The notes under the pieces were generated by a model. The model was not told the DNA's origin. It searched no databases and saw only the letters and a list, made by a program, of their open reading frames with translations. The position numbers were made by a program, and so were the translations under genes. This document shows positions 1 to 64,000 of a stretch of 64,000 nucleotides of DNA, piece by piece (the stretch's first letter is position 1; each line of letters starts with the position of its first letter). The DNA is from an uncultured Oscillospiraceae bacterium (GTDB lineage Bacteria; Bacillota; Clostridia; Acetivibrionales; DTU013). The DNA is taken from positions 267 through 64,266 of the forward strand of contig CAZEIH010000017.1 in assembly GCA_964512095.1 (NCBI GenBank). The letters are read 5' to 3'.

Positions 1-101
1 TAATGGATTTGAGCTAACACCCATCCTGCAGGGATGGAATGATGAAATAAACGCTGCATGTATATAAATCACATACGTGGACCAATAACACAAGCAGTCT
101 C

Positions 102-3100
102 CTAAGCCTGTTCCTGCCGGTAACCTGTTGCTGCTTTTCCTTTAGCTTGTGCGATACCCCTAACTCCCTCGCTAATTCCATCTCCTGCAGCATCTCTATT
201 CACCCCGACTGATTCATCACACTCCGAAACAGTCTCTGCCTCCATATTCCTAAATGCAGAAGCAAGCATCAGCTTAATCCTGTTTAGCTGGTTTACCTCA
301 CTGGCACCGGGGTCATAGTCCACTGGTACAATATTTGCATTGGGGAATTTCTTCTTCAGTACCTTTATCATTCCCTTGCCCGTAACATGGTTGGGCAGGC
401 AGGCAAAGGGCTGCATACAAACAATGTTGGCAGCACCCTCCTCGATTAGCTCAATCATCTCAGCAGTCAGGAACCACCCCTCACCGGTGCAGTTCCCCAG
501 TGAAAGTACATCAGAAGCCTTCTTTGCAAGCTTAAATATCGACGAAGGCGAATCAAACCGTTTACTGGCAGCAAGCACACGCTTCATATACCATCTGTAA
601 TACTCAATGCCCAATATAGCCAGGTTATTGGCAAGCTTAACAATAAAGCTCTCAGCCAAGTATCTTCGTTTAAAATTGGCTCCAAAAGCACAGTAGAGGA
701 AAAAGTCGATTAGGTCAGGCATTACAGCCTCAGCACCCTCATTTTCAATAACATCCACCACATCATTATTAGCTGTTGGATGGAACTTCACAAGAATCTC
801 TCCAACAAGACCAACCCTCGGCTTTCGAACGTCCACCAGTTCAAGAGCATCAAAGTCCCGGACAATCTGTCTAATGTTCCGTCTAAAGGTACTGTGCTTA
901 CCGCTTCTAACAGACTCCTTACAACGCTCCACCCAGCTGTCATAAAGTAGATTAGCCGACCCCTTTATTTTTTCATAGGGCCTCACTCTATAAAGGACCC
1001 GCATCAATAAATCGCCGTATACCAAAGCAATCAGCGACTTATTCAACATACTCCTGGTTATCTTGAAGCCTGGATTACTCTCCATTCCCAGCGCATTAAG
1101 GGAAATTACAGGAATATTCGCAAAGCCTGCGTCCTTCAGAGCCTTTCTAATGAAGCCAATATAATTCGTAGCCCTACAACCGCCTCCGGTTTGAGAAATA
1201 ATCACAGAAACATTATCCAAATCATAACGGCCGGATTTAAGCGCCTCCACAAGCTGACCTGTTGTAAGTATGGAGGGATAGCAGGCATCATTATTAACAT
1301 ACTTTAAGCCCTCGTCAACAGCGCCCCTGTCAACAGATGGCAGTATCTCTAAATTGTACCCGGCTTCACGAAATGCTGTCTCGACAAACTGAAAATGTAT
1401 GGGAGACATCTGGGGTGACAATATTGTATGCCTACCTCGCATTTCCTCAGTAAAAGGCACCTTAGTAAAGCTGTAAACACTATCAGTACGCTCAAAACAG
1501 TTCCTATCCCTCTCCTCCATAGCTGCCTTCAGCGAACGCAGCCTAATCCTTGCAGCTCCAAGGTTGTTAATCTCATCAATTTTGAGAACCGTATATATCT
1601 TTCCGGATTCATGAAGAATCTCCTGTACCTGATCCGTCGTTACCGCATCAAGGCCACAGCCAAAGGAATTAAGCTGGACAAGTTCCAAATAATCTTTCGT
1701 ACTAACAAATGTTGCGGCTGCGTAAAGTCTAGTATGGTACATCCACTGGTCAACAATACGTAAAGGCCTCACCGTATTTGCCAGATGTGAAACAGAATCC
1801 TCAGTAAGCACAGCCATTCCAAATTCGGTAATCAGGTTTGGAAGACCGTGGTTTATCTCAGGGTCAATGTGATAAGGCCTTCCAGCCAGTACAATACCCT
1901 TTCCCCCGGTTTTCGCCAGCTGCGTCAGTACTTCCTCACCCTTCATCCTAATTGCTGCCTTAAACCGCTCATCTTCCTCCCAGGCCTTTTTTACTGCAGA
2001 TTTCACTTCACCCTTCGTCAAACCAAAGCCCTTTAGCTCCTCATACAGTCTGTCTGCCAAACGCTCCTTGTTATAATACGGTAAAAAGGGGTTCATAAAA
2101 TTAATATTATTTTCCTCAAGCGCCTCCACATTTGTCTTAATTACTTCAGAATAGGAGGTTACAATTGGGCAGTTAAAATAATTATCAGCCTTATCATCCT
2201 CTTTCTTCTCATAAGGCAAGCATGGATAAAAGATATTCTTAACTCCACTTTTTATAAGGCTCATAATATGTCCGTGAACGAGCTTTGCTGGATAACACAC
2301 TGACTCGGAGGGCATCGTTTCTATACCCATCTCATAAATCTTTCTGTTTGATCTAGGCGAAAGCACCACTCTAAACTTCAACTGGGTAAAAAACGTATGC
2401 CAGAATGGGTAATTTTCATAAATATTCAAAACCCTAGGTATCCCTATAACACCGCGGACAGCAGCTTTCTCATCCAATGACTTATAAGAGCCCAGTAGCC
2501 TGTATTTATAATCAAAAAGATTAGGCGGAGCATCCTCCTTGCGAATCTCGCCTCCGGCACCTCTCTCACAACGGTTACCCGATACAAACACCCTGCCATC
2601 AGTAAAATTGTTAATCGTCAGCAGACAACTATTGCTGCATTTACCACAGCGTTGCAGTGTAATCTCCGTCTGGAAGCTCTCCAGCTCGTTAACACTCATG
2701 ATGCCGCTACTTTCCCCTTCTACACTGCGCTCCAGTGCTATAAGCGCCGCACCATATGCCCCCATAATGCCAGCTATATCAGGCCTGACGGCCTCTCTCC
2801 CGGAAATCAGTTCAAAGCTCCTCAACACAGCAGCATTGTAAAACGTGCCACCCTGTACAACTATTTTTTTGCCAAGCTCCTTTGGATCCCTTATTTTAAT
2901 AACCTTCATCAGAGCATTCTTTATTACTGAATAAGACAAGCCTGACGAAATATCTCCAACAGTGGCCCCTTCCTTCTGGGCCTGCTTAACTCTAGAATTT
3001 ATAAAAACAGTACATCTTGAGCCAAGATCCACAGGGTTTTTCGCCAGAAGTGCTTCCTTTGCAAAAGCCTCAACCTCCATATTCAGGGAGTAAGCAAAGG

Positions 3101-4463
3101 TCTCGATAAATGATCCGCAACCAGATGAACACGCTTCATTAAGCATAATATTGTCGATTACACCATTCTTCACCTGCATACACTTCATATCCTGGCCGCC
3201 AATATCCAATATAAAATCAACACCAGGCAAAAAATGCTCTGCCGCCTTATAATGCGCAATTGTCTCTATCTCACCCAAATCCACATTTAGGGCAGCTTTA
3301 ATCAGGCCTTCTCCATAACCTGTTACTGTCGAATTGGCAATATAGGTATCCGAAGGCATTTTTGCATACAGCTTTTTCATTTCCTTTATAACAGATTTAA
3401 GCGGGCTACCTTTATTGCTACCATAGTGGTAATACAGCAAAGCCCCCTCAATATCCGTCAGTGCAAGCTTCGTAGTAGTTGAACCTGCATCAATACCAAG
3501 ATAGCATGGCCCGTGATGTGAATCCAGAGGCCTTCTCTTTACAGTATGCCTGGAATGCCTTCGATTAAATTCGCCAAGCTGAATTTCATCTTCAAAAAGG
3601 GGACTAAGCCTTGCAACCTCTTTTACATCCGCCTCATTAATCGCTGGAAGCCTACTTCGCAATGCCCTAAAGCTAATTGGCTTCATCTGTTTAGATGACA
3701 AGGCGGCGCCTGTTGCCACAAAAAGCTGGGAATTTTCCGGGAACAGTACCTGGTCATCCACCAATCCCAGTGTCTCCACAAATCTCATTCTAAGCTCTGG
3801 GAGAAAATACAGCGGACCACCAAGAAAGGCCACATTACCCCTGATAGGCCTGCCACAAGCCAAGCCGCTTATGGTCTGATTGACTACAGACTGAAAAACC
3901 GACGCAGCAATATCCTCCTTAGCTGCTCCTTCGTTCAAAAGCGGCTGGATATCCGTCTTAGCAAAAACACCGCACCTAGCAGCAATGGGATATATTACCT
4001 TGTAACCTTGGGCAAGCTTATTAAGTCCAGTAGCATCAGTCTGTAGCAAGGATGCCATCTGGTCAATAAATGCTCCTGTACCGCCGGCACAGGTTCCATT
4101 CATACGCTGCTCTATACTCCCACCAAAAAAAGTTATCTTAGCATCCTCGCCACCAAGCTCAATAGCCACATCGGTCTGAGGAATTATTTTCTCAATAGCA
4201 CCGGTAGCTGCAACTACCTCCTGCTCAAAAGGAAGACCAAGCCATTGGGCTACAGAAATGCCTCCTGAACCAGTAAGAGTCACTGTCAGGTCGTCCTCCT
4301 CAAACATGGCACAGGTATCATCAACCAGGCTGTATATAGTATTTCTGATATCCGAAAAATGCCTCTGATATTTGCTGTAAATCGACCTGTCGTTTGTATC
4401 AAGCACAACAAGCTTAACTGTTGTGGAGCCAACATCTAGGCCCATGTGTAAAAGTCGTTTCAT
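102..4463 (-). CDS. CoA-substrate-specific enzyme activase / 2-hydroxyacyl-CoA dehydratase-related fusion protein
   Basis: 1459-aa ORF. Two tandem BadF/BadG/BcrA/BcrD-type ATPase modules each open with a phosphate-1 motif ([11 protein letters not shown]; [12 protein letters not shown]). A large HgdB/DUF2229-like C-terminal part follows. Start placed at ATG 4463, 5 nt after GGGAG. Confidence 0.8.
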
Positions 4464-4594
4464 TATAACTCCCAAAATCATCTAATATTATATTCTTAAT
4501 CACATAAGAACAATACGAATTTGTTGACAACTTGTTTTATTTTATAAATTCTTATATCTATGTTCCGACATTATATTAGCACATTTTTGCCCGA

Positions 4595-4627
4595 AACGAA
4601 ACAAAAGCATCAATCCAATATTGATGC
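4595..4627 (-). terminator. rho-independent terminator downstream of lepB
   Basis: Perfect 8-bp stem GCATCAAT/ATTGATGC (4607-4627) with a 5-nt loop. On the minus strand it is followed by TTTTGTTTCGTTT. Confidence 0.6.
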
Positions 4628-4671
4628 TTCATAAGTTGTAGCCGTTAAAATCCATCCTTTGCTAGAAATAA

Positions 4672-5226
4672 CTAATCCATAATGCCAAACCTGCTAAATG
4701 GAAAAACTCTGAATATAGCCCGGCCAGTTATCCATTCCTCCTCAATTGGGCCAAACTCCGTACTGTCATGACTGTAGGGCCTGTTGTCGCCAAGAATATA
4801 GACCATGCCCTCTGGCACTGTAAGGTCTGTATGTTCGCTTATAAGCCCCTGGGGTGTTTCCGGCTCCTCAGGCAAGCCAATCAATGAAAGCTCTCCATTT
4901 ACATAAACCTTGCCCTCCTTGACCTCCAGCCTATCACCCTCAACTGCAATAAGTCTCTTAATAAGGAGTATATCAGCATCAGGCGACTTAAAAACTATAA
5001 TATCACCTCTATTTAGCCAACCAAAGCGGCATCCCAGCTTCTCCACAAACAAATTGTCTCCATCTGTCAACGTGGGCTCCATAGATATATCATGCACAAC
5101 GGTTCTCTGAACCACAAAAGTAGCAATTAGCACCCCCACAACAACTGCAACTAAAATATGAAGAAACCAATCCAGCACTTCGTTCTTCTTTTTCTTATTT
5201 TCCTGCTTCGTAACACTCTCCTCCAA
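4672..5226 (-). CDS. lepB: signal peptidase I
   Basis: N-terminal TM helix, Ser box SMEPTL, Lys box IKRLIAVEGD and box E GDNRPYSHDS. Confidence 0.85.
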   Translation of the reverse strand: MEESVTKQENKKKKNEVLDWFLHILVAVVVGVLIATFVVQRTVVHDISMEPTLTDGDNLFVEKLGCRFGWLNRGDIIVFKSPDADILLIKRLIAVEGDRLEVKEGKVYVNGELSLIGLPEEPETPQGLISEHTDLTVPEGMVYILGDNRPYSHDSTEFGPIEEEWITGRAIFRVFPFSRFGIMD

Positions 5227-5292
5227 TCCCTCGAACCCCAGGGACCACCAAGCTAGCCTCTTCCACCAGGCTTTGCTTGTCCCATACTTCGC

Positions 5293-7071
5293 TTACTCAA
5301 CCACCTTCAGGTGTAGCTCCTTCAGCTGTTTCTCATCTACAACATCCGGCGCATTAGTCATCAGGTCCGAAGCATTTTGGACCTTCGGGAAGGCAATAAC
5401 ATCCTTAATGCTACTTTTGCCGGCCATTAGCATTATCATCCTGTCCAGGCCATAGGCAATGCCACCATGAGGCGGCACACCATACTTAAATGCCTCCAGC
5501 AGGTAGCCAAACTTAGCCCAGGCTTCTTCCTCAGTAAAGCCCAGCAGCTTGAACATTTTAGTCTGCAGGTCCTGCATATGAATCCTGATGCTGCCTCCAC
5601 CAAGCTCTGTGCCATTAAGTACGATATCGTAAGCCTTTGCACGAACCCTAGCTGGGTCACTTTCTAAATACTCCATATCCTCATCTATAGGTGAGGTAAA
5701 TGGATGGTGCTTTGCAACCCAGCGCTCTTCTTCCTCATCATACTCAAGCAGTGGAAATTCGGTAACCCACAGAAATTTAAAATCTTTGTTATCTAAAATG
5801 TCAATTCTTTTAGCAATCTCGACTCTCAGCGCTCCAAGTGAATCCAAGACCACCTGGTCTTTGTCTGCAATAAAGCATATCAAGTCTCCTGGTTCAGCAC
5901 CAGTCCTGTCAAGTAGAGCTTTCATTTCGTCCTCATTGAAAAACTTTGCTATAGATGATCTTACCTCATTCTCCTCCACAACAATCCAGGCCATACCCTT
6001 AGCCCTGTATGTTTTTACGTATTCCACCAGACTATCGATTTCCTTACGGCTGAACTTGCCACAGCCCTTGGCATTGATGGCACGCACACTGCCGCCCTTT
6101 ACCACTGCATCTGCAAACACCTTGAAGCCTGACTGTGCAACCAAGTCAGAAACATTCACCAACTCCATGCCAAATCGCATATCCGGCTTATCTGAACCGA
6201 ACCTGTCCATTGCCTCCCGATAGGGCATTCTAAGAAAAGGAGTCTCCAGGTCTACACCCAGTGCTTCCTTAAAGGCCTTCTTAATAAAACCCTCATTCAG
6301 AGTAATAATATCATCTACATTAACAAATGACATCTCAAGGTCAATCTGCGTAAACTCAGGCTGCCTGTCAGCTCTTAAATCTTCATCTCTAAAACATTTA
6401 ACAATCTGTATGTATCTATCAAAGCCCGATACCATAAGCAGCTGCTTGAATAGCTGAGGTGATTGAGGCAAGGCGTAAAATTTCCCCGGATGAACCCTGC
6501 TGGGCACAAGATAGTCTCTTGCCCCTTCCGGTGAGCTTTTAATCAGCATCGGTGTCTCTATTTCTAAAAATCCATGCTCATCAAAATAGTCCCTTGCAAT
6601 CTTAGCCACTCTATGTCGCAGCATCAAACCTTCCTGTATATCAGGTCTTCTAAGATCAAGATACCTGTACTTGAGCTTCATCGCTTCATTAACCCCAGAA
6701 TCTGCTTCTATATGCATCGGTGGTGTCTCTGAGCTGCTCAGGATCCTTAGCTCCAACGCATTAACCTCTATTTCACCTGTTTTCATAGTTGAATTAATAG
6801 CTTCAGAAGCCCTTGGCGCAACCTCGCCTACAACAGCGAGTACATACTCGTTTCTAATGCTTTCAGCCTTATCAAAAACATCCTTATCCGTAAGATTGCT
6901 AAAAACTATCTGAAGTAAACCTGTTCGGTCCCTTAAATCCACAAAAATCAAGCTTCCAAGGTTCCTGCGTTTTTGAACCCATCCCATGACTGTTACCTTT
7001 TTCCCTATATCAGCTGCACTGAGCTCAGTACACCTATGAGTTCTCTTTAAACCGTAAATTGTCTCTCCCAT
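5293..7071 (-). CDS. aspS: aspartate--tRNA ligase
   Basis: 592 aa. Class II motifs FRDEDLRADRQPEFTQID, GGGSIRIH and PPHGGIAYGLDR, with an N-terminal OB anticodon-binding region. Confidence 0.95.
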   Translation of the reverse strand: MGETIYGLKRTHRCTELSAADIGKKVTVMGWVQKRRNLGSLIFVDLRDRTGLLQIVFSNLTDKDVFDKAESIRNEYVLAVVGEVAPRASEAINSTMKTGEIEVNALELRILSSSETPPMHIEADSGVNEAMKLKYRYLDLRRPDIQEGLMLRHRVAKIARDYFDEHGFLEIETPMLIKSSPEGARDYLVPSRVHPGKFYALPQSPQLFKQLLMVSGFDRYIQIVKCFRDEDLRADRQPEFTQIDLEMSFVNVDDIITLNEGFIKKAFKEALGVDLETPFLRMPYREAMDRFGSDKPDMRFGMELVNVSDLVAQSGFKVFADAVVKGGSVRAINAKGCGKFSRKEIDSLVEYVKTYRAKGMAWIVVEENEVRSSIAKFFNEDEMKALLDRTGAEPGDLICFIADKDQVVLDSLGALRVEIAKRIDILDNKDFKFLWVTEFPLLEYDEEEERWVAKHHPFTSPIDEDMEYLESDPARVRAKAYDIVLNGTELGGGSIRIHMQDLQTKMFKLLGFTEEEAWAKFGYLLEAFKYGVPPHGGIAYGLDRMIMLMAGKSSIKDVIAFPKVQNASDLMTNAPDVVDEKQLKELHLKVVE

Positions 7072-7156
7072 AAGCTAACACCTATCCCTATCTGCGAGTA
7101 TTCGCTAACTGTTTCATAATTTATGCGCCTGCCTAATATAAGCCTGTAGTCCGTAG

Positions 7157-8419
7157 CTATTTTGCTTGATTCTTCAGCCTGTCGACAATAGAATCCAGGC
7201 TCACATCTTTTTGGTCACCTGTCTTCATATCCTTCAAAACTCCCTTGCCGGCTTCAATCTCGTCATCACCAACTACAATAGTAAAAGAAAAACCCTTTTT
7301 GTCAGCATACTTCATCTGTGACTTAAGACTGCGTCCCATCAAGTCTGTCTCAGCCCTTACACCAAAACCCCTGAGCTTATAAACTAACTGCTGCGCGAAA
7401 TCCAGCGCATTCTGACCAAGTACTGCAATATATATATCCGGGGTAGGCGGCTCAGCAACCTCCACTCCCTGACTGTCAAGCTCCATGAGTAGTCTCTCAA
7501 CCCCAAGGGCAAATCCAATACCCGGTGTAGGCGGACCACCACACTCCTCCACCAGACCATCATATCTGCCTCCGCCACAAATCGTACCCTGTGAGCCTCC
7601 ATTTTCCGAAACAAACTCAAAAACAGTCTTTGTATAATAATCCAGCCCTCTAACTATATTAGGATCCAGGCTGTATTTGATTCCCAGATTGTCAAGTCCC
7701 GACCTCAACCCGTTAAAGTGGATACGACATTCATCGCACAGGTTATCTACCAGAGTCGGTGCCCCTGGGATAAACCTATTGCAGCCCTCATTCTTGCAAT
7801 CTATAATGCGTAACGGATTCTTTTCAAATCTGTTTTTACAATCATCACAAAAATTTGATAAATTAGGCCTAAAGTATTCCTTAAGCTTTTTATGATATGA
7901 GGACCTGCACGTTGGACATCCTATGCTGTTAATATTTAAACCAGTTTGCTTCAGACCAAGCTTTTCGAAAAACATATACAGGATGCTGATGACCTCAACA
8001 TCGATCTCCGGGCCAGCCGCTCCAAAGGCTTCTACGCCGAATTGATGGAACTCCCTATAACGACCCTTTTGAACATTTTCATATCTGTAGGCCGTTATGT
8101 CATAATACAACTTAATAGGCATGGAAAGAGAAGACATACCGTTCTCTATATAACTTCTGACAACTCCCGCTGTGCCTTCTGGTCTAAGAGTGATACTCCT
8201 ACCGCCCTTATCGTAAAACGTATACATCTCCTTCTGGACAATGTCTGTAGTATCCCCAACACCCCTCTGAAATAGCTCTGTATGTTCAAATACAGGTATC
8301 CTTATTTCTTTATACCCAAAACTGTCACAGTGATTTGCAAATGCATTACATACATATTGCCACTTGTGTATTTCCGAAGGAAGAATGTCTCGTGTTCCCT
8401 TTGGTGCCTGAATTTTCAT
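7157..8419 (-). CDS. hisS: histidine--tRNA ligase
   Basis: Motifs RYREFHQFGVE, GGGRYDGL and GFALGVERL. The track ORF begins at GTG 8422, but ATG 8419 has better spacing to AGGAGG. Confidence 0.95.
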   Translation of the reverse strand: MKIQAPKGTRDILPSEIHKWQYVCNAFANHCDSFGYKEIRIPVFEHTELFQRGVGDTTDIVQKEMYTFYDKGGRSITLRPEGTAGVVRSYIENGMSSLSMPIKLYYDITAYRYENVQKGRYREFHQFGVEAFGAAGPEIDVEVISILYMFFEKLGLKQTGLNINSIGCPTCRSSYHKKLKEYFRPNLSNFCDDCKNRFEKNPLRIIDCKNEGCNRFIPGAPTLVDNLCDECRIHFNGLRSGLDNLGIKYSLDPNIVRGLDYYTKTVFEFVSENGGSQGTICGGGRYDGLVEECGGPPTPGIGFALGVERLLMELDSQGVEVAEPPTPDIYIAVLGQNALDFAQQLVYKLRGFGVRAETDLMGRSLKSQMKYADKKGFSFTIVVGDDEIEAGKGVLKDMKTGDQKDVSLDSIVDRLKNQAK

Positions 8420-8464
8420 CACAACCTCCTGTTATACAGCTATATTACCCTACTTCCCTTGAAT

Positions 8465-8505
8465 AAACAAAACTCTCGTCAGACTATCAAGTCAAGGACG
8501 AGAGG
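8465..8505 (-). terminator. terminator-like hairpin plus U-run inside the hisS 5' leader
   Basis: Minus strand reads CTCTCGTC-(16 nt)-GACGAGAG followed by TTTTGTTTATT. It lies about 45 nt upstream of the hisS start and just downstream of a consensus promoter. Confidence 0.55.
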
Positions 8506-8513
8506 TTAACTAT

Positions 8514-8542
8514 ATTTTAATCACATTGGTTGCAGTTGTCAA
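8514..8542 (-). promoter_or_regulatory. sigma-A-type promoter for hisS-aspS
   Basis: Minus strand reads TTGACA (8542-8537), a 17-nt spacer, then TAAAAT (8519-8514). Confidence 0.55.
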
Positions 8543-8726
8543 TATGTCAAAAGTTTGGCTTACCCTTAACTCGACATCAGCTCACAAAAATAATTCGTCT
8601 TAGATGCAAAGGGTGCCTTGCACTTAGTGGCAATTATTCATGACGTGCTCCCGCCACCTATATATGCTGGGGCGGTGAGCAATGCAGCTTAGAGGTGGAG
8701 GACTTCTTGTAAGCCATGCTAAAATG

Positions 8727-11700
8727 TTACTCTGCCATACCTTTTATTATCATAGTTAGAATCTTAGCTACTTCTGCTCTTGTGGCATTGTCCTTTGGAG
8801 CAAAGTATCTTGTGTTATTCTCTCCTGCAATCCTGCCTTCGATTATGCCCGCCTGTTGCAATGCTGAAGCAGCATCAGCCGCATATGAGCTTATACTATC
8901 CTGATCTGTGAACTTCATCTTAGCACTAACCTTAGGCAATTCATACTTCATTGCCTTAGCAAAATTCCGTATCATTACAGCCATATCCTGACGTGTAATG
9001 CTAGCCTTAGGTGAGAACTGATTATTGCCCGTTCCCTTGGTGATAACATTCTCAGATGCCCAACCAACTGCTCCGGCATAGTAAACGCCATCATTCACAT
9101 CTGAAAAACCTGATGCAGAATATTTGCTCAAATCAACACCAGCTATCCTTGCAAGGAGAGTCACAAAGTCAGCCCTTGTGATATTATTGCCTGCACCGTA
9201 TTTCCCACCACCAATGCCGTTGGTAACCCCTCTTGCTGCCAGGAAGGTAACATATTCAGCTGCCCAGGCAGGAACATCAGTAAACTCCTTCTCATTGCAA
9301 CCAACTGCAATCAGTGATAAGCGGTTAGTCTTGAAGACCACTGTCTTAGTTTCCGTATTATATATGCCTCCATTCATCACGCTCATGTTTCCATTTGAAT
9401 CACCGCTGTATACAACAATGGCATTAGGATCCTCGCCAGTCTTAAGAGTATAAGGAATCCTCACGCTAACAAGACCCTTACCCAAATCAGTTACCTTTTT
9501 ACTCCCTGATGTAACTGCTAAATCATATACAGGTCTGTCACCAATCAATGTCCTGGCCTCATTTGAAAGTTTGGAAACATCAGCCTTTGTAACTTTAATC
9601 TCCACATCTGCATTGAGTTTTTTTAGGGTCTCAACAGCACCCTGATTAAATACTAATTCAACTGCTGACTTCACAGTTAAATCCTCTGCATTTTCCAGCA
9701 TTTCCATCCTAACTGATACTTTACCGCTACTATCGGTATTTATTTCGGGGTTTGTTTCACCATCACCCTGTGTAGGCAACTCAGGTACTCCTCCGCCGCC
9801 GCCAGCACCTCCACCGCCACCAGTGCCACCGCCACCGCCACCGTCACCGCCGCCGTCACCGCCACCGTCACCGTCACCGCCACCGCCACCGCCGCCGTCA
9901 CCGCCACCGTCACCGCCACCGCCACCGTCACCGCCACCGTCACCGTCACCGTCACCGCCACCGTCACCGTCACCAGAATCTGCGGTAACAGTAACATCAC
10001 ATTTTGCCGACTCATTACCAGCTTTAGCAGTAATCCATGCAGTACCCTTACTTACACCAAGTACTGCGCCATTGTTAACAGTAGCAACCGCCGGATTACT
10101 GGATTCCCATATAACCTTCTTGTTAGTTGCATTAGCAGGTGACACCGTTGCAGTAAGCTGTTTCACTTCATTAATCTTAACGACCAGGGTACTCTTATTG
10201 AGAGTTACGTCTGTTACAGGTATGTCCTTTGTATCAATTGTATTTATAATATAATCATTGGTAAAATTGTGTACACCGTTTATTGTTACAGCTACACAGT
10301 ATTCTTTACTCAAATCAAGACCAGATAGGCTTTCTTTTGTAAATACAAAGTAGCCCGGCATGTCAGAATACTCCATTAGCTCAACGGTTTTGACCGGTCT
10401 AAAATTAGTATTATTGTCCCTATCATATATGAGCGCTTTAATTATGGCAGTTTTTTCAACTTTTCCTTCTACTATAAATCCAACTAGCCCATACTCATTA
10501 CTTATTGGGTAGGAAATTTCAGCTATTGAAGATACCGGTACCATATATTTTTCAACTGTTCCCAGCATCATGGTATTGTAAATATCTTTGCCATCATATT
10601 GAGGCTTTATATAGTAATACCCGGTAGATATATCATCTTCGACCTTTGCTATAATATTATAATAATCTTCGTACTCATAACGGCCCGATGAACGGCTTAC
10701 TACAGGATTACTTACTTTTATTGTATTACCTAATAAATCCGTCATTACATATGTGAATTTAGTTGTGTCATAGGGTTCATCCTTTTTCACCATATACGCA
10801 GAGCCTTCTAACTCTATTCCGTCATTATAACCAATCTGTATTCTGGTTGACGTAGCATACAGCTTGGTATTATCTAAACAGCCAACAAATGAAGTAATCG
10901 TTTGTGTCTCTCCTAGTTCATTAGTATGCTTTATTTTAATATAATAATTTCCTTCTGCTAACTGGATATCGCTGTTTAGAGAAATAGTACCATTCAGAGA
11001 TATTGCATCCACCTTGGAGCTAATGGGCTCATTATTAATAGTAACATCTTCAGTAGCTAGACCAACAATTTTACCGCTTCTATCAGTTAATGTGACTTCA
11101 TATTGATCAGATAAACTAACCCCATAGCGTCCTTTAGACAAAAGTATGTAAAAGGGCACCTTTGTATCGGTCTTAGTGAAAAATTGTTTTCCAATGAAAC
11201 TTAGCGGTATCCCACTATCATAGGGAATGTTAAAGCTAAAAGTATCTGTATATACGCTTCTACCGTCATCATGACTATATTTCACAATATATGTACCTGA
11301 ATTAAGATCAAGAATTATTCCTGATTCATCCTTAAATTGCAGCAAATACTCCCTATCAATTGGTAAGTCTATTTCTTTCGCTAAAAGATTATCTGTAAGC
11401 TCAGAATTTTTATACAATTCAACAGTTATAGGAATACCAGGAGAATTAACAGCTTTAATTTTCAGCTCAGCTTTATTGCCATTTACCAATTCATAATCGT
11501 AAATATAAAAGTCTCTTACTATATTTAAGTATGATTGTGCACAATTGTAGTATAAGTCAAAATCAGAGCTACATTCAACATAGTAATTATCATACCCTGT
11601 GTATTTACTCTCTCCATCAAACTCTACTTTATATAAGAGGCAATTGCTAAGCTCCTGATGGTATCTGCTTTCAACAGTACTGCCAATAGTATTTCCGCTT

Positions 11701-12932
11701 TCATCCTTAATGCTTATATTTACTACATCCTTGTTAATCTTGTCGCCAATAAGTCTGACGATTGCTTGATTACTGCCAAGGGTCAGAGGAGGATAGCCAT
11801 CAAAACCATCTGTCGATATATTTTGTATTATAAAGCCATCAACAATTTCTACTACATTATCAAATTGAGCCTTAACTTCTCCATTGACTGTAACTGTAAA
11901 TCCAGCAGCGCCCTCGTTCCATTCTTTTGTTCGGTGCATTTTGGTGCCGAAATATAAATATTTTCTCTTCATTTCATGCCAATTGAAAACACTTTTGTAT
12001 CTTGTATCGACCAAGTTAGATTTTGATGCATAGTAGATATTGCTGTTACTAACATCGCTTGTTGCAATTATCTCATCATTAGCATTAATCATATTAATAG
12101 TTATTTCATCATTAGCATTAAGGCTTTCTAGGCTGTCAATCGAAGGTGTCGCTAATTCAATATCAAAATTCATTTCATTTATATTAATATACCGTCCGCT
12201 TTCTAAGTTAGCCTGTGTGTCTTTTACATATGTCAATTCAAGCGGTCCTGTCTGATACGCCTTAACGACTTTTGATTCGCTGTCCTTCTTCCACAGTGAT
12301 ATATATACTGTCTGTTGATCCTTTCCATCTAAATATTCTGAAATATCGCTATAGTAAACATAATTTAAATTACCTAATTGTTTGATTTCTTCTTGACTGC
12401 CTCTATTATCATCTTCGTCTACTTTTGTAGATATTCTAATATGACAGTCTCTTGTATCATCCATTCCAGTTATCACCACAAAGAACTGTTTATTTATATT
12501 AATATCATCATGAAGAAAATTCTTATCCGCTGTAATCAGCTTAATATCTTCCTTTTCATCTGTTAGAGGGATCATTTTTGTCTCGACTCTCTTGGGTAGG
12601 TTAATTTCCGTTTGTTCTATGTTCAATTCACTAAAGGCAAAAGTACGGGCAGAAGGAGGCGAAACCACAACCTGTGCTATATCAGGTGTACTGCCATTAA
12701 GGGTAATTGGAACAGTAATACTGCCAGTATTGCCGACACTAACTATATCTTCGCTTACAAGAACTCCGTCTGTGGCTTGCTCAAATTGCCCCTTGTCTTC
12801 AGAAAGCTCAAGGTTGCCATTGTTACCTAATGCCATTACAGGCATAATTGAGCCAATAATCATAAATAGTGCAATTGCTAATGAGTATAGGTTCTTTAAA
12901 AACTTATTATTTCTCACTCTTTCATCCCCCAT
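8727..12932 (-). CDS. SLH-domain cell-surface protein with Big_2 domain
   Basis: Signal peptide (LAIALFMIIGSIMPVMALG), about 1000 aa of unassigned beta-rich sequence, one Big_2-like Ig domain (VTDVTLNKSTL...VIWESSNPAVATV), a Gly/Asp linker and three C-terminal SLH repeats (FTDVPAWAAEYV..., FSDVNDGVYYAGAV..., FTDQDSISSYAADA...). Confidence 0.85.
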   Translation of the reverse strand: MGDERVRNNKFLKNLYSLAIALFMIIGSIMPVMALGNNGNLELSEDKGQFEQATDGVLVSEDIVSVGNTGSITVPITLNGSTPDIAQVVVSPPSARTFAFSELNIEQTEINLPKRVETKMIPLTDEKEDIKLITADKNFLHDDININKQFFVVITGMDDTRDCHIRISTKVDEDDNRGSQEEIKQLGNLNYVYYSDISEYLDGKDQQTVYISLWKKDSESKVVKAYQTGPLELTYVKDTQANLESGRYININEMNFDIELATPSIDSLESLNANDEITINMINANDEIIATSDVSNSNIYYASKSNLVDTRYKSVFNWHEMKRKYLYFGTKMHRTKEWNEGAAGFTVTVNGEVKAQFDNVVEIVDGFIIQNISTDGFDGYPPLTLGSNQAIVRLIGDKINKDVVNISIKDESGNTIGSTVESRYHQELSNCLLYKVEFDGESKYTGYDNYYVECSSDFDLYYNCAQSYLNIVRDFYIYDYELVNGNKAELKIKAVNSPGIPITVELYKNSELTDNLLAKEIDLPIDREYLLQFKDESGIILDLNSGTYIVKYSHDDGRSVYTDTFSFNIPYDSGIPLSFIGKQFFTKTDTKVPFYILLSKGRYGVSLSDQYEVTLTDRSGKIVGLATEDVTINNEPISSKVDAISLNGTISLNSDIQLAEGNYYIKIKHTNELGETQTITSFVGCLDNTKLYATSTRIQIGYNDGIELEGSAYMVKKDEPYDTTKFTYVMTDLLGNTIKVSNPVVSRSSGRYEYEDYYNIIAKVEDDISTGYYYIKPQYDGKDIYNTMMLGTVEKYMVPVSSIAEISYPISNEYGLVGFIVEGKVEKTAIIKALIYDRDNNTNFRPVKTVELMEYSDMPGYFVFTKESLSGLDLSKEYCVAVTINGVHNFTNDYIINTIDTKDIPVTDVTLNKSTLVVKINEVKQLTATVSPANATNKKVIWESSNPAVATVNNGAVLGVSKGTAWITAKAGNESAKCDVTVTADSGDGDGGGDGDGDGGGDGGGGGDGGGDGGGGGGGDGDGGGDGGGDGGGGGGTGGGGGAGGGGGVPELPTQGDGETNPEINTDSSGKVSVRMEMLENAEDLTVKSAVELVFNQGAVETLKKLNADVEIKVTKADVSKLSNEARTLIGDRPVYDLAVTSGSKKVTDLGKGLVSVRIPYTLKTGEDPNAIVVYSGDSNGNMSVMNGGIYNTETKTVVFKTNRLSLIAVGCNEKEFTDVPAWAAEYVTFLAARGVTNGIGGGKYGAGNNITRADFVTLLARIAGVDLSKYSASGFSDVNDGVYYAGAVGWASENVITKGTGNNQFSPKASITRQDMAVMIRNFAKAMKYELPKVSAKMKFTDQDSISSYAADAASALQQAGIIEGRIAGENNTRYFAPKDNATRAEVAKILTMIIKGMAE
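9791..9975 (-). repeat. GGT/GGC/GAC low-complexity coding repeat (Gly/Asp linker)
   Basis: About 185 nt of (GGN)n/(GAC)n encoding GDGDGGGDGDGDGGGDGGGGG... in the SLH protein. Confidence 0.9.
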
Positions 12933-13339
12933 TTATTTTTTATGAATAGATTGCTAACTGTGATTATAGTAGAAATGTTTATAAACGTGCCCTGTAGTCA
13001 TCATAACTAGATAAAGTGTAACACCACCACCTTAAGAATATTTGACACTGAACAATCAAACTTCATATTGCTTCACATATATTGAAAACTTGTAGTGATA
13101 GTGCAAAAGCAACTTCTGCCCTCTTTCAAAAATAGTTCTGTTTTGCATTTATTGATAATATTTCTTATATCAAGCTATATTTTATCATTTTTGTATATGC
13201 TATTCAATGGGTAAAAACAAAAAAGAGAGCTCCTAAGCTGGTATTGTAACAAGCTGTAATTGTGGCGATCAGTAAGCGTAGTATGCAGAAATCGAAGTTT
13301 TGGGCGAGCGTTTGCCCTGATATGCCATTACTTTTGCTA

Positions 13340-14053
13340 CTATATCCAGGGATTGTTCTGTCTCTCATAATCAATAGTTGTTGCGGGCCCGTGTCCAGGG
13401 TAAACCTTTAACGTACCATCCAACTCCATCAACCTCCTGAGAGAATCCTTAATAACACGGTGGTCACCTAAGCCTAGATCAGTTCTTCCAATGCCAAGCC
13501 TAAATAAGGTATCTCCTGTAAAAATACAGCCCTTGGAACTTCCGGCGTCATTCTTAACACTTTCGCTGCTTTTATCTACTGGGTAACTGTCGCCAATTAT
13601 GTCTATTGAAGCCTCCTGGCTGTTTGAATATACCAAAATGCAAATACCACCGGGTGTATGACCTGGGGTATGTATAATCTCAAGCCTAGTATCGCCAAAC
13701 TCCAGTACATCTCCATCCTTAACCTGAATATCTGCATTGTTAAATCTTCTAATCGTGCCAAATAATACTGAGCCATTGAGTCTGTGATCTCCTAAAATCG
13801 GTGCATCAGCTTCATGGATCACTGTCTTACCTCCCCTGGCACTCCGCAGCCTATCCACCTGGGCGATATGGTCGATATGAGCATGGGTCATAATGATATA
13901 CTTTAATTCTAGCCCTTCCTTGTCAAGAACATGGCTAACATCCTCAACCTCGGCTCCAGGGTCGATGACCACAGCTTCATTTTTGTCACCGAGTATATAG
14001 CACTGGGAGTCTAGCATACCTTGTAATGTAGCTTTCAAAATCATTAATAACAC
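13340..14053 (-). CDS. MBL-fold metallo-hydrolase
   Basis: HxHxDH motif (THAHIDH), HTPGHTPG and TGDTLF. Carries a ~30-aa Ser-rich insertion (SNSQEASIDIIGDSYPVDKSSESVKNDAGSSKG). Confidence 0.8.
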   Translation of the reverse strand: MLLMILKATLQGMLDSQCYILGDKNEAVVIDPGAEVEDVSHVLDKEGLELKYIIMTHAHIDHIAQVDRLRSARGGKTVIHEADAPILGDHRLNGSVLFGTIRRFNNADIQVKDGDVLEFGDTRLEIIHTPGHTPGGICILVYSNSQEASIDIIGDSYPVDKSSESVKNDAGSSKGCIFTGDTLFRLGIGRTDLGLGDHRVIKDSLRRLMELDGTLKVYPGHGPATTIDYERQNNPWI

Positions 14054-14073
14054 CTCGCCTAGCCTTTGTTTAG

Positions 14074-14135
14074 ATTCATCTATGTCTTCAGAAGGCTCTG
14101 ACCTCTATACAGCCATGCCTATTCGCCTTCACAAT
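14074..14135 (+). repeat. partial (short-variant) copy of the dispersed intergenic repeat
   Basis: ATTCATCTATGTCTTCAGAAGGCTCTGACCTCT matches the 5' part of the copies at 57323 and 59445. The remainder resembles the short copy at 49078. Confidence 0.6.
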
Positions 14136-14161
14136 CCACTAGTTCTGTCTACAGTCAATAA

Positions 14162-16354
14162 TTATCCCTTGCTTCGGTTCACTTCAAACACGCCATCCAC
14201 CTTGCGCAGCCTCTTTATTATCTTCTCCAGCTGCTCCGTATCAGTTATTTCCAATGTCAGCACAATAAGAGCAATCTGATCCTTCGTCGTTCTGGCATTC
14301 ATAGCCTTAAGAGGTATCTTAGCCTCGCCGATAGTGTTGGTAACCTCCATCAACAGTTGTGTCCTGTCATTTGCCATAACCGTAATATCGGCCTTGTAAG
14401 CCGCATTAGCTGCTGTAATCCATTTCACCTCAATAAGCCGTTCTTCCTCGCTAGCACTGCCTGTTACATTAATACAGTCACTTCTATGTACCGATACGCC
14501 ACGACCTCTTGTAATATATCCAATAATATCATCCCCGGGGACCGGGTTGCAACACCTTGAAAGCCTAACCAGGCAATTCTCGATACCTTTGACAATAACT
14601 CCATTCTCAGGAACAGTCTTTTTCTTCTTATCCTTGTCCTTCTCCTGTTTTTGCAACTGCTCCTTCTCAAGCTCATCTTTGAGCTCCTCGGGCTTCAGCG
14701 TTTTCCTGTATTCCTCCCGAAGCCTCGTAACTATCTTGCTAGCACCGATACCGCCATAGCCCACTGCGGAGAACATATCATCCTGAGAGTTGAAATTATA
14801 CTTTTTAAATACAATCTCGAGCCAATCGCTTTTAAAGAGCTGGCTGTACAAAAGCCCTTGCTTCTTCAGCTCCCGATCTATAGACTCCTTGCCCCTAAGA
14901 ATATTCTCTTCCCTGTTTTCTTTTTTAAACCACTGGTTGATTTTATTTCTCGCCTGAGAGCTCTTGACAATTTTTAGCCAGTCCCGGCTAGGTCCATGGA
15001 CATTTGAAGAAGTAAGTACCTCTACAATGTCGCCATTCTTTAGCTGATAGTTCAGCTTTACAATCTCACCATTTATCCTGGCACCCATCATTTTGTTTCC
15101 AACAGCACTATGAATGGAATATGCAAAATCTATTGGAGTGGACCCGTTAGGTAGGTTAACAACATCTCCCTTGGGAGTAAACACAAACACCTCATCAGCA
15201 AACAAGTCAACCTTTACTGTCTCAACAAATTCATTTGCATCATTGGCCTCTTTTTGCCACTCCAACATCTGCCTCAGCCAAGCCAGCTTATTGTCTAGCT
15301 CATTTCTGCCCGATGACGATCCCTCTTTATACTTCCAATGGGCAGCTATACCAACCTCGGCCACCTTGTGCATATCCCAGGTCCTAATCTGCACCTCGAA
15401 AGGATGGCCGTCATGGCCAATTAGCGTTGTGTGCAACGATTGATACATATTGGGCTTGGGCATTGCAATATAGTCCTTGAATCTGCCAGGCATGGGCTTA
15501 AAGCGCTCATGAACCAGCCCCAATACCGCATAGCAATCCTTCACAGAATTGACTATAACACGCACCGCAAAAAGATCATATATCTGATCAATTGTCTTAC
15601 TCTGTGATTGCATTTTTCGATAAATACTATAGAAATGTTTAGGACGGCCGTCGATTTGAGTCTCAATGCCGAGTTCAGTCGTTTTTTCTTTAATTTCATT
15701 AATAATGCTCATAATATATGCTTCGCGTTCGCGACGCTTTTTTGCAATCTTTTCAACCAGCTCATAGTAATCCTGTGGGTGCAAATAGCGAAGACAGCTG
15801 TCCTCAAGCTCCCATTTCACCTTTGAAATACCAAGCCTGTGCGCCAGAGGGGCATATATCTCCAATGTCTCCCTAGCCTTTTCTATCTGCTTTTCCTGAG
15901 GCATATACTTCAGGGTATGCATATTATGCTCACGGTCAGCCAACTTAATCAATATAACGCGGATATCCTTCGCCATTGCAAGAAACATTTTTCTCAGATT
16001 CTCGGCCTGTTGCTCCTCCTTAGTGGTATAAGGAATTTTGTCCAGTTTTGTGACACCATCAACAAGCATTGCCGTATCATCGCCAAACTGCCCTTTTATG
16101 TCGTCATAGGTACAGTTAGTATCTTCCACAGTATCATGCAAAATTCCAGCAATAATCGTAGTACAATCCAGCTCTAAATCTGCAAGAATGTGAGCAACCT
16201 CAATGGGATGAATAATGTACGGTTCTCCAGACTCACGAAGTTGCCCCTCATGAGCCTTTTTTGCCATAGCATATGCTTTATCAAGCAGAGCAATATCGCA
16301 GCTTGAATTGTATTTTTTAATTTTTTTGACCAATTTATTATACCGGCCGTCCAT
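14162..16354 (-). CDS. relA: bifunctional (p)ppGpp synthetase/hydrolase
   Basis: 730 aa. HD domain (HPIEVAHILADL...HDTVEDT), synthetase region (RPKHFYSIYRKM) and TGS and ACT-like C-terminal parts. Confidence 0.95.
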   Translation of the reverse strand: MDGRYNKLVKKIKKYNSSCDIALLDKAYAMAKKAHEGQLRESGEPYIIHPIEVAHILADLELDCTTIIAGILHDTVEDTNCTYDDIKGQFGDDTAMLVDGVTKLDKIPYTTKEEQQAENLRKMFLAMAKDIRVILIKLADREHNMHTLKYMPQEKQIEKARETLEIYAPLAHRLGISKVKWELEDSCLRYLHPQDYYELVEKIAKKRREREAYIMSIINEIKEKTTELGIETQIDGRPKHFYSIYRKMQSQSKTIDQIYDLFAVRVIVNSVKDCYAVLGLVHERFKPMPGRFKDYIAMPKPNMYQSLHTTLIGHDGHPFEVQIRTWDMHKVAEVGIAAHWKYKEGSSSGRNELDNKLAWLRQMLEWQKEANDANEFVETVKVDLFADEVFVFTPKGDVVNLPNGSTPIDFAYSIHSAVGNKMMGARINGEIVKLNYQLKNGDIVEVLTSSNVHGPSRDWLKIVKSSQARNKINQWFKKENREENILRGKESIDRELKKQGLLYSQLFKSDWLEIVFKKYNFNSQDDMFSAVGYGGIGASKIVTRLREEYRKTLKPEELKDELEKEQLQKQEKDKDKKKKTVPENGVIVKGIENCLVRLSRCCNPVPGDDIIGYITRGRGVSVHRSDCINVTGSASEEERLIEVKWITAANAAYKADITVMANDRTQLLMEVTNTIGEAKIPLKAMNARTTKDQIALIVLTLEITDTEQLEKIIKRLRKVDGVFEVNRSKG

Positions 16355-16439
16355 ACATTCCTCCGATAAAGCAATATGCTATATGCTGATAAGCTACACT
16401 TTTGGAAGGCTCACGTCAGAGCCTCACTATCAACTCAAC

Positions 16440-16955
16440 TCAGAACTGTAATATCGACTTAACCTCGTAGCCCTTAAGCCTATCCCTGCCATTCAAAAAT
16501 CCCAACTCAATAAAGAAAACCAAGCCTGCAACCTCGCCACCAAGCTTCTCGATAAGCTTGATATTGGACTCGGTGGTGCCTCCAGTAGCCAGTAAATCAT
16601 CTACGATAGCCACTCTCTGCCCCGGCTTGATGGCGTCCTCATGTATCTCCAATTCATCAGTACCATACTCTAGAGCATACTGAATTTTTACTGTCTTGTA
16701 GGGAAGCTTACCCTTCTTTCTTATAGGCACAAACCCTTTATTCATTGCATAAGCCAAAGGAGTTCCAAATATAAACCCTCTCGATTCAGGTCCTACTATC
16801 AAATCAAAGTCTCCCAGCTCCTCTAATAGGATTTTCATTTCATCAACACTCTGCCGCAATCCTTCCGGATCCTGTAAAACAGTAGTAATATCAATAAAAT
16901 CGACACCCTTTTTAGGAAAATCCGGTACGTGCCTGAGCTTTTTCTTAAAATCCAT
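16440..16955 (-). CDS. apt: adenine phosphoribosyltransferase
   Basis: 171 aa with the PRPP-binding motif [13 protein letters not shown]. Confidence 0.95.
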
Positions 16956-16973
16956 GTAAACTCCCTCCGGCCA

Positions 16974-19148
16974 TTATTTTTTATAGCAATTAGTATTAGC
17001 AGCCCTCAGCTCAGTGTAAATCCTTGACGATTCAAGCTCCACCTTTTCTGCGCCCTTAACTGCTATTATTGCCAAACTCTTATGTCCTACATTTGTTATG
17101 TCCAGTAAACCAAGCTCCTCAAATATTTCAAAGGCTCTCTTTAGTTTAAAAAAGTTCATCTCTATACTGCAGTTTTCTGATAACTGAGCACTTAACTCAT
17201 ATAAATCATCAATACCAAATTCACTCCCGGCAGTTTTAGCCCTATACCTGACATATTTGTACACCATCTCAAGCTCATTTCTGTCTGGTACCAGTACAGA
17301 TGGACCTAACCCATACTGGCTCTTCATACTGCTTACCTGTCGCATAATAATACTATTATAGTCATTCGATATGTTAAAAACAATGTTTTTGTCGAGATTA
17401 GTAAAAATGCAAGGTTTTATGTCTTTAATGTTGAGCTGGAGTTTCTCAGCTCCGTTCCAAACATTAATATCCGGAGTAAAAGCAACATCTATAGCATCAC
17501 CCACACTATATTGCTGAGCCAATTCGCCCAAGTTAAATCCGATAGCCTCGATGCAGAAGCTGGCATCCCGAAGCATAAGCTTTAAGTGTTTTCCACCGCT
17601 AAGGGTCTTCATATCAGCAATGCCAAGTGCCATATACCCAAAACGCGGGCTGGGATTAGCTTCACCAAAGGGCGCCATATCAGCGATTTCTCTAACGCTG
17701 TCAAGGGTTATTTCGCCGCGTTGGACAAAGGCATCCAGCTTTAGGTAGGGTAACATATCAGCATCAGTGAGTATATTATCAGCATATTCATTTGTTCTTT
17801 TTCTTAATTCCTCTATCCTGCTACTGTGTATGGATATCCCTGCCGCCATCTCATGTCCGCCAAACCGATCTAGCAAATCCTCACAAGCACTTAAGGCCAT
17901 AAACAAATTAAAGCCCTTTATGCTCCTGGCCGACCCTTTACCATTTCCCTCATCATCAATTGCAATAACTATACTAGGCCTGTTGTACCGTTGTGTAATC
18001 TTTGATGCTACGATACCAATTACACCTTGATGCCAGCCTTCACCGAAAATTACAAGTACCTTTTCCTTGTCCGGGTTCAGATTTGACTCAACATAGCTTA
18101 CGGCATCCTCCAATATTAAACTCTCTGTTTCCTGCCGCTGTTTGTTCTCATCATCAAGCTCCTTTGCCAGTGCCTCTGCTAATACCCTGTCATTGGTAGT
18201 AAACAGCCTGACACCCCTTTGGGCATCTCCAAGCCTCCCGGCTGCATTAACCCTTGGAGCCAGGCCAAAAGCTGCACTATATGAACTAATCTCCTTGTCT
18301 CCATAACCGGCGGCTTTAATTAGTGCGTTCATTCCCAGATTTCGAGTGGTTTGCATTTCCTTTAATCCCAAGCTCGCAATAATTCTGTTTTCGTCCTCCA
18401 GTGGCACAATGTCAGCAATTGTCGCAAGCCCAGCCAGATCGATATATTTGAGATAATCTTCACATCTATCATGCCCTTCAGTGATACAGATACCCTGCAC
18501 CAGTTTAAACGCCACACCGGCTCCGCAAAGCTCCTTAAACGGATAGCCGCAGCCGGGCTTATGAGGATTCAACACTGCTACAGCCTCAGGTAAAATCTCC
18601 TTACATTCATGATGGTCAGTCACAACCACATCTATGCCTGATTCCATTAAGAATCCCACTTCCTCGACTGAAGTAATACCGCAGTCCACTGTTATTACCA
18701 GCGACGGCCTAATCGTCACTACCCTTTGCGCACTTTGCATTGTCAGACCGTATCCATCTTCCATCCTATCAGGTATAAAATAACTGATATTAGCCCCACG
18801 AGAGCTTAGAAAATTATATAAAATGGACGTAGCTGACACCCCGTCCACATCATAATCACCATAAACAAGTATTTCCTGACTACCTTCAATAGCCTGTATA
18901 ATCCTTGATACCGCCTGTTTCATACCATCCATTAAAAACGGATGGTGCAAGCGGGAGATATCCGGCCTTAAAAAGTCTCTAACATATTCTATGCCCGACA
19001 TTCCCGCGCTGACAGTCCCTAAACTTGTAATGCCCCGGCTCACAAAGACCTTCGCCAGAAGCCTTGATATGCCAGCTCCTTTCGCCAGCCTGTCCACCTC
19101 CTGCGCACCAAAGTCCTTATATGTCCAAACCTTCTCCAGCATTCCCAC
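16974..19148 (-). CDS. recJ: single-stranded-DNA-specific exonuclease RecJ
   Basis: DHH motifs (GDYDVDG, VVVTDHH) and DHHA1 (GGHEMAAG). The start could be GTG 19148 or ATG 19142. Confidence 0.9.
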   Translation of the reverse strand: MGMLEKVWTYKDFGAQEVDRLAKGAGISRLLAKVFVSRGITSLGTVSAGMSGIEYVRDFLRPDISRLHHPFLMDGMKQAVSRIIQAIEGSQEILVYGDYDVDGVSATSILYNFLSSRGANISYFIPDRMEDGYGLTMQSAQRVVTIRPSLVITVDCGITSVEEVGFLMESGIDVVVTDHHECKEILPEAVAVLNPHKPGCGYPFKELCGAGVAFKLVQGICITEGHDRCEDYLKYIDLAGLATIADIVPLEDENRIIASLGLKEMQTTRNLGMNALIKAAGYGDKEISSYSAAFGLAPRVNAAGRLGDAQRGVRLFTTNDRVLAEALAKELDDENKQRQETESLILEDAVSYVESNLNPDKEKVLVIFGEGWHQGVIGIVASKITQRYNRPSIVIAIDDEGNGKGSARSIKGFNLFMALSACEDLLDRFGGHEMAAGISIHSSRIEELRKRTNEYADNILTDADMLPYLKLDAFVQRGEITLDSVREIADMAPFGEANPSPRFGYMALGIADMKTLSGGKHLKLMLRDASFCIEAIGFNLGELAQQYSVGDAIDVAFTPDINVWNGAEKLQLNIKDIKPCIFTNLDKNIVFNISNDYNSIIMRQVSSMKSQYGLGPSVLVPDRNELEMVYKYVRYRAKTAGSEFGIDDLYELSAQLSENCSIEMNFFKLKRAFEIFEELGLLDITNVGHKSLAIIAVKGAEKVELESSRIYTELRAANTNCYKK

Positions 19149-19165
19149 CCCTACCTTTGCATATG

Positions 19166-19195
19166 AAAAAAGCTCGATTAATATCGAGCTTTTTT
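19166..19195 (-). terminator. symmetric rho-independent terminator after the yqeY-like gene
   Basis: AAAAA-AGCTCGAT-TAAT-ATCGAGCT-TTTTT: a perfect 8-bp stem with A/T runs on both sides. Confidence 0.7.
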
Positions 19196-19205
19196 CATAA
19201 TATAT

Positions 19206-19649
19206 TTAACCCAAAATCTTTTTTACGATCATATTGATCATTTTGCCGTCTGCTCTGCCCCTAACCTTTGGCATTACAGCCTGCATCACCTTCCCCATAT
19301 CTCTAACCGAAACCGCACCGGTTTCGTCCAACGCTTTTCGGACATAAACCTCCAGCTCTTCTTCGGTAAGCTGTTGGGGCAGGTACTTCAGCAGAACATC
19401 TATTTCTGCCCTTAGGCCGTCTATCAGATCCTGTCTGCCGCTTTTTTCATACTCAGGCAGAACATCCCTTCTCTTTTTAACTTCTTTTGCAATGACATCT
19501 ATTATACCATCATCATCAAGAGTAATACTATTATCCTTCTCAATCTGAAGAACTGCCGCTCTGGTCATTTGCACCGTGTTTTTTTTCACCACGTCCTTAT
19601 CCTTCATTGCATTCTTCAAATCTTCAAGCAACTGCTCCTTAAGGGACAT
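19206..19649 (-). CDS. GatB/YqeY domain protein
   Basis: The sequence MSLKEQLLEDLKNAMKDKD...TVQMTRAAVLQIEKD is typical of the YqeY family. ATG 19649 lies 7 nt after GGAGG. Confidence 0.8.
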   Translation of the reverse strand: MSLKEQLLEDLKNAMKDKDVVKKNTVQMTRAAVLQIEKDNSITLDDDGIIDVIAKEVKKRRDVLPEYEKSGRQDLIDGLRAEIDVLLKYLPQQLTEEELEVYVRKALDETGAVSVRDMGKVMQAVMPKVRGRADGKMINMIVKKILG

Positions 19650-19696
19650 TAACAAGCCTCCAATGTACAAATTGGTCTGTAGACACTGATGCGGAA

Positions 19697-19873
19697 TTAT
19701 TTAAACTTCCTTTTCCTAGCCGCTTCAGACTTTTTCTTCCTCTTTACGCTCGGCTTCTCGTAGTGCTCTCTTTTTCTAACTTCAGCCAGTACGCCAGACT
19801 TGGCACACTGACGCTTAAATCTCTTAAGTGCACTGTCGAGAGATTCATTTTCTTTCACCCGAACTTCAGACAT
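19697..19873 (-). CDS. rpsU: 30S ribosomal protein S21
   Basis: 58-aa basic protein [42 protein letters not shown]..., with GGAGGGAGGG upstream of ATG 19873. Confidence 0.95.
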
Positions 19874-20148
19874 GTATATCCCTCCCTCCGATGGTAGCAA
19901 TTGTGCCAGGTATAAACCGTGTTTATTGCTTCGATTACTTGTGGGAATTAATCTATTTATAGCACACAGTATATTATATATTATTCTTCAAAATAAAGTC
20001 AATAGAGTAAAGGCATAAATAAACTTTATGTGACTTTAGTTTTAATGAGAAAACCTTTACCTTCATACCATACACCACTGTAAAGCCTGATGGGAAAATT
20101 TTAGAATTCACAATCAGCTAGATAGTAGTATTTGTCCTTATTTTCCTT

Positions 20149-21162
20149 CTAGTCCTTGTACCCCTCCGGGTTCTGTGACTGCCAGTTCCAAGAATCTGTG
20201 CACATTTCAACAACACTCCGCTTAGCTGCCCAGCCAAGCTCCCGCTCTGCCTTCGAGGGGTCAGCATAGCACTCTGCTATATCTCCAGGCCTTCTAGGGG
20301 TAACCCTATATGGTATATCCCTGCCAGAAGCCTTCTTAAACGCACCAATCATTTCAAACACACTGGTTCCTTTGCCAGTGCCTAGATTGTAGACAGCAAC
20401 CCCGGGATTTTCTCTGAGCTTTCCAAGAGCCTTCAGGTGGCCATCTGCCAAGTCTAACACATGGATATAGTCTCTAATTCCTGTACCGTCAGACGTTGGA
20501 TAATCATCTCCAAATACACCTAGCTCTTTTAGCCTTCCCACTGCTACCTGAGTAATATATGGCACCAAATTATTGGGTATTCCATTGGGATCCTCACCTA
20601 TTTGTCCACTTGGATGAGCGCCTACCGGGTTAAAATACCTCAGTAATATTATATTCCAGCTATTATCCGAAGCATAAACATCTCGAAGTATTTCCTCAAT
20701 CATAAATTTTGTTCGTCCATATGGATTAACAGGACTTAGTCCCGCATCCTCACAGATGGGCATCTTGTCAGTCATCCCGTACACAGTTGCCGACGAGCTA
20801 AAAACAATGTTCTTGACATTATGCCTTTGCATTGCTTCAAACAGCACAATGGAACCGGATATATTATTATGGTAGTAAAGTAGCGGCATTTCTACAGATT
20901 CACCAACGGCCTTAAGACCTGCAAAATGAATGACAGCGTCAATGGCATGGCTACTAAAGACATTGTCAAGTAACTCACTGTCCAGAATATCTCCTTTTAC
21001 AAAGTCAAAGCTCTTTCCGCTAATCGTACTGATCCTGTTTACAGCCTCCATTTTGCTGTTAGACAGGTTATCAAGCACCACAACCTCATAACCTGCTTCC
21101 AACAGCTGAACGCAGGTATGGGTACCAATATATCCGGCACCCCCAGTCACTAATACTGCCAT
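20149..21162 (-). CDS. galE: UDP-glucose 4-epimerase
   Basis: 337 aa with [13 protein letters not shown] and the YGRTK catalytic motif. Confidence 0.9.
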
Positions 21163-21267
21163 TTATAAACACCTCTTCATCTACGTATTCATAAGACGCT
21201 GGCCTCACATTCCAGCAAGGCTTACAGCTGGCCTATGCAGCTAGGGCAAAAAACATCTATTTCCTCG

Positions 21268-21612
21268 TTATAATATCTTAGCTCCTAGGCTTACACCGCC
21301 TATTAGATGATAATGCAGGTGGAACACTGTCTGCCCTGCATCTGCTCCACAGTTGTTTATAAGCCTGTAGCCTTTATCAGCTATTCCAAGCTTGTCTGCG
21401 ATCTTCTTTGCCGCCATATGTATATCACCTATGACAGAAGCATTGTCTTGTGTAAGCTCATTAACATTAGCTATGTGATTCTTTGGTATGATAATCACAT
21501 GAACAGGTGCCACAGGGTTTATGTCGTTAAACGCCAGCACCTTGTCATCCTCATACACAATTGTGGATGGAATTTCCTTCTCAATGATTTTGCAAAAAAT
21601 ACAATCGCCCAT
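21268..21612 (-). CDS. HIT-family (histidine triad) protein
   Basis: 114 aa with CIFCKI and the HLHYHLIGG triad. Confidence 0.9.
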   Translation of the reverse strand: MGDCIFCKIIEKEIPSTIVYEDDKVLAFNDINPVAPVHVIIIPKNHIANVNELTQDNASVIGDIHMAAKKIADKLGIADKGYRLINNCGADAGQTVFHLHYHLIGGVSLGAKIL

Positions 21613-21637
21613 AACAACAACCTTCCTTCCTGTATCT

Positions 21638-21836
21638 CACTGGCCTCTCATTCACTGGCCTCTCATTCACTGGCCCTTGATTTACTGGCCCTTGATTTAC
21701 TGGCCTCTCATTCACTGGCCCTCTAATACACTGGCCTCTCATTCACTGGCCCTTGATTTACTGGCCCTCTAATACACTGGCCTCTCATTCACTGGCCTCT
21801 ATTTCACTGGACCCTGATTGCTAACTGGCCTCATGC
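21638..21836. repeat. tandem array of about 13 units of 15-16 nt (core ACTGGCC)
   Basis: The units are ACTGGCC+TCTCATTC (A), ACTGGCC+CTTGATTT (B) and ACTGGCC+CTCTAATAC (C). The order is A A B B A C A B C A A' and then degenerate units. The array fills the alaS-HIT intergenic gap. Confidence 0.9.
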
Positions 21837-21862
21837 TCCTTTTGATTCTCCTCTTGTATCAC

Positions 21863-24559
21863 TTATTTCATCTGGCTTTTAAGGGCCTCAACTGCACATC
21901 TGAGGGCTTCTTCTATCTTTGATATATCTTTGCCTCCAGCTTGGGCCATGTCCGGCCTGCCGCCGCCACCGCCGCCTGCAGCCTTCGCAGCTTCCCTGAT
22001 AATATTACCACAATGAGCGCCGCGGCCAACAGCATCCTTAGAGGCCATTGCCACAAAGCTGACCCTCCCACCAAATGCCGAAGCCAGCACCACAACACCG
22101 GTTCCAATCTTGCTACGCAGGCTCTCACAAGCATTGCGAAGAGCATCCATATCTAACTGGTCAAACCTTGCAGTAACCACCTTCACACCGCTTATATCTA
22201 TTGCTTTGCCAAGCACTTCATCAAAGGAACTATTCACCAGCTTATCCTTCAACTGTTCAATTTCCTTATGTGCAGCTTTCAGCTCTGCGCTGATAGTCTC
22301 AACCTTTCTCAGGCTGTCCTGCGGTGTTGATTTCAATGCCGATGCGATACTGTTCAGCTGCCCTTCCCTCTCATTATAATACTCAAGTGCGCCCTTGCCG
22401 GTGAGTGCCTCAATCCTTCTAACACCAGCAGCAATACCACTCTCCCCAAGTATCTTGACAAGTCCTGCCTGGGCGGTAGAGCTAAGATGAGTACCTCCGC
22501 AAAGCTCAATGCTATAATCACCTGACCTAACAACTCGGACAACACTACCGTATTTCTCTCCAAAAAGTGCCATAGCACCAAGGCTCTTGGCCTCATCCAC
22601 CGGCATTTCCCGAACATCCACCTTCATGTTCTCCAAGATTTTTGCATTAACCTCATTCTCTACAGTCTTAAGCTCATCCTTTGTCATTGCAGAGAAATGG
22701 TTAAAGTCAAATCTCAATCTATCCGGCTCTACAAGTGAACCAGCCTGGGTAACATGGTCACCAAGTACATTCCTCAATGCTTTTTGCAGCAGATGAGTGG
22801 TTGTATGGTTCCTTGCTATTGACAGTCTTCTTTCAATATCTATCGCAGCCGTAACCCCAGTGTTCTTTTCAATAATACCCTCCTCAACAACACCCATATG
22901 GAGATACAAGCCCTCAGCAGTATTCTTGCAGCCATTTACCTTAACCACACCATTTTTTGCAGTAAGGATCCCTGTATCTGCCACCTGTCCGCCACTTTCG
23001 GCATAGAATGACGTTTTATCCAGTATAACCGTTACTTCATCACCCTGCTGAGCATTCTCCGACTGTTGGCCATCAAGAATAATATATAAAATCTTTGCAT
23101 CGCAACAAAAGCTATCGTATCCCACAAATTCTGTCTTCAAACTCTTATCAATACCTGCTGCCATATCCTGTCCCCAGGCAGAAGTCTCCTTGCTCTTCAA
23201 CGCCTCCCGAGCCTTTTTCTTCTGTTCATTCATTTCAGCCCTAAAGCCAGCCTCATCAACAGTCAATCCAGCCTCCTGCGCTATTTCCCTTGTCAGATCT
23301 AGCGGGAAACCATAGGTATCATGTAGCTTAAAGGCCATACTTCCAGGCATCTCGCTCTTTGCAGAAGCCTTGAGTTCATCTATGAATTCATTGAGGATAA
23401 CAATCCCCTGGTCGATAGTTGTAGCAAATCGCTCTTCTTCTATTCTAATAACCTTGCAGATATAATCTTCCTTGTCAGCCAGCTCGGGATAGGCATGCTT
23501 GGATTCCTGAATAACCACCCTTGCCACATCATGTAGGAACGAACCTTCGATACCAAGGAGCCTACCATGACGTGCAGCCCTTCTGAGTATCCTTCTAAGG
23601 ACATAGCCCCTGCCTTCATTAGATGGCAGTATTCCATCTGAAACCATCATCGTTGTACTTCTGATATGGTCGGTAATTACCCTGATGGAAACATCAACCT
23701 TATCGCCACTACCGCAGCTTACTTCCTTATCACCTGATGGCGTTCCGCCCGCCCCGTTCTTTGTAGCACCATACTCGACGCCAGCCTTATTACAGACATA
23801 GTCCAATATATATCTAATAGTATCCACTTCAAAAAGGTTTTCCACGTCCTGCATAATAACTGCTAGACGTTCCAGTCCCATACCAGTATCAATATTCTTC
23901 TTCTCCAGCTTCGAATAAGTCCCGTCCTCTTCCTTATTGAACTGTGTAAAAACCAGATTCCAGAATTCAATAAATCTATCGCATTCGCAACCAACCTTGC
24001 AGTCAGGTGAGCCGCAGCCTCTCTCCGGCCCTCTGTCATAATAAATCTCCGAGCATGGACCGCAAGGGCCTGTACCATGTTCCCAAAAATTGTCCGCCTT
24101 GCCCATCCTAACGATATGATCCGTTGAAAGGCCTATATCCTTGTTCCATATTTCAAATGCTTCATCATCTTCTTCATAAATAGAAGCGTAAAGCCTGTCT
24201 TCAGGTATCCCCATATCCTTTGTGACAAACTCCCACGCCCACGGGATAATCTCCTTCTTAAAATAGTCACCAAACGAAAAATTGCCGAGCATCTCAAAGA
24301 ATGTGCCATGCCGCGCTGTCTTTCCGACGTTTTCGATATCCGGGGTTCGGATGCACTTTTGGCAGGTGGTAATCCTGTTATGTGGCGGCTTCTCCACACC
24401 TGTAAAATATGGCTTTAGAGGAGTCATTCCCGCATTTATTAGCAAAATGCTTGGGTCATTGTGGGGCACCAGTGAAAAGCTCGGCATACGTAGGTGCTCC
24501 TTACCTTCAAAGAAACTCAAAAATCGCTCTCTTATTTCATTTAGTCCCAGTTTATTCAT
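21863..24559 (-). CDS. alaS: alanine--tRNA ligase
   Basis: The true N-terminus MNKLGLNEIRERFLSFFEGKEH starts at ATG 24559. Editing-domain motifs are HTTTHLL and CGGTH. The C-terminal DHHA1 carries GGGGGGRPDMAQAGG. Confidence 0.95.
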   Translation of the reverse strand: MNKLGLNEIRERFLSFFEGKEHLRMPSFSLVPHNDPSILLINAGMTPLKPYFTGVEKPPHNRITTCQKCIRTPDIENVGKTARHGTFFEMLGNFSFGDYFKKEIIPWAWEFVTKDMGIPEDRLYASIYEEDDEAFEIWNKDIGLSTDHIVRMGKADNFWEHGTGPCGPCSEIYYDRGPERGCGSPDCKVGCECDRFIEFWNLVFTQFNKEEDGTYSKLEKKNIDTGMGLERLAVIMQDVENLFEVDTIRYILDYVCNKAGVEYGATKNGAGGTPSGDKEVSCGSGDKVDVSIRVITDHIRSTTMMVSDGILPSNEGRGYVLRRILRRAARHGRLLGIEGSFLHDVARVVIQESKHAYPELADKEDYICKVIRIEEERFATTIDQGIVILNEFIDELKASAKSEMPGSMAFKLHDTYGFPLDLTREIAQEAGLTVDEAGFRAEMNEQKKKAREALKSKETSAWGQDMAAGIDKSLKTEFVGYDSFCCDAKILYIILDGQQSENAQQGDEVTVILDKTSFYAESGGQVADTGILTAKNGVVKVNGCKNTAEGLYLHMGVVEEGIIEKNTGVTAAIDIERRLSIARNHTTTHLLQKALRNVLGDHVTQAGSLVEPDRLRFDFNHFSAMTKDELKTVENEVNAKILENMKVDVREMPVDEAKSLGAMALFGEKYGSVVRVVRSGDYSIELCGGTHLSSTAQAGLVKILGESGIAAGVRRIEALTGKGALEYYNEREGQLNSIASALKSTPQDSLRKVETISAELKAAHKEIEQLKDKLVNSSFDEVLGKAIDISGVKVVTARFDQLDMDALRNACESLRSKIGTGVVVLASAFGGRVSFVAMASKDAVGRGAHCGNIIREAAKAAGGGGGGRPDMAQAGGKDISKIEEALRCAVEALKSQMK

Positions 24560-24607
24560 AGTATTCATCCTCTTATTTAGCATCAAGTAAATTAATGTAT
24601 TCAATTT

Positions 24608-24636
24608 ATCATATAAAAGAAGCCCAAAAGTGTCAA
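24608..24636 (-). promoter_or_regulatory. sigma-A-type promoter for alaS
   Basis: Minus strand reads TTGACA (24636-24631), a 17-nt spacer, then TATGAT (24613-24608). The remaining leader is only about 40 nt. Confidence 0.5.
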
Positions 24637-24655
24637 GATATCTTTGCGTGGCAGT

Positions 24656-24694
24656 GTGACAGGGAGATGTGACAGTACCCCGTCCCCTTGTCAC
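24656..24694. repeat. left copy of a ~35-nt direct repeat (…GTCCCCTTGTCAC)
   Basis: GTGACAGGGAGATGTGACAGTACCCCGTCCCCTTGTCAC. It matches 25189-25221 (CAGGGACAGGTGTCACACCAGTCCCCTTGTCAC). Confidence 0.7.
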
Positions 24695-24722
24695 CCAAAA
24701 CAGCAAAGGAGAACCCTCTCCT
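24695..24722 (-). terminator. putative terminator after the small coiled-coil ORF
   Basis: Minus strand reads AGGAGA-GGGT-TCTCCT followed by TTGCTGTTTTGGG. Confidence 0.45.
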
Positions 24723-24845
24723 CCAAAGAAAGTTCCCCCTCAATTAATTGCTTCATTATGTAAATAAGTACGTATATATTTTGAATATGCCCTCTAACCT
24801 AATTCAAACCCTATCCACGTACTAATATCAACCCGGCATATAATC

Positions 24846-25124
24846 CTACACTTTACCGCCCTTAATAACCCTTATCTCCACCTCTTGCCTCTCAACTATT
24901 TCTGATAAGCTATCAACCTTCTGCTCAACTACTGTTACTTTCTCATAAATGTGTTGATATCCATCACAAAGCATTTTTATATCCGGCTTGATTTCGTTTT
25001 CAGTAACTAATTCCAGCTTATTAAGCCGGTTTTCTATGAGATCCAGCCGGCCATCCACACCGTCAAACCTTTTTGATAACTCACCATACATTTTCGTAAG
25101 CAGACTATAAGTTTTGTCCTCCAT
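24846..25124 (-). CDS. hypothetical small coiled-coil protein (92 aa)
   Basis: The sequence is heptad-like (LDLIENRLNKLELVTENE...VEQKVDSLSEIVERQEVEIRV). ATG 25124 follows a G-rich RBS. I did not recognise a family. Confidence 0.5.
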   Translation of the reverse strand: MEDKTYSLLTKMYGELSKRFDGVDGRLDLIENRLNKLELVTENEIKPDIKMLCDGYQHIYEKVTVVEQKVDSLSEIVERQEVEIRVIKGGKV

Positions 25125-25188
25125 TTCACCAACCCCCACAAAAAATATTCTATCAGATTTGATAGAAAAGTGCCACTGGACTTTTGTC

Positions 25189-25221
25189 CAGGGACAGGTG
25201 TCACACCAGTCCCCTTGTCAC
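25189..25221. repeat. right copy of the ~35-nt direct repeat
   Basis: See 24656-24694. It overlaps the stop codon of the O-antigen-ligase-like gene. Confidence 0.7.
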
Positions 25222-26849
25222 AACCCGAAATACACTCCATAAAATAAAAACAAAACTAAGGACACAACTACTAAAACCAGTTTTCCTACTCTTTTACTAA
25301 TAACTCCTACCCCTTTGTTACCTACTCCACAGATATTGTCACCGTTTGAAGCCATCTCGGCCTTCGCCGTCCCTGTCCCCGCTTCCGCTTCTACACCTGC
25401 CACCTTTTCCACCCTAGTCATACTGGCAGCAAACATAACCCAAAGTAGCAATAGTAGCGAAACAAAGGAAAGATCGTAGTCAACAGCAGCGTGTCCAGCC
25501 AGTGAAATCAACGCACATAAAAGACCCCCAATATATACCATTGAAACAGCTTCTGACCCGGATGCAACACCCCTGTACTTCACATACGAACATATACAAC
25601 CACCAATTGAAAAAAGCACCATTGCCACAAAAGACAAAAAGCCCAGTATCCCGTTTTCAACAAACACCTGCAAATAATGATTATGAACAAAAGGTGCAGT
25701 GTAGAAGCTATCCTGAACGCTTTGGTACATTGCCTTCCAGCCACCCCCGCCAAACCCCGTAGGCCAGCTTTTAGCAATTAACTTCAGTGCATCAACGTCA
25801 TATTGTAGCCTTACAACAATATTAATATCATTGAAGCCCTCAGTAATTAGATTATCAAGTCTCTTAGCCATAACTGCCGGAAGAAGCCCAACAATACTCT
25901 CACTAAAGATTATCATACTAGTAACTGCAACAATCAAGAAACCACCAAATACAAATCTTGCGCCCTTTGGTAGAGCAATTTCTCTGCCTCCGGTAATGAG
26001 GCTATAGATTAGATGAAGTAAAGCATAAGAAACAGCAGCAATAGCAAAAGCTGCTACCAAACTAACAGCTGTACCAATATTGCTATGCTGGGAAACAGCT
26101 AAATCAAACCTCTCCAATGTTAAAAAAACAGGAGCGACAATAGTAATAAGACATATAATACTGTTGACCCATCTCTGTGTTGGCATTATAAAAACAAGTA
26201 ATGGAATAATCAGAATAAACACCAGATAGCCGCCTCTTGACCCAGTCATAAAGAAGGCATACAAAAAGACGCTGCCAACGCCTGTCCCCAAAGATCGTAG
26301 AACAAAACTCGTCTCAGCATTCACTAATGTAATTGCAAAAACAAGGCATATCACAAAGTATATAGCGGCAGTATTCGCATATTGAAATGTACTACCAACC
26401 CTACCTCCAATAGTAGTCACATCCCAAACATTAAATCTGTCAGTCAATGCCATAGTTCCAACCACTGCACTTGCAAATCCAACCACCACCACGGGTATCA
26501 TCAAACACCTGATTAATTTCTGCTTTTGTCCATAGAAATAGTCATATAACACAATAAACAAAACAAGCATTTCACCATACAACAGAAGCGTCCCAAGATT
26601 TTCTCTAGGCTCAGCTGCATTAATAAAGCTTATGCCATTTGCTACCACAAGCAACAAACCAGCACCTAGCATAGGCTTATCCACATGCACAGGTTCATCA
26701 TTTCTCAGCTTAATATAAAAATACAACATAAATAGCAGTGCAAGAGCCGCTAAGAACCCAAATATATCGTATGAAAAATAAAACCCTCTAAGGAGGGCAG
26801 AAATAGATACCAGAATCAATATACCTGTGACAATTATTCTCTTCATCAT
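25218..26849 (-). CDS. O-antigen ligase / Wzy_C-family membrane protein
   Basis: 543 aa with more than 10 predicted TM helices and the Wzy_C-like loop FVHNHYLQVFVENGILGF. Confidence 0.75.
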   Translation of the reverse strand: MMKRIIVTGILILVSISALLRGFYFSYDIFGFLAALALLFMLYFYIKLRNDEPVHVDKPMLGAGLLLVVANGISFINAAEPRENLGTLLLYGEMLVLFIVLYDYFYGQKQKLIRCLMIPVVVVGFASAVVGTMALTDRFNVWDVTTIGGRVGSTFQYANTAAIYFVICLVFAITLVNAETSFVLRSLGTGVGSVFLYAFFMTGSRGGYLVFILIIPLLVFIMPTQRWVNSIICLITIVAPVFLTLERFDLAVSQHSNIGTAVSLVAAFAIAAVSYALLHLIYSLITGGREIALPKGARFVFGGFLIVAVTSMIIFSESIVGLLPAVMAKRLDNLITEGFNDINIVVRLQYDVDALKLIAKSWPTGFGGGGWKAMYQSVQDSFYTAPFVHNHYLQVFVENGILGFLSFVAMVLFSIGGCICSYVKYRGVASGSEAVSMVYIGGLLCALISLAGHAAVDYDLSFVSLLLLLWVMFAASMTRVEKVAGVEAEAGTGTAKAEMASNGDNICGVGNKGVGVISKRVGKLVLVVVSLVLFLFYGVYFGL

Positions 26850-26897
26850 TAGTCCTCTCGTGTATGGAGCAATTACAATATTGCCTGGACAGCGTGC

Positions 26898-27626
26898 CTA
26901 TAGTAGCTGCACTGTTTCATTCCTGATGACAGCCGCTCCATTCTTATAGAACAGGTACTCAGACACATAAGCTCCATACCTCCATCTCACAATACGTTCT
27001 GCCTTACGAAGGTTGGGAGAACGCCTGCCTGCAGTATGAGCATCTGATCCAACAAACTGTATCAGCCCCATCCCAATAAACTTCATGACAGCAGACTTAA
27101 CCCTCCTACCGTAAAAACCGGTAATGCTGCCGCTATTAGCCTGGGCAAGAATACCCCTGCTTATAAAGTCTTCCAAAATTCCAGGATCCCTGCGAATTTC
27201 AAGATTCCTTTCAGGGTGTGCAATTATAGGCGTCAACCCTCTTAGTTGTAAGCTGAATAGGATTTCATCGGTGTAAACAGGAATACTGTCCGTAGGAAGC
27301 TCAATAAGAATGAAAAAAGAATCATTCAACGTAAAAATAATCCCTTCATCTAAAAGCTCCAGTAAATTCGGACACATAAACACCTCTGCCCCTGGATATA
27401 TATCTATGCTAAGCCCCTCACCACGAGCAAGCCTCCTGAGATCATCACACTTTTTCCATATGGTTTTTTTATCATTTTCCAGCGAGCCTGAAATAAAATG
27501 AGGTGCAGCAATAATATGCGCTGTGCCACTCATCTGAGCCGTTAGCAACATCCTAACAGCAGTCTTATTATCCTTAGCACCGTCATCTGCACCCACCAGT
27601 ATATGTGAGTGTATATCTGTATACAT
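26898..27626 (-). CDS. cpsB: CpsB/YwqE-type PHP-family protein-tyrosine phosphatase
   Basis: The N-terminal DIHSHILVGADDGA motif. It sits next to a BY-kinase pair. Confidence 0.85.
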   Translation of the reverse strand: MYTDIHSHILVGADDGAKDNKTAVRMLLTAQMSGTAHIIAAPHFISGSLENDKKTIWKKCDDLRRLARGEGLSIDIYPGAEVFMCPNLLELLDEGIIFTLNDSFFILIELPTDSIPVYTDEILFSLQLRGLTPIIAHPERNLEIRRDPGILEDFISRGILAQANSGSITGFYGRRVKSAVMKFIGMGLIQFVGSDAHTAGRRSPNLRKAERIVRWRYGAYVSEYLFYKNGAAVIRNETVQLL

Positions 27627-27639
27627 CTAAAATGTCCCC

Positions 27640-28404
27640 CTAGATACCCCGCTCACCATCAAAAGTAATAGCCTCATTATTAGAAATACCATACTTCCCT
27701 CTTTTCCTACCTCTGCCTTCGTTGTTATAGTAATCGTATTGGTAATAGTAAGAATTTCCACTGGCATGCTTATCCAACCTATTGAGTACAACCCCCAGAA
27801 TATTGGCATTCACCTTGTCAAGAAGCTCCTTTGCACGCTTAAGTCCGGCTGCCTCAACATGCCCGGAATGCGCAACCAGTATCGTACCATCTACATAGGT
27901 AGATATGATTGCAGCATCAGTCACTCGCCCAACTGGAGGTGCGTCCATTATGACAATATCATAATCCTTTACCACCTCCTGCATAAATTGCTTCATTGTA
28001 TTAGAAGATAGCAGCTCAGACGGATTCGGCGGAATTGTACCACAGGGCAGTATATCCAACTTCGGAACAGCACACTTACTCAAGCATTTCCTCAAGCTGT
28101 CATGTGCAACCAATAAATTGGTAAGCCCCAAACTGCTTTTAAGAGAGAATATTCTATGAATCCTGGGCTTTCGCATATCGGAATCAATTAGCAGCACACT
28201 ATTATCAGCTTGTGCGAAGGTGACTGCAATATTTACCGCTGTAGTCGTCTTTCCTTCCATGGGACCAGAACTAGTCACAACAATAGTCTTCAGCTGCTTA
28301 TCTACACTTGAGTACTGAATATTTGTCCTCAGTACTCTATATGCTTCAGCAACGGGAGACTTGGGATTGGAATAAGCCACGACAATATTATCCTGCATAT
28401 TCAA
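27640..28404 (-). CDS. cpsD: CpsD/YwqD-type tyrosine-protein kinase (BY-kinase)
   Basis: Walker A SSGPMEGKTTT, Walker A' LLIDSDMRKP, Walker B IVIMDAPP and the C-terminal Tyr cluster NSYYYQYDYY. Confidence 0.9.
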   Translation of the reverse strand: MNMQDNIVVAYSNPKSPVAEAYRVLRTNIQYSSVDKQLKTIVVTSSGPMEGKTTTAVNIAVTFAQADNSVLLIDSDMRKPRIHRIFSLKSSLGLTNLLVAHDSLRKCLSKCAVPKLDILPCGTIPPNPSELLSSNTMKQFMQEVVKDYDIVIMDAPPVGRVTDAAIISTYVDGTILVAHSGHVEAAGLKRAKELLDKVNANILGVVLNRLDKHASGNSYYYQYDYYNNEGRGRKRGKYGISNNEAITFDGERGI

Positions 28405-29093
28405 GCCCTCCTTCCTATTTTCTGAAATGCCGGTATCGCACCGATAACTGACAGCTCGACATGTCTTTGCACATCATCGGGAGTCTTGATGGTATCATCA
28501 AGAAATGCAATCAAAAATATTATGCCAACCCCAATTACCAGCCCAATAATAATTCCTAGTAAATAATTCATCTGCTTATTGGGGGACACAGGATACATGG
28601 GCATCTCAGCCTTATCTATAATCTGAACATTTTCAATTTGCATTATCTCCTTGACCTTACTTTGAAATACCTCAGCAACCTTATTTGTTATATCCATAGC
28701 CATCTGGGGATTCACGTCACTAACTGATATTTCAATCACTCTGGTCATATCTCTTTGATTAACGCTAACTCTGTTGGACATTGCTCTCGCACTGGTTTTA
28801 AGTCCAAGCTCATCAATAACCACATAGGCTACCCGCCTGCTTTTTGCTATCTCTCGATAATCCAGTATAAGATTGGAGCCCAGGTTCAGGTCTGCCGTCT
28901 GAACCCCTACTGCATCAGTGTTTTTGCCAACGTATAATGTAGTGCTTGCAGAGTACATCTCAGTGGTATAATAGTTTGTCCAAATATAAGACGCTACTCC
29001 TGTTAAGGTAATGCAAATTATAACAATCCACCATTTCCTCAGCAGTATTTTGAAAATATCCCTAACACTAATTTCAACCATTTTATCCTCCAT
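28401..29093 (-). CDS. cpsC: Wzz/CpsC-type chain-length regulator (kinase modulator)
   Basis: Two TM helices flank an extracytoplasmic domain. There is a 4-nt overlap with the kinase gene. Confidence 0.8.
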   Translation of the reverse strand: MEDKMVEISVRDIFKILLRKWWIVIICITLTGVASYIWTNYYTTEMYSASTTLYVGKNTDAVGVQTADLNLGSNLILDYREIAKSRRVAYVVIDELGLKTSARAMSNRVSVNQRDMTRVIEISVSDVNPQMAMDITNKVAEVFQSKVKEIMQIENVQIIDKAEMPMYPVSPNKQMNYLLGIIIGLVIGVGIIFLIAFLDDTIKTPDDVQRHVELSVIGAIPAFQKIGRRA

Positions 29094-29148
29094 AATTTGC
29101 TAAAGATGACATAAAAATTATAACATCTTGAAACATATTGTCAACTAG

Positions 29149-30351
29149 TCATTTCCTTTTAATATCCAACCATTTAAAAAGTCTAACATACTCATCAACG
29201 CCTTTGGCATCCGGCATTTTGTCAGAGAATCCCATATCCTTCCTTGCCACATTATTTACTATTCTATGTAGCCAGGCAACAGGAAGCAGTAATTTATATT
29301 TGCGAGCATAGGAGTAGGCATCTGACAGACTCTCTGAAGGGGGGAAAATGTAGGTCAATCTCGAAACCCTTCCACCACCACTATATGGGCTTATATACCT
29401 TGCCAATGCGCGGTATGATGCAGACCTGCTATCCTTGCCTCCAAATACGCCGGAGCTAAAAATAGCACTAATCATATTGTCTATATACTCTCTATCCTTA
29501 GAATATTTCCCGACTATATCCTGAGGGATATCTAAATTAAAAAACTCATAGCAGATAAACAGCACAACTTCAACAAACTTTCCAATTCCATAACCATAAG
29601 CTCTATCAAACAAATACTTCCAATCGATGGTTTGAGTAACCCTTCTAACAAGAAGATTCAGGTCTGACAGCTGTCTTAAGCCAAAGCCTCCCATACCGAA
29701 ATGGTTTGTCATATGAACACAGCAATATATTATCTGGTTGATATCAGAAGGAACAAGGAATGATATATTATCGGCTTCAAAGAGATAATTCGACTCCCAA
29801 ATCTCATTGTTAAAATCAGCAGCGGCTCTTCTTTTTTCTTCAGTAAACAATGAGAAATGCAGTTCAATAGGGATATGTCGGATATGGGCAAGGTTAATAT
29901 GCTTTGCATCCTCTTTTGTTTTAACATATCCATACCCCTCAATTACCTTCATTGCTTCTTCAAGGTATTGTTGTTTAGTCAGCAAATCGATATCACTCAT
30001 TGACCGCATATCCGGTTCCGGATACAAGTACTTGTAATGCAAGCCCTTCAGCGCCATAACTGGAACGTTAGCCTTTTCAAAATCAACAAACATATTTTTG
30101 AAAACATCAAATCTCTGACTATACTGCAGCACCTGAATAATCGTGTTTTTTCCCCAGCTATCAAACAATTCCGGATTAACATCGCATCCACATTCATGTG
30201 CTTTTGAGAAAATAATGGAGTGAATCTGGTGGGCAAATGCATCCTCACATAATTGCTGCCACTCCTGTGCTCCAAGATCAATGGACACAGAATCACAGCA
30301 GCCTGTTGCTGCCGATAGCAGCCTGACCAGTGCAATATCAACCTTATTCAT
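29149..30351 (-). CDS. uncharacterised nucleotidyltransferase family protein (NTP_transf_5-like)
   Basis: 400 aa. The MSDIDLL motif and overall pattern resemble the PF14907 family. Recognised by eye only. Confidence 0.6.
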   Translation of the reverse strand: MNKVDIALVRLLSAATGCCDSVSIDLGAQEWQQLCEDAFAHQIHSIIFSKAHECGCDVNPELFDSWGKNTIIQVLQYSQRFDVFKNMFVDFEKANVPVMALKGLHYKYLYPEPDMRSMSDIDLLTKQQYLEEAMKVIEGYGYVKTKEDAKHINLAHIRHIPIELHFSLFTEEKRRAAADFNNEIWESNYLFEADNISFLVPSDINQIIYCCVHMTNHFGMGGFGLRQLSDLNLLVRRVTQTIDWKYLFDRAYGYGIGKFVEVVLFICYEFFNLDIPQDIVGKYSKDREYIDNMISAIFSSGVFGGKDSRSASYRALARYISPYSGGGRVSRLTYIFPPSESLSDAYSYARKYKLLLPVAWLHRIVNNVARKDMGFSDKMPDAKGVDEYVRLFKWLDIKRK

Positions 30352-30372
30352 AGCATTCTCCTGATGGAACCA

Positions 30373-32601
30373 TTAGTTATTTTGATAATTTACAGTCTCT
30401 ATCTTCATCTCACAGAAATCACAATTGTAATCTGTAATAAAAAATCCCGCCTTGCCTTTATTATTAAAAAAACAAACCCTGTACATATCCTCAATCTCAT
30501 TTTCACCTTCATTTATGATATCAACAAACTGCCCATTGCCACTATTTGCAGCGCTATCCATCCCCAATCCATATGTATATGTCTTCCCTTTATCATTAAC
30601 AAAGGTCACATTGGCACAATTATTCTTAGAGTCATAGCTTAGTGTGAAAACATAGTAAAATTTATAAGTACCCTTCTGTGTTGCAATGGTATATCTTCTT
30701 TTATATGTAGTGGGTACAACAGAATCATAGCCTATATCTAAATGTAATCCATTGTTTCCACTAGCAGTATTATTCCTATTTAACCTTAGTATTTCATTCT
30801 TTAATCCGGCACCGTATAACTGCCTTCCCTCATAAAAGGTTGGCGAATTCTGTGATTCAATTAAATTACCAGACATATATGACTTAGTAAACTTACCGCT
30901 GTAAGCCAGTCCCGAGCTTCCGCTCCCTGTATCGGTAATTGTGTTATTTAAAAAATCAAGCTTCTCTGCTACAGCGTTATAAAAAACATAACCAAGAGGA
31001 GCCGCTATTCTGTTGTTTTTCACACTAATACTTTTAATGTTTGTTGTCGCAAAACTTCTGTTATCAACAACTCTTAGTAAATTCAATACATTATCACTTT
31101 TTGAATCAATCTCAATTGTATTATCACTAATATCAATAGACTTGGTTGTATAATCATCATCCAGCCTAACTATGGCAATATTACCCGAAGCTTTTTTAGC
31201 CCTAATAGTATTACCACAAATGGCTAAATCGCTTATTGACATACTAGATTCAGGAAATCTCAGGTCATACACATCAAATAAATTATTATTTATGGCATAT
31301 GAATCAGCATGCTGAGTTAGGCTGACAAAATACACAAACAGGTTATCCTTTAGCTGACCAACCCTTTTAGCAAAATCCTCCTCAACAATAAACTTGTTAT
31401 GAGAATAATTCCTTACCAGAGGACTTCCTACTCCCCCCTTAGACTTGAGCAGTGTATTATTCGACTTATCTGGAGCAAAGCATATATTGTTTTTCCAGGT
31501 GTTATTTGTGTAATTGACCAACCGCGAACTAAGATATGCATCATAAACGGCAAATTTCTCAAGGGTCTTCATACCTTCAACATGGTTGTTATTGTATAAA
31601 ACCTCATCACCCTCATATAAAACAAAGGTATAGTATAGCCCCGAAGATGTTTCACCCCACCATGCATCGTCACACATAACCTTATTGTTGTCTACCTTCA
31701 AATATTTTATATGCTTGTAAAGCTTATTTTCATAAGGTATACCATTGGATATGGATATAGAAAGAAATTTATACTGAAAGTTTTGAACTGAATTGTCCTT
31801 TACTTCACAATAGTCTACTGGTATATCATTAAGCAGAATAAATGAATATCGTGTATTTGACACCCTATTATTCTTAAAAACAAACTCTCCTACTCCATAG
31901 TCCATACTATCAGGGTCAATATCAGTTTTCCCATAGTGTCTATACAATGAAATATTGCCATCAAATGAACACCCCTGTATATGGACACTATCCACCTTTG
32001 CATCAATTTTATTATCGTTATATACAATAAGAAAGGAGCTATTATTGTCGTTTCTAAACTTTACGTCCTTCAATATTATATTGCTCAAGGCAGATGTATC
32101 AAAAAGGTGAACACTATTCTCATTATCTGAAATCAGTTCCCCATTTTCTGTCCCTGTGATTTCAACCATACGCGTTGTCAATACCTCAGATGGCGTGGAG
32201 ATATAGTAAGAGTCATCAATGATTATTTTATTGCTCCTATTGAGAGCTTCTATAAGTAGGTTTGCATTATCTGTCGCCTTACTCTTATCATTTGGAACAA
32301 GACCTGCATCCTTCGCAAGATATGACAAAGGCACCAATGGAGCACTTTCATCTTTTATTATTATGTCTCCCGGACTTTCCTGTGCCTTTTGTATAATACC
32401 ATCTGTCTTATCAGCTATAGTTGAACCTGCAAAAACAAAGCCTTCATCATCAGGCTCCTCATATGTCGCTTCCCTTTCATACCCAGAAAATGCAACAGTA
32501 GGCCTGCCTTCATGTTCGCTATCATAGACAAATGTCAGAAAAATAATACTAATAGATACAATACTTAATGTTACACATTTTGCAAAAGTGTTCTGCTTCA
32601 T
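30373..32601 (-). CDS. membrane-anchored hypothetical protein, probable right-handed beta-helix
   Basis: 742 aa. One N-terminal TM (VTLSIVSISIIFLTFVY) is followed by Asn/Ile/Val-rich periodic sequence (…NNRVSNT…VKDNSVQN…VDNNKV…YNNNHVEG…) typical of parallel beta-helix repeats. Confidence 0.45.
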   Translation of the reverse strand: MKQNTFAKCVTLSIVSISIIFLTFVYDSEHEGRPTVAFSGYEREATYEEPDDEGFVFAGSTIADKTDGIIQKAQESPGDIIIKDESAPLVPLSYLAKDAGLVPNDKSKATDNANLLIEALNRSNKIIIDDSYYISTPSEVLTTRMVEITGTENGELISDNENSVHLFDTSALSNIILKDVKFRNDNNSSFLIVYNDNKIDAKVDSVHIQGCSFDGNISLYRHYGKTDIDPDSMDYGVGEFVFKNNRVSNTRYSFILLNDIPVDYCEVKDNSVQNFQYKFLSISISNGIPYENKLYKHIKYLKVDNNKVMCDDAWWGETSSGLYYTFVLYEGDEVLYNNNHVEGMKTLEKFAVYDAYLSSRLVNYTNNTWKNNICFAPDKSNNTLLKSKGGVGSPLVRNYSHNKFIVEEDFAKRVGQLKDNLFVYFVSLTQHADSYAINNNLFDVYDLRFPESSMSISDLAICGNTIRAKKASGNIAIVRLDDDYTTKSIDISDNTIEIDSKSDNVLNLLRVVDNRSFATTNIKSISVKNNRIAAPLGYVFYNAVAEKLDFLNNTITDTGSGSSGLAYSGKFTKSYMSGNLIESQNSPTFYEGRQLYGAGLKNEILRLNRNNTASGNNGLHLDIGYDSVVPTTYKRRYTIATQKGTYKFYYVFTLSYDSKNNCANVTFVNDKGKTYTYGLGMDSAANSGNGQFVDIINEGENEIEDMYRVCFFNNKGKAGFFITDYNCDFCEMKIETVNYQNN

Positions 32602-32617
32602 AATACCTCACCCAAAA

Positions 32618-33784
32618 TCAATCTCTACTAAATATATCCCTGGTGTACACTTTTTCTTTTACATCAGAAATCTCTTCAGCCATTCTATTTGACACAATAA
32701 TATCTGCAATCTGCTTAAATTCTTCAAAATCTCGAATAACCCGAGAATTAAAGAAGCTATCCTCTTTTAGCCAAGGCTCATAAACCACTACTTCAATGCC
32801 CTTGGCCTTTATTCTCTTCATAATGCCCTGTACAGATGAAGCTCTGAAGTTGTCGGAATTCATTTTCATTGTCAAACGATATATCCCCACAACCTTGGGC
32901 CCTCCTCTCAAAATCATATCAGCTATATGATCCTTTCTTGTCCTGTTTGAATCAACAATAGCGCAAATAAGATTATTAGGAACATCTTCATAGTTGGCCT
33001 TTAGCTGCTTTGTATCCTTTGGAAGGCAGTAGCCACCGTAGCCAAAGGACGGGTTGTTATAATGGCAGCCTATTCTTGAATCCAGGCATACGCCTTCAAT
33101 TATTTGCTTTGTATTTAATCCTCTAATCTCTGCATAAGTATCCAGTTCATTGAAAAATGCCACTCGTAAAGCCAAATAAGTATTGGAAAATAGCTTAATA
33201 GCTTCCGCCTCGGTGGAATCTGTAAAAAGCACAGGTATATCTTCCTTTATCGCACCCTGTACCAGCAGATCCGCAAACCTTTTTGCCCTGTCCGACTGTT
33301 CACCTATTATAATCCTTGAGGGATGCAAATTATCATAAAGAGCCTTTCCCTCCCTAAGAAACTCCGGTGAAAAAATAATATTCTCCGTTACAAACATTTC
33401 TCTGACTTTCTTTGTGTATCCCACAGGCACTGTAGACTTTATAATTATTGTTGCATCAGGATTGATGGACAGCACATTGGCAATTACCGCCTCCACACTT
33501 CTCGTATTAAAGTAATTCTTTTCAGGGTCATAGTTTGTTGGCGTTGAGATTATAACGTAATCCGCACCGTCTATGGCTTTATATGCATCTGTCGTTGCCG
33601 TAAGCCTCAACTCCTTATTTGTCAGGTACTCCTCCACCTCTGCGTCAACAATTGGTGACACCATATTGTTCACCATATCAACCTTTTGCTGAATAATATC
33701 AAAAGCAACTACATCATTATGCTGCGCAAGTAATATCGCATTAGATAGGCCGACATAGCCCATTCCCGCTACTGTTATCTTCAT
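32618..33784 (-). CDS. ugd: UDP-glucose 6-dehydrogenase
   Basis: [15 protein letters not shown]-binding motif and the catalytic [10 protein letters not shown]. Start set at ATG 33784 after GGGAGTGGGG. Confidence 0.9.
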
Positions 33785-33805
33785 AACCCCACTCCCTGTC
33801 AATAT

Positions 33806-34816
33806 CTATTTTTTTCTAAAGTAATCCTTATACCACTCAACAAATTTCCCCAAGCCGGCTTCAATACCTGTATCAGGCTTAAACCCTGCAGTTCTCTCCA
33901 AATCGGAGACATCCGCATACGTTCTAAGCACATCACCGGGCTGCATATCCATATATACCTTTATTGCCTTCTTTCCAATTTTATCCTCCAGAACAGATAT
34001 AAACTCTTCCAGTCTTACCGGCTTATTGTTTCCGATATTATATATTCTGTATGGAGCAAAACTAGCCCCAAGCCTGCCATCCTCCTCGCTCCAATCAGGC
34101 TTCGGCTCAGGCGCCAGCGGTATAAGCCTATATATGCCCATCACAATATCATCTATGTAAGTAAAATCTCGTTCCATGTTTCCATGGTTGAACACTTTAA
34201 TGGGCTTGCCGTTTATTATTTTCTCCGTAAATGAAAAATAAGCCATATCAGGCCTTCCCCATGGTCCATAAACAGTAAAGAACCTAAGCCCTGTAGTTGG
34301 TATTCCGTACAAATGGCTGTAGGTGTGAGCCATTAATTCATTGGACTTTTTAGTGGCAGCATAGAGGCTCACCGGATGATCTACACTGTGGTCAGTGGAA
34401 AAGGGAGTAATCTTATTGCCACCGTAAACTGAGCTAGATGATGCATAAATAAGATGCTTCACAGGATAATGCCTACATGCCTCCAATATATTCATGAAGC
34501 CTACTATATTGGAATCAATATATGCATAGGGATTAATAATGCTATATCTAACACCGGCCTGAGCTGCCAGATGTATGACACAGTCAAATTGGTTTTCAGA
34601 AAACAGACTGTCAATATCAGTCTTATCCTTTAAGTCAAATTGATGAAATTTAAAGCCATTATACTTTTCTAAATTCCTAAGACGATCCTTTTTAAGCTGT
34701 ACATCATAATAATCATTCATATTGTCTATGCCAATAACCTGATAGGTATTATCAAGTAAATAAGCTGACATATGATATCCAATGAATCCTGCACAGCCTG
34801 TAATTAATATTTTCAT
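33806..34816 (-). CDS. NAD-dependent epimerase, probable UDP-glucuronate 4-epimerase
   Basis: ILITGCAGFIGYH and YAATKKSNE (YxxxK). It lies directly upstream of ugd, the usual pairing for UDP-GalA synthesis. Confidence 0.7.
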   Translation of the reverse strand: MKILITGCAGFIGYHMSAYLLDNTYQVIGIDNMNDYYDVQLKKDRLRNLEKYNGFKFHQFDLKDKTDIDSLFSENQFDCVIHLAAQAGVRYSIINPYAYIDSNIVGFMNILEACRHYPVKHLIYASSSSVYGGNKITPFSTDHSVDHPVSLYAATKKSNELMAHTYSHLYGIPTTGLRFFTVYGPWGRPDMAYFSFTEKIINGKPIKVFNHGNMERDFTYIDDIVMGIYRLIPLAPEPKPDWSEEDGRLGASFAPYRIYNIGNNKPVRLEEFISVLEDKIGKKAIKVYMDMQPGDVLRTYADVSDLERTAGFKPDTGIEAGLGKFVEWYKDYFRKK

Positions 34817-36282
34817 AAAGCTCGCTCCCTATATAAATTCTTTACATGCCCCTTTGCAAACCTCCTAATGTCTCCTGACATCAAAAGAAGTAGCCCAAAA
34901 TAGAGAATAGCCGACACAAGAATCACGCAAAAGCTCCATAACAATCCGCTTCCAATGCCTCTTAATAGATATGCGACAAAACCCATAATTATTGTAGAAA
35001 TTGCTATGGGCAAAATGCCCTTAAGGGATTTCAGTAACGGTATCCCTATTACAAAATTCATTAAGATTACGTGGACTAAAACTAACTCTAGTCTTATCCA
35101 TGATCGAGCATTAACCAAAGACCAGAATCCATATTCCTTACTAATTATACAAACAGGTATCAGAACTATTAAGTGAAGCATTTGAGCTAAGAATGACAGC
35201 TTAGGCTTTCCCAAAGCCCTATATACTTCACTGCAATAGTGCCCGAATACTATTGTAATTGAACTGGTAAGAGCCCAGATACCAATTACTCCGCTGGCCT
35301 CTGCCCACTTACTTCCAAGGAGTAACTGTGTCGCCAGGTCACTAAAGATGTATACGCCTACACCAATAGGTAAAACGAACAGAGCTACATTCCTTTGCGT
35401 AGAATAATACATATCTTCAAACTGCTTTCTATCATTCTGCAAACGAGACAATGCAGAAAACAGCACAGGCGCAGTAGAAGCCGTTATTATGGCCATGAGA
35501 GAATTAACCATTGATGTAGATGTCTTATACAATCCCAGGTAATATTCGCTCAAAGAACTACTTATTATAAATGCATCAATCCATATTGTAAACCATATGG
35601 AAATCGCCTCTATAAGTGACCACAAACTAAATGAAAGCATTTTTTTTAGTATTCCAAAATTATAAAAAATTACAGGCTTCCATTTTGATTTAATTGTAAG
35701 AATAATTGCATTTGATAACTGTGTACATATCAGACCAATGATAAGTGACCAATAACCCATACCAAGTACAGCTAGTGGAATTGTAACAAAGATAGGTATA
35801 CATACTGTAAATATCCTTGCAATAAAAAGAGTTTTAAAATCTAAATCTCTTCTATATAAAGCCATTTGGATACTTGAGAAGGATGTTAACGGAAGCTGTA
35901 CACATGCAATAGATATCACATTCCCTAAGCCTGGATTTCCGACAACTACAGCAATTGGATCTGCGAACAGTATAATTATTGCCCATAGAATCAAGGACAC
36001 CAATAGATTTGACCAAAATACTACATTAGTGTATTTAGTTTTCTCATTCTCATCAGAAAACTCACTCTGTACTAAGTACTTTTGAAAGCCTGCGTCCGTA
36101 AACATATCAGCAAAGCTTACAATCATTGTTACTGATGCAATTACCCCGAAAGCCTCAGGTGCCAATATTCTCGCCAATACCATATTAGTTATTGGTGCTA
36201 TGATTTTTGCACCAATCTCAGTAATTGCAGACCACTTTGTTGCTAATGCAACTTTATTTCTTAGTTTTTTATCGATAGACAT
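34813..36282 (-). CDS. wzx: Wzx-type polysaccharide flippase (MOP family)
   Basis: 489 aa with about 12-14 TM helices. There is a 4-nt overlap with the downstream epimerase. Confidence 0.8.
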   Translation of the reverse strand: MSIDKKLRNKVALATKWSAITEIGAKIIAPITNMVLARILAPEAFGVIASVTMIVSFADMFTDAGFQKYLVQSEFSDENEKTKYTNVVFWSNLLVSLILWAIIILFADPIAVVVGNPGLGNVISIACVQLPLTSFSSIQMALYRRDLDFKTLFIARIFTVCIPIFVTIPLAVLGMGYWSLIIGLICTQLSNAIILTIKSKWKPVIFYNFGILKKMLSFSLWSLIEAISIWFTIWIDAFIISSSLSEYYLGLYKTSTSMVNSLMAIITASTAPVLFSALSRLQNDRKQFEDMYYSTQRNVALFVLPIGVGVYIFSDLATQLLLGSKWAEASGVIGIWALTSSITIVFGHYCSEVYRALGKPKLSFLAQMLHLIVLIPVCIISKEYGFWSLVNARSWIRLELVLVHVILMNFVIGIPLLKSLKGILPIAISTIIMGFVAYLLRGIGSGLLWSFCVILVSAILYFGLLLLMSGDIRRFAKGHVKNLYRERAL

Positions 36283-37399
36283 TAGTCTCCTTTATATATG
36301 TCAGGAACAATTCCCGATGCGCCTCACATTCAATATAATTTTGTATAGCTAGCAGTTGTTTATTTTTATATTTATGTCTCGAAATATAGCCCTTTAGTAA
36401 TCTATTATCGATTATAGTCTTCCACTTTCCAAAACCTGCAATATTCCTTATATAGTTTGAAAAATAACTCATAGCAAATTGGATATAATTCTGCTTGATA
36501 AATCCTTCCTGCAACATTTCACCAGAGCGTTTGATAAATGCCTCTAAAATAGTAGAAGCTGATTTTTCATCGGCTAGCTTAATAGAATTATTAGACTTCA
36601 TTATCGGAATATAATTAACAACCATGTTACGTTTTACAGACACTTTTATTAGTAATGATGTGTTCCAAAATTCATTATCATACTTGCTAAAAACAAAGTT
36701 GCCCTGTCCATAAACAATTGTTGCTCCATTGTATTCCTCAAAGCAACCAATACAATGGCTATGTTGACAGACAACTAAATCCGCACCCTTGTCAGACATT
36801 TTTCTACAGATCCTCTGTAGGTTTGGAGAAGGATATCTATAGTGTTCCTTACCCCCATGGTACAAAACAATGACATAATCACATTTAGATTTTAAATCAA
36901 CAATATGATCCAGGCTTTCCAAAGGATCAAAGGGATTAGCGCCGGGTGTGTTTTCGGTAGCAATTGAGAACTCATGCTCAGCGCAATTATAAATACCGAT
37001 TTTCATCTTGTCTTCAGTAAATATGTAAGGCTTAGCTGCTTCTCTCAAATTGATTCCCGCACCAATGAAGGGTATATTATGTTTTTCTAGCAGGTGCTGA
37101 GTTCTTTCCAGCCCGTCAGCTCCCTGATCTAATATATGGTTGTTTGCTAATGCAACCAGTGATGGATTAAGGGATGCAATCCCCTTCATTGAGCTTTCCG
37201 GTGCTGCCAGGCATGGCCCATTCTTATCTATAGGCTCCAGCTCATCAGTAAGAGGAGCTTCTAAATTGAATAAACGTATATCTGCACTACTCCATATTGA
37301 ATATAATTCTGAGCCTAACAATTCTTCTGTATTAGCTTTATCAAATAAGTCAAAATTTGCAGCAGTTGGGACTAGATCACCGCCAACCAGTATTTCCAT
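36269..37399 (-). CDS. CapA/PGA_cap-family metallophosphatase-like protein
   Basis: 376 aa with VALANNHILD, VIVLYHGGKEH and VVCQHSHC motifs typical of the CapA family. Confidence 0.7.
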   Translation of the reverse strand: MEILVGGDLVPTAANFDLFDKANTEELLGSELYSIWSSADIRLFNLEAPLTDELEPIDKNGPCLAAPESSMKGIASLNPSLVALANNHILDQGADGLERTQHLLEKHNIPFIGAGINLREAAKPYIFTEDKMKIGIYNCAEHEFSIATENTPGANPFDPLESLDHIVDLKSKCDYVIVLYHGGKEHYRYPSPNLQRICRKMSDKGADLVVCQHSHCIGCFEEYNGATIVYGQGNFVFSKYDNEFWNTSLLIKVSVKRNMVVNYIPIMKSNNSIKLADEKSASTILEAFIKRSGEMLQEGFIKQNYIQFAMSYFSNYIRNIAGFGKWKTIIDNRLLKGYISRHKYKNKQLLAIQNYIECEAHRELFLTYIKETNVYR

Positions 37400-38330
37400 T
37401 CTTTACTCCCTCGTTATTATTAATTTCGATCCAGCTACCTAATAGGAAATTATCTTCCTCATTATCATAATCAGAGAAGCCGCAAGCACTATAGAAGGTT
37501 ATTTCACCAAAATAGAGCTTATCTTTCACAATGTACCAATCCACACGAACATGGTACATATTCTTTGCTATTAGCTCAGATTTGCTAATCATCTCATCCA
37601 AAAAAACAGGTCTGGGAATATCCATGTCAGATTTCGGCAAACCATTTTTTGTTTTTGAAATGTTGGTTTTTATCCAATCAGTGTCATAGTTGTCACATGT
37701 ATGGTTTTGGTTAAAGCGATTCAAATGAACCTGAATCAGCTTAGCTTTACCATTAAAGCACATCACCTTATAATCTTCAGGGGCTTCATTAGTATTAGAA
37801 ATAAACTGCTCACATATGATTCTTGGCTTAACACTCTTGTAAGGCCACTCCCTACCATACCAGTACCAATTTTGCCTCAGCCATCTGTCCAGCTTTCTGC
37901 TTGAATTCTTTAAATTCAATTTGCCTTTATCAGTACACACAATATTGGTACTTGAACCATGGGTGCATTTAAGTACAAATTTATCCGGCAGACATTCCCA
38001 CCTTATATCCTTCACATCATCATACACACCGAGCAAAGGCACCAGATAATCCTCACCAATAGTTTTAGCAACATATAACCTTACCTCATATTTATCTACA
38101 TAAGTGCTATACTCGTCTTTTCTATCATTTAGCTTTAACCACTGAAGCTTTTCGCTATATAATCTTGGGCTATCTAAGTCTAATTTTTTTCCCACATACA
38201 TCCTGTACATTATTTTTAAAAACAACTCATCAGGAATAATTCTGCATAACTTGAGTCTAAGTATGTGTATAATAATCAGCCTTGGTCTTTTTATTGCATA
38301 TATAATTTTGTTAATCACGATTATCCTCAC
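37377..38330 (-). CDS. TupA-like ATP-grasp amidoligase family protein
   Basis: YSEKLQWLKLNDRKDEYSTYVDKYEVRLYV and RVDWYIVKDKLYFGEITF are characteristic of the TupA-like ATP-grasp family. Confidence 0.75.
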   Translation of the reverse strand: MRIIVINKIIYAIKRPRLIIIHILRLKLCRIIPDELFLKIMYRMYVGKKLDLDSPRLYSEKLQWLKLNDRKDEYSTYVDKYEVRLYVAKTIGEDYLVPLLGVYDDVKDIRWECLPDKFVLKCTHGSSTNIVCTDKGKLNLKNSSRKLDRWLRQNWYWYGREWPYKSVKPRIICEQFISNTNEAPEDYKVMCFNGKAKLIQVHLNRFNQNHTCDNYDTDWIKTNISKTKNGLPKSDMDIPRPVFLDEMISKSELIAKNMYHVRVDWYIVKDKLYFGEITFYSACGFSDYDNEEDNFLLGSWIEINNNEGVKNGNTGWR

Positions 38331-39516
38331 ATTTGTTTTTATTTGTACAAAAGCAAATAGTAGACGCTAGCGCCAGCAAAATACTAAAATGCTTATTATC
38401 GTAATAAACAATTGATGGAGATAGGATTATATAGGAAATAATTATAGCCAAGAATGTAAAGCTAATTATCTCCAATGTTCTATTTTTTGAAGTTTTAAGT
38501 AAGTCTCTCACTAAAACAACATGAGTCATGTAATATGCTAATAGCCCAAATGCACCCACGCCTACCATTAACTCAATAAAGTTATTATGAGAATATGTAC
38601 CACTGTATAGAAATCTATAATTGTCTATACCATAACCAGTAATGGGCCTTTTAAGAAAAAATCCCAATCCTACTTTTGTCATACCATACCTAACATTAAT
38701 AGATGCCTCATTAGTACTCTCTCCAGATAAAAAGGCAAAAGTATTCTCTATTCTAACCCCTATTATTTGATAAAAAAGAGGTATGTTAAAAACCAAGTAA
38801 TAGGAAATCAGCAAAACACAAGTACTAACGACAATAAATTTGAGATGCTTTGATAAACCCTTTCTGTTCTTCAAATAGGATATGATTATTATGTTTATAA
38901 TAATAAAAAGCAATGATTTTCTTGATCCTGTCAACAGAACACTCGGAATCATGACCAAAAAAAATGTCGCAAATAAATATTTTTTTTTACTTATTATCAT
39001 ATAGAAGCAAAAAATTGATGATATCGCTATATTCATTCCCACAGCATTTTGATTACCTAAATCACGGCCATATCTTGTAACCATAGAAAAATCAGAATTC
39101 AAAATAATAAAAATACTAGTAAACAGCCCTGCATAAATAAAACTTTTAACTATTACCATGACTTTTTCGTATGTATCAATATAATTGACAAGTGAAAACA
39201 TAACAATCAGAATCAAGAATAAGGTTCTAACTTTTGAAATTACTGTTCTTTGATTTACTGCAAAACAAGCTGAAATTACACACGAAACGATAAACAAAGT
39301 CTGGAAAAGAATTAGCTTGTTAAAGATAATATTCTTTCTGGATACTATTATGTTTATCCATATTGATGCAACGACTATTAATGCTAAAGCATTACTAATC
39401 ATGTTCAAGCCTTCTCTATATGTTAACAAATATAGGCTCATTACATAGAGAAATATTGACACGCTTGTCAACTTATCCATGCTTAATGATGGGTTTACTG
39501 CTTTATTTATTTGCAT
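38311..39516 (-). CDS. wzy: Wzy-type O-antigen/repeat-unit polymerase
   Basis: 401 aa with about 10 TM helices and an extracytoplasmic loop (…YSHNNFIELMVGVGAFG…). It is embedded between GT genes. Confidence 0.7.
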   Translation of the reverse strand: MQINKAVNPSLSMDKLTSVSIFLYVMSLYLLTYREGLNMISNALALIVVASIWINIIVSRKNIIFNKLILFQTLFIVSCVISACFAVNQRTVISKVRTLFLILIVMFSLVNYIDTYEKVMVIVKSFIYAGLFTSIFIILNSDFSMVTRYGRDLGNQNAVGMNIAISSIFCFYMIISKKKYLFATFFLVMIPSVLLTGSRKSLLFIIINIIIISYLKNRKGLSKHLKFIVVSTCVLLISYYLVFNIPLFYQIIGVRIENTFAFLSGESTNEASINVRYGMTKVGLGFFLKRPITGYGIDNYRFLYSGTYSHNNFIELMVGVGAFGLLAYYMTHVVLVRDLLKTSKNRTLEIISFTFLAIIISYIILSPSIVYYDNKHFSILLALASTICFCTNKNKCEDNRD

Positions 39517-39550
39517 AATATATATTTAAGTTCCTTTACTATTACTATAA

Positions 39551-40741
39551 CTAGCCATTAATGATAGACCTAAATTCTTCTTTGCAAATTTCATAGCTAA
39601 AGTCTCTAGCTCGTGGCATGGCCCTTTTCGAATAATAATTTACAATATCTTTGCTTTCAATTACCATATTCATAGCACCTGCTAACGCTATTTCCGAAGC
39701 ATCAATATGCGTTGGATCCCAATTCTCATCATTGCATAGAGGTGGTACAATAATACCAAAATCAGCCATCTCTATATCATTACTGACATGTTTTATATCC
39801 GGATTCTTGCACAGTATTTCTCTTGGGCCTGATTTGCAGTCGGCAGCAATAATGCAGCAACCACATGCCATCGCCTCTACCATCGCATTGGGAAACCCCT
39901 CAAACAATGATGACATTACATAAATAGAGCTTGCCTTAATGAATTTGAAAGGATTATCGTGTTGCCCCATTAGCAAAACACTTTTTTCAATATTTAATGC
40001 CTTTACTAGCTGGAGGGTTTTACCGTCATTATTATCCCGCCCTACTATTACTAGCTTTGCTTCAGGGCAATTATCATGAACAAGCTTGAAAGCCTTCACC
40101 AAGTGCCAGAAACCTTTCTGGTACATATCTCTCCCAACACTAATAAAAACCTTTCCATTATTAAAAAAGCTTGAATATTTATCTTCGATTTCTTCACTTG
40201 ATTTTTCTTGTATTTCAATAATGTCATAAGGGTTGTAAATAACATTTATTTTGTCTTTCTTGATTCCGTAATGAGCTTCCATGCTACTGGCTATTACCCT
40301 TGAAACAGGTATAACAGAATCAGCACTATTATAAAGAAGCTTAATACATAGATTCGTTATCCTCGATAGCAAGGAATTCTTGTTTTCATTCAATGAATAA
40401 TTTCTGATTGAAATAGCCACTTTACATTTAGGCGTCTTAGACAAAATATTAACAACATTAGGGCTATCTAAAAAACTTATCACACAATCCAGGGAGAGTT
40501 CTTTTTTGGTTTTTCTTAATAATAGAGACCTTTTTATTGTTGGAATCACTTTAAAAGAACTTTTATTTGCTTTTATATCCAAGTTAATAAGCTCTCCACA
40601 ATAATCGTAATTAACAAAGGTATCTTCGAATAAAATAATAAACACCTTAAACTCAGAGGATAAAATCTTTGATAGCCTGGAAACTACCCTTTCGGCTCCA
40701 CCATTATTAAGACTCGAAATAAGCAAACCAACTTTTTTCAT
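39551..40741 (-). CDS. glycosyltransferase family 4 (GT-B)
   Basis: EX7E region SLFEGFPNAMVEAMACG, with an N-terminal GGAERV motif. Confidence 0.85.
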   Translation of the reverse strand: MKKVGLLISSLNNGGAERVVSRLSKILSSEFKVFIILFEDTFVNYDYCGELINLDIKANKSSFKVIPTIKRSLLLRKTKKELSLDCVISFLDSPNVVNILSKTPKCKVAISIRNYSLNENKNSLLSRITNLCIKLLYNSADSVIPVSRVIASSMEAHYGIKKDKINVIYNPYDIIEIQEKSSEEIEDKYSSFFNNGKVFISVGRDMYQKGFWHLVKAFKLVHDNCPEAKLVIVGRDNNDGKTLQLVKALNIEKSVLLMGQHDNPFKFIKASSIYVMSSLFEGFPNAMVEAMACGCCIIAADCKSGPREILCKNPDIKHVSNDIEMADFGIIVPPLCNDENWDPTHIDASEIALAGAMNMVIESKDIVNYYSKRAMPRARDFSYEICKEEFRSIING

Positions 40742-41796
40742 CTAATCCTCAAACCCTCTTCTTCATATAAATTTGTAATTGTATTAATAACCTTGTCTAT
40801 TGTATAGCTTGATTTTATTTTTTTTCGATTCCAGTCCGACATTCTATTTCTAACATCTAAATTCTCCAGCATCTGAACTGCTTTAACTATTCCGTCTACA
40901 TCTCCAATATCAACTAAAACGCCTCCCTTATCCTCAATAATGTCAGGTATGGCTCCCACCGGTGTTGCAATAATTGGAAGGCCGCATGCCATAGCTTCTA
41001 AAATAACATTAGGGAAGCCTTCTGTATGGGATGGGAATAATAATATGTCGGAATTTTGCATTTCCTCGAAAACATTTTCTCTGCTCACTTCTCCTAAAAA
41101 AATAACATTGCTAGGGTAATTCATATTCTTATAATCATTGCAGATATAGCCCACCAATTTATAAGTGATATGTGGCATTCGCTTAGCAGCCTCTATGATG
41201 CTGTCACAGCCCTTCGTTTTAATTATGTGGCCAACATAAATAATGCTTTTGATTCCTTTATTACCTTGGTTCCTCGGTCTTGTCTTAATCTGATTAAGAT
41301 CGATGAAGTTGGGAACTACAATACTATCCTTTCCTGTTACAGCCTTAACGTGTTTAGCTGAGGCTTTATTTAGACATAAAATAGCACTACTATAATTGCA
41401 AATTTTCTTAAAAAAGTATCTAGCTACACTCCCTTTTACTTGATAAGAGGTGTCGCAATGGCAATGTATCACTAGTTTCCTAATGTCTCTTGTAATAAAT
41501 GCGGCAAATAACATATCCCGAACTAGACCAAGCCTCGAACAAGATATATTTAAATGAGCAAGGTCAAATTTATTTGTATTAATTGAAGCCTTTAGCTGAG
41601 CAAGAATAGAGAAAAACCTGCCTATCTCGCCAATAATACTTATTTTTGATAGATTTGATGCTCGCTTACCTTTTACAGCTGTATTGACTAGCTTAACATT
41701 GTGATGCTTTGTTATTATGGAATTCAAAAACACTTCTGTCCAAGTAGCTATTCCACCCTTTGGTGGTGGCAAAGGCGAAATTAGAAGTATATTCAT
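40738..41796 (-). CDS. glycosyltransferase family 4 (GT-B)
   Basis: EX7E region SHTEGFPNVILEAMACGLPII, with 4-nt overlaps on both sides. Confidence 0.85.
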   Translation of the reverse strand: MNILLISPLPPPKGGIATWTEVFLNSIITKHHNVKLVNTAVKGKRASNLSKISIIGEIGRFFSILAQLKASINTNKFDLAHLNISCSRLGLVRDMLFAAFITRDIRKLVIHCHCDTSYQVKGSVARYFFKKICNYSSAILCLNKASAKHVKAVTGKDSIVVPNFIDLNQIKTRPRNQGNKGIKSIIYVGHIIKTKGCDSIIEAAKRMPHITYKLVGYICNDYKNMNYPSNVIFLGEVSRENVFEEMQNSDILLFPSHTEGFPNVILEAMACGLPIIATPVGAIPDIIEDKGGVLVDIGDVDGIVKAVQMLENLDVRNRMSDWNRKKIKSSYTIDKVINTITNLYEEEGLRIR

Positions 41797-42920
41797 CTCT
41801 TACTCCATACGGTCATATTCACTATCTTCGCATAGCTTTGTATCAGCTTAACAACCTTCACAGACACGTTGGTATCTGCATAATCCTCTGGCATAACAGT
41901 CTCTTCATTATTCTCAAACATTGCTACGGCAAGCTCTACAGCCTGTTCCACATCATTGCCCTTGATACCGCCTATGACTATTGTACCTTTCTCCAAAACC
42001 TCAGGCCTCTCCGTTGAAGTGCGTATCAGAACACCTGGAAAGCCAAGAATTGCTGATTCCTCCGAAAGCGTACCGCTGTCTGAGAGAACACAGTATGCAT
42101 TCATCTGTAAGTGATTATAGTCAATAAACCCAAAAGGCTTCATGCTCTGAACAAGGGGGTGGAATTGGAAGCCTCGCTGCTCTATAAACCTTTTACTTCT
42201 TGGGTGCATGGAATAAATAATAGGAAGCTGATACTTCTCAGCTATTACGTTTATAGACGCCATTAGTGCTTCAAAATTGTCCTCTAGATCAATGTTTTCC
42301 TCTCTATGTGCAGAAAGCAGCATATATCCCTTTCTACTTAGGCCTAGTCTTTCTAAAATGTCTGCTGACTCAATGGCCTCCCTATAGTTTCTAAGAACCT
42401 CCCTCATTGGCGAACCTGTTACAAAAATATTCTTGCCATCAATACCCTCAGAAAGCAAATATCGTCTGCCATATTCGGTATACGGCATATTTATATCGGA
42501 GATATGATCAACAATTTTTCTGTTAATCATTTCAGATACATTCCAGTCCCAGCACCTATTCCCCGCTTCCATATGAAATATTGGGACTTTAAGTCTCTTG
42601 GCAGATATGGCAGAAAGGGCGGAGTTGGTGTCTCCCAGTAATAAAACAGCATCAGGCTTCACCTTAACAATTATTTCATAGGATTTAGCAATAATATTTC
42701 CCATTGTCTCACCAAGAGTCTTAGCTGCACTATCCATATAAAAATCCGGCGATCTTAACTCAAGATCCTCGAAAAAAACCTGATTTAATGTATAATCCCA
42801 ATTTTGTCCTGTGTGTACCAGTACATGATTAAAATATTTGTCACATGCCTTAATACAGGCCGACAGTCGAATTATTTCAGGCCTGGTGCCAACAATCGTC
42901 ATAAGCTTAAGCTTGTTCAT
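41793..42920 (-). CDS. fnlC: UDP-N-acetylglucosamine 2-epimerase (non-hydrolysing), FnlC/CapG-type
   Basis: TIVGTRPEIIRLS and SDSGTLSEES. Start at ATG 42920 after GGAGG. It is third in an fnlA-fnlB-fnlC arrangement. Confidence 0.85.
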   Translation of the reverse strand: MNKLKLMTIVGTRPEIIRLSACIKACDKYFNHVLVHTGQNWDYTLNQVFFEDLELRSPDFYMDSAAKTLGETMGNIIAKSYEIIVKVKPDAVLLLGDTNSALSAISAKRLKVPIFHMEAGNRCWDWNVSEMINRKIVDHISDINMPYTEYGRRYLLSEGIDGKNIFVTGSPMREVLRNYREAIESADILERLGLSRKGYMLLSAHREENIDLEDNFEALMASINVIAEKYQLPIIYSMHPRSKRFIEQRGFQFHPLVQSMKPFGFIDYNHLQMNAYCVLSDSGTLSEESAILGFPGVLIRTSTERPEVLEKGTIVIGGIKGNDVEQAVELAVAMFENNEETVMPEDYADTNVSVKVVKLIQSYAKIVNMTVWSKR

Positions 42921-42921
42921 T

Positions 42922-44031
42922 TTAGACCTCCAAGTAATATGTATCAGGATTTTGAGGGTCAAAGCATTCGTTTGCCCACATAATAGTAACCATATCGCAG
43001 TCTCCCGTATTTACTATAGAATGAGTATATCCAGTTGGTATATCTACTACCTGTAGCTTATTACCACTCACTCTATATTCGATAATCTCTTCAACGCCTA
43101 CTTTCCTGAATCTAACTACACCCTGACCTATCACTACCAAAAATTTTTCATTTTTTGTGTGATGCCAGTGATTACCTTTTGTGATTCCAGGCTTAGAGAT
43201 ATTTACAGAAACCTGACCTCTATCCGGCGTTCTTATAAACTCTGTAAATGACCCCCTACTATCACAGTTCATTTTTAAATCGTATGCGAATCCATCCTCG
43301 GGAAGAAAACTTAAATATGTACTATATAATTTCTTTACAAGAGGAGAGCTTAAATCAGGTAACGTCAGATTTTTTCTGCACTCCTTGAAGCTTTTAATTA
43401 TGGAAGCCAGCTCTCCTAATTTAGTCTTATAAGTAACAGGAACACAACAATAATCCCCTGTAATCCCCGGACTGCCATTAAGAGCCCTGATAAACTCATC
43501 CATAACATCATCTATATAACAAAGGTTCATCTCTGTTTCTGGATTGTTAATCTGTATGTCCATATCTCTAGCTATATTGTTGCAATATGTTGCTACCACA
43601 GTATTGTAGTTGGGCCTACTCCACTTGCCAAAAACATTGGGAAGCCTATATATCCACACCTTTGCACCTGTCTCATTGCTATACCTAAGCAAAAGGTCTT
43701 CTCCTGCCTTTTTGCTAATTCCATAGGGGTTATTATTCTCGGCTTGTATTGATGATGTAATGAGAATTGGAGCCTTATTAGCATTTCTTTTTAATGATTC
43801 AAGAAGCTCGGAGGTAAAACCGTAGTTGCCCTTCATAAAATCCTCTGGATTTTCAGGCCTGTTTACCCCTGCAAGATGAAAAACAAATTCGCAATCCTTT
43901 GTAAATTCATCTAAAAGCTTTTTGTCCGTACCCAGATCATATTCATATATATCATCATAGCCTTTGTTTCTAAGCTCAACAGCTAAATTCTTGCCTAGAA
44001 ATCCTTTTGCACCAGTTATAAGTATTTTCAT
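42922..44031 (-). CDS. fnlB: FnlB/CapF-type reductase-epimerase (SDR plus C-terminal cupin)
   Basis: ILITGAKGFLGKNL N-terminus and a cupin-like C-terminus (GNHWHHTKNEKF). 369 aa. Confidence 0.85.
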   Translation of the reverse strand: MKILITGAKGFLGKNLAVELRNKGYDDIYEYDLGTDKKLLDEFTKDCEFVFHLAGVNRPENPEDFMKGNYGFTSELLESLKRNANKAPILITSSIQAENNNPYGISKKAGEDLLLRYSNETGAKVWIYRLPNVFGKWSRPNYNTVVATYCNNIARDMDIQINNPETEMNLCYIDDVMDEFIRALNGSPGITGDYCCVPVTYKTKLGELASIIKSFKECRKNLTLPDLSSPLVKKLYSTYLSFLPEDGFAYDLKMNCDSRGSFTEFIRTPDRGQVSVNISKPGITKGNHWHHTKNEKFLVVIGQGVVRFRKVGVEEIIEYRVSGNKLQVVDIPTGYTHSIVNTGDCDMVTIMWANECFDPQNPDTYYLEV

Positions 44032-45049
44032 TTCTGAACCAATCCTCTAATTCATTATTAATAAAGCTCAAGCTCAAGAGTCTTTCCTTTACTTGCTCAA
44101 CGTTTAAAAGCTGGGTATTATTTGAGTTGTACTCATCCTGAGTAGATAGCACCTGGCTACCCACACTAAAGTATTTATCATAGTTCAAATCCCTGTTATC
44201 CGCCGGTATCCGGAAGAATGAGCCCATATCCTTTGCTCTTATATGCTCTTCCCTGGTAAGCAGTGTTTCATATAGCTTTTCTCCATGCCTTGTACCAATG
44301 ATTTTTATTTCATTATCTGCTCTAAACAATTCTTTAACTGCCTTTGCCAAATCACCAATTGTACATGCAGGTGACTTTTGAACCATTATGTCTCCCGCCT
44401 CTGCGTTATTAAAGGCAAAAACAACAAGTTCAACTGCTTCCTTTAGATCCATAAGAAACCTTGTCATGTTTGGATCAGTTACAGTCACCTGTTTCCCGGA
44501 TTTGATCTGCTCAACAAACAGGGGTATGACAGATCCTCTAGAAGCCATTACATTACCGTATCTAGTACCACAAATCAACGTCTTATTCGGCGACACTGTC
44601 CTCGCTTTAGCTACAAAAACCTTTTCCATCATAGCCTTCGAAATGCCCATAGCATTAATGGGGTACGCTGCCTTATCTGTCGAAAGGCAAATAACCTTCT
44701 TAACCCCACATTCTATTGCTGCGGTCAAGATATTATCGGTGCCTATAACATTGGTTCTCACAGCCTCCAGTGGGAAAAACTCGCAAGATGGCACCTGTTT
44801 TAATGCAGCGGCATGAAATATGTAGTCAACTCCATGTATAGCATTCTTGACACTTGATAAGTTGCGCACATCTCCAATATAGAACTTAATCTTTGGATTG
44901 TTATTCTCCTTACGCATATCATCCTGCTTTTTTTCATCCCGTGAAAATATGCGTATTTCCCCTATATCAGTATTCAGAAATCTTCTTAAAACAGCATTAC
45001 CGAAGCTCCCTGTACCACCTGATATTAACAGTGTTTTGTTTTTAAACAT
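43976..45049 (-). CDS. fnlA: FnlA/CapE-type UDP-GlcNAc 4,6-dehydratase/5-epimerase
   Basis: LLISGGTGSFGNAVL and YGNVMASRGSVIP (Polysacc_synt_2). Start at ATG 45049. The 3' end overlaps fnlB by 56 nt. Confidence 0.85.
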   Translation of the reverse strand: MFKNKTLLISGGTGSFGNAVLRRFLNTDIGEIRIFSRDEKKQDDMRKENNNPKIKFYIGDVRNLSSVKNAIHGVDYIFHAAALKQVPSCEFFPLEAVRTNVIGTDNILTAAIECGVKKVICLSTDKAAYPINAMGISKAMMEKVFVAKARTVSPNKTLICGTRYGNVMASRGSVIPLFVEQIKSGKQVTVTDPNMTRFLMDLKEAVELVVFAFNNAEAGDIMVQKSPACTIGDLAKAVKELFRADNEIKIIGTRHGEKLYETLLTREEHIRAKDMGSFFRIPADNRDLNYDKYFSVGSQVLSTQDEYNSNNTQLLNVEQVKERLLSLSFINNELEDWFRNENTYNWCKRISRQEFSC

Positions 45050-45062
45050 CTTAATACCTTCC

Positions 45063-46268
45063 CTATAAATTTGTATAGTGTTTTTCCAGAATTTCAACAG
45101 ACCCTTTGAGACTAAGGTTTTCTTCAATATATTTTCTTCCGCGATTGCCCATTACAGTGAGCTTATCTGATATCGCCATTTCACTTGCTTTTTTGACAAA
45201 CCCCTGAGAATCAGCTGACCAGACCCATTCACCACATCCGGCTTCCACAATCAATTCCTTAATATCAGACACTTTATCAGTTGCAGCCAACACTGGCTTA
45301 CCATATTCCATATATGAAAGGATTCTTGATGGATAATTAGGGATTGTAAATCTTGGGTCAAGTACAATCAACCCAACATTACACTCTTTAGTAATTTCCT
45401 CATATTCATCTCTGGGAAGGTTTTCAATAACAAGAGCATTTTTTATATTGTAATACTTAACTGTTTGTTCTAGCTTGTACCTATCTGTCCCTCTTCCAAC
45501 AAACAAGAAGAAAAGCCCCTCATTATCCTTGCATTTCTCTATCACATTACATAAAAGATGAATACATTGGGGTCTTCCCATGTTGCCTCCAAATAAGAAA
45601 ACACAGGCGTCCTTTGGTATTTTATATTTATCTCTCATAATTGAAGAATTTCCAGGCTTGTATTCAACCAGTTTTTTTGTATTCGGAAATATTTCTACCT
45701 TCGCCGGACTAATCCATGGATTATGTTCTAATATATATTGTCTATTCGCATTAGACATACACCCTATTATATCTGCTACTTTATAGAGAGTTCTCTCCTT
45801 TGTCTTGAAATATCTATAGAATATTCCACCCTTCCTCATAATGCCTAAATCTACAGCATTCTGAGGAAATATGTCCTTTAGCATCAAATATGCAGGACAC
45901 TTAAATAGTCTTTTGGCCCATGCAACCAGTCCTGCATTTGTAACAGGTGGAGCCTCAAACAGTATGAAGTCAAACTGTTTATTCTTAAGGTGTTTCCTTA
46001 TTCCCCATCTCATTAAAATAGGGATTTTCAGTGTAGTAATACCCTTTTCCAGTAGCCCCACATCATAGTAGTTGCCGGTAACTATTCGTAAAACCTCAAA
46101 GCCACGTTCTGTATTCATCGCTGATTCTCTTTTCTTTCTTGTCTGCTCCGAAACGGCTACAATTATCTCATGGCCCGCCTCATGCAATGCTTCAGCTAAA
46201 TCAGTGTAAATTGTGGCTCCCTTTGTTGGCTCTGGAAATGATGTTGCAATATATAATACCTTCAACAC
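45063..46268 (-). CDS. glycosyltransferase family 4, WbuB-like (probable L-FucNAc transferase)
   Basis: GT-B fold, 401 aa. It is directly upstream of fnlABC, as WbuB-type transferases usually are. Confidence 0.7.
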   Translation of the reverse strand: MLKVLYIATSFPEPTKGATIYTDLAEALHEAGHEIIVAVSEQTRKKRESAMNTERGFEVLRIVTGNYYDVGLLEKGITTLKIPILMRWGIRKHLKNKQFDFILFEAPPVTNAGLVAWAKRLFKCPAYLMLKDIFPQNAVDLGIMRKGGIFYRYFKTKERTLYKVADIIGCMSNANRQYILEHNPWISPAKVEIFPNTKKLVEYKPGNSSIMRDKYKIPKDACVFLFGGNMGRPQCIHLLCNVIEKCKDNEGLFFLFVGRGTDRYKLEQTVKYYNIKNALVIENLPRDEYEEITKECNVGLIVLDPRFTIPNYPSRILSYMEYGKPVLAATDKVSDIKELIVEAGCGEWVWSADSQGFVKKASEMAISDKLTVMGNRGRKYIEENLSLKGSVEILEKHYTNL

Positions 46269-46284
46269 TTCTCACCCCATCATG

Positions 46285-46923
46285 CTATACCAGCTGTATA
46301 GATTCCTTTGTACTTGATTTTAATCTGTAATGATACTCATTCATTTCTCGTCCCTCTTTTGTAATATAGGACTTGTTCAATTCAAAGTAGTTTTTAATAT
46401 AAAAAGCATTTACTGAATCATTATTGAGCTTATCTGTTTCAAGCTTTATATAACTGAATCCATTACCATCAACTGACTCTTTTAGTGCATTAATAAGCAA
46501 TGTGCCTATACCCTTGTTTTTTGTTTCGGGGAGCACACCGATAGAGGATAGCTCAATATATGCTTCATCCCTGCTACTATCTTTGGAATATGTAAATGCT
46601 CTTAATATCCTGAACATTACCCTCGGCTTTCTAAAAAATGCTAACACACTGTAAAATGCAAAGGGAAAAAGACTTCTCCTAATTAGGTACCTATAAAAAC
46701 CGCTAATGTCCCTTGAATAGGCCAAAAAGCCTACAAGTCTGCCCTTGTCAAATGCACCTATTACATTTGATTCCTTATGGCTTATATATCCTTTATATAA
46801 ATGCTTTAAAAATCCCCTGCCTAAAAAAGTGAGAAAAAAGCCAGGAAATGTTCTTATATGAATGTCAACAATATCATCTACATATTGGTTTGAGCCTAAA
46901 GCTTCAATTTTCACTACTAACAC
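46285..46923 (-). CDS. GNAT-family N-acetyltransferase
   Basis: Acetyl-CoA motif region PETKNKGIGTLLINAL. 212 aa. Confidence 0.75.
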   Translation of the reverse strand: MLVVKIEALGSNQYVDDIVDIHIRTFPGFFLTFLGRGFLKHLYKGYISHKESNVIGAFDKGRLVGFLAYSRDISGFYRYLIRRSLFPFAFYSVLAFFRKPRVMFRILRAFTYSKDSSRDEAYIELSSIGVLPETKNKGIGTLLINALKESVDGNGFSYIKLETDKLNNDSVNAFYIKNYFELNKSYITKEGREMNEYHYRLKSSTKESIQLV

Positions 46924-47818
46924 TCCTGGTTTTTACTACATCTGTATCTGCATCTGCATCCTTTTTAACTAGTGCATAAACTGTTCTAAGCATAGTCTTG
47001 ATATTACCCATAAATGAAAACCTCTCAATATCACCTAAATTGAACTTCATCTTATCTGGCAACACCAGATTCATATAAACCACATCAACATCAGCAGCAG
47101 CAGTAGCAGTAGCAGTAGCAGCAGCAGTAGCAGTAGCAGTAGCAGTAGCAGTAGTAGTAGCAGTAGCAGCAGCACCAGTAGCATCGCCAGTAGCATCACC
47201 AGTAGCACCAGTAGCACCAGTATCATCAACCTCATAAACCCCATCAAGATTATCAGCTACTTTGAGTATACTTTCCTCATCCTTGTACTCGATACTTGCA
47301 TTTGAGGTAACACCGGCTGGCAGCAGCAGAGTTGCCAGCATTTCATCGGTATACAGCTCTACATATTTGACAACCTCCGGGCGAGTACCTACAAAGCTCA
47401 TATCGCCTTTAATTATATTCAAAAGCTGGGGTATTTCGTCGAGACGATATTTTCTTAAGCTCCTGCCGATTCGGGTAATTCTCACATCGTCACTCCTTGT
47501 GACTTGTGAACCAATTTTCTCAGCATTTTTAACCATTGTTCTAAATTTGAATATAGTAAAATGTCTTCCATATTGGGTTACTCTTGTCTGCTTGAATAGT
47601 ACAGAGCCTTTAGAGTCCAACCTTATGATTATACTTAGTATTAAAAACACCGGCGACAGAAGTATCAGGAAAATAGCAGAGGTGACTATGTCAAATAACC
47701 TCTTAACGAATAAGCTTAGCTTTTTCTTTTCCAATATGTCATAGTACCTTCTGACCTCAGTATTCTTCATGAATTCAGGCAACTTATCCCATTGTCGTAG
47801 CATCACCTTTATCTGCAC
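46904..47818 (-). CDS. PglC/WbaP-C-type monotopic phosphoglycosyl (priming) transferase
   Basis: Bac_transf motifs: a re-entrant helix, FKFRTM and DEIPQLLNIIKGDMSFVGTRP. Carries a ~45-aa (Gly/Asp/Ala/Thr)n insertion. Confidence 0.85.
   Translation of the reverse strand: MQIKVMLRQWDKLPEFMKNTEVRRYYDILEKKKLSLFVKRLFDIVTSAIFLILLSPVFLILSIIIRLDSKGSVLFKQTRVTQYGRHFTIFKFRTMVKNAEKIGSQVTRSDDVRITRIGRSLRKYRLDEIPQLLNIIKGDMSFVGTRPEVVKYVELYTDEMLATLLLPAGVTSNASIEYKDEESILKVADNLDGVYEVDDTGATGATGDATGDATGAAATATTTATATATATAAATATATAAADVDVVYMNLVLPDKMKFNLGDIERFSFMGNIKTMLRTVYALVKKDADADTDVVKTRSVSSEN
47092..47222 (-). repeat. GCT/ACT tri/hexanucleotide coding repeat
   Basis: Minus strand (GCTACT)n, (GCT)n and GGTGMTACT units encode TGATGATGDATGDATGAAATATTTATATATATAAATATATAAA. 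Confidence 0.9.
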
Positions 47819-47841
47819 CTCTCAACTCAATAATTACTAGC

Positions 47842-49053
47842 TCAAAATGCCAAAATTCTTTTAAATGAGCTGCAAACATATTCCACATCATCATCACTGA
47901 GTAATGTATGCAGTGGGAGTGTAATCTCGTTTGCATACTGCTTATAAGCATTCGGATAATCCTTTATATCAAAACCCAGGTTTTTGTAAGCAGTCATCAT
48001 CGGAAGCGGCTTATAATGCACATTACACACGATGCCAGCCTGGGCCATTCTAGTAATAATGCTATTTCTTCTCTGCTCCCCTATCCATGGTAGGTTTGCT
48101 AGGTAAAGATGTCCCGAAGAAGTAAAATTTTCTCCCCTATGCTGCAAACTCACAACCCCTTTGGATAACAATGCTTCATCGTACATCTCTATAACAGCAT
48201 GTCTTCTTTGCATGAGCCCTTCGTATCTACTTAGTTGCATCAAGCCAAATCCCGCCAATATATCAGTCATATTGCACTTGTATGCCGGATATATAATGTC
48301 ATACTCCCATGCTCCTATTTGTGTCTTCGCCAGCGCATCCTTGGACTGCCCGTGAAGGCTCATGAGCATATACTGTTTGTATAACCATTCATCGTCAATC
48401 CCTATATCGCCACGCCAAAGTGCCGCTCCTCCCTCAGCTGTAGTCATGTTTTTTACAGCGTGAAAGGAAAAGCATGTGAAATCTGCAGCCAGACCACAAT
48501 TCACATTGTTTTGTACAGCACCAAAGGCATGTGCGGCATCAGCCATTACAACCACCCTGTCCAATTGCTTCTGAAGGCTATTGTTAGCTCTGAAAATACA
48601 TTTTTTACTCTCTACTGCATCATATATCGCATCATAATCACACATCTTGCCTGCTATATCAACAGGTATAATGACCTTTGTTTTCTCATTTATAGCATCA
48701 GCCAGTCTACTGTAATCCATTTCGAATGAACCCGGTGCAAGATCCACAAAGACTATTTTTGCGCCCACATGATCTATCACTGATGCTGATGCCGAATATG
48801 TATAGGGTGTTGTTATGACCTCATCCCCAGGGCCTATTCCGAGTATGCGTAGGGTGAGCTCCATTGCTGCCGTTGCTGAATTTAGGCAGACTGCTTTATT
48901 TGATCCTACAAACTCCGAAATCCTTTGCTCTAACAATTTAGTCCTAGGCCCGGTTGTAATCCAGCCTGATTTCATAGCCTTTATTACTCCCTCTATTTCT
49001 GCATCTGTTATGTCAGGTGGCGAAAAAGATATGCTCCTTATTTTACTATTCAT
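47842..49053 (-). CDS. DegT/DnrJ/EryC1-family sugar aminotransferase (PglE-like)
   Basis: 403 aa. PLP-lysine region SFHAVKNMTTAEGG and an N-terminal SFSPPDITDAEI. Confidence 0.85.
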   Translation of the reverse strand: MNSKIRSISFSPPDITDAEIEGVIKAMKSGWITTGPRTKLLEQRISEFVGSNKAVCLNSATAAMELTLRILGIGPGDEVITTPYTYSASASVIDHVGAKIVFVDLAPGSFEMDYSRLADAINEKTKVIIPVDIAGKMCDYDAIYDAVESKKCIFRANNSLQKQLDRVVVMADAAHAFGAVQNNVNCGLAADFTCFSFHAVKNMTTAEGGAALWRGDIGIDDEWLYKQYMLMSLHGQSKDALAKTQIGAWEYDIIYPAYKCNMTDILAGFGLMQLSRYEGLMQRRHAVIEMYDEALLSKGVVSLQHRGENFTSSGHLYLANLPWIGEQRRNSIITRMAQAGIVCNVHYKPLPMMTAYKNLGFDIKDYPNAYKQYANEITLPLHTLLSDDDVEYVCSSFKRILAF

Positions 49054-49077
49054 ACTATTCTAAATTTTCTCCTTAAA

Positions 49078-49154
49078 TCAATTCGCTTCGCTTAGGAAAT
49101 AACCATTCATTGCCAATCTATACAGATCAAAATCTTCTGAAGACATAGATAAAA
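49078..49154 (-). repeat. short (internally deleted) copy of the dispersed repeat
   Basis: Both termini are conserved (TCAATTCGCTTCGCTTAGG…TCTTCTGAAGACATAGATAAAA), but the central 12-bp hairpin is missing. Confidence 0.7.
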
Positions 49155-49249
49155 AGCAAAGCTTCGCTATCACATATGTCGTTGCGGGCTTTGGTATCCC
49201 TGCCCAGTGTCCATATGAGTCGGCGCCTTGCTTTTAACATTCTAAACCT

Positions 49250-49272
49250 CCGGCAGGCCGAAACACTGGCGG
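49250..49272 (-). promoter_or_regulatory. hairpin with conserved 9-nt loop (copy 2)
   Basis: Plus strand reads CCGGCAG-GCCGAAACA-CTGGCGG. The loop is identical to that of 59633-59655 while the stem sequence differs. Confidence 0.45.
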
Positions 49273-49526
49273 AAGTCATCGAAATTTGTATGCATAAGTT
49301 CATCTTGATTGGTTAATTATTGCCTCTTATGTCATTTTAATGATTATGGGGTTATTTGTCAATATGCTATTTGCATAACAATTGGTTCAAAATTATTATG
49401 AAGTTTAGTATTTAAGCAGTGACATAGATAAATTTTTTTATGAATGTGCAATAATAGGTATTCCTTTTGTTGGCAATATGTATTACAATATGTATGTGTA
49501 CAAATTTTGTAAACAGGAGTGGTAAA

Positions 49527-52010
49527 ATGTTTATTTATAAGAAATTATCCTTTATTTTAATTGCTGCATTGATTTTTTCTATATTAATCCCATTTCCTGC
49601 AACAGCAAAAGAGGCTGTAGATGTAACTGAAAAAATTCAGCTTTTAGGGAAGCCTGCTCAATCTCAGCCCTATGCTAGAAATATTTGGGACATGCAGGTC
49701 TTCAAGGGGAAGCTATACGTCTGCTGTGGCAACAGCAGCAATAATGCTCCCGCATCTAACGCAGGGCCAATTGATGTTCTTAGCTATGATTCCGTTAAAG
49801 GCATTAGTAAGGTTTATACAGTCAACGAAGAGCAGGTTGATATCTTCAGAGTCATCAACGAAGTTCTATACATTCCCGGACATGATTCAAAGGATTCCTG
49901 GGATTTTGGCAATTACTACATCTTAAGCGATAGCTGGAAGAAGGTTAGGACAATTCCACAGGGCGTCCATGTCTATGATATGGCTGGCTACAATGGAAAG
50001 CTATACGCTGCTACCGGCACCAATGGCTACAGTGAGGTGGTAGTCTCTAGCGATAACGGCCTTACCTGGAATAAAGCAGCCCCTGAGGATGGAACCATCT
50101 TTCACACCACAGGCTACAGAGCCTATACCATGTTTGAATTTAAAGATGTTTTGTATGCATCCAGCAAGTTTATGGGAGTATCAAGCAATTGCAATAACAT
50201 GCTAAAAATAACCAAAGAAGGTATTACTTCTATTAATGTAGAAGGTCTAAAAATGATGCCGGGGTTGCCATCGTCTACCATGTATGCCAGCTGTAAACTT
50301 ATCAGACCTGTTGAGTTCAAGGATAACTTGTTGTACATAGGCGCTGAGATACACAATGATCATCAATATATACCACTCGCTTTGTATGCTTCCAGCAATA
50401 TTGGAGATGCCAGGATAATAACCCTTCCTGAAAGCACTGCTCTGCCCTATGATATTATTACACGCGATTCCCTTATATACGTTCTCGCCAGTGTTAAAGT
50501 CTCTGACAGCTCTTTTAAAAACTTAGTGTATAAGAGCACTGATTTAAATACCTGGGAGCAGGTGCTTAGCTTTAACAGTAGTGCCTTTGCCCGATCCTTT
50601 GAAGAAATAAATGGTGATTTCTTCTTTGGACTTGGCTGTGACACGGCTTATATGCCTGAATCATCGGGTAATATATTGAAGGTAAGTAAGTCCGCATATG
50701 CACCTACTCAAGTAGTGCAAGCTGTGACCAAGCAGGAGCAGGAGCCTGCGCTTAAAACTCAGTCAGAAGCCAACTCTGGGACGAAGACGGAGGCTAAATC
50801 GGAAACCAAGACTAAATCTGAAACCACATCGGCAGCTAAGTCGGAAACCAAGGCAGAGACCAAATCTGAGACCACATCAGTAGCTAAGTCGGAGGCGAAG
50901 TCCGAGACTAAATCAGAAACCATGGCAGAGACCAAATCAGAAACCAAGGCCGAGACTAAATCTGAGGCCACATCGGTAGCTAAGTCAGAGGCGAAGTCCG
51001 ATACTAAATCAGAAACCATGGCTGAGACCAAATCAGAAACCAAGGCCGAGACTAAATCTGAGGCCACATCTGTTGCTAAGTCAGAGGCGAAGTCCGATAC
51101 TAAATCAGAGACCACATTGGTAGCTAAGTCGGAGGCGAAGTCCGATACTAAATCTATTGAAGAAACCGCGACGATTGGCACCACAGAAAACAATACGCAA
51201 GCTAATAACCCTACCTCATCAAAATCCTCGACTGAGGTCAGTAGAAGCAGCAGGCAGTCATTTGCTAACTCTTCTTCAATAAATGTAAGCAGCAAGCTTA
51301 TGTCAACCGGCATTCAGCTAACTAAGCCCATTACCGCCAATACATCAGAACTCCAGATATTCGGTAGTACCTTGTATCTTTTACAAGAAAACACCTCTGA
51401 GCCAAGTATCATTGGTATAGATCTTGCCAAAGGCGCATTGATTAGTAATGCTGCAGCTGATTCCACCTATAAAAAGAACCAATTAGCGAATAATAAATCT
51501 CATACAACCAAAGAAAATATGGAGTCCTTAAAATTAGCAGTTACGAACATGTTACCTGTTTTGTCGGTCTATAACTCTATAGACATATTCAAAGCTATAA
51601 AAACTGAAGGCTATGAAATATATATTCCAGCTAAGAAAACAATTAGAAAACGGGTCGCCTCCATCGGTTTATACGTTACATCCTTAGGAGGCTCTTCAGG
51701 AGACTCTTCAGGAGGTTCTTCACGCCGCATTAACTTCAACAGCTCTGATGCAAAGCCCTGTGACATAATTATCCGAGATTCCGATGTCTATGTGTTGGCA
51801 GTGGAGGAATACGAAGACAATACCTTCAGAAGCATTGTTTGTCAAAGTAGAGATTTAGTTAACTGGACAGAGCTATTTGTTTTTACCAATGAAGCACCTG
51901 CAGTATCATTTGAGGAACACAATGGTGATTTCTACTTCGTACTTAACTGCGATGAAAAAAATAAATCTGCGTCAAATAAACTAATGAAGGTTAGTAGAAA
52001 TGATTATTAA
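49527..52010 (+). CDS. secreted repeat protein with Asp-box (BNR-like) motifs
   Basis: AGGAG lies 7 nt before ATG 49527. Signal peptide MFIYKKLSFILIAALIFSILIPFPATA. One Asp-box SSDNGLTW, a central (KSETKAE…) repeat block, and a C-terminal ~85 aa that duplicates residues about 330-415. Confidence 0.7.
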   Translation: MFIYKKLSFILIAALIFSILIPFPATAKEAVDVTEKIQLLGKPAQSQPYARNIWDMQVFKGKLYVCCGNSSNNAPASNAGPIDVLSYDSVKGISKVYTVNEEQVDIFRVINEVLYIPGHDSKDSWDFGNYYILSDSWKKVRTIPQGVHVYDMAGYNGKLYAATGTNGYSEVVVSSDNGLTWNKAAPEDGTIFHTTGYRAYTMFEFKDVLYASSKFMGVSSNCNNMLKITKEGITSINVEGLKMMPGLPSSTMYASCKLIRPVEFKDNLLYIGAEIHNDHQYIPLALYASSNIGDARIITLPESTALPYDIITRDSLIYVLASVKVSDSSFKNLVYKSTDLNTWEQVLSFNSSAFARSFEEINGDFFFGLGCDTAYMPESSGNILKVSKSAYAPTQVVQAVTKQEQEPALKTQSEANSGTKTEAKSETKTKSETTSAAKSETKAETKSETTSVAKSEAKSETKSETMAETKSETKAETKSEATSVAKSEAKSDTKSETMAETKSETKAETKSEATSVAKSEAKSDTKSETTLVAKSEAKSDTKSIEETATIGTTENNTQANNPTSSKSSTEVSRSSRQSFANSSSINVSSKLMSTGIQLTKPITANTSELQIFGSTLYLLQENTSEPSIIGIDLAKGALISNAAADSTYKKNQLANNKSHTTKENMESLKLAVTNMLPVLSVYNSIDIFKAIKTEGYEIYIPAKKTIRKRVASIGLYVTSLGGSSGDSSGGSSRRINFNSSDAKPCDIIIRDSDVYVLAVEEYEDNTFRSIVCQSRDLVNWTELFVFTNEAPAVSFEEHNGDFYFVLNCDEKNKSASNKLMKVSRNDY
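50760..51155 (+). repeat. tandem coding repeat, 90-nt period (Lys/Ser/Glu/Thr/Ala-rich)
   Basis: The 30-aa unit SVAKSEAKS(E/D)TKSETMAETKSETKAETKSEAT is repeated nearly identically, with shorter 6-8-aa sub-repeats on both sides. Confidence 0.9.
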
Positions 52011-52465
52011 AATAAACGCCTAAGGCGGTAATACATCCTCATCACCATCTTTCTGACAGGTATAATTAGAAGCCATAATCCTACTAAACATCTTAAAAGC
52101 ATATTATTGCAATCAATAATATGCTTTCCCCTTCTTATCCTGGAAACAGTAGCAATCAACTGGTGAGATACAAGAGGCCCTTCTACCCACTGCTGCGCGT
52201 CACCTATTATATAAAAGCTACTCTCTTCCTTTTTCATTACTCTGTGCATTACATATTCGCCTGTCAATCGTTTAATTAGAACGATATCTCCCCTTTTCAC
52301 AGAATCGTAGGAATTGCTTGCAAGCTCTACACTGTCCTTACCTTCACGTAGAAATGGATACATACTCATCCCGGTTACCGTTATCCAGGCCTTTTCACCA
52401 TTATTCAGTATCTCAGCGACCAAACTAAACAGTTCTGCCGCCTTCACCTTTACAAGCTCATGCAT
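52007..52465 (-). CDS. S24/S26-type serine peptidase-like protein, C-terminal TM
   Basis: TGMSMYPFL (GxSMxP Ser box), GDIVLIKR (Lys box) and the hydrophobic tail LLRCLVGLWLLIIPV. Overlaps the upstream gene by 16 nt. Confidence 0.65.
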   Translation of the reverse strand: MHELVKVKAAELFSLVAEILNNGEKAWITVTGMSMYPFLREGKDSVELASNSYDSVKRGDIVLIKRLTGEYVMHRVMKKEESSFYIIGDAQQWVEGPLVSHQLIATVSRIRRGKHIIDCNNMLLRCLVGLWLLIIPVRKMVMRMYYRLRRLF

Positions 52466-53346
52466 TTATACACCAACTCCACAGCTTCATAGTCAGGGCG
52501 GCATTGTAGCAGATAAACGGGAACTGTTTCTACCAGCTTTTCAATGACCTTAATAGTTGCCTCCATTAATCCTCCATCAAAGTATGGGAGAAAGCACCGA
52601 GGCATCAACATTTCCAGCGCTCTGGCCATATCGAGTCTTTCAATCCTATTCTCAGATGACCGGGTCAGCATCACAACACCCTCCAATGGTACCTTCAAAT
52701 TAGCAAATATATCTGTTGAACCACTCCAGGGCGTACCACACAGCATCGGCTTGCCCTCAAGGAAACGAATAACCGGTCTATCGTCATTCAAAAGTGTAAC
52801 TCTGTCTCCGTACCTTTCCTTCCACAGCCCTGTATGTGTTGACTTGCCTGTACCTGAAGGAGCAGATACAATAACACCCTTACCGTCTATTGCAAATGAG
52901 GAGGAATGTACAGTAATGCTATCCATACTAATCATTGCGTTTCTGTATGCTATACCTGTGAGCTGAAATGTGTGGTAATCATTCCATTTGACACGTCTAT
53001 TATCACTTATGGGATAAGTCAAATCAGACTCTATGTATCTAATGGATATATTCCTCCAAAAATAATCTGCTTCAAGAATGGTGTCAAACTCCAGATTTCT
53101 TGTACTTGTCATAGCTATGAAAAAACCGTTGTCAGGAGCTTTTTTTCTATACCATCTTGATGTTTCATCAAGTATCAGATCACCATCAGGAATAACAATG
53201 TTATCCACCTTTTCCGATTTAACAATCAAATCGACAGCTGAAGCCGACGTATCCGATGCTTCCATTTTGAATATGGCTCCTCTTTCTTCAAACAGATCGT
53301 TGGATCCTATAAATTCGACAATAATACCAGCAATGTTGTAAAGCAA
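52450..53346 (-). CDS. HPr-kinase-C-terminal-domain-like P-loop protein
   Basis: VHSSSFAIDGKGVIVSAPSGTGKSTHTGLW resembles the HprK C-domain motif (H-A-S…G…G-x-S-G-x-GKS). TTG start at 53346, 9 nt after AGGAG. Confidence 0.65.
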   Translation of the reverse strand: MLYNIAGIIVEFIGSNDLFEERGAIFKMEASDTSASAVDLIVKSEKVDNIVIPDGDLILDETSRWYRKKAPDNGFFIAMTSTRNLEFDTILEADYFWRNISIRYIESDLTYPISDNRRVKWNDYHTFQLTGIAYRNAMISMDSITVHSSSFAIDGKGVIVSAPSGTGKSTHTGLWKERYGDRVTLLNDDRPVIRFLEGKPMLCGTPWSGSTDIFANLKVPLEGVVMLTRSSENRIERLDMARALEMLMPRCFLPYFDGGLMEATIKVIEKLVETVPVYLLQCRPDYEAVELVYKCMSL

Positions 53347-53427
53347 ATTTATTCACTCCTGACAATTACATAATATAATAGCTTAGAGAAATTCCCTTAT
53401 GCAGGCTGAGCCTTCCTTTTGGTTCAG

Positions 53428-53524
53428 TCAATTCGCATCGCTCAGGGAGTCAGGTGGAGACTGAACTCCGCTTGACCAAGGAAGTTAATTATTGAGTTCA
53501 GCGTCTCCTGAAGACATAGATAAA
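53428..53524 (-). repeat. full-length copy of the dispersed repeat (inverted relative to 57323 and 59445)
   Basis: TCAATTCGCATCGCTCAGGGAGTCAGGTGGAGACTGAACTCCGCTTGACC…CCTGAAGACATAGATAAA. About 85% identical to the reverse complement of 57323-57425. Confidence 0.85.
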
Positions 53525-53528
53525 GGGC

Positions 53529-53560
53529 AAAATAAAAGGGATTGTACAATTAACAACCCC
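53529..53560 (-). terminator. rho-independent terminator directly after the second precursor gene
   Basis: Minus RNA reads GGGGUUGU-UAAUUGU-ACAAUCCC-UUUUAUUUU. The G·U pair would be an A·C mismatch on the plus strand, so the orientation is minus. Confidence 0.7.
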
Positions 53561-53581
53561 CCATTAAAGACATACATAATA

Positions 53582-53710
53582 TTAGGAATTCAAACCTACC
53601 CAGGTATTATACTCTGCAGAGCAAGCCCCATCATAGTATGTACATGTACAAACTCTCTCATCTGCGCGTAGTTCTACACAGTTTATTTCGGGAGCAACAT
53701 ATTTTTTCAT
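53582..53710 (-). CDS. putative RiPP precursor peptide A2 (42 aa)
   Basis: Not in the ORF track. AGAGGTG lies 7 nt before the ATG. Sequence: MKKYVAPEINCVELRADERVCTCTYYDGACSAEYNTWVGLNS. Confidence 0.75.
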   Translation of the reverse strand: MKKYVAPEINCVELRADERVCTCTYYDGACSAEYNTWVGLNS

Positions 53711-53746
53711 TGTTTTTCACCTCTTTCCTCTTCAAGTTTGTATTTC

Positions 53747-53893
53747 TCACGAATCGCTAAGGGCTATAAGACCAACCATTGTGGGAATGTTTTGAACCTC
53801 CCATGTAGTACAACTTCCTGTGCAATTGCTGGCTATACGCTCCTCAACTCTTAGCTCTACACATGATAGTGTAGGTGTAACATATGCTTTCAT
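53747..53893 (-). CDS. putative RiPP precursor peptide A1 (48 aa)
   Basis: Not in the ORF track. AGGAGGG lies 7 nt before the ATG, 30 nt after the rSAM stop. Sequence: MKAYVTPTLSCVELRVEERIASNCTGSCTTWEVQNIPTMVGLIALSDS. Confidence 0.75.
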   Translation of the reverse strand: MKAYVTPTLSCVELRVEERIASNCTGSCTTWEVQNIPTMVGLIALSDS

Positions 53894-53923
53894 CTGGAAC
53901 CCTCCTTTCCATAATTTTTAAAA

Positions 53924-55051
53924 TCAATATTCTACATCCAGCTCCTTGCGGGCTTTTGCAGTCTCGCAAAGATATGGGGCTGGTTTAGTGAAGCTGCCTG
54001 TTTCAACCTTCAGTCTTGCAGGACAAGCCATGCATTTTGAGCGAAGGTCGCAATTATCACATTCCTTGCAGGAAGGTACATCCAGGCAGGATTTCTTTAG
54101 CAGTTCCCAAGATTTCGAAAATCCAAGACTCTTTACGTCGAACCAGGGATCTGTCAATAAGCCGCAAGGCGTCAATCTGCCATCCCAGGTCAACCAAAAG
54201 GCACCCTTCCCCGCCGTACATCTAAAGGCGGACGAAGCAGTCATATGCGGTATCTCTCCCACTAACTCATTAAGCTGGCCATCTGTCATAACATCATTAT
54301 TTACTGATAGCTCAGCCCTCTTCCTTGTTTCTTCCCGGTCCATGAGCTTTAATCTGAAGTCCTGAATCATTTTCTCATACCTTGCCAGCTCCAGAGGACC
54401 AAGCCTGCAGTTTTCAGGATCAGTGCCACAGCCCTCTCTCCTTGGCGCAACATAGTTGACTATGCCCAGTTGCCCTCCAAGACTGTCTGCTAAAGAATAT
54501 ATCTCCTCAAATTCACTACTATTTTCATCTATAACAGTGGTCTTTAGCTCTACCTTAATATTCTCAGCTAATAGCAGCTTTATTGCATTTACCGTATTGT
54601 GGAAGCCCTCCGGGTGTCCTGTGACTCTACCATAGGTCTCTGGACTTGCCCCATAAAGTGTAATGCTCACCTTTGATGGTGGCCTCTTCCCCAATCTGTG
54701 TGCCTTTTCAGCGTCTATGAGACCTCCGTTAGTATAGAGGGTAATACTCATTCCCATTTCTGAAAGAGCCTCGTATATCTCAAAGAAGTCCTTTCTCATG
54801 AATATCTCTCCACCGGTTAATGTCATAAAAATGAGCCCTGCATCTCTGGCCTGCCTTCCCAATGAAATCCACTGTGATGCTGTCAGCTCGTTTTCAAGGA
54901 ATGCTTTATCATCTGGCACACTGCATACGTAGCACATTTTGCAATGAAAGCTACATCTGGCTGTCAATTCAAAAAAACCTGATGCAGGATTCCCTACAAT
55001 AATTGACCTGTCAATTAAATTTTTGTATAATTGAGCCCATGACATACTCAT
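53924..55051 (-). CDS. radical SAM / SPASM-domain peptide-modifying enzyme
   Basis: CSFHCKMC (CxxxCxxC) near the N-terminus. The Cys-rich C-terminus is FRCTAGKGAF…TPCGLL…CLDVPSCKECDNCDLRSKCMACPA…YLCE. Overlaps the PqqD-like gene by 4 nt. Confidence 0.85.
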   Translation of the reverse strand: MSMSWAQLYKNLIDRSIIVGNPASGFFELTARCSFHCKMCYVCSVPDDKAFLENELTASQWISLGRQARDAGLIFMTLTGGEIFMRKDFFEIYEALSEMGMSITLYTNGGLIDAEKAHRLGKRPPSKVSITLYGASPETYGRVTGHPEGFHNTVNAIKLLLAENIKVELKTTVIDENSSEFEEIYSLADSLGGQLGIVNYVAPRREGCGTDPENCRLGPLELARYEKMIQDFRLKLMDREETRKRAELSVNNDVMTDGQLNELVGEIPHMTASSAFRCTAGKGAFWLTWDGRLTPCGLLTDPWFDVKSLGFSKSWELLKKSCLDVPSCKECDNCDLRSKCMACPARLKVETGSFTKPAPYLCETAKARKELDVEY

Positions 55052-55335
55052 TGTTGGTCCCCGCCATCTGCTGTTTCCAGTAGATTTTTCTGATGCAGTG
55101 TATCTAAAAACCTGATAACATCATTTTTTGCAGTTGCCTCGTCGATATCATATTCTTCAAGCAAAGCTGATACTAATTGCTGAGTGTTGGCATCACTTTC
55201 CATCAGGCGCCATAAAATCGCACCACTTTCACTTAGCGTCATTATTCCGTTGAATTCTACAACTCTTGCCCCCAATGGAACAACTACCCATTGCTTGGCA
55301 ATCTCCCGTAACATGAAACCGCTTTTGACCTTCAT
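55048..55335 (-). CDS. PqqD-family protein (RiPP recognition element)
   Basis: 95 aa. FMLREIAKQWVVVPLG…FNGIMTLSESGAILWRLM…LVSALLEEYDID…AKNDVIRFLDTL matches the PqqD-like winged-helix pattern. Confidence 0.8.
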   Translation of the reverse strand: MKVKSGFMLREIAKQWVVVPLGARVVEFNGIMTLSESGAILWRLMESDANTQQLVSALLEEYDIDEATAKNDVIRFLDTLHQKNLLETADGGDQQ

Positions 55336-55432
55336 CTACAAACCCCTTTATGATATGTTGTAATTTTATCTATTTAGTAGCCTTTTTATGTAATATTATA
55401 CAGTATCATCTTTTAAATGAATTTTCATGTCT

Positions 55433-55461
55433 ATATTATAATTATTTCATCTGTAAGTCAA
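55433..55461 (-). promoter_or_regulatory. candidate promoter for the pqqD-rSAM-precursor unit
   Basis: Minus strand reads TTGACT, a 17-nt spacer, then TAATAT (a TATAAT also occurs at 15 nt). It lies in a 222-nt AT-rich gap. Confidence 0.4.
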
Positions 55462-55557
55462 TACCAATTTTAATATTTCCAGTAATACTTTTGCTTTTAT
55501 TTTATTTTTTTACTTTTTATGTGGCATAGTCGCTTTTTTCATGGCACAATTACTTTA

Positions 55558-57255
55558 TTAGACAGTCAGTAATTTTCTATTCTCCCTTTCCGGTTCTAAA
55601 AACCCCTCCCTAAGTCTGAATACTTTACTACAGCTATTTAGGGCAGTCATTCTGTGAGTAATCATTATACAGGTTCGAGCATGGCCTATTCCCTGTATAC
55701 TTTGTAATACCTTCTCTTCCAGCTCTATATCAAGGGCTGAGGTAGCCTCGTCAAGTATTATAATCGGCGCCTTCCTAAGATAGGCCCTGGCTATTGCTAT
55801 TCTCTGGGCCTGGCCTTCAGAAAGCCCGTATGCTTTTTCTCCAATAACAGTGTTAATTCCATCTGGAAGCTTTTCGACAAATTCCAGCGCACAGGCTGCT
55901 TTTAATGCTTCCTTCATTTCACTCTCACTTGCCTCCTGCTCTCCTGTGCGCAGATTGTCAGCTATTGTTCCACTTAATAATGTATTTCCTTGAGGAACAT
56001 ACGAGAACCAGCTTCTTGTGGCACATGTAATTTCACTTTTTTCGTCCCTTTCATTGAAACAGTAGATACTTCCAGCATCAGGCTTTAAAAGAGCAAGCAT
56101 GAGGCGTATTATCGTTGTTTTACCTTCGCCGGAGCTTCCTATTATGGCTACTATTTCACCTGGCAACGCCTCCATTGAAATATTATTCAGTACAATTTCA
56201 TCATCTTCATAGCTAAAGCTGACATTTTCAAATTTAATCCCTACCGAGCCAGGAGTCTCCAGTAGCTCATCAGTTACCTCTGTATTCAGCCTCTCAAGCT
56301 CTATCAACCTGCCTGCAGATGCCAGTGCTGCAATAATCTGAGGCAGCATCCTTGAAAGACCCATAAAGGGAGCCTGAACCTGATTGACAAGCTGCAGGAA
56401 GGCGGTCATTGTACCGTAAGTCGCTGTCCCCCTGGCTACCTTCACTATACCCCAGCCAAAGGCTGACCCATAGCCAAGCCAGTATCCAATAGACATTATG
56501 GTGCTAGCCATTACTCCGGCTTTGCTTCGCTTTGTCACCAGCTCTAGCTTTTCCTTTTGCAGCTCTCCAATTTTCTTCTTGCTATTTTCTTCAAGATTAA
56601 AGGTCTTAATAACCAGAAGGTTCTGCAGGTATTCCTGCATTTGAGACCGGTAAGTACTTTCGGTTTCCTGTATCTGTATGTGCATTTTGCCAAGTCTTCT
56701 GCCATAAAATCTGCTCACAAGTATCGTAAATGGCGCAAGTACAAATGCAAGTATCGCTAAGCTCTTGTCATAAACCATAAGTGTCACAAATGCCGCCGTT
56801 AGCTGTACTCCTAAGGAAATGATCTGTGGCAGTACGCTAATTGAACCGTTTGTAACAGAATTAATGTCGCTTGTCAAACGGGTCAGAAGATCACCACTGT
56901 GATATCTTGAGACCTGGGCCCACTCAATGTTTATCAGCTTTGCAAAAATACCCTGCCGCATATCATTGGAGTACCTTTCATGAACTCTTGCTGTATACAC
57001 TGTAAGAAATGCACGGGAAATTTGCATAAATAAAATCACACTCACAAATAAAGCGATGTTAGGTCCAGCACTTTTTAATCCATCATAAATAGCACTGTCT
57101 ACGAGATTTTTTGACGCTACCGCCATTAAAACTGAGGCAATAGCAGCCAAAGATTCCACAGCTATTATGAGAATAAGGGCTCCCAGGTATGGCCTTATGC
57201 TTGCAGCTAACCATCTGATATTGGATAAACTCTTTATTACTTTCTTAATGTTCAT
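55558..57255 (-). CDS. ABC exporter, fused permease/ATPase (no C39 peptidase domain)
   Basis: 565 aa with 6 TM helices, Walker A GSSGEGKTT, signature LSEGQAQR and Walker B IIILDEATS. Confidence 0.9.
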   Translation of the reverse strand: MNIKKVIKSLSNIRWLAASIRPYLGALILIIAVESLAAIASVLMAVASKNLVDSAIYDGLKSAGPNIALFVSVILFMQISRAFLTVYTARVHERYSNDMRQGIFAKLINIEWAQVSRYHSGDLLTRLTSDINSVTNGSISVLPQIISLGVQLTAAFVTLMVYDKSLAILAFVLAPFTILVSRFYGRRLGKMHIQIQETESTYRSQMQEYLQNLLVIKTFNLEENSKKKIGELQKEKLELVTKRSKAGVMASTIMSIGYWLGYGSAFGWGIVKVARGTATYGTMTAFLQLVNQVQAPFMGLSRMLPQIIAALASAGRLIELERLNTEVTDELLETPGSVGIKFENVSFSYEDDEIVLNNISMEALPGEIVAIIGSSGEGKTTIIRLMLALLKPDAGSIYCFNERDEKSEITCATRSWFSYVPQGNTLLSGTIADNLRTGEQEASESEMKEALKAACALEFVEKLPDGINTVIGEKAYGLSEGQAQRIAIARAYLRKAPIIILDEATSALDIELEEKVLQSIQGIGHARTCIMITHRMTALNSCSKVFRLREGFLEPERENRKLLTV

Positions 57256-57322
57256 AAGTCATTCCTAACCAATACTAATCGACTCCTTATTGTTAACCTT
57301 TTTTCCTTATGACCAGTCTTTG

Positions 57323-57425
57323 ATTTTATCTATGTCTTCAGAAGACGTTGACCTCTGAATTAATTAACTTCCTTGGTCAGATGGAGTTCAGTCTCCACCT
57401 GACTCCCTGAGCGAAGTGAATTGAT
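57323..57425 (+). repeat. full-length copy of the dispersed ~103-nt repeat
   Basis: 97/103 identical to 59445-59547. Contains the GTCTTCAGAAGAC palindrome, TTAATTAA and the hairpin GGTCAGATGGAG-TTCAGT-CTCCACCTGAC. Confidence 0.9.
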
Positions 57426-59360
57426 ATGCCTTCTTGTTTTTATGAAACCTTTGTTCTCTTGTATTGCTTTGTATGATCTAGTTGCCTGTTCGCTTTCATA
57501 TAAATCCATATCCTGTATCTCAGGTATAAAATAATCCTTCGTGTATCTGTATGTCGGTACAAGCTTAGCCATGGTTTCTCTGAGCATTTCATCGTTCTCC
57601 ATGGAATTTTCCAACGCCTTAATACACATGATAACTTCTTGGAAGCTTATATCATGCTGTTTGCCGATAAATATCTTTTCATGGGCAGTTTTCTCCAGTC
57701 CCTCCTCTGCCATCAGTAGCTCCTCGTAGAGCTTCTCTCCAGGCCGCAAGCCTGAGTATTCTATCTTTATATCCACATACGGTTCAAAGCCTGACAGGCT
57801 AATAAGATCCCGGGCTAAATCTGCAATTTTAACAGGCTCGCCCATGTCAAGCACAAATACCTCACCGCCCTCCCCCAGCGCTCCTGCCTGAATCACCAGC
57901 TGAGCAGCCTCAGGTATGGTCATGAAGTAACGTATAATATCAGGGTGAGTGACTGTGACAGGGCCCCCCTGAATAATTTGCTTCTTGAATAGCGGTATGA
58001 CACTACCATTACTACCTAGAACATTACCAAAGCGGACAGCTGCGAATTTGGTTTCACTCATTCTATTCATGGATTGGACAATAATCTCAGCCAGACGCTT
58101 TGATGCGCCCATTATATTAGTAGGGTTTACTGCCTTGTCGGTAGACACAAGTATGAATTTCTTTGTTCCAAAGTCTATCGCCCGCCTACAGGTATTTAGC
58201 GTACCGAATACATTGTTCTTTATAGCTTCCGAAGGATTTCCCTCCATCAATGGCACATGCTTGTGGGCTGCCGCATGGAATACAACTCCCGGCCTATAGC
58301 GCTCAAATATCTCCCTGAGCCTTCCACGGTCCCTACAGGAGCCTATGAGGACTTCCAAGTCAAGCTTATCCTTGTACGTATAGACCAGCTCATTTTGTAA
58401 ATCGTAAGCGTTGTTTTCGTAAATATCAAATATAACCAGCTTTTTTGGCTCAAATTTAGCAATCTGCCTGCAAAGCTCTGAGCCTATGGATCCCCCACCG
58501 CCTGTCACTAACACTACTTCATCCTTGAGGTATCCGGATATTTCGTCCATATTGAGAGTAATCTCGTCACGTCCCAAAAGATCTTCTATATCTACATCCC
58601 TAAGCTGATTGGCTGTCAATTCCCCATCAATTATATCCATCATGTTGGGAAGTGTTTTTAGCTTGCATTTGGTATCCTTGCTTATCCTTAACAAATCAGC
58701 AACATCCCGCTTTGAAGCCGATGGTATGGCAACTACTATCTCATCTATTTTGTACTGCTTTGCTATCTCCCTGATTCTCTCTCTTCCTGATACCACCGGA
58801 ATATTATTAATACAGGTACCATGCTTTGTTATATCATCATCTACCACTACAACTGGTACCAGGTTCATATCGTTATGGTTTTTGAACTCCTTTATTAACA
58901 TAGAGCCTGCACTTCCAGCACCAACCATCATAACCCTGCTGGGCTTACGGTTGTTCCTTTGCAAATAAAGCCTTGCTCTGCGAAGATATCTGCATCCAAT
59001 CCTAACAGAACCAATAAGCATACATAAAAATATCCATGAAATTATGTGTATGGATATTGGGTATGTCCTTCCTGTCAACTGGCTTATTAGTAATCCAAGC
59101 CCTGTAGCTGTGATGGTTCCAACTGTAATCTGCATCATTTCCTCTATGCTTGCATATTCCCAAAGGCTTCTATAGAGTCCGAAAAAATAGAATACAACAA
59201 TTTGAACAATGCTAATCATCAGTGCATTTCTTAAGAAGTTATCAAAGTATTTCTGCGGTATGGCTATATCAAATTTTATGAGCAATGCAAGGCATAGTGA
59301 AATATTTACTATTAAAGCATCTGCTATGACAAGTACAATTTTTCTTAATTTAACTGACAT
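57360..59360 (-). CDS. PglF/CapD-type membrane-anchored UDP-sugar 4,6-dehydratase
   Basis: Four N-terminal TM helices, VLVTGGGGSIGSEL and FGNVLGSNGSVIP (Polysacc_synt_2). ATG 59360 follows GGGAGG. The last 22 codons lie inside the repeat. Confidence 0.85.
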   Translation of the reverse strand: MSVKLRKIVLVIADALIVNISLCLALLIKFDIAIPQKYFDNFLRNALMISIVQIVVFYFFGLYRSLWEYASIEEMMQITVGTITATGLGLLISQLTGRTYPISIHIISWIFLCMLIGSVRIGCRYLRRARLYLQRNNRKPSRVMMVGAGSAGSMLIKEFKNHNDMNLVPVVVVDDDITKHGTCINNIPVVSGRERIREIAKQYKIDEIVVAIPSASKRDVADLLRISKDTKCKLKTLPNMMDIIDGELTANQLRDVDIEDLLGRDEITLNMDEISGYLKDEVVLVTGGGGSIGSELCRQIAKFEPKKLVIFDIYENNAYDLQNELVYTYKDKLDLEVLIGSCRDRGRLREIFERYRPGVVFHAAAHKHVPLMEGNPSEAIKNNVFGTLNTCRRAIDFGTKKFILVSTDKAVNPTNIMGASKRLAEIIVQSMNRMSETKFAAVRFGNVLGSNGSVIPLFKKQIIQGGPVTVTHPDIIRYFMTIPEAAQLVIQAGALGEGGEVFVLDMGEPVKIADLARDLISLSGFEPYVDIKIEYSGLRPGEKLYEELLMAEEGLEKTAHEKIFIGKQHDISFQEVIMCIKALENSMENDEMLRETMAKLVPTYRYTKDYFIPEIQDMDLYESEQATRSYKAIQENKGFIKTRRHINSLRSGSQVETELHLTKEVN

Positions 59361-59444
59361 CTCATTTTCCTCCCGTGTTTTGCGCAGCAATCTCTACACT
59401 GGCCTATTCATGTACGTATAACACTAATTTATATATTCAAAATC

Positions 59445-59547
59445 ATTTTATCTATGTCTTCAGAAGACGCCGACCTCTGAATTAATTAACTTCCTTGGTC
59501 AGGTGGAGTTCAGTCTCCACCTGACCTCCTGAGCGAAGCGAATTGAT
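59445..59547 (+). repeat. full-length copy of the dispersed ~103-nt repeat
   Basis: Contains a perfect 12-bp hairpin GGTCAGGTGGAG-TTCAGT-CTCCACCTGACC. It sits in the loaP-to-capD leader. Confidence 0.9.
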
Positions 59548-59632
59548 TTAGTCCAAAAAAGGCATGGTTTTACCAATTGTATATATATTGCTCCTATACA
59601 ATGGCATCACTAGCCTTTGACCTCCTACTCTC

Positions 59633-59655
59633 ATACCGGGCCGAAACACCGATAT
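59633..59655 (-). promoter_or_regulatory. hairpin with conserved 9-nt loop (copy 1) in the polysaccharide-operon leader
   Basis: Plus strand reads ATACCGG-GCCGAAACA-CCGATAT and can be extended to 11 bp. On minus-strand RNA the stem is fully paired with one G·U. Confidence 0.45.
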
Positions 59656-59732
59656 GGGACTTGGATTTTGTTTAAAGCCTTTACAACGATAGCCCCGGGT
59701 TATCGATAGATGTGAGTAATTCATCAGTCCTT

Positions 59733-60257
59733 CTATATTGGTTTCAGGATAGAAATCCCTAGATCTACTGTCCTTTCTTCTCCAAGGAAATCCAGCCGTA
59801 TCTTAGCTCTTTCTTTGCGATGGTCTATACTAATAATTACCCCTTCAAGGGAAAAGAGAGGACCGTCTACCACTTGAACTCTCCCATTCTCTATCAGCAC
59901 ATTCGAAAAACCAATTTCTTCGTTATTAGAAATCAAGCTGGACAATACAGCCATTTCTCGGCGGTCTATACTTGCCACTGAATTTCCTGTCTTTAGTAAT
60001 CTAATTACATTTGGTATGTTCTTTAAACCATAATACGTATCTGGAGTTATATCACCATTAATTAAAACATAGCCGGGAAACAAGACCCTTGTTTCTACCC
60101 TCCATATGCCGCCCTTCCTGACCCGCAGCTTTCTTTTGGGTACCACTACGGTATAGTCATCACCCAATCTATACCTGACTCTCTCCTTTGCCCTCTCCTC
60201 TTCACCTGTAACAACAAACACACCATGCCATTCATCTAATCGTGAATCATACAACAT
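59733..60257 (-). CDS. loaP: NusG-paralogue transcription antiterminator (LoaP-like)
   Basis: 174 aa. NGN-like N-terminus (WHGVFVVTGEEERAKERV…LFPGYVLI) and a KOW-like C-terminus (VQVVDGPLFSLEGVIISIDHRKERAKIRL). It is the first gene of a polysaccharide locus. Confidence 0.7.
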   Translation of the reverse strand: MLYDSRLDEWHGVFVVTGEEERAKERVRYRLGDDYTVVVPKRKLRVRKGGIWRVETRVLFPGYVLINGDITPDTYYGLKNIPNVIRLLKTGNSVASIDRREMAVLSSLISNNEEIGFSNVLIENGRVQVVDGPLFSLEGVIISIDHRKERAKIRLDFLGEERTVDLGISILKPI

Positions 60258-60293
60258 TATTAAAACCCCTTAGTATCCTTAGCAACAATACCC

Positions 60294-60322
60294 ATTTTAT
60301 AACATTTAGCGAGCAAAGTCAA
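60294..60322 (-). promoter_or_regulatory. sigma-A-type promoter for loaP
   Basis: Minus strand reads TTGACT (60322-60317), a 17-nt spacer, then TAAAAT (60299-60294). Confidence 0.5.
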
Positions 60323-60410
60323 TGTTTTATATTGATTTATTCCAAATTTCTTGTAACTATGGTACTTTGAAGCATTGTGGAAGACTTATGTATCGTCGCA
60401 GGGCCATGTA

Positions 60411-60645
60411 GGGAGACGGTTCGGTTCGGGGACGGTTCTCACCTTTGGAGACGGTTCCCACCTTTGGGGACAGTTCGTTCGGGGCCAGTTCGTTCGGGGC
60501 CAGTTCGTTCGGGGACAGTTCTCACCTTTGGGACAGTTCGGTTCGGGGACGGTTCTCACCTTTGGGACGGTTCGGCTCGGGGACGGTTCGTTCGGGGACA
60601 GTTCTCACCTTTGGGGACAGTTCGTTCGGGGACGATTCTCACTTT
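60411..60645. repeat. tandem array of 14 units of two types (15 nt and 19 nt)
   Basis: 8 units are GGGGAC(A/G)GTTCGTTC-like and 6 are GGGGAC(A/G)GTTCTCACCTTT-like, and the two types are interleaved. The last unit overlaps the stop codon of the AI-2E transporter gene. Confidence 0.9.
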
Positions 60646-61691
60646 GCGATTGCCTCAACTGTTTTATTAATCAACACCCTGATTATAGCCATTACAGGTA
60701 CGGCTAGGAGCATACCTGTGATTCCAAAAAACTCTCCGCCCACAAGGACTGCAAATATTGTGGCAACAGGATGAAGTCCCATCCGTCCTTCTATCATTTT
60801 GGGTGAAATAAAACTGTTATCGATTTGCTGCACAGTAAGAAAAACCACGATGGTCCAAACCGCCTTCATTGGCGATATTGTTAGGGCAACAGCAACAGCA
60901 GGTATTGCTCCAATGTATGGACCAAAGTAAGGAATCACATTGGCCAATCCACCGAGCATACCAAGAACTAGAGGATATCGCATACCAACTATAATAAGTC
61001 CGATAGTTTCCAGTATACCTATAATAAATGAAATAACCAGCTGCCCCTGAATAAATCCGGCAAGAATCCTGTTAATCTCCTTGAATACAAAAGTTAGGCC
61101 ATTCCTCCAGTGTCTTGGGAACAACAGTAAAGTATACTCTTTAAACCTTTCCCCATCTTTTATAGTGTAATATGTAATAACTAGCGCAATAGTTATGTCT
61201 ACAATGATTTTCACCATATCAACAACAAGGTTTAGACCATCCTCCAGCAGTCTAACAAGAAATGACTGCAACTTGTCCATAACATTTGTTATCTGATCAA
61301 ATATAGCATCTTTAACCTGCTCTGACCAGTTAGTAGAATCGATAGTAGAGAGTAGACCATTTAATGTGTTTTCATAGCTTAACATAAGCTGTGGTAACGT
61401 TTCCATCAGTTCTCGGATGTTTGTAGCCAGTTCAGGAATCAGGTATATACCCACAGCCACCAACAGCGCCAATATAAACAAGTAAACAACCAATATAGAT
61501 ATACCCACCGGTATCCTTTTGGCAATCAGCCTGTCTGACAAAGGCTTTACTATGTATACCAGCATTACCGTGACAAAAAACGGTGATAGGACTCTTACTA
61601 TTTTACCCCAATATGTATATATGAAAAAAACTGATGCTGTTATCATCAAAATCAAGATAAGGTAGAATAATAGCTTCTTATATCGTGCCAC
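60639..61691 (-). CDS. AI-2E family transporter (PerM/UPF0118)
   Basis: 350 aa with about 8 TM helices and GGLANVIPYFGPYIGAIPA. GTG start lies 6 nt after AGGAGG. Confidence 0.8.
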   Translation of the reverse strand: MARYKKLLFYLILILMITASVFFIYTYWGKIVRVLSPFFVTVMLVYIVKPLSDRLIAKRIPVGISILVVYLFILALLVAVGIYLIPELATNIRELMETLPQLMLSYENTLNGLLSTIDSTNWSEQVKDAIFDQITNVMDKLQSFLVRLLEDGLNLVVDMVKIIVDITIALVITYYTIKDGERFKEYTLLLFPRHWRNGLTFVFKEINRILAGFIQGQLVISFIIGILETIGLIIVGMRYPLVLGMLGGLANVIPYFGPYIGAIPAVAVALTISPMKAVWTIVVFLTVQQIDNSFISPKMIEGRMGLHPVATIFAVLVGGEFFGITGMLLAVPVMAIIRVLINKTVEAIAK

Positions 61692-61750
61692 AGCTCACCT
61701 CCTAAAAACTAAGCTTGGGTACACGCCTTCATACATGATTCGTATTAGCC

Positions 61751-61782
61751 AAAGACCGGGTAGGTGCTTCTACCCGGTCTTT
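61751..61782 (-). terminator. 13-bp perfect hairpin downstream of the PRC-barrel operon
   Basis: AAAGACCGGGTAG-GTGCTT-CTACCCGGTCTTT. The U-run is weak and partly inside the stem. Confidence 0.45.
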
Positions 61783-61883
61783 ACGAGGATTTGAGAGAAT
61801 GTGTATATCCCAACTTAAGCCTGCCAGCTAGCAGACATTTGGGTCTGAAAGGCCTCCATACTAGGCCTGTTTACCAATACTAT

Positions 61884-62066
61884 CTATCTAAACAAATCAG
61901 CAACATCGCCAATAATATTGCTAGACTTCCTCAATAAATGCTTTCCGCTCCTCATCATTCGCTTTTTAGTCCTATTGGACATTAACATGTCTGAATTCAT
62001 CATCAAGCCAACTGATGCAGCCACCATACCGCCAATCATTACACCTTTTACAAAACCATTACGCAT
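61884..62066 (-). CDS. small hypothetical membrane protein (60 aa)
   Basis: AAGGAG lies 9 nt before the ATG. One Gly/Met-rich TM helix (GVMIGGMVAASVGLMM) and a basic tail. Confidence 0.5.
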   Translation of the reverse strand: MRNGFVKGVMIGGMVAASVGLMMNSDMLMSNRTKKRMMRSGKHLLRKSSNIIGDVADLFR

Positions 62067-62088
62067 TGCTTTCGTCTCCTTTCTGCTG

Positions 62089-62619
62089 TTACAACAGCCT
62101 TCCCTTAATACCGCCGCCTGTCTTCTCCATCTCGTCCACTGCTTCCTTCTCCACTACCGCAAATTCATTCCCCAGCTCTACCTTCCCAAACAGGGGCAAC
62201 AACCTCCTACCATGTATTACATCCTGTAGCAAGCCATCGGATATTTCAAAGCCTTCGATTTTGCAGGTAGTGTAGTCAAACAACACATCCTTTACAACAC
62301 CCAACTCTCCACCCGCCTTAGAAAATACCCTGAGTCCTAGTAGGCTGCCTTCATCCCTAAATTTTTTTTTAAATGACACTCGATCCATCCATAAAACGCA
62401 CTTAGTACTTTCTATAATAGCGGCATCACACCCCAAGCTAATAACCTCACTCAGGAAAACCACTCTCTTCCTGACTGAAACGCTCCTACCCTCAAGTAGT
62501 AACGCCTTTACCTGCCATTCCCCAGGGCTGAACAGTATATCCTTTACAACCCCTACTTTCCTGCCGCTGTCAACACAAATAACAGGAAGGTTCAGTACAT
62601 CACTGTATCTTTGTAGCAT
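62089..62619 (-). CDS. PRC-barrel domain protein (tandem PRC barrels)
   Basis: Two YlmC/YmxH-like segments (LNLPVICVDSGRKVGVVKDILFS…; LLGLRVFSKAGGELGVVKDVLFD…). ATG 62619 lies 7 nt after GGAGG. Confidence 0.7.
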   Translation of the reverse strand: MLQRYSDVLNLPVICVDSGRKVGVVKDILFSPGEWQVKALLLEGRSVSVRKRVVFLSEVISLGCDAAIIESTKCVLWMDRVSFKKKFRDEGSLLGLRVFSKAGGELGVVKDVLFDYTTCKIEGFEISDGLLQDVIHGRRLLPLFGKVELGNEFAVVEKEAVDEMEKTGGGIKGRLL

Positions 62620-63040
62620 AAGGCGGCCTCCGCAAATCAAGCTAAAAGCTCGCTAATCATCCATTATTATTTCTTGCTTCAACAAAAATAATACAATGGA
62701 AAATACATGTAATACACAAAGAAGTTAAAAGAGGTGAAAAGAAGATAAATTTAACAAATCTAGACAATACGCCTCCATTTGTATAGAATGATACATGGGG
62801 ATGGATCCTTTGCTTTATTTTGACCCATTTCAACAAATTTCGCACATATTTTGAAATTGCATGGAATGGAATGAGCTAAACTAAACTGAACTGAACAAAA
62901 CTGAACTGAACAAACATAATACAGAATATGGTATTGCATTGTTTTATCACATTGCCATAATAATGTACTATGTTACATAATTAGGATACATAAACATTAT
63001 ATAGAATTTAAACATATATCATCAGGGAGGCAAAATTAGA

Positions 63041-64000
63041 ATGAAAAATATATTTAAGAGGCTTGGAGTACACATTCCGGAGATTCTACTGCCTGTGGAT
63101 GGCACAGATTTAACCAAATGGGCAGTCATAGCCTGCGATCAATACACCTCACAGCCGGAATACTGGGATAAGGTAAGTGAAGGGGTTGGCCAAAACCCTT
63201 CTACGCTTAAACTGACCTTTCCTGAGATTTATCTGAAGGATGACGATAAGGACAAAAGAATTGAAAGTATTAATAAGACTATGGAGGAATATCTTATCCA
63301 GGGCACTCTTGAACCGCAGGATCCGGGGTTCATTCTTGTAGACCGCAGTACACCCCATACATCCTCAAGGAAGGGGCTAATTATTGCACTTGATCTGGAA
63401 TGCTACGACTACAGACCCGGTGCTCAAACCCTCATACGGGCAACTGAAGGGACGGTTCTTGACCGTATACCGCCAAGAGTAAGAATTCGTGAAAATGCAC
63501 CAATTGAGCTGCCTCATATTATGGTACTGATTGATGACCCAGATAAAACAGTAATAGAAGGCCTTTATGCTAAAGCTGAAGCTGGAGGCTTTAAGAAGCT
63601 ATATGATTTTGAATTAATGCAAGGCGGTGGCCATATAAAGGGATGGAAGGTCGATGACAAAGAAAGCCTGTCAATGGTAGCCAAGGCCTTCAACAAACTA
63701 GAGCGCGGTGGCTGCCCCTGCGGTAGCGATACCATTGGGGACGATACCATTGGGGACAGTTCTCACCTGCCCTGTAACCTTCTCTTTGCAGTTGGCGATG
63801 GAAATCATTCTCTTGCTTCCGCAAAGGCCCACTGGGAAAATGTCAAGGCTAGCCTTATTAAAGATACTAATGAACCAATTCCAGAACATCCTGCAAGATA
63901 CGCTTTGGTAGAGCTAGTAAATGTACACGATGATGGCTTGGTTTTTGAACCAATTCATAGAGTTCTTTTTAATATAAATGCAACAACAATCCTCGAAATG
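63041..64000 (+). CDS. DUF1015-family protein (3'-truncated by the window end)
   Basis: GGGAGG lies 10 nt before ATG 63041, and the frame is open to the window end (320 codons). Missing from the track because it has no stop. Motifs CDQYTSQPEYW and AVGDGNHSLASAKAHWE are typical of DUF1015. Confidence 0.8.
   Translation, partial: MKNIFKRLGVHIPEILLPVDGTDLTKWAVIACDQYTSQPEYWDKVSEGVGQNPSTLKLTFPEIYLKDDDKDKRIESINKTMEEYLIQGTLEPQDPGFILVDRSTPHTSSRKGLIIALDLECYDYRPGAQTLIRATEGTVLDRIPPRVRIRENAPIELPHIMVLIDDPDKTVIEGLYAKAEAGGFKKLYDFELMQGGGHIKGWKVDDKESLSMVAKAFNKLERGGCPCGSDTIGDDTIGDSSHLPCNLLFAVGDGNHSLASAKAHWENVKASLIKDTNEPIPEHPARYALVELVNVHDDGLVFEPIHRVLFNINATTILEM
63727..63768 (+). repeat. 15-nt tandem units of the GGGGAC family inside the DUF1015 CDS
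   Basis: CGATACCATTGGGGA occurs twice and is followed by CAGTTCTCACCT. The last part is identical to the long unit of the 60411-60645 array. Confidence 0.8.

Follow-up and report, generated by a model that had tools for sequence, protein, structure and literature searches.

A predicted peptide-maturation cassette within a clostridial surface-polysaccharide locus, apparently under LoaP antiterminator control

Introduction

Why is the dehydratase gene of a surface-polysaccharide locus parted from its partner genes by ~8.3 kb of DNA that appears to encode a peptide-maturation system? The question arises in a stretch of 64,000 nt (positions 267-64,266 of the forward strand of contig CAZEIH010000017.1, assembly GCA_964512095.1; hereafter, the window), where a gene for a capD/PglF-like membrane 4,6-dehydratase (57360-59360, minus strand; PF02719, 1.6e-123) lies on one side of the block and sugar genes at 46285-49053 lie on the other. 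The latter, identified by Pfam searches, encode a DegT aminotransferase (47842-49053), a Bac_transf phosphoglycosyl transferase (46904-47818), and a GNAT protein (46285-46923); all are on the minus strand, and with them the Wzx/Wzy polysaccharide operon further downstream begins. An initial annotation of this DNA had pointed out the separation, which we confirmed for every gene concerned, and had attributed it to insertion of a repeat-bounded island into the operon. The results presented here suggest that the block is probably a conserved module, accessory to the surface-polysaccharide loci of clostridia and inherited vertically at this position, rather than an insertion delivered or bounded by repeats, and we replace the idea of an island splitting an operon with that of an apparent two-unit LoaP regulon.

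Results and Discussion

Gene content of the block

The block encodes an ABC exporter, a PqqD protein, a radical SAM/SPASM enzyme, two small precursors, a 298-aa ScmC-like protein, and an S24-like peptidase, in that order on the minus strand, facing a convergent gene for a beta-propeller protein. Pfam searches of the block's proteins returned no glycan domain, in agreement with the initial annotation. The exporter (55558-57255; PF00664, PF00005) is a half-transporter without a peptidase domain and shares 62-66% identity with the ABC genes that come directly after capD in three related loci (L018, L019, and L022). It is followed by a PqqD-type peptide chaperone, or RRE (55048-55335; PF05402, 5.7e-18), and by a radical SAM/SPASM-type peptide maturase (53924-55051; PF04055, 3.5e-19), which can be aligned from end to end with the radical SAM models AhbD and NirJ2 and with TIGR04053, an rSAM/SPASM family. 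Its motifs include CSFHCKMC (CxxxCxxC) and a C-terminal Cys cluster, CKECDNCDLRSKCMAC; Pfam's SPASM model did not match it.

Directly downstream are two precursor genes, also on the minus strand, whose leaders belong to the same family as those of relatives: precursor A (53747-53893; 48 aa, MKAYVTPTLSCVELRVEERIASNCTGSC...LSDS) and precursor B (53582-53710; 42 aa, MKKYVAPEINCVELRADERVCTCTYYDGAC...GLNS). Small genes were called at the equivalent place in every cassette locus (at least 12 loci), the window's two precursors have a common leader, MKxY[VI]xP....[DE]LRxEER[IV], ahead of variable, Cys-rich cores, and 20 related precursors from nine loci have the leader MKxY[VI]xP...ER[IV]. In the window's clade, Ser is the last residue of all ten precursors, and peptides of the other cassette clade mostly do not end in it. 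A terminator scan showed a terminator-like hairpin with a T-run right after the precursor genes (53536-53562, minus strand), and a comparable hairpin and T-run lie behind the precursors of L004.

The 298-aa protein (52450-53346, minus strand) is a P-loop, kinase-like member of the ScmC family with a PEPCK/HprK fold; the precomputed annotation of the collection assigns it and its homologs, of which 1123 were found, to PF27840. Its P-loop, APSGTGKST, is invariant, and its AlphaFold model (pLDDT 93.7) matched PEPCK (2e-7) and HprK/P (3e-5) in Foldseek. The S24/S26-like peptidase, a candidate leader peptidase (52007-52465, minus strand; PF00717, 3.3e-5), also matched the signal peptidase I model TIGR02228 at 6.9e-10, under that model's cutoff, and its gene always follows the ScmC-like gene in the cassette loci examined. 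Many related cassettes additionally have a PF14907 (NTP_transf_5) nucleotidyltransferase gene beside them.

The convergent gene (49527-52010, plus strand; delimited by translation, with the start taken as the ATG preceding the signal peptide) encodes a secreted beta-propeller protein with a signal peptide, Asp-box-like motifs, a KSET-rich repeat linker, and a partly duplicated C-terminal domain. Structure matches of its AlphaFold model (pLDDT 92.5) were generic propellers. It had been singled out as the sole internal plus-strand gene, and it is indeed the only long plus-strand reading frame outside minus-strand reading frames and low-complexity stretches. Homologs adjoin the cassette in L019, L022, L026, and L027.

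The dispersed repeat and the insertion hypothesis

An attractive explanation for the block's position would be that capD and DegT formerly lay together in one operon and that the block was inserted between them secondarily, delivered by, or recombined at, the repeat copies that bracket it. Copies are present at both ends of the block, as had been reported: copy B (57323-57425, minus strand) spans the 3' end of capD and the capD-ABC spacer, and copy D (49074-49154, plus strand, inverted, lacking the central hairpin) is located just upstream of DegT. In addition, the window's capD stops resembling that of any relative exactly where copy B begins, and the last ~22 codons of capD are encoded by the repeat. 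However, the 103-nt repeat has four copies in the window, two more than the initial annotation had described, and because copy A (59445-59547, minus strand, same orientation as B), between the leader-1 terminator and capD, lies outside the block and copy C (53417-53531, plus strand, inverted relative to A and B) lies inside it, the bracketing is not specific to the block's ends. Copies A and B are 94% identical, the repeat's end motifs gave four to five matches each against none expected, and copy B has a predicted hairpin of 11-12 bp (fold z = -2.4 to -2.9). A partial copy occurs at 14075-14109.

Alignment of the repeat copies with their flanks revealed neither terminal inverted repeats nor target-site duplications, and Pfam and NCBIfam searches matched no block protein to a transposase, integrase, or recombinase. 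Compared with the leaders of L004 and L005, copy A is inserted sequence, and the repeat occurs solely in the window and in contigs of the same species (L001-L003); it is missing from L019 and L022, whose block has identical architecture at the same place, an observation that largely refutes the insertion hypothesis. We interpret the repeat as a late, lineage-specific, small intergenic element that settled in four spacers of the LoaP regulon and, as copy B, replaced the final ~22 codons of capD.

A foreign origin was also sought in base composition, and the block proved indistinguishable from its flanks. GC and GC3 of block genes (0.40-0.45 and 0.385-0.44, respectively) resemble those of capD (0.415 and 0.424) and loaP (0.41 and 0.37), codon usage is that of capD and loaP, and by tetranucleotide distance, the block comes 17th among 56 windows ordered from the most typical downwards. 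One further point does favor insertion: four loci, L011-L013 and L015 (capD 75% identical), were found to have no cassette and to proceed from capD straight to DegT and Bac_transf. We read the missing cassette as a loss, although it could be the primitive state. The earlier proposal stands insofar as the block is a separate module that some relatives lack; the proposal that it is recent, foreign, or repeat-bounded does not, and we regard the insertion hypothesis as very unlikely.

Relatives and the descent of the cassette

The block is not unique to this lineage: largely as in a case that the initial annotation had named as refuting insertion, relatives have it at the same site, and its composition is that of the flanks. 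The locus L019/L020 (capD 71% and LoaP 69% identical to the window's) has the order LoaP, hairpin, capD, ABC, PqqD, rSAM, two precursors, ScmC-like, S24-like, propeller, second hairpin, and Bac_transf, with a convergent propeller homolog (57% and 51% identical to the window's). L022 (capD 65%) has the order seen in the window, a second hairpin included, but two genes for propeller homologs, and L027 contains the cassette and the convergent propeller gene as in the window, but in another polysaccharide locus. Neighbor-joining (NJ) of PqqD, rSAM, ScmC, and S24 sequences placed the window's cassette with those upstream of LoaP in L018 and L021 (91% bootstrap), and then with L019 (90%). A tree of LoaP and capD placed the window with L004, L005, L018, and L021 (100%). 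Both are simple NJ trees of few taxa, and they are congruent; therefore, vertical inheritance of the cassette is indicated, and this congruence likewise argues against insertion.

The nearest flank relatives nevertheless complicate this history. L004, L005, L016, and L021 (capD 82-89% identical) have, downstream of capD, a cassette of another type, which shares 36-60% identity with the window's and ends with the ABC gene, and in L016 that cassette lies directly 5' of orthologs of the DegT, Bac_transf, and GNAT genes (58-74% identical). L018, an equally close flank relative, has an ABC-first cassette there that is 42-65% identical to the window's. In each of L004, L005, L016, L018, and L021, a paralog of the window's cassette thus stands in its place. 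In L018 and L021, a cassette of the window's type is located upstream of LoaP.

Conceivably, then, an L004/L016-type cassette was swapped by recombination for the window/L019-type cassette with its propeller gene, in which case the crossovers may correspond to the capD 3' end and the region upstream of DegT, and the repeats may mark or have followed the junctions. Such a xenologous replacement would account for the low identity of the window's cassette to those of L004, L005, and L016 (which are 61-91% identical to one another), for the differing position of the ABC gene, and for the absence of a breakpoint within capD, where similarity stops at the 3' end. The presence of two cassette types within one locus (L018, L021, L027, and L028) also implies that cassettes move and are exchanged. 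Against replacement, the tree places the window's cassette beside those of L018 and L021, which are nearest flank relatives, rather than beside a distant donor, no compositional difference is apparent, and the ABC-first layout with a convergent propeller gene is common to the flank outgroups L019 and L022. Because of this common layout, the window's arrangement is more simply regarded as ancestral and the L004 type as derived, which is an argument from parsimony, since cassettes have clearly been rearranged or exchanged at this site within the clade. We consider replacement unlikely and favor the vertically inherited module.

LoaP, its leader hairpins, and two predicted transcription units

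The gene upstream of capD (59733-60257, minus strand) encodes LoaP, a NusG-paralog antiterminator (NCBIfam NF033641, antiterm_LoaP; 176.2 bits against a cutoff of 125), and is 82-84% identical to its orthologs in L004, L005, L018, and L021. The leader between LoaP and capD folds into a LoaP-type hairpin with a UUCG tetraloop (59623-59665, minus strand), which contains the invariant 9-mer TGTTTCGGC at 59640-59648. Behind it, a long terminator-like stem with a U6 tract is predicted (59555-59618, minus strand) that is conserved in the L004 and L005 leaders. The initial annotation had noted that the hairpin's conserved loop recurs near the other end of the block, and this was verified: TGTTTCGGC occurs exactly twice in the window (0.19 expected), both times on the minus strand, and its second occurrence (49257-49265) also folds as a UUCG stem-loop (49245-49277, minus strand). 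The leader-1 loop, with covarying stems, was also found in L004, L005, L012, L018, L019, L021, and L022. Among 11 aligned hairpins from eight loci, 87.9% of cells pair, eight of 12 pairs have changed on both sides, and none of 500 shuffles did equally well.

A promoter scan identified a sigma-70-like promoter, P2 (TTGACA-17-TAAAAT, 11/12; 49334-49362, minus strand), upstream of the second hairpin. L019 and L022 have second hairpins in the equivalent region (at 14349 and 15098, respectively), and that of L019 is preceded by a comparable promoter, TTGACT-17-TAAAAT. A terminator scan of leader 2 in the window and in L019 reported none, and all that folding of leader 2 gave was a small, weak hairpin followed by a U-rich stretch. 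The sugar genes are not simply cut off by the block and instead have a strong promoter and a LoaP-type hairpin of their own. Since the second hairpin comes after this promoter, the glycan genes from DegT onwards probably form a second LoaP-dependent unit.

At the other end of the block, the ABC gene starts (at 57255) 104 nt past the capD stop, and scans of this gap found neither a promoter-like site nor a terminator, in line with the suggestion that the exporter has no obvious promoter of its own. Of the promoters and terminators that, according to the initial annotation, would speak against its reading if they insulated the block on both sides, an independent promoter (P2) was found on the sugar side and none in the capD-ABC gap. 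The accompanying suggestion of co-transcription with the LoaP-headed unit is plausible, given the leader hairpin and stem and the empty gap, for the promoter-proximal part of the block.

Judged from these sequence features, the block region is apparently under the control of LoaP, and the locus looks like a LoaP regulon of two units in which the second hairpin compensates for the convergent gene. Transcription would start upstream of loaP; LoaP would bind the UUCG hairpin of leader 1 and carry RNA polymerase through the leader terminator, capD, ABC, PqqD, rSAM, and the terminator-like hairpin behind the precursors. The glycan genes would have to be restarted from P2 because the propeller gene points the opposite way, and the second hairpin would make them a second LoaP-dependent unit.

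This arrangement resembles that of Bacillus velezensis, where LoaP acts on two operons, dfn and mln, each with a hairpin, and where the UNCG hairpin is required and LoaP counters NusA-dependent termination (PMC12691694). Both systems have a LoaP-family NusG paralog, a small 5' leader hairpin with a UNCG tetraloop (with a predicted terminator behind it in leader 1 of the window), and, as is likewise predicted for the window, a single LoaP for two transcription units with near-identical hairpins. However, the targets in B. velezensis are polyketide synthases, whereas here they are predicted to be a Wzx/Wzy operon and a peptide-maturation cassette. Furthermore, both hairpins of the window lie in one locus, where the second would restart the array after a convergent gene, and the sequence behind hairpin 2 showed no clear terminator.

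Association with polysaccharide loci and possible function

Alternatively, the cassette might be an ordinary, self-contained bacteriocin-type cluster with its own promoter that tends to land in variable polysaccharide loci because these are recombination hot spots and has no functional or regulatory tie to LoaP or the glycan. Promoter-like sites in the ABC-PqqD gap (55405-55527), which could drive the cassette independently of LoaP, and the terminator-like hairpin behind the precursors are consistent with this, as are the hypervariable, antimicrobial-like precursor cores and the cassettes of L018 and L021 that lie upstream of LoaP, beyond the hairpin's reach. On the other hand, the capD-ABC gap lacks a promoter-like site, the NTP_transf_5 and propeller genes recur beside the cassette, and all nine loci sampled independently via ScmC-like homologs, from several clostridial families (L018, L019, L021-L025, L028, and L029), have Wzy, Wzz, glycosyltransferase, Bac_transf, or CpsB neighbors. 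Judged by the context in these nine loci, the module is not unrelated to glycans. Cassettes and polysaccharide genes are likewise present in both loci found via propeller homologs, and sampled cassettes are often co-directional with sugar genes and tens of nucleotides away from them (the ABC-DegT spacer of L016 is 30 nt). We judge a self-contained bacteriocin-type cluster to be rather improbable.

From its predicted proteins, the cassette probably makes exported peptides that are cross-linked by the radical SAM enzyme, alongside the polysaccharide, and these peptides are possibly phosphorylated. We propose, tentatively, that it is a functional part of polysaccharide production, co-regulated by LoaP via the two hairpin leaders, and not a hitch-hiking bacteriocin cluster. 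Its product might be a peptide that carries cross-links, a phosphate group, and possibly a sugar, and that serves to prime, anchor, or cap the surface polysaccharide or to signal for it. If so, modified peptides associated with polysaccharide loci would form a new class in Gram-positive anaerobes. The uncharacterized cassette, with ~1100 homologs of its kinase-like protein, was embedded in polysaccharide clusters in every locus sampled. The window's locus also provides a natural setting in which a polysaccharide and a peptide product may both be governed by LoaP, of relevance to the fields of RiPPs, capsule/EPS loci, and processive antitermination. A literature search found no paper describing a link between the cassette and polysaccharide loci.

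Comparison with known peptide-maturation systems

SynChlorMet (SCM)/HPr-rel-A systems, compared by means of NCBIfam models TIGR04249-04251 and TIGR04352/04353 and the Pfam ScmC family PF27840, share with the window a PqqD-type chaperone, one or more radical SAM/SPASM enzymes, and an ScmC/HprK-related P-loop protein. Scores were 18.3 bits for ScmC against a cutoff of 125, and 77.1 and 74.7 bits for ScmE and ScmF against 400, indicating that the window's set is related to SCM but not a member. It differs in having an S24/S26-like peptidase, an ABC exporter, and a partner propeller protein, and in being tied to polysaccharide loci. Our literature search found no paper on SCM.

Sactipeptide and ranthipeptide clusters encode radical SAM/SPASM maturases that form thioethers, such as AlbA, SkfB, and StsB. 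Likenesses to the window include a radical SAM/SPASM enzyme with an RRE, small, Cys-rich precursors with a conserved leader, and a dedicated exporter. In the window, however, the RRE is a separate PqqD protein, and the maturase scores far under the NCBIfam cutoffs of AlbA, SkfB, and StsB. To our knowledge, neither a kinase-like protein nor a polysaccharide-locus context is a feature of such clusters.

Phosphorylated and phosphoglycosylated lasso peptides, e.g., paeninodin and pseudomycoidin, provide a third comparison, as HPr-kinase-homolog tailoring enzymes of these clusters phosphorylate a C-terminal Ser (PMC8498205). The block contains no lasso cyclase (C) or B2 protease domain and has a radical SAM/SPASM enzyme instead, and its precursors are, unlike those of lasso clusters, Cys-rich. 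Shared with phospho-lasso clusters are a PqqD-type RRE, an ABC exporter, a (here putative) HPr-kinase-homolog tailoring enzyme, and the nucleotidyltransferase gene that accompanies many of the related cassettes. A C-terminal Ser, as noted, is present in the precursors of the window's clade and mostly absent from those of the other cassette clade.

Gene content of the block

The capD/PglF-like dehydratase gene (57360-59360) is separated from the genes for a DegT aminotransferase (47842-49053), a Bac_transf protein (46904-47818), and a GNAT protein (46285-46923) by a block of ~8.3 kb, which the initial annotation had taken for a likely insertion. The genes named there were all present at their window coordinates, and the observation as a whole was confirmed. 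On the minus strand, the block holds a cassette of genes for an ABC exporter (55558-57255), a PqqD-type chaperone (55048-55335), a radical SAM enzyme (53924-55051), precursor peptides A (53747-53893) and B (53582-53710), a 298-aa protein without Pfam-A matches (52450-53346), and an S24-like peptidase (52007-52465). The plus strand carries the gene of a propeller protein with a signal peptide (49527-52010). Since the stops of the convergent propeller and S24-like genes overlap by 4 nt (52007-52010), there is no space for a terminator between them; this tail-to-tail overlap is conserved in comparison locus L019 (11364-11367). In the flanking Bac_transf gene, an (AGCAGT)n-type tandem repeat (47069-47239) gives rise to a low-complexity stretch beyond the catalytic domain (residues 39-186 of 304).

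The radical SAM enzyme has a CSFHCKMC motif plus a C-terminal Cys cluster, and aligned along its length to AhbD, NirJ2, and the rSAM/SPASM family TIGR04053, reaching none of the equivalog cutoffs. The 298-aa protein has an invariant P-loop (APSGTGKST) and weak sequence matches to ScmC and HprK-related-kinase-A models, and its structural model (pLDDT 93.7) matched PEP carboxykinases (2e-7) and HprK/P (3e-5). A PDB sequence search returned no match for this kinase-like protein and matched the propeller protein via its low-complexity linker only. The precursors belong to no Pfam or NCBIfam family; their leader, MKxY[VI]xP....[DE]LRxEER[IV], is common to 20 related peptides from nine loci, is followed by variable Cys-rich cores, and in the window's clade the peptides end in Ser (10/10). 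HPr-kinase homologs phosphorylate the C-terminal Ser of lasso-peptide precursors and, for pseudomycoidin, a nucleotidyltransferase then adds hexoses (PMC8498205). By analogy, this chemistry might serve as a lead to that of the cassette. In L010 (16360-18549), a cassette consisting of PqqD, a 75-aa Trp/Pro-rich precursor, ScmC-like, S24-like, and ABC genes contains no radical SAM gene; judging from gene content, it may therefore not be the radical SAM enzyme that forms the invariant core of such systems.

The N-terminal domain of the propeller protein was confidently modeled as a beta-propeller (pLDDT 92.5), with generic matches only (kelch, GH74, sortilin). Next comes a KSET-rich repeat linker (50758-51162) built of 12/48/96-nt tandem repeats; its length varies between strains of the species, with 107 aa in L001 against 139 aa in L002 and in the window. 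A reading of the block as a defence system was rejected, since its PADLOC matches were only generic (radical-SAM core, ABC ATPase).

The cassette in polysaccharide loci

For the 298-aa protein, 1123 homologs are detectable, which the collection annotates as PF27840 (ScmC). All nine ScmC-like-homolog loci sampled (L018, L019, L021, L022, L023 from Ruminiclostridium hungatei, L024, L025 from a Syntrophomonas MAG, L028, and L029 from R. sufflavum) proved to be polysaccharide loci, with genes for Wzy, Wzz/tyrosine kinase, glycosyltransferases, Bac_transf, CpsB, or flippases. The propeller family has 232 detectable homologs, and both propeller-homolog loci sampled have polysaccharide clusters that contain cassettes; the propeller gene of L027 is convergent with the S24-like gene, as in the window. 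Every ScmC-like and propeller locus sampled has this setting, which makes the block a recurrent module of polysaccharide loci. This consistent embedding of the cassette and its propeller partner is the more interesting result, and we found no description of the cassette's tie to such loci in the searchable literature.

In the majority of the more distant loci (L023-L029 and L010), the cassette has a PF14907 (NTP_transf_5) nucleotidyltransferase gene in its vicinity, which adjoins it in L023, L024, L025, L027, L028, and L029 and lies close by in L010 and L026. None was found among the window genes scanned.

Gene order and history at the capD site

Scans with capD of genome and metagenome collections yielded seven loci each. 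L001-L003, which are metagenome contigs of the same species, have the window's layout. Loci with capD joined to an aminotransferase gene, which had been proposed as a sign of insertion, do occur: in L011-L013 and L015 (capD 75% identical), a DegT-type aminotransferase gene and then Bac_transf directly follow capD, with no cassette. However, L019/L020 and L022 (capD 71% and 65%) keep the order of the window exactly, i.e., LoaP, hairpin, capD, ABC, PqqD, rSAM, two precursors, ScmC-like, and S24-like, then one or more opposite-strand propeller homologs (50-57% identical), a second TGTTTCGGC hairpin, and sugar genes; in L022, a TraX gene is also among the opposite-strand genes. In L004 and L005 (capD 82%), capD is followed by PqqD, rSAM, two precursors, ScmC-like, S24-like, ABC, and sugar genes, all co-directional and with one hairpin. 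L016 (capD 89% over the last 79 aa) shares this gene order, with an ABC-DegT gap of only 30 nt and a DegT protein 74% identical to that of the window. Cassette proteins of these three loci are 61-91% identical to each other and 36-60% to the window's. L010 (capD 69%) has its inverted, rSAM-less cassette three genes downstream of capD.

Two cassettes occur in L018 and L021 (capD 83-84%), one after capD and one, of the window type (61-72% identical) and without an ABC gene of its own, between the AI-2E transporter gene and loaP. Two paralogous cassettes per polysaccharide locus were likewise seen in L027 and L028. In the window, the stretch from the AI-2E gene to the loaP promoter, i.e., the site of the window-type cassette in L018 and L021, is filled by a tandem array (60413-60653; also 63737-63768) of about 10 units of ~15 nt with a GGGGACRGTTC core, a motif that is also intergenic in related loci, including the upstream regions of L004 and L005.

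The initial annotation had also proposed comparing the composition of the block with its flanks, and no difference in GC, GC3, or tetranucleotides emerged. GC and GC3 of the block genes are 0.40-0.45 and 0.385-0.44, as against 0.415 and 0.424 for capD and 0.41 and 0.37 for LoaP, and in tetranucleotide distance from the window mean, the block ranked 17 of 56 equal-sized windows (rank 1 being the most typical). The composition of the block thus gives no sign of foreign origin. The part of the window that does stand out in composition is the glycan region at ~29-47 kb, where gene GC falls to 0.29. The proteins of this Wzx/Wzy glycan-assembly region (29000-47000) are 24-45% identical to their equivalents in close relatives, a divergence to be expected of a serotype-like region that can be exchanged.

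Neighbor-joining trees were built for the cassette (PqqD+rSAM+ScmC+S24) and its flank (LoaP+capD). The cassette tree had two clades: in one, the window grouped with the upstream cassettes of L018 and L021 (91% bootstrap), then with L019 (90%), followed by L022 and the downstream cassette of L018; the other comprised L004, L005, L016, and the downstream cassette of L021 (100%). In the flank tree, the window grouped with L004, L005, L018, and L021 (100%), and L012, L019, L010, and L022 fell outside. Together, the two trees indicate that the window's cassette tracks its flanks, and the ABC-first, convergent-propeller layout is common to the window and the flank outgroups. The simplest reading of these comparisons is that the window would have kept an old arrangement, while closer relatives rearranged or exchanged cassettes. 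No recombination breakpoint within LoaP or capD emerged from a sliding-window identity scan; capD's similarity to close relatives lasts until its 3' end, where repeat copy B (57323-57425, at the block end) begins and encodes the final ~22 codons. That cassettes were exchanged here in the lineage of the window itself is considered unlikely.

The dispersed repeat

Copies of a dispersed repeat do lie at both ends of the block, as the initial annotation had noted; the bracketing is, however, not specific to it. Four copies with both end motifs occur in the window, including, besides B, copy A upstream of capD (59445-59547), copy C within the block (53417-53531, inverted), and copy D (49074-49154, inverted, without the central hairpin). 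The repeat measures ~103 nt and contains a 12-bp GC-rich hairpin plus a GTCTTCTGAAGAC palindrome, and its forward orientation folds significantly better than shuffled sequence (z = -2.4 to -2.9). Neither TIR nor TSD was found at the ends of the window's copies. Among the loci compared, the repeat was seen in this species only, being absent from those of other species, including L004, L005, L018, L019, and L022, and copy A represents an insertion when compared with the leaders of L004 and L005. The repeat is regarded as a late, lineage-specific small intergenic repeat. Insertion of the block by repeats is not borne out, given copies outside and inside it, the lack of TIR and TSD, its flank-like composition, and the same order in L019 and L022 without the repeat.

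Short copies of the repeat's 3' end alone (GAGGTCAGAGCCTTCTGAAGACATAGATGAA) lie at 14075-14109 (35 nt) and 21176-21207, 15-45 nt upstream of minus-strand start codons, which suggests that this segment may function on its own as an intercistronic motif.

LoaP-type hairpins and predicted transcription units

The NusG-paralog antiterminator LoaP (59733-60257, minus strand) scored 176 bits against NF033641 (cutoff 125). The conserved-loop hairpin that had been reported to recur was recovered in both leaders, i.e., between loaP and capD (hairpin 1) and upstream of DegT (hairpin 2): the window holds exactly two occurrences of the 9-mer TGTTTCGGC (59640-59648 and 49257-49265; 0.19 expected), and both sites are predicted to fold with a UUCG loop on closing U-G and G-C pairs and with a single bulged U. 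In an alignment of 11 hairpins from eight loci, the loop is invariant and the stems covary, with 87.9% of cells paired (29-49% with the 3' partners slid) and both-side changes in 8 of 12 pairs, values reached by none of 500 shuffles. No convincing LoaP-type hairpin candidate was found in L010 or L023-L025. The possibility that hairpin 2 arose by recent duplication of leader 1, with the repeat as its carrier, was rejected: the two stems are different, and in L019 and L022 a second hairpin occurs where the repeat is absent. Rfam searches (whole window at gathering thresholds; both leaders at E <= 1) gave no match for hairpins, repeat, or tandem arrays, the sole hit being a chance snoRNA match.

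In leader 1, a long, conserved stem precedes U6; downstream of hairpin 2, leader 2 shows no clear terminator. The region's best minus-strand promoter match (P2; TTGACA-17-TAAAAT, 49362-49334) has its -10 element ~60-90 nt upstream of hairpin 2, and promoter and hairpin follow in the same order in L019. The ABC gene had been said to lack an obvious promoter, and indeed the promoter scan listed no promoter-like site in the 104 nt between the capD stop and the ABC start. Cotranscription of part of the block with the LoaP unit is thus plausible from the sequence, and some independent expression may come from promoter-like sites between ABC and PqqD. The LoaP of B. velezensis binds a UNCG hairpin, antagonizes NusA-dependent termination, and serves two operons with a hairpin in each (PMC12691694). 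From this analogy, we infer two LoaP-dependent units in the window, of which one would comprise loaP, capD, and the cassette, and the other P2, DegT, and the Wzx/Wzy polysaccharide genes.

Two further tandem arrays were seen elsewhere in the window. Eleven copies of a 15-16-nt unit (GGCCAGTGAATGAGA, minus strand) lie at 21629-21829, flanked by a 947-aa gene and a small HIT-like ORF, and among the loci checked this motif occurs in the window only. A long, GC-rich repeat of 9/12 nt (CCACCGCCACCG...) at 9778-9998 encodes a low-complexity segment of a 1401-aa ORF (8727-12932).

Follow-up and report, generated by a model that had tools for sequence, protein, structure and literature searches.

A kinase-linked radical SAM peptide cluster that remains uncharacterized is conserved in Clostridia

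Analysis of a 64,000-nucleotide stretch of DNA from an uncultured Oscillospiraceae bacterium (hereafter, the window) shows that it carries a widely conserved but uncharacterized RiPP-type gene set, which is predicted to make two small modified peptides using a radical SAM (rSAM) enzyme together with a kinase-like enzyme of the kind known from lasso peptides, and which recurrently sits inside polysaccharide-synthesis loci. The observation in the earlier note, which described this set of genes from the sequence alone, is confirmed: every feature that it listed is present, and all coordinates and overlaps check. Its reading of the locus, a sactipeptide/ranthipeptide-type pathway with added kinase-like and peptidase genes that might represent an undescribed subclass, is only partly supported, as detailed below. 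The thioether, phospho-Ser and possible phosphoglycosylation chemistry discussed here is inferred.

Gene content of the cassette

The cassette and the features associated with it, all on the minus strand, are the following.

55558..57255 (-), ABC half-transporter (565 aa), putative exporter of the mature peptides
55336..55557 (-), 222-nt AT-rich intergenic region with promoter-like hexamers (TTGACT-17-TAATAT at 55461-55433)
55048..55335 (-), stand-alone PqqD-family RiPP recognition element (RRE; 95 aa), the stop of which overlaps the rSAM start by 4 nt
53924..55051 (-), radical SAM/SPASM peptide-modifying enzyme (375 aa)
53747..53893 (-), precursor peptide A (48 aa), leader MKAYVTPTLSCVELRVEERIA followed by core SNCTGSCTTWEVQNIPTMVGLIALSDS, junction approximate
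53582..53710 (-), precursor peptide B (42 aa), leader MKKYVAPEINCVELRADERV followed by core CTCTYYDGACSAEYNTWVGLNS, junction approximate
53536..53562 (-), terminator-like stem-loop plus U-tract after precursor B, probably a partial terminator
52450..53346 (-), ScmC-family P-loop enzyme of predicted PEPCK/HPr-kinase fold (298 aa), putative peptide Ser kinase
52007..52465 (-), SipW/ER-type S26 (S24/S26) serine peptidase (152 aa), putative leader peptidase, overlapping the kinase-like gene by 16 nt
29149..30351 (-), NTP_transf_5 nucleotidyltransferase in the same long minus-strand polysaccharide operon, a possible accessory enzyme acting on the phosphate, with the link to the cluster being an inference

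The arrangement is far more than chance: the same gene order, PqqD-rSAM-peptide(s)-kinase-like-peptidase-ABC, recurs in about 25 genomes of several families of Clostridia. At least 360 homologs of the rSAM enzyme were found; among the 81 loci examined, the kinase-like and PqqD genes each accompany the rSAM homolog in 69, the ABC transporter in 35 (usually directly after the S26 peptidase) and the S26 peptidase in 34. The kinase-like and peptidase genes are integral, conserved members of the cluster. The non-coding elements are less distinctive. Promoter-like sites in the region are not above the shuffled expectation (20 found against 15.7 +/- 4.1); the hexamers in the 222-nt gap are a consensus match only, and the gap has no Rfam match; the terminator stem-loop is modest (-12.2 kcal/mol, z -1.4), and the spacer is not conserved in relatives.

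The ABC half-transporter consists of ABC_membrane (residues 27-297) and ABC_tran (356-506) domains, without a C39 peptidase domain; its best NCBIfam hits are MsbA-type and bacteriocin exporters, all below cut-off. The PqqD-family protein matches PF05402 (E 5.7e-18, 65.4 bits against a cut-off of 23.4), and its best NCBIfam hit is lasso_PqqD_Bac, the lasso B1 model, albeit below cut-off (42.5 bits against 80). The peptidase matches the Pfam S24 model (24.0 bits against a cut-off of 23.3), whereas the best NCBIfam hit, archaeal/ER-type signal peptidase I (TIGR02228, E 7e-10), is below cut-off; the Ser/His/Asp motifs G32-x-S34-M-x-P37, H74-R75 and G88-D89 are invariant in 36 homologs, and the protein has no N-terminal anchor but a C-terminal hydrophobic helix at about residues 119-141.

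The precursor family

The two short ORFs, which the earlier note had picked out as Cys-containing, are real genes. Each has a GGAGG/AGAGGTG ribosome-binding site 7-8 nt upstream, precursor A is called as a gene in public records, and both match the leader profile of the family (E 2e-10 for A and 2e-9 for B). Next to homologs of the rSAM enzyme, 92 precursors with the shared leader, all annotated only as hypothetical, were found in 58 of the 81 loci. The family has a lasso-like leader, M-K-K-Y-x-K-P-x-[L/I]...E-E-R-h-A, and a C...G-x-C core, although some family precursors have no Cys at all (loci L002 and L008; L numbers are our locus labels). Orthologs of A have the same C-T-G-S-C core and a C-terminal Ser, and B-type orthologs end in ...GLNS, ...NLNS or ...GANS; both window peptides and all their closest relatives end in Ser, as does every A and B peptide of the window's own sub-clade. 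A C-terminal Ser also occurs in 31 of 35 precursors of the distant clade (p about 8e-31) but is absent from most Ruminiclostridium-type precursors, although their kinase-like active site is intact; the phospho-acceptor is therefore not uniform, or the function is different. G-S at the leader/core junction is present in 41 of 51 precursors that lack a C-terminal Ser, against 4 of 40 that have one, a complementary pattern that is, however, confounded by phylogeny.

The radical SAM enzyme

The rSAM enzyme (PF04055, E 3.5e-19) has C33-x3-C37-x2-C40 and a 7-8-Cys SPASM-type C-terminus, C278-x12-G-x4-C296 followed by C328/C331/C334/C340/C343/C362; these cysteines are conserved in 25-26 of 26 homologs. 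The nearest solved sequence is that of the thioether-forming enzyme SkfB (E 1e-25), followed by PqqE and SuiB. No curated NCBIfam model (SCM, AlbA, SkfB, StsB, PapB or lasso families) is passed, and every maturase model tested stays far below its cut-off. The top NCBIfam hits are heme enzymes (AhbD and NirJ2), but at 94-97 bits against cut-offs of 500. Searches of the literature found no description of the cluster. The conserved precursors, the discrete RRE, the SPASM rSAM enzyme and SkfB as its nearest solved relative support the reading of the locus as a genuine RiPP-type cluster, whereas sactionine or ranthionine chemistry is inferred from sequence alone.

The kinase-like protein

The protein that the earlier note called HPr-kinase-like, with the P-loop SAPSGTGKSTH, belongs to the Pfam family ScmC (PF27840, precomputed assignment), and UniRef names two family homologs, from Ruminiclostridium sufflavum and Desulfosporosinus hippei, "SynChlorMet cassette protein ScmC." The trio of HPrK-like protein, PqqD and rSAM/SPASM enzyme is accordingly not unheard of; a related cassette has already been catalogued bioinformatically, although it is uncharacterized. 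The AF2 model is confident (pLDDT 93.9), and Foldseek matches it to ATP-PEPCK (E 7e-7) and HPrK/P (2e-5 to 1e-4). In contrast, sequence similarity to HPrK is marginal, with PF07475 matching 5 of 44 members at E >= 0.03, and there is no PDB sequence hit.

The protein keeps the His...GxGKS...(N/D)xD catalytic constellation of lasso-peptide kinases. The published lasso-kinase motif is H148-G163-G166-G168-K169-S170-D186-D187, and in that system the RRE stimulates the kinase and the leader is required (PMC10368454). In the window protein, H147, G165, G167, K168, S169, N187 and D189 are invariant, with the same H-to-K spacing of 21 residues, and H...GK[ST]T...NxD is kept in all 73 homologs in the loci; however, the first Gly of the lasso-kinase motif is Ala here, and the acidic pair lies 2-3 residues further along and reads N-G-D in the distant clade. 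Lasso kinases phosphorylate the C-terminal Ser of the linear precursor (PMC8498205), the residue with which both window peptides end.

Two aspects were not seen in the earlier note. One is that the ScmC-like/PqqD/S26/ABC/precursor module, with the same YxKPxL leader and a Cys-rich core, also occurs without any rSAM enzyme, on the Butyrivibrio fibrisolvens plasmid pNP243 and as second modules in loci L047 and L084, with the H...GKST...D motif intact. Hence the kinase-like enzyme is probably not an add-on to a sactipeptide pathway, and the rSAM enzyme may be the variable part; the leader (YxxPx[L/I]), the best PqqD match and the C-terminal Ser follow a lasso-like logic.

Association with polysaccharide loci

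The other aspect is that the cassette is not free-standing but is repeatedly embedded in Wzy-type polysaccharide loci, in many lineages. In the window, it lies inside a roughly 35-kb same-strand operon headed by a NusG paralog and splits its CapD/DegT/Bac_transf trio. Among the 81 loci, 37 carry EPS markers or NTP_transf_5 within 8 kb, including about 24 of 28 in the close clade, against an expectation of a few percent that is our own estimate rather than a measured background for random clostridial loci; many loci of the distant clade show no EPS gene within 8 kb. The arrangements differ, which argues for independent associations: CpsB-S26-ABC-PqqD-rSAM-precursor-precursor-kinase-Wzz-CpsD (L023); Wzz-CpsD-precursor... 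(L020); CpsB-S26-CpsD (L029, L035, L037); Wzy-Wzz-NTP5-[cassette] (L088); GT4-NTP5-[cassette]-CpsB-Bac_transf (L002-L014, L089); and NusG-CapD-[cassette]-DegT-Bac_transf (window, L025, L090). Homologs of the NTP_transf_5 nucleotidyltransferase (PF14907, E 7e-48 for the window protein) lie within 8 kb of the cassette in 26 of 81 loci, often directly adjacent, although in the window it is 22 kb away. In lasso systems, a nucleotidyltransferase glycosylates the kinase-installed phosphate, giving a phosphoglycosylated C-terminal Ser (PMC8498205).

Alternative interpretations

A possible, though less favored, view that overlaps with the pathway proposed below and differs from it in the biological role is that the cassette is functionally part of the capsule/EPS pathway rather than a stand-alone bacteriocin cluster; the modified peptide would be phosphoglycosylated, or linked to the glycan, by the nucleotidyltransferase and glycosyltransferases of the operon, or else would act as a signal or regulator of EPS assembly. 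The recurrent and variously arranged associations and the lasso precedent speak for this view, but EPS loci are known hot-spots for gene insertion, and co-location does not prove a shared product. It appears unlikely that the ScmC-like protein, as the class-defining enzyme, does something other than end-point Ser phosphorylation, such as phosphorylation followed by elimination to dehydroalanine and Cys addition (a lanthionine-like route) or ATP-dependent activation of a carboxylate for cyclization, with the rSAM enzyme being an optional tailoring enzyme. The modules without an rSAM enzyme, the very large size of the ScmC-like family (2,631 clusters at 50% identity with E <= 1e-30) and conservation of the active site where no C-terminal Ser exists speak for this possibility; however, no lyase or cyclase partner is evident, the only experimentally characterized RiPP-associated relatives found in the literature are plain Ser/Thr-O-kinases, and the near-universal C-terminal Ser in the distant clade fits simple phosphorylation.

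Least likely, the cluster makes an ordinary two-peptide, thuricin-CD-like sactibiotic and the kinase-like gene is inactive or irrelevant, or the rSAM enzyme serves cofactor or heme-type chemistry and the short ORFs are fortuitous. The C-x3-C spacing near the core N-terminus and the consistently paired A/B precursors do resemble hairpin sactipeptides, and AhbD and NirJ2 are the top NCBIfam hits; against this, the kinase-like gene is translationally coupled to the peptidase gene and is conserved with invariant catalytic residues, the heme-enzyme scores are far below cut-off, the short ORFs have ribosome-binding sites and a leader conserved across 58 loci, and the AlbA, SkfB, StsB and PapB models are all failed.

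A proposed pathway

The interpretation that we favor, with moderate confidence, is that the window carries a two-precursor RiPP cassette of a large, uncharacterized family. Precursors A and B would be translated with a leader of about 21 residues that carries the lasso-type Y-x-x-P-x-[L/I] motif, and the PqqD-family RRE would bind that leader and present the peptide to the tailoring enzymes. The rSAM/SPASM enzyme would cross-link the conserved core cysteines (C-x(1-5)-G-x-C), most likely through a thioether, either of the sactionine type or a ranthionine to the conserved acidic residue 2-4 positions after the second Cys. The ScmC-family enzyme would use ATP to phosphorylate a Ser, most likely the C-terminal Ser that is invariant in this sub-clade or, in relatives without a C-terminal Ser, the G-S at the leader/core junction. 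The cytoplasm-facing, tail-anchored SipW-type S26 peptidase would remove the leader near the conserved h-A-x junction, at a site that cannot be fixed from sequence, and the ABC half-transporter would export the products. Of these elements, the leader and its conservation, together with the modeled fold and the catalytic motif of the kinase-like protein, are established by the present analysis; leader binding, cross-linking, the kinase activity and its site, cleavage and export are all inferred, the role of the RRE from family knowledge. Because the cassette sits inside a polysaccharide operon that also encodes an NTP_transf_5 nucleotidyltransferase, the phospho-Ser may be further glycosylated, for which phosphoglycosylated lasso peptides provide the precedent.

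Gene organization of the cassette

All the genes described in the earlier note are present on the minus strand at the coordinates that it gave, with the 4-nt and 16-nt overlaps and the 222-nt AT-rich gap as described, and thus, its observation holds. The cassette consists of the following genes:

55558-57255 (-), ABC half-transporter, the putative exporter
55048-55335 (-), stand-alone PqqD-family protein, the putative RiPP recognition element (RRE)
53924-55051 (-), radical SAM (rSAM)/SPASM enzyme
53747-53893 (-), short ORF of 48 aa, precursor peptide A
53582-53710 (-), short ORF of 42 aa, precursor peptide B
52450-53346 (-), 298-aa P-loop protein of the ScmC family, kinase-like
52007-52465 (-), 152-aa S24/S26-type serine peptidase

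Profile searches identified ABC_membrane and ABC_tran domains without a C39 domain in the transporter, PqqD (65 bits), Radical_SAM (70 bits), and a borderline match of the peptidase to Peptidase_S24 (24.0 bits against a cut-off of 23.3). The rSAM enzyme contains the C33-x3-C37-x2-C40 motif and a SPASM-type auxiliary-cluster cysteine set (Cx12Gx4C...CxxCxxCx5CxxC...C), conserved in 25-26 of 26 homologs. Both short ORFs are preceded by good ribosome-binding sites. The stem-loop downstream of the second ORF is a plausible but weak terminator (-12.2 kcal/mol, z -1.4), whereas the promoter-like hexamers are consensus matches only. A search of Rfam over 49-61 kb returned no hit.

The short ORFs belong to a conserved family of precursor peptides

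A scan of one genome per species with an alignment of 26 rSAM homologs returned 80 loci. Iterated profile searches of all ORFs in these loci showed that the rSAM homolog is accompanied by the kinase-like gene in 69 of 81 loci, by PqqD in 69 of 81, by the S26 peptidase in 34 of 81, and by the ABC exporter in 35 of 81. In the closer clade, where the rSAM enzymes are at least 41% identical and which includes Ruminiclostridium sufflavum, R. cellobioparum, Sporobacter, Peptococcaceae and Syntrophomonadaceae, the gene order PqqD-rSAM-peptide(s)-kinase-like-peptidase-ABC matches that of the cassette analyzed here, except that the ABC gene in the window lies upstream.

A leader profile recovered 92 short ORFs in 58 loci. 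These share the leader M-K-K-Y-[VI]-K-P-x-h-x-x-h-x-L-R-x-E-E-R-h-A, followed by a core with C-x(1-5)-G-x-C. Within the window, only the two short ORFs match this profile (E-values 2e-10 and 2e-9), and neither a third precursor nor a second rSAM enzyme was found. The A-type (...N-C-T-G-S-C-T...) and B-type (...V-C-T-C...G-A-C...) peptides co-occur as a pair in the window and in its closest relatives. All database homologs of the peptides are annotated as hypothetical and carry no Pfam domain, and there is no NCBIfam model for them. Both window precursors additionally carry a Cys at residue 11, inside the leader (L-S-C-V-E-L at 53861-53863 and I-N-C-V-E-L at 53678-53680). This Cys is shared with the precursor pair of locus L025 (L numbers denote the loci compared here) and with several relatives of the window's branch (the A-type peptides of L082, of L011, L014 and L028, and of L013, as well as P0262 and P0265, members of the window's sub-clade), but is lacking in L084, in the B-type peptide of L082 and in the rest of the family sampled.

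The Ruminiclostridium-type loci (L002-L014 and L028; for example, L005, positions 4011-7631) are larger and include several additional genes upstream of PqqD, namely, a second, unrelated rSAM enzyme (best hit PTO1314-type), a GT4 glycosyltransferase, an NTP_transf_5 nucleotidyltransferase and a third class of precursors. The latter have the same leader (...EEGIA[CH]FGS...), a Gly/His-rich core and an aromatic C-terminus (...FWFFCNW, ...GWGWFFPW), and some of them contain no Cys.

The kinase-like protein has a predicted PEPCK/HPr kinase fold

The 298-aa protein produced no hit in the Pfam profile search and only weak, P-loop-level matches to the NCBIfam models ScmC and HprK_rel_A. However, the precomputed annotation of the protein database assigns it to PF27840, named 'ScmC', and two homologs, from Ruminiclostridium sufflavum and Desulfosporosinus hippei, are named 'SynChlorMet cassette protein ScmC' in UniRef. 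An AlphaFold2 model built on 44 homologs is confident (pLDDT 93.9, pTM 0.90), and a Foldseek search against the PDB places it with ATP-dependent PEP carboxykinases (E-values down to 7e-7) and HPr kinase/phosphorylases (E-values 2e-5 to 1e-4), that is, with the PEPCK/HPrK P-loop fold. At the sequence level, similarity to Pfam Hpr_kinase_C is marginal, essentially undetectable, and PDB sequence searches with the protein or its profile gave only generic P-loop matches.

The published catalytic constellation of lasso-peptide kinases is H148-G163-G166-G168-K169-S170-D186-D187 in BsfK (PMC10368454). In the window protein, H147, A162, G165, G167, K168, S169, N187 and D189 are invariant and D188 is mostly conserved; the His-to-Lys spacing is identical to that in BsfK, but the first Gly is replaced by Ala162, and the acidic pair lies in N187-D188-D189, shifted by 2-3 residues. 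All 73 full-length homologs in the loci retain H...GK[ST]T...N-x-D. A profile search of 1.84 billion representatives detected 2,631 clusters at 50% identity with E <= 1e-30, and 12,356 with E <= 1e-3, indicating that this is a large family.

Lasso-like features of the leader and the distribution of Ser residues

The leader motif Y-x-x-P-x-[L/I], which is conserved in lasso leaders, is present in both window precursors (YVTPTL and YVAPEI) and conserved across the family. The best NCBIfam match of the PqqD protein is the lasso B1 model, lasso_PqqD_Bac, albeit at 42.5 bits against a cut-off of 80. The HPrK-like kinases of lasso systems act on the linear precursor, phosphorylating the C-terminal Ser or, in the case of BsfK, Ser3 of the core; they require the leader and are strongly stimulated by the RRE.

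Both window peptides end in Ser (...LSDS and ...GLNS), as does every A and B peptide of the window's sub-clade (L025, L082, L084, P0262 and P0265), and 31 of the 35 precursors of the distant clade (binomial p about 8e-31). A universal C-terminal Ser rule is nevertheless rejected because the Ruminiclostridium-type precursors lack this residue. The precursors without a C-terminal Ser almost always contain G-S at the leader/core junction (41 of 51, against 4 of 40 of those with a C-terminal Ser). Therefore, the two positions are complementary, mirroring the two site classes of lasso kinases, although the pattern is confounded by phylogeny and should be considered suggestive only.

The peptidase and the radical SAM enzyme

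The best NCBIfam match of the peptidase is the archaeal/ER-type signal peptidase I model TIGR02228, at 39 bits against a cut-off of 51.85; a PDB sequence search gave no match. In an alignment of 36 homologs, G32-x-S34-M-x-P37, H74-R75 and G88-D89 are invariant; these are the boxes of ER/archaeal (SipW-type, family S26B) signal peptidases, which employ a Ser/His mechanism. Unlike the members of that family, the protein lacks an N-terminal membrane anchor and contains only a C-terminal hydrophobic helix, at about residues 119-141. This suggests, by inference, a tail-anchored enzyme with a cytoplasm-facing active site, suited to the removal of leader peptides before export rather than to the processing of Sec signal peptides. 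A unique signal-peptidase-style cleavage site (small residues at -1 and -3) near the conserved h-A-x junction could not be assigned consistently across the family.

Among the solved sequences, the nearest to the rSAM enzyme is the thioether-forming enzyme SkfB (E-value 1e-25), followed by PqqE and SuiB. All NCBIfam maturase models, including AlbA, SkfB, StsB, PapB, ScmE/ScmF and GeoRSP, remain far below their cut-offs, in the window and in four tested homologs. The window enzyme scores 66 bits against a cut-off of 625 for StsB, 61 against 300 for SkfB and 48 against 850 for AlbA. PapB is not among its 25 best families and scores 44-46 bits against a cut-off of 340 in two other rSAM enzymes, the distant homolog from L052 and the upstream second rSAM enzyme of L005, which is not a homolog of the window enzyme. 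The conserved C...G-x-C pair near the core N-terminus, the C-x3-C spacing in A-type peptides and the acidic residue 2-4 positions after the second Cys are compatible with either sactionine hairpins or ranthionine-type Cys-Asp/Glu links, with no preference discernible from sequence.

The module without a radical SAM enzyme and its variable placement

The module consisting of the ScmC-like protein, PqqD, S24/S26 peptidase, ABC exporter and a precursor with the same leader also occurs without an rSAM enzyme, an arrangement that was not part of the picture in the earlier note. It is found on the 243-kb Butyrivibrio fibrisolvens plasmid pNP243 (locus L086; NZ_CP146964.1, 179497-193958), where the 57-aa Cys-rich precursor is MKKAYVKPEL...CYDPCWNPCYNPC... 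and the ScmC-like protein is called 'hypothetical' by PGAP. This locus additionally encodes a nucleotidyltransferase, a GT2 enzyme, a two-component system, an unknown 356-aa protein and PssD/PssE glycosyltransferases, and its ABC transporter is split. A very similar gene set in B. fibrisolvens is listed among 'lasso' clusters in a survey of rumen lasso peptides (PMC7533575), but no lasso cyclase is present in L086. The rSAM-less module also occurs as second modules in L047 and L084, with the catalytic motif intact. Accordingly, the rSAM enzyme may be the variable component.

In the closest relatives, L082 and L084 (rSAM enzymes 64-66% identical), the same chromosomal neighborhood holds the cassette in a different slot, between the AI-2E transporter and NusG, along with a second full or partial copy after the ABC gene; in L084, this is ABC-ScmC-S24-DegT, with no PqqD, rSAM or peptides. 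The window has only the copy after the ABC gene, and the slot between AI-2E (60639-61691) and NusG is empty, which suggests duplication and loss dynamics.

Embedding in polysaccharide loci

The cassette is recurrently embedded in Wzy-type polysaccharide loci, which also goes beyond the earlier note. Almost every gene across the roughly 35-kb stretch 25218-60257 is on the minus strand and belongs to such a locus, and the cassette interrupts this same-strand operon, which carries, in order:

59733-60257 (-), NusG paralog (PF02357) heading the locus
57360-59390 (-), CapD-like Polysacc_synt_2
52007-57255 (-), the cassette
47842-49053 (-), DegT
46904-47818 (-), Bac_transf, the initiating sugar transferase
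then (-), many glycosyltransferases, including several GT4 enzymes, and UDP-glucose dehydrogenase
29149-30351 (-), NTP_transf_5 nucleotidyltransferase (PF14907, 'uncharacterised', E-value 7e-48), directly upstream of Wzz/CpsD/CpsB
then (-), Wzz, CpsD, CpsB and Wzy (Wzy_C)

An epimerase is also encoded in the locus. The NusG paralog might be a LoaP/UpxY-type operon-specific antiterminator. No Rfam leader element was found. The Bac_transf gene contains a GCA/GTA-type tandem repeat (47092-47220; period 6/12/24) encoding a Thr/Ala-rich insertion (...TGATGATGDATGDATGAAATATTTATATATATAAATATATAAA...) in the C-terminal part of the protein, which is unusual for the family, and the repeat could vary in length. 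The only plus-strand gene in the region (49467-52010) encodes an 847-aa secreted protein with an N-terminal beta-propeller-like domain, no Pfam hit, and a central Ser/Thr/Lys/Glu-rich tandem-repeat tract (period 24/48/96 nt, 50793-51155). Its second domain aligns only over its C-terminal ~170 residues, whereas both domains of the 872-aa L025 homolog align in full (55% identity). The L025 homolog occupies the same convergent position after the S26 gene; in the window, the stop codon overlaps the peptidase stop at 52007-52010.

Across the loci, 37 of 81 carry EPS markers or NTP_transf_5 within 8 kb, and 26 of 81 carry NTP_transf_5, with homologs of the window's gene lying next to the peptide cassette (raw counts, without a background frequency of EPS genes). 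The arrangements are several and different; in some, the S26 and ABC genes sit between CpsB and CpsD/Wzz. Given that, in lasso systems, a nucleotidyltransferase adds hexoses to the phosphate installed by the kinase, phosphoglycosylation is a possible fate of the peptides.

Relationships to known systems

With the phosphorylated or phosphoglycosylated lasso peptide systems (paeninodin PadeK, BsfK/BsfB1, pseudomycoidin PsmK/PsmN), the cassette shares the YxxPx[L/I] leader, the discrete PqqD-type protein, a kinase-like protein of predicted HPrK fold with most of the catalytic constellation, precursors ending in Ser, a putative ABC exporter, and an NTP_transf_5-type nucleotidyltransferase as a frequent companion. 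However, neither an Asn-synthetase-like lasso cyclase nor a transglutaminase-type B2 protease was found among the cluster ORFs or in the conserved neighborhoods, an rSAM/SPASM enzyme and an S26 peptidase taking their places; the cores contain Cys and lack the Gly1...Asp/Glu8-9 lasso ring motif; and the kinase-like protein is only remotely similar in sequence. Hence, this is not a lasso pathway.

The related, bioinformatically defined SynChlorMet (SCM) cassette of TIGRFAMs/NCBIfam (ScmC HPrK-like, ScmD PqqD, ScmE/ScmF rSAM-SPASM) likewise combines an ScmC-family P-loop protein, a PqqD protein and rSAM/SPASM enzymes. ScmC is the best NCBIfam hit of the kinase-like protein, and ScmE/ScmF are among the top hits of the rSAM enzyme. 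Nevertheless, all SCM equivalog cut-offs are failed: ScmC (TIGR04249) scores 18.3 bits for the window protein, and 34.7 and 41.4 bits for two relatives, against 125, whereas ScmE and ScmF score 77 and 75 bits for the window enzyme (72-92 bits overall) against 400. Moreover, the window encodes one rSAM enzyme rather than two, and includes identified precursors, an S26 peptidase and an ABC exporter, whereas a precursor is not known to have been described for the SCM cassette.

With sactipeptides and ranthipeptides (SkfB, AlbA, thuricin CD TrnC/D; PapB/freyrasin, SCIFF), the cassette shares an rSAM/SPASM enzyme with a full auxiliary-cluster cysteine set, adjacent precursors with 2-3 core Cys residues, and an RRE through which recognition is inferred to occur. 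The A and B precursors are paired, as in two-peptide sactibiotics, and the acidic residues 2-4 positions after the second Cys resemble the CX3D/E motifs of ranthipeptides. The differences are that the RRE is discrete rather than fused, no curated maturase model is passed, a conserved kinase-like enzyme and a putative S26 leader peptidase are integral components, and the leader is lasso-type. We also considered Clostridium cellulolyticum Ccel_0328, described as one rSAM enzyme with two precursors, as a potential member of this family, but it is a 486-aa fused-RRE TrnC-like enzyme and is unrelated. Literature searches on HPr kinases with rSAM enzymes or RiPPs, SynChlorMet, ScmC (PF27840, TIGR04249), kinases with PqqD and thioethers, and PqqD with polysaccharides, limited to open-access papers so that absence is not proof, found no description of this cassette.

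Interpretation and implications

The earlier note interpreted the cluster as a candidate RiPP cluster of unassigned class, with the signature of sactipeptide/ranthipeptide-type pathways and possibly an additional tailoring step, and our results support this in part. That these seven genes comprise a functional RiPP-type cassette appears highly likely. The cassette, which is widespread and uncharacterized, works like a hybrid that combines an rSAM/SPASM RiPP pathway with the leader, RRE, kinase and nucleotidyltransferase tailoring logic of Firmicute lasso peptides, and adds a signal-peptidase-type leader protease. What the sequences establish is the gene set, its conservation, the precursor family and the motifs, and the fold of the ScmC-like protein is a confident prediction; in contrast, leader binding by the RRE, thioether formation, ATP-dependent phosphorylation stimulated by the RRE, leader cleavage, export and a possible glycosylation are all inferred. 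Accordingly, we consider the complete mechanistic model only somewhat more likely than not.

A more radical possibility, compatible with the evidence but in our view unlikely, is that the ScmC-family HPrK-fold enzymes, together with a PqqD RRE, a cytoplasm-facing S26 peptidase and an ABC exporter, define a large, so far unrecognized RiPP class, with lasso-type leaders, in which the peptides are phosphorylated and then (phospho)glycosylated or otherwise coupled to the glycan pathway, because the cassette is an integral part of Wzy-type capsule/EPS loci in Clostridia and other anaerobes. In this view, the rSAM cross-linking would be just one optional elaboration, and the product would be a peptide-glycan conjugate or an EPS-linked signal rather than a classical bacteriocin.

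If the mechanistic model holds, this family joins two RiPP toolkits that so far have been seen separately, rSAM/SPASM cross-linking and lasso-type leader/RRE/HPrK-like kinase tailoring. The kinase-like family, with thousands of ScmC-like clusters in public data and no known products, is represented in gut (Oscillospiraceae, Ruminococcus), rumen (the Butyrivibrio plasmid) and environmental anaerobes, and the definition of the precursors makes the system directly testable by co-expression and MS. The recurrent embedding in capsule/EPS loci beside a nucleotidyltransferase raises the possibility of phosphoglycosylated peptides, or of a peptide link to polysaccharide assembly, either of which would be new biology for Gram-positive anaerobes.

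Follow-up and report, generated by a model that had tools for sequence, protein, structure and literature searches.

Can one and the same peptide be crosslinked by a radical SAM (rSAM) enzyme and phosphorylated on a Ser side chain, and if so, on which Ser? The question is raised by a stretch of 64,000 nucleotides from an uncultured Oscillospiraceae bacterium (hereafter the window, at its full length), in which two short precursor peptides, A1 and A2, are encoded together with an rSAM enzyme and a remote homologue of HPr kinase (HprK). RiPP phosphorylation is rare and, to our knowledge, HprK-like phosphorylation was known before 2026 only as a tailoring of lasso peptides. Judging from sequence, this RiPP cluster would combine an rSAM maturase with the phosphorylation set of linear polyphosphorylated peptide (LPP) or paeninodin-type systems, allowing the RRE-guided phosphorylation of a Ser, most likely the C-terminal one, of a thioether-crosslinked peptide; we put the probability of this reading at about 0.5. 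If true, it would extend the phosphorylation chemistry to rSAM-crosslinked peptides of Clostridia, with 11 loci (that of the window included) and 27 distinct precursors.

Two precursor peptides ending in serine

All genes of the cluster lie on the minus strand, in the order MsbA-like exporter, PqqD-family RRE, rSAM/SPASM enzyme, A1, A2, kinase-like protein and signal-peptidase-like protease, and the whole is embedded in a capsule/EPS locus. Precursor A1 (53893..53747, minus strand; 48 aa) is made of the leader MKAYVTPTLSCVELRVEER and a core carrying CTGSC, and ends in ...LIALSDS followed by a TGA stop. Precursor A2 (53710..53582, minus strand; 42 aa) has an A1-type leader and the core motif CTCTYYDGAC, and ends in ...WVGLNS followed by a TAA stop. 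The first-pass annotation had pointed out that both peptides terminate in Ser (A1 ...LSDS, A2 ...GLNS), which is confirmed here for two genes that are real and are each preceded by a ribosome-binding site in the raw sequence: AAGGAGG, 8 nt 5' of the start of A1, and AGAGGTG for A2. The two share the leader MK.YV.P.L.CVELR..ER and have homologues in more than 30 other loci, and are therefore not chance ORFs. A leader HMM run on the whole window recognized A1 (E = 2e-13) and A2 only, hence no third precursor. A1 (P0123) occurs on 4 contigs, and the terminus (G/N)(L/A)(N/Q)S of A2 (P0131) is kept in 10/10 A2-type orthologues.

Modification, proteolysis and export genes

The gene between the RRE and the precursors encodes a radical SAM/SPASM enzyme (53924..55051, minus strand; 375 aa; Pfam Radical_SAM, E = 3.5e-19), the presumed crosslinking maturase, whose sequence displays C33xxxC37xxC40 and a C-terminal cluster of Cys. 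Its NCBIfam matches to SPASM families are full-length and all far below cut-offs (77 and 75 bits against the ScmE and ScmF models, for a cut-off of 400), and none of the curated sacti- or ranthipeptide maturase cut-offs in NCBIfam is reached. The discrete RRE of the PqqD family (55048..55335, minus strand; 95 aa; Pfam PqqD, E = 5.7e-18), similar to LppB and B1 proteins, has lasso_PqqD_Bac as best NCBIfam match, and matches TbiB1 and 9x90 ('lasso peptide biosynthesis PqqD family chaperone') in the PDB; BLASTP against LPP and lasso RREs from the supplement of PMC13381572 gave E-values from 1e-6 to 2e-11.

At the other end of the cluster lies an archaeal/SipW-type, signal-peptidase-I-like (SpI-like) S24/S26 protease (52007..52465, minus strand; 152 aa; Pfam Peptidase_S24), a candidate LppS-like leader peptidase. 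TIGR02228 is its best match (E = 6.9e-10), and BLASTP against 8 LppS-family sequences gave E-values between 6e-15 and 6e-8; the catalytic Ser and His of that family correspond to Ser34 and His74 in the alignments. Export may be ensured by an MsbA-like, LppD-like ABC transporter (55558..57255, minus strand; 565 aa; Pfam ABC_membrane and ABC_tran, without a C39 peptidase domain), whose top NCBIfam matches are TIGR02203 and TIGR02204. Directly upstream of the RiPP genes are a CapD-like Polysacc_synt_2 gene and a NusG paralogue (57360..60257, minus strand), two neighbours that recur in loci L081-L087, L089 and L091. Finally, an NTP_transf_5 nucleotidyltransferase (29149..30351, minus strand; 400 aa; PF14907, E = 7e-48), possibly equivalent to LppN or PsmN, is encoded 22 kb from the peptide cluster, in the same capsule locus and on the same strand; the clusters of L001, L002 and L004 contain homologues of it (163-199 bits), as do those of L090 and of 10 other loci.

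As the first-pass annotation had stated, the window holds no lasso cyclase: a Pfam scan of its ORFs of at least 180 aa, save a 184-aa ORF (50759..51313, minus strand) antisense within an 847-aa gene, revealed neither an Asn-synthetase-like cyclase nor a B2 transglutaminase-like protease domain, smaller ORFs, such as a B2-type protease could have, being covered within the cluster only. The idea that the P-loop protein could act as an analogue of the lasso cyclase and activate a carboxylate so that a macrolactam forms was dropped because the cores have no conserved Asp or Glu at a fixed ring distance.

A ScmC-family protein with HprK-type catalytic residues

The putative peptide Ser kinase, with a role similar to that of LppK or PadeK, is a 298-aa P-loop protein of the ScmC family (52450..53346, minus strand), translated from a TTG start preceded by an AGGAG site and overlapping the next gene by 16 nt. 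Its relationship to HprK is remote. The local Pfam scan of the protein returned no match, including to Hpr_kinase_C (PF07475), a model touched by only 8/94 members of its family (best E = 0.03), while its precomputed Pfam family is PF27840 'ScmC'. In NCBIfam, the best matches are ScmC (TIGR04249) and HprK_rel_A (TIGR04352), both weak and limited to residues 133-182, with an ScmC equivalog score of 18.3 bits for a cut-off of 125. PDB sequence searches with the protein or with its 94-sequence profile gave generic P-loop matches only. Its AF2 model (pLDDT 95) has ATP-dependent PEPCK (E = 1.6e-6) and HprK/P (E = 5e-5) as best PDB matches, consistent with an HprK/PEPCK fold.

The hhalign comparison with B. 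subtilis HprK (E = 2.6e-5, with a manually entered HprK sequence) places H147...APSGTGKST...NDD on H...GKSGVGKSE...ADD, i.e., the HprK-type His, Walker A (S164-T170) and Asp-Asp (D188-D189) are in register. H147, G165, G167, K168, S169, T170, N187 and D189 are invariant and D188 is nearly so. Thus, of the HprK C-domain P-loop initially proposed, the P-loop itself and its HprK register stand, but the similarity is remote and below the Hpr_kinase_C Pfam threshold; the catalytic residues, namely the His, the Walker-A Lys and Ser and the Asp-Asp, are kept.

Such remote similarity, the naming of the family after an uncharacterised rSAM cassette and the capsule genes surrounding the cluster would also suit a protein with a role other than peptide phosphorylation, for instance as an ATPase or scaffold of the rSAM/RRE complex or in the processing of a capsule intermediate; the terminal Ser would then be kept for export, proteolytic trimming or the rSAM crosslink. 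We nonetheless regard this as unlikely. Conservation of the HprK-type His and Asp-Asp goes beyond a bare P-loop, proteins recognized by TIGR04249/TIGR04352 form the family of the proven kinase LppK (PMC13381572), and the kinase-like protein accompanies a precursor, an RRE and a leader peptidase in dozens of loci, mostly without rSAM; the conserved neighbours are housekeeping genes in Bacteroidales, and CpsB/CpsD-type capsule genes adjoin the Clostridia loci. The ScmC-like family is large (12,725 clusters at 50% identity, E <= 1e-3) and almost entirely uncharacterised, so that a peptide-kinase role, if assigned, would annotate thousands of clusters from gut and rumen.

Conservation of the module in other genomes

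The order PqqD-rSAM-A1-A2-K-S24 (K, kinase-like protein) is strictly kept in 11 loci, including the window, with a single RRE per module. In 80 genome loci whose kinase-like protein is 42% identical or less to that of the window, the order is mostly precursor-K-PqqD-S24-ABC, which matches the lppAKBSD order of LPP (PMC13381572). Core composition follows the presence of the rSAM gene: Cys-type cores of rSAM loci hold 2-3 Cys and a conserved CxGxC, which co-varies with the rSAM enzyme, while cores from loci without rSAM almost always lack Cys. Three rSAM loci depart from this rule by a third, Gly/Asn-rich precursor that has 0-1 Cys. Of note, proteins of about 290 aa next to the kinase in distant loci were considered as nucleotidyltransferases and rejected, as they are unrelated housekeeping genes.

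In these three loci (L001, L002 and L004), the third precursor is separate, LPP-like and adjacent to NTP_transf_5. One may thus envision that only the rSAM enzyme acts on A1 and A2, and that kinase, peptidase and exporter belong to a distinct LPP module, precursor-less or decayed, juxtaposed by chance; the leader-HMM scan indeed detected no such third precursor in the window. This is, however, very improbable given the strict gene order shared by the 11 loci, whose modules have a single RRE each, the RRE-binding YxxP leader borne by both A1 and A2, and the absence of any other leader protease, the exporter being devoid of a C39 domain.

Comparison with characterised systems

The first-pass annotation had taken its precedent from lasso peptide clusters. 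LPP, encoded by lppAKBSDN in Paenibacillus alginolyticus (Popov et al., Nat Commun 2026; PMC13381572), are in fact closer, with their set of RRE, SpI-like peptidase and MsbA-like exporter in capsule loci. There, the kinase phosphorylates core Ser3 of a linear peptide, showing that phosphorylation can be a primary modification of linear peptides, and LppN is an NTP_transf_5 enzyme (PMC13381572). The 'HprK kinase' group in Supplementary Data 2 of that study corresponds to TIGR04249/TIGR04352 and the exporter models to TIGR02203/TIGR02204. The window shares with LPP a kinase falling under these models (albeit with weak scores for the 298-aa protein, the likeness being through shared models), a discrete Tyr-type RRE binding YxxP, a SipW-type leader peptidase (TIGR02228) co-localised with the RRE gene in one operon, an MsbA-like exporter, an NTP_transf_5 enzyme, a capsule-locus setting and the lack of a lasso cyclase; most of the distant relatives of the window cluster also display the A-K-B-S-D order.

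There are nevertheless clear differences. The window cluster has an rSAM/SPASM gene between RRE and precursors, which argues that its product is not simply linear, and its cores contain Cys and the CxGxC motif. The LPP leader motif YxxPxVLxHQxIxFETxxS (Px9Fx[T/A]) is only partly retained: YxxPx(L/I) is present, but the leader ends in EER(I/V)(A/C) rather than with FET, E-E-R replacing F-x-T, and the Ser at P+15 (P+n being counted from the proline of the leader YxxP) exists in A1 only. In the clade of the window, conservation concerns the C-terminal Ser, which is invariant, and not the equivalent of Ser3. In addition, NTP_transf_5 belongs to the core operon of LPP but is 22 kb away in the window, and the hosts are Bacilli for LPP and Clostridia here.

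Paeninodin- and pseudomycoidin-type systems (PadeK, ThcoK, PsmK with PsmN) also rely on an HprK-fold kinase that acts on a linear, leader-bearing precursor, in whose core nothing but the C-terminal Ser is conserved. They further resemble the window by their leader (MKK.[Y/W]..P.LEV..), their discrete B1-type RRE and their companion NTP_transf_5 enzyme. The window differs by the absence of the Asn-synthetase-like cyclase and B2 cysteine protease, a serine SpI-like peptidase being the predicted leader remover, by its rSAM enzyme, and by a kinase of the ScmC family that falls under the Hpr_kinase_C Pfam threshold. The association of a ScmC-type P-loop protein with a PqqD-like protein and an rSAM/SPASM enzyme is reminiscent of the SynChlorMet cassette (ScmC/ScmD/ScmE/ScmF; TIGR04249-04251), which has been defined in silico only. 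Yet the window scores far below the equivalog cut-offs (18 vs 125 bits for ScmC, about 76 vs 400 for ScmE/ScmF), has one rSAM enzyme instead of the ScmE/ScmF pair, and comprises in addition an SpI-like peptidase, an MsbA exporter and a capsule setting. Sacti- and ranthipeptide systems likewise pair an rSAM enzyme of the SPASM type with short cores that contain Cys, recognise the leader through an RRE and export the product by an ABC transporter, but here the RRE is discrete instead of fused to the maturase, and the cluster also encodes a kinase-like enzyme and a leader peptidase of the SpI type.

The combination seen in the window had been put forward as uncharacterised. This needs to be qualified, as LPP already provide a case of HprK-like phosphorylation of a linear peptide, and phosphorylation outside of lasso peptides is therefore no longer unprecedented (PMC13381572). 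The association with an rSAM enzyme remains without a description that we could find: a literature search combining HPr kinase or HprK with radical SAM, PqqD, precursor peptide or SynChlorMet gave nothing relevant.

Terminal or leader-proximal serine?

A terminal Ser is present in 27/27 distinct precursors placed in the close clade of the kinase (23 with a known kinase 44-64% identical to that of the window, and 4 by peptide type only), even though the two positions before it vary, with 7 different penultimate residues, and Ser frequency in these cores is 6.4%. The paeninodin-type acceptor is also the terminal Ser of the precursor, and lasso kinases reportedly recognise little else than a Ser at the C-terminus (PMC8498205). 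A terminal phosphoserine is therefore plausible here, with the terminal Ser of A1, A2 and the 27 close-clade precursors as candidate acceptor; this invariant residue could also have another role, e.g., in export, proteolysis or crosslinking. Conservation of the terminal Ser, expected from the first-pass annotation, was initially read as absent from the 80 loci with kinases at most 42% identical, a conclusion reversed by the closer orthologues: it holds throughout the close clade and is lost where the kinase is 42% identical or less. In the more distant clade (kinase 36-43% identical), only 4/26 precursors have a terminal Ser, and those of the rSAM-containing loci L001-L004 have none.

These distant precursors instead carry a Ser shortly after the leader, at P+14 to P+18 in 26/26 and at P+14 to P+17 in 23/26. 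Ser22 of A1, at P+15, aligns exactly with core Ser3 of LppA (also P+15), and is therefore a second candidate acceptor. Hence, the kinase could target this post-leader Ser rather than the C-terminal one, the phosphate mainly serving to license cleavage of the leader by the SipW-like peptidase. Several data fit with such a scenario: LppK modifies only Ser3 and LppA is poorly cleaved without the phosphate (PMC13381572), FETVISNC in some LPP precursors recalls EERIASNC here, and (E/D)(I/V)I.xS recurs in rSAM-less loci. We consider it rather unlikely for the window, however, where A2 and all A2-type orthologues carry T, D or E at this position, with no conserved Ser nearby, and Thr is not accepted by LppK (PMC13381572). 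Moreover, a Ser occurs at P+14 to P+17 in only 13/27 precursors of the close clade, versus 27/27 for the terminal Ser. The complementary patterns of terminal and post-leader Ser between clades suggest that one acceptor Ser is always kept, and make for a natural experiment on acceptor choice, as the Ser retained is the C-terminal one in one clade and the post-leader one in its sister clade.

A possible maturation pathway

Phosphorylation of an rSAM-modified peptide on its terminal Ser could proceed as follows. Translation of A1 and A2 would yield peptides whose N-terminal leader bears YxxPx(L/I), a motif that the discrete PqqD-type RRE is predicted by homology to bind. The rSAM/SPASM enzyme would then crosslink the cysteines of the conserved CxGxC, probably through thioethers, and the ScmC-family protein would transfer phosphate from ATP, once or perhaps repeatedly, to the side chain of a Ser in the precursor. 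The acceptor would most likely be the invariant C-terminal Ser in the clade of the window, as in paeninodin-type systems, and the Ser just after the leader in more distant relatives, as for Ser3 of LppA. The distal NTP_transf_5 enzyme might, speculatively, extend the phosphate. The SipW-like peptidase, by homology with LppS, would remove the leader, assisted by the RRE, and the MsbA-like transporter would export the product.

The recurrent capsule-locus setting and the NusG paralogue hint at a link between the peptide and cell-surface polysaccharide biology. Pushed further, one can imagine a hybrid RiPP, crosslinked by the rSAM enzyme and O-(poly)phosphorylated on its C-terminal Ser, that would then offer a phosphodiester handle to NTP_transf_5 and the capsule machinery, so that the peptide would be phosphoglycosylated or even linked to the capsule polysaccharide. 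This would account for the presence of the modules inside capsule operons under a NusG paralogue, but we see such a product as decidedly doubtful.

At the RNA level, a search of the window against Rfam gave no match. Of note, a hairpin with a 10-pair stem and a T-run (TTATTTT tail) lies directly after A2 (53536..53562, minus strand), and is a possible attenuator setting the precursor-to-enzyme ratio.

Gene content of the peptide cluster

Both precursor genes, A1 (MKAYVTPTLSCVELRVEERIASNCTGSCTTWEVQNIPTMVGLIALSDS; 53893..53747) and A2 (MKKYVAPEINCVELRADERVCTCTYYDGACSAEYNTWVGLNS; 53710..53582), lie on the minus strand, are preceded by good ribosome-binding sites and encode a C-terminal Ser; they are the sole matches to the leader HMM across the 64 kb. 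On the same strand, they follow genes for an MsbA-like ABC exporter without C39 domain (57255..55558), a 95-aa PqqD protein (55335..55048) and a 375-aa radical-SAM/SPASM enzyme (rSAM; 55051..53924), and precede those for a 298-aa kinase-like protein (53346..52450) and a 152-aa S24/S26-type peptidase (52465..52007). The first-pass annotation had placed and described A1, A2 and the 298-aa gene correctly. Directly 3' of the A2 stop codon and ahead of the kinase gene, a 10-pair hairpin followed by a T-run (53536..53562, minus strand) is a possible attenuator. Judged by its predicted proteins, this system is a phosphorylation module of the LPP (linear polyphosphorylated peptide) or paeninodin type, joined to a radical-SAM maturase.

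Comparison with LPP and lasso systems

The LPP set comprises the precursor LppA, the HprK-like kinase LppK, the discrete RiPP recognition element (RRE) LppB, the archaeal-type signal-peptidase-like leader peptidase LppS, the MsbA-like exporter LppD and the NTP_transf_5 enzyme LppN, and is found within capsule loci of Bacilli (Popov et al., Nat Commun 2026, PMC13381572). That study uses TIGR04249, TIGR04352, TIGR04355 and TIGR00679 to define its 'HprK kinase' category, TIGR02228 for the peptidase, TIGR02203/4 for the exporter and NTP_transf_5 for LppN (PMC13381572); the best-matching models of the window proteins are those defining the LPP kinase, peptidase, exporter and LppN. Among the sequences available from Supplementary Data 1 of PMC13381572, eight LppS-family proteins match the window peptidase along the latter's full length (E = 6e-15 to 6e-8), with its Ser34 and His74 lining up with the family's catalytic residues, and both LPP and lasso RREs match the window PqqD protein.

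In lasso chemistry, an HprK homologue phosphorylates the Ser at the C-terminus before a nucleotidyltransferase glycosylates it (PMC8498205), which confirms the background on which the first-pass annotation had built its proposal, namely phosphorylation of the C-terminal Ser on an rSAM-modified, non-lasso peptide. That proposal is partly supported here: it withstood every sequence-level test, site and reaction both being putative. LppK, from the nearest characterised relative, instead adds one to four phosphates to another residue, core Ser3 (PMC13381572). In line with the annotation's statement that the window has no lasso cyclase, a scan of the ORFs from 180 aa upwards, covering all but one of 184 aa that lies in antisense orientation inside the gene of an 847-aa protein, found no asparagine-synthetase-like protein. 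The annotation had also called the combination, to its knowledge, uncharacterised. Literature searches pairing HprK with radical SAM gave no relevant result, and PMC13381572, supplements included, contains no mention of radical SAM or Clostridia; the 2026 LPP work is, however, a precedent for the phosphorylation of a non-lasso peptide by this gene set.

The 298-aa protein

The 298-aa protein has no match in the local Pfam library and only weak NCBIfam matches, both covering the P-loop (ScmC TIGR04249, E = 1e-3; HprK-related kinase A TIGR04352, E = 3.5e-3). A protein search returned more than 1,100 homologues, every one tagged PF27840 ('ScmC'), and 12,725 clusters were hit at E <= 1e-3 when a profile was run against 1.84 billion representatives. 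Across 94 aligned sequences, H147, A162, G165, G167, K168, S169, T170, N187, D189, G204, P206, W207 and G209 are invariant, and P163, S164, T166, H171, D188, T205 and S208 show conservation of 90% or more. AlphaFold2 models the protein with confidence (pLDDT 95), and the PDB structures that match this model best are those of ATP-dependent PEP carboxykinases (E = 1.6e-6) and HPr kinase/phosphorylases (E = 5e-5). An hhalign comparison with a sequence taken as that of B. subtilis HprK pairs HSSSFAIDGKGVIVSAPSGTGKST...LLNDD with the HprK stretch ...LVADD (E = 2.6e-5). On these motifs, fold matches and alignment register, we assign the protein to the HprK/PEPCK P-loop kinase fold as a remote member in which the catalytic His, the Walker-A Lys/Ser and the Asp-Asp pair are all retained; the residues whose loss would have spoken against a kinase are thus all present. 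The earlier claim of an HprK-type P-loop stands as remote fold kinship with motifs in register, but the protein falls outside Pfam Hpr_kinase_C. One related module (L018) carries two ScmC-family paralogues (46..969 and 1852..2754), accompanied by S24 and PqqD genes.

Related loci

Scanning genomes yielded 80 related loci, with kinases at most 42% identical to that of the window. In most of them, a small ORF with an MK.Y.KP.hE.VEL-type leader precedes the kinase-like gene, which is usually followed by PqqD, S24 peptidase and MsbA-like ABC genes; just six (L001-L004, L010 and L059) carry an rSAM gene. Contigs of closer homologues (kinase 44-64% identical) were then fetched and, with L083 counted out as a duplicate of L082, the synteny PqqD-rSAM-precursor(s)-kinase-S24 recurs in 10 further distinct loci, often flanked by CapD, ABC and NusG genes. 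Two PqqD-rSAM-precursor modules share a contig in L081 (4159..12897) and in L085 (1561..9287), on either side of NusG and CapD-like genes, which suggests module duplication within the capsule locus.

Candidate acceptor serine

C-termini vary among the 80 genome-scan loci, which had suggested that the terminal Ser is not conserved; the closer homologues overturned this, since all precursors in the 10 closer loci end in Ser, as do 8/8 additional peptides of these types from a precursor profile search. Conservation in orthologous precursors therefore depends on the clade. Group I (kinase at least 44% identical where known) comprises 27 distinct precursors, four of them placed by peptide type alone, their contigs being too short to include the kinase, and group II (L001-L004 type, kinase 36-43% identical) comprises 26. 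A terminal Ser is found in 27/27 group I precursors but in only 4/26 of group II; conversely, Ser occurs at P+14 to P+17, counted from the proline of the leader YxxP motif, in 13/27 and 23/26, respectively, and extending the range to P+18 gives 26/26 in group II (three P+18 cases read by eye). In group I, the terminal Ser follows seven different penultimate and nine antepenultimate residues, and at other core positions Ser has a frequency of 6.4%. The two groups thus complement each other, every precursor retaining a Ser at one of two places, the C-terminus or just past the leader, and this pattern fits a putative Ser-directed kinase whose acceptor site would differ between clades.

The terminal Ser is the only one common to A1 and A2 types and is therefore the best candidate acceptor in the window's clade, as first proposed. 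The rival candidate is Ser22 of A1, which lies at P+15, the same spacing as Ser3 of LppA, but A2-type peptides carry T, D or E there.

Maturation and export

The conserved CxGxC cysteines are the most likely target of the rSAM enzyme; Cys-containing cores are almost restricted to rSAM-bearing loci, setting aside a Gly/Asn-rich third precursor type. The latter, with the same leader, adjoins NTP_transf_5 in L001 (4494..4685), L002 (4827..5042) and L004 (within 8465..10228) and resembles LppA cores (GKGNGNGKNK); the leader HMM found none in the whole 64 kb of the window. By homology with LPP, where leader cleavage by LppS requires LppB (PMC13381572), the SipW-like peptidase would take off the leader with assistance from the RRE, and the MsbA-like pump would export the product.

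Capsule-locus surroundings

The peptide cluster sits within a capsule/EPS locus, with a NusG paralogue and a CapD-like gene upstream and, downstream, genes for DegT, a sugar transferase, GNAT, glycosyltransferases, Wzy, a flippase, UDP-glucose dehydrogenase, Wzz, CpsD and CpsB. Beside the last three, 22 kb from the peptide cluster, lies a 400-aa NTP_transf_5 (PF14907) nucleotidyltransferase (29149..30351, minus strand; E = 7e-48), for which a role in the peptide pathway is speculative. Its homologues lie within or adjoin the module in 13/80 genome-scan loci, and orthologues are inside the peptide cluster in L001, L002, L004 and L090; in the window, insertion of capsule genes may therefore have separated the two, or the module itself may have broken apart. 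In L023, a 540-aa S24 peptidase-NTP_transf_5 fusion (2427..4049) parallels the B2-nucleotidyltransferase fusions of lasso clusters (PMC8498205).

The 847-aa protein, predicted as secreted, is encoded convergently with the peptide genes (49467..52010, plus strand) and contains 48/96-nt repeats at 50793..51155 (KSETKAETKSE...); in L082, L086, L089, L090 and L091, the equivalent place after the S24 gene is likewise taken up by a large ORF on the opposite strand. AGCAGT-type repeats (47092..47220) in the sugar-transferase gene (46904..47818, minus strand) give the Bac_transf protein an Ala/Thr-rich low-complexity tail. Finally, an intergenic tandem array of 15-17-nt units (GGGGACAGTTCGTTC / GACGGTTCTCACCTTTG), without Rfam match, lies just upstream of the NusG-paralogue gene (60415..60646), and a short related repeat is found at 63727..63757.
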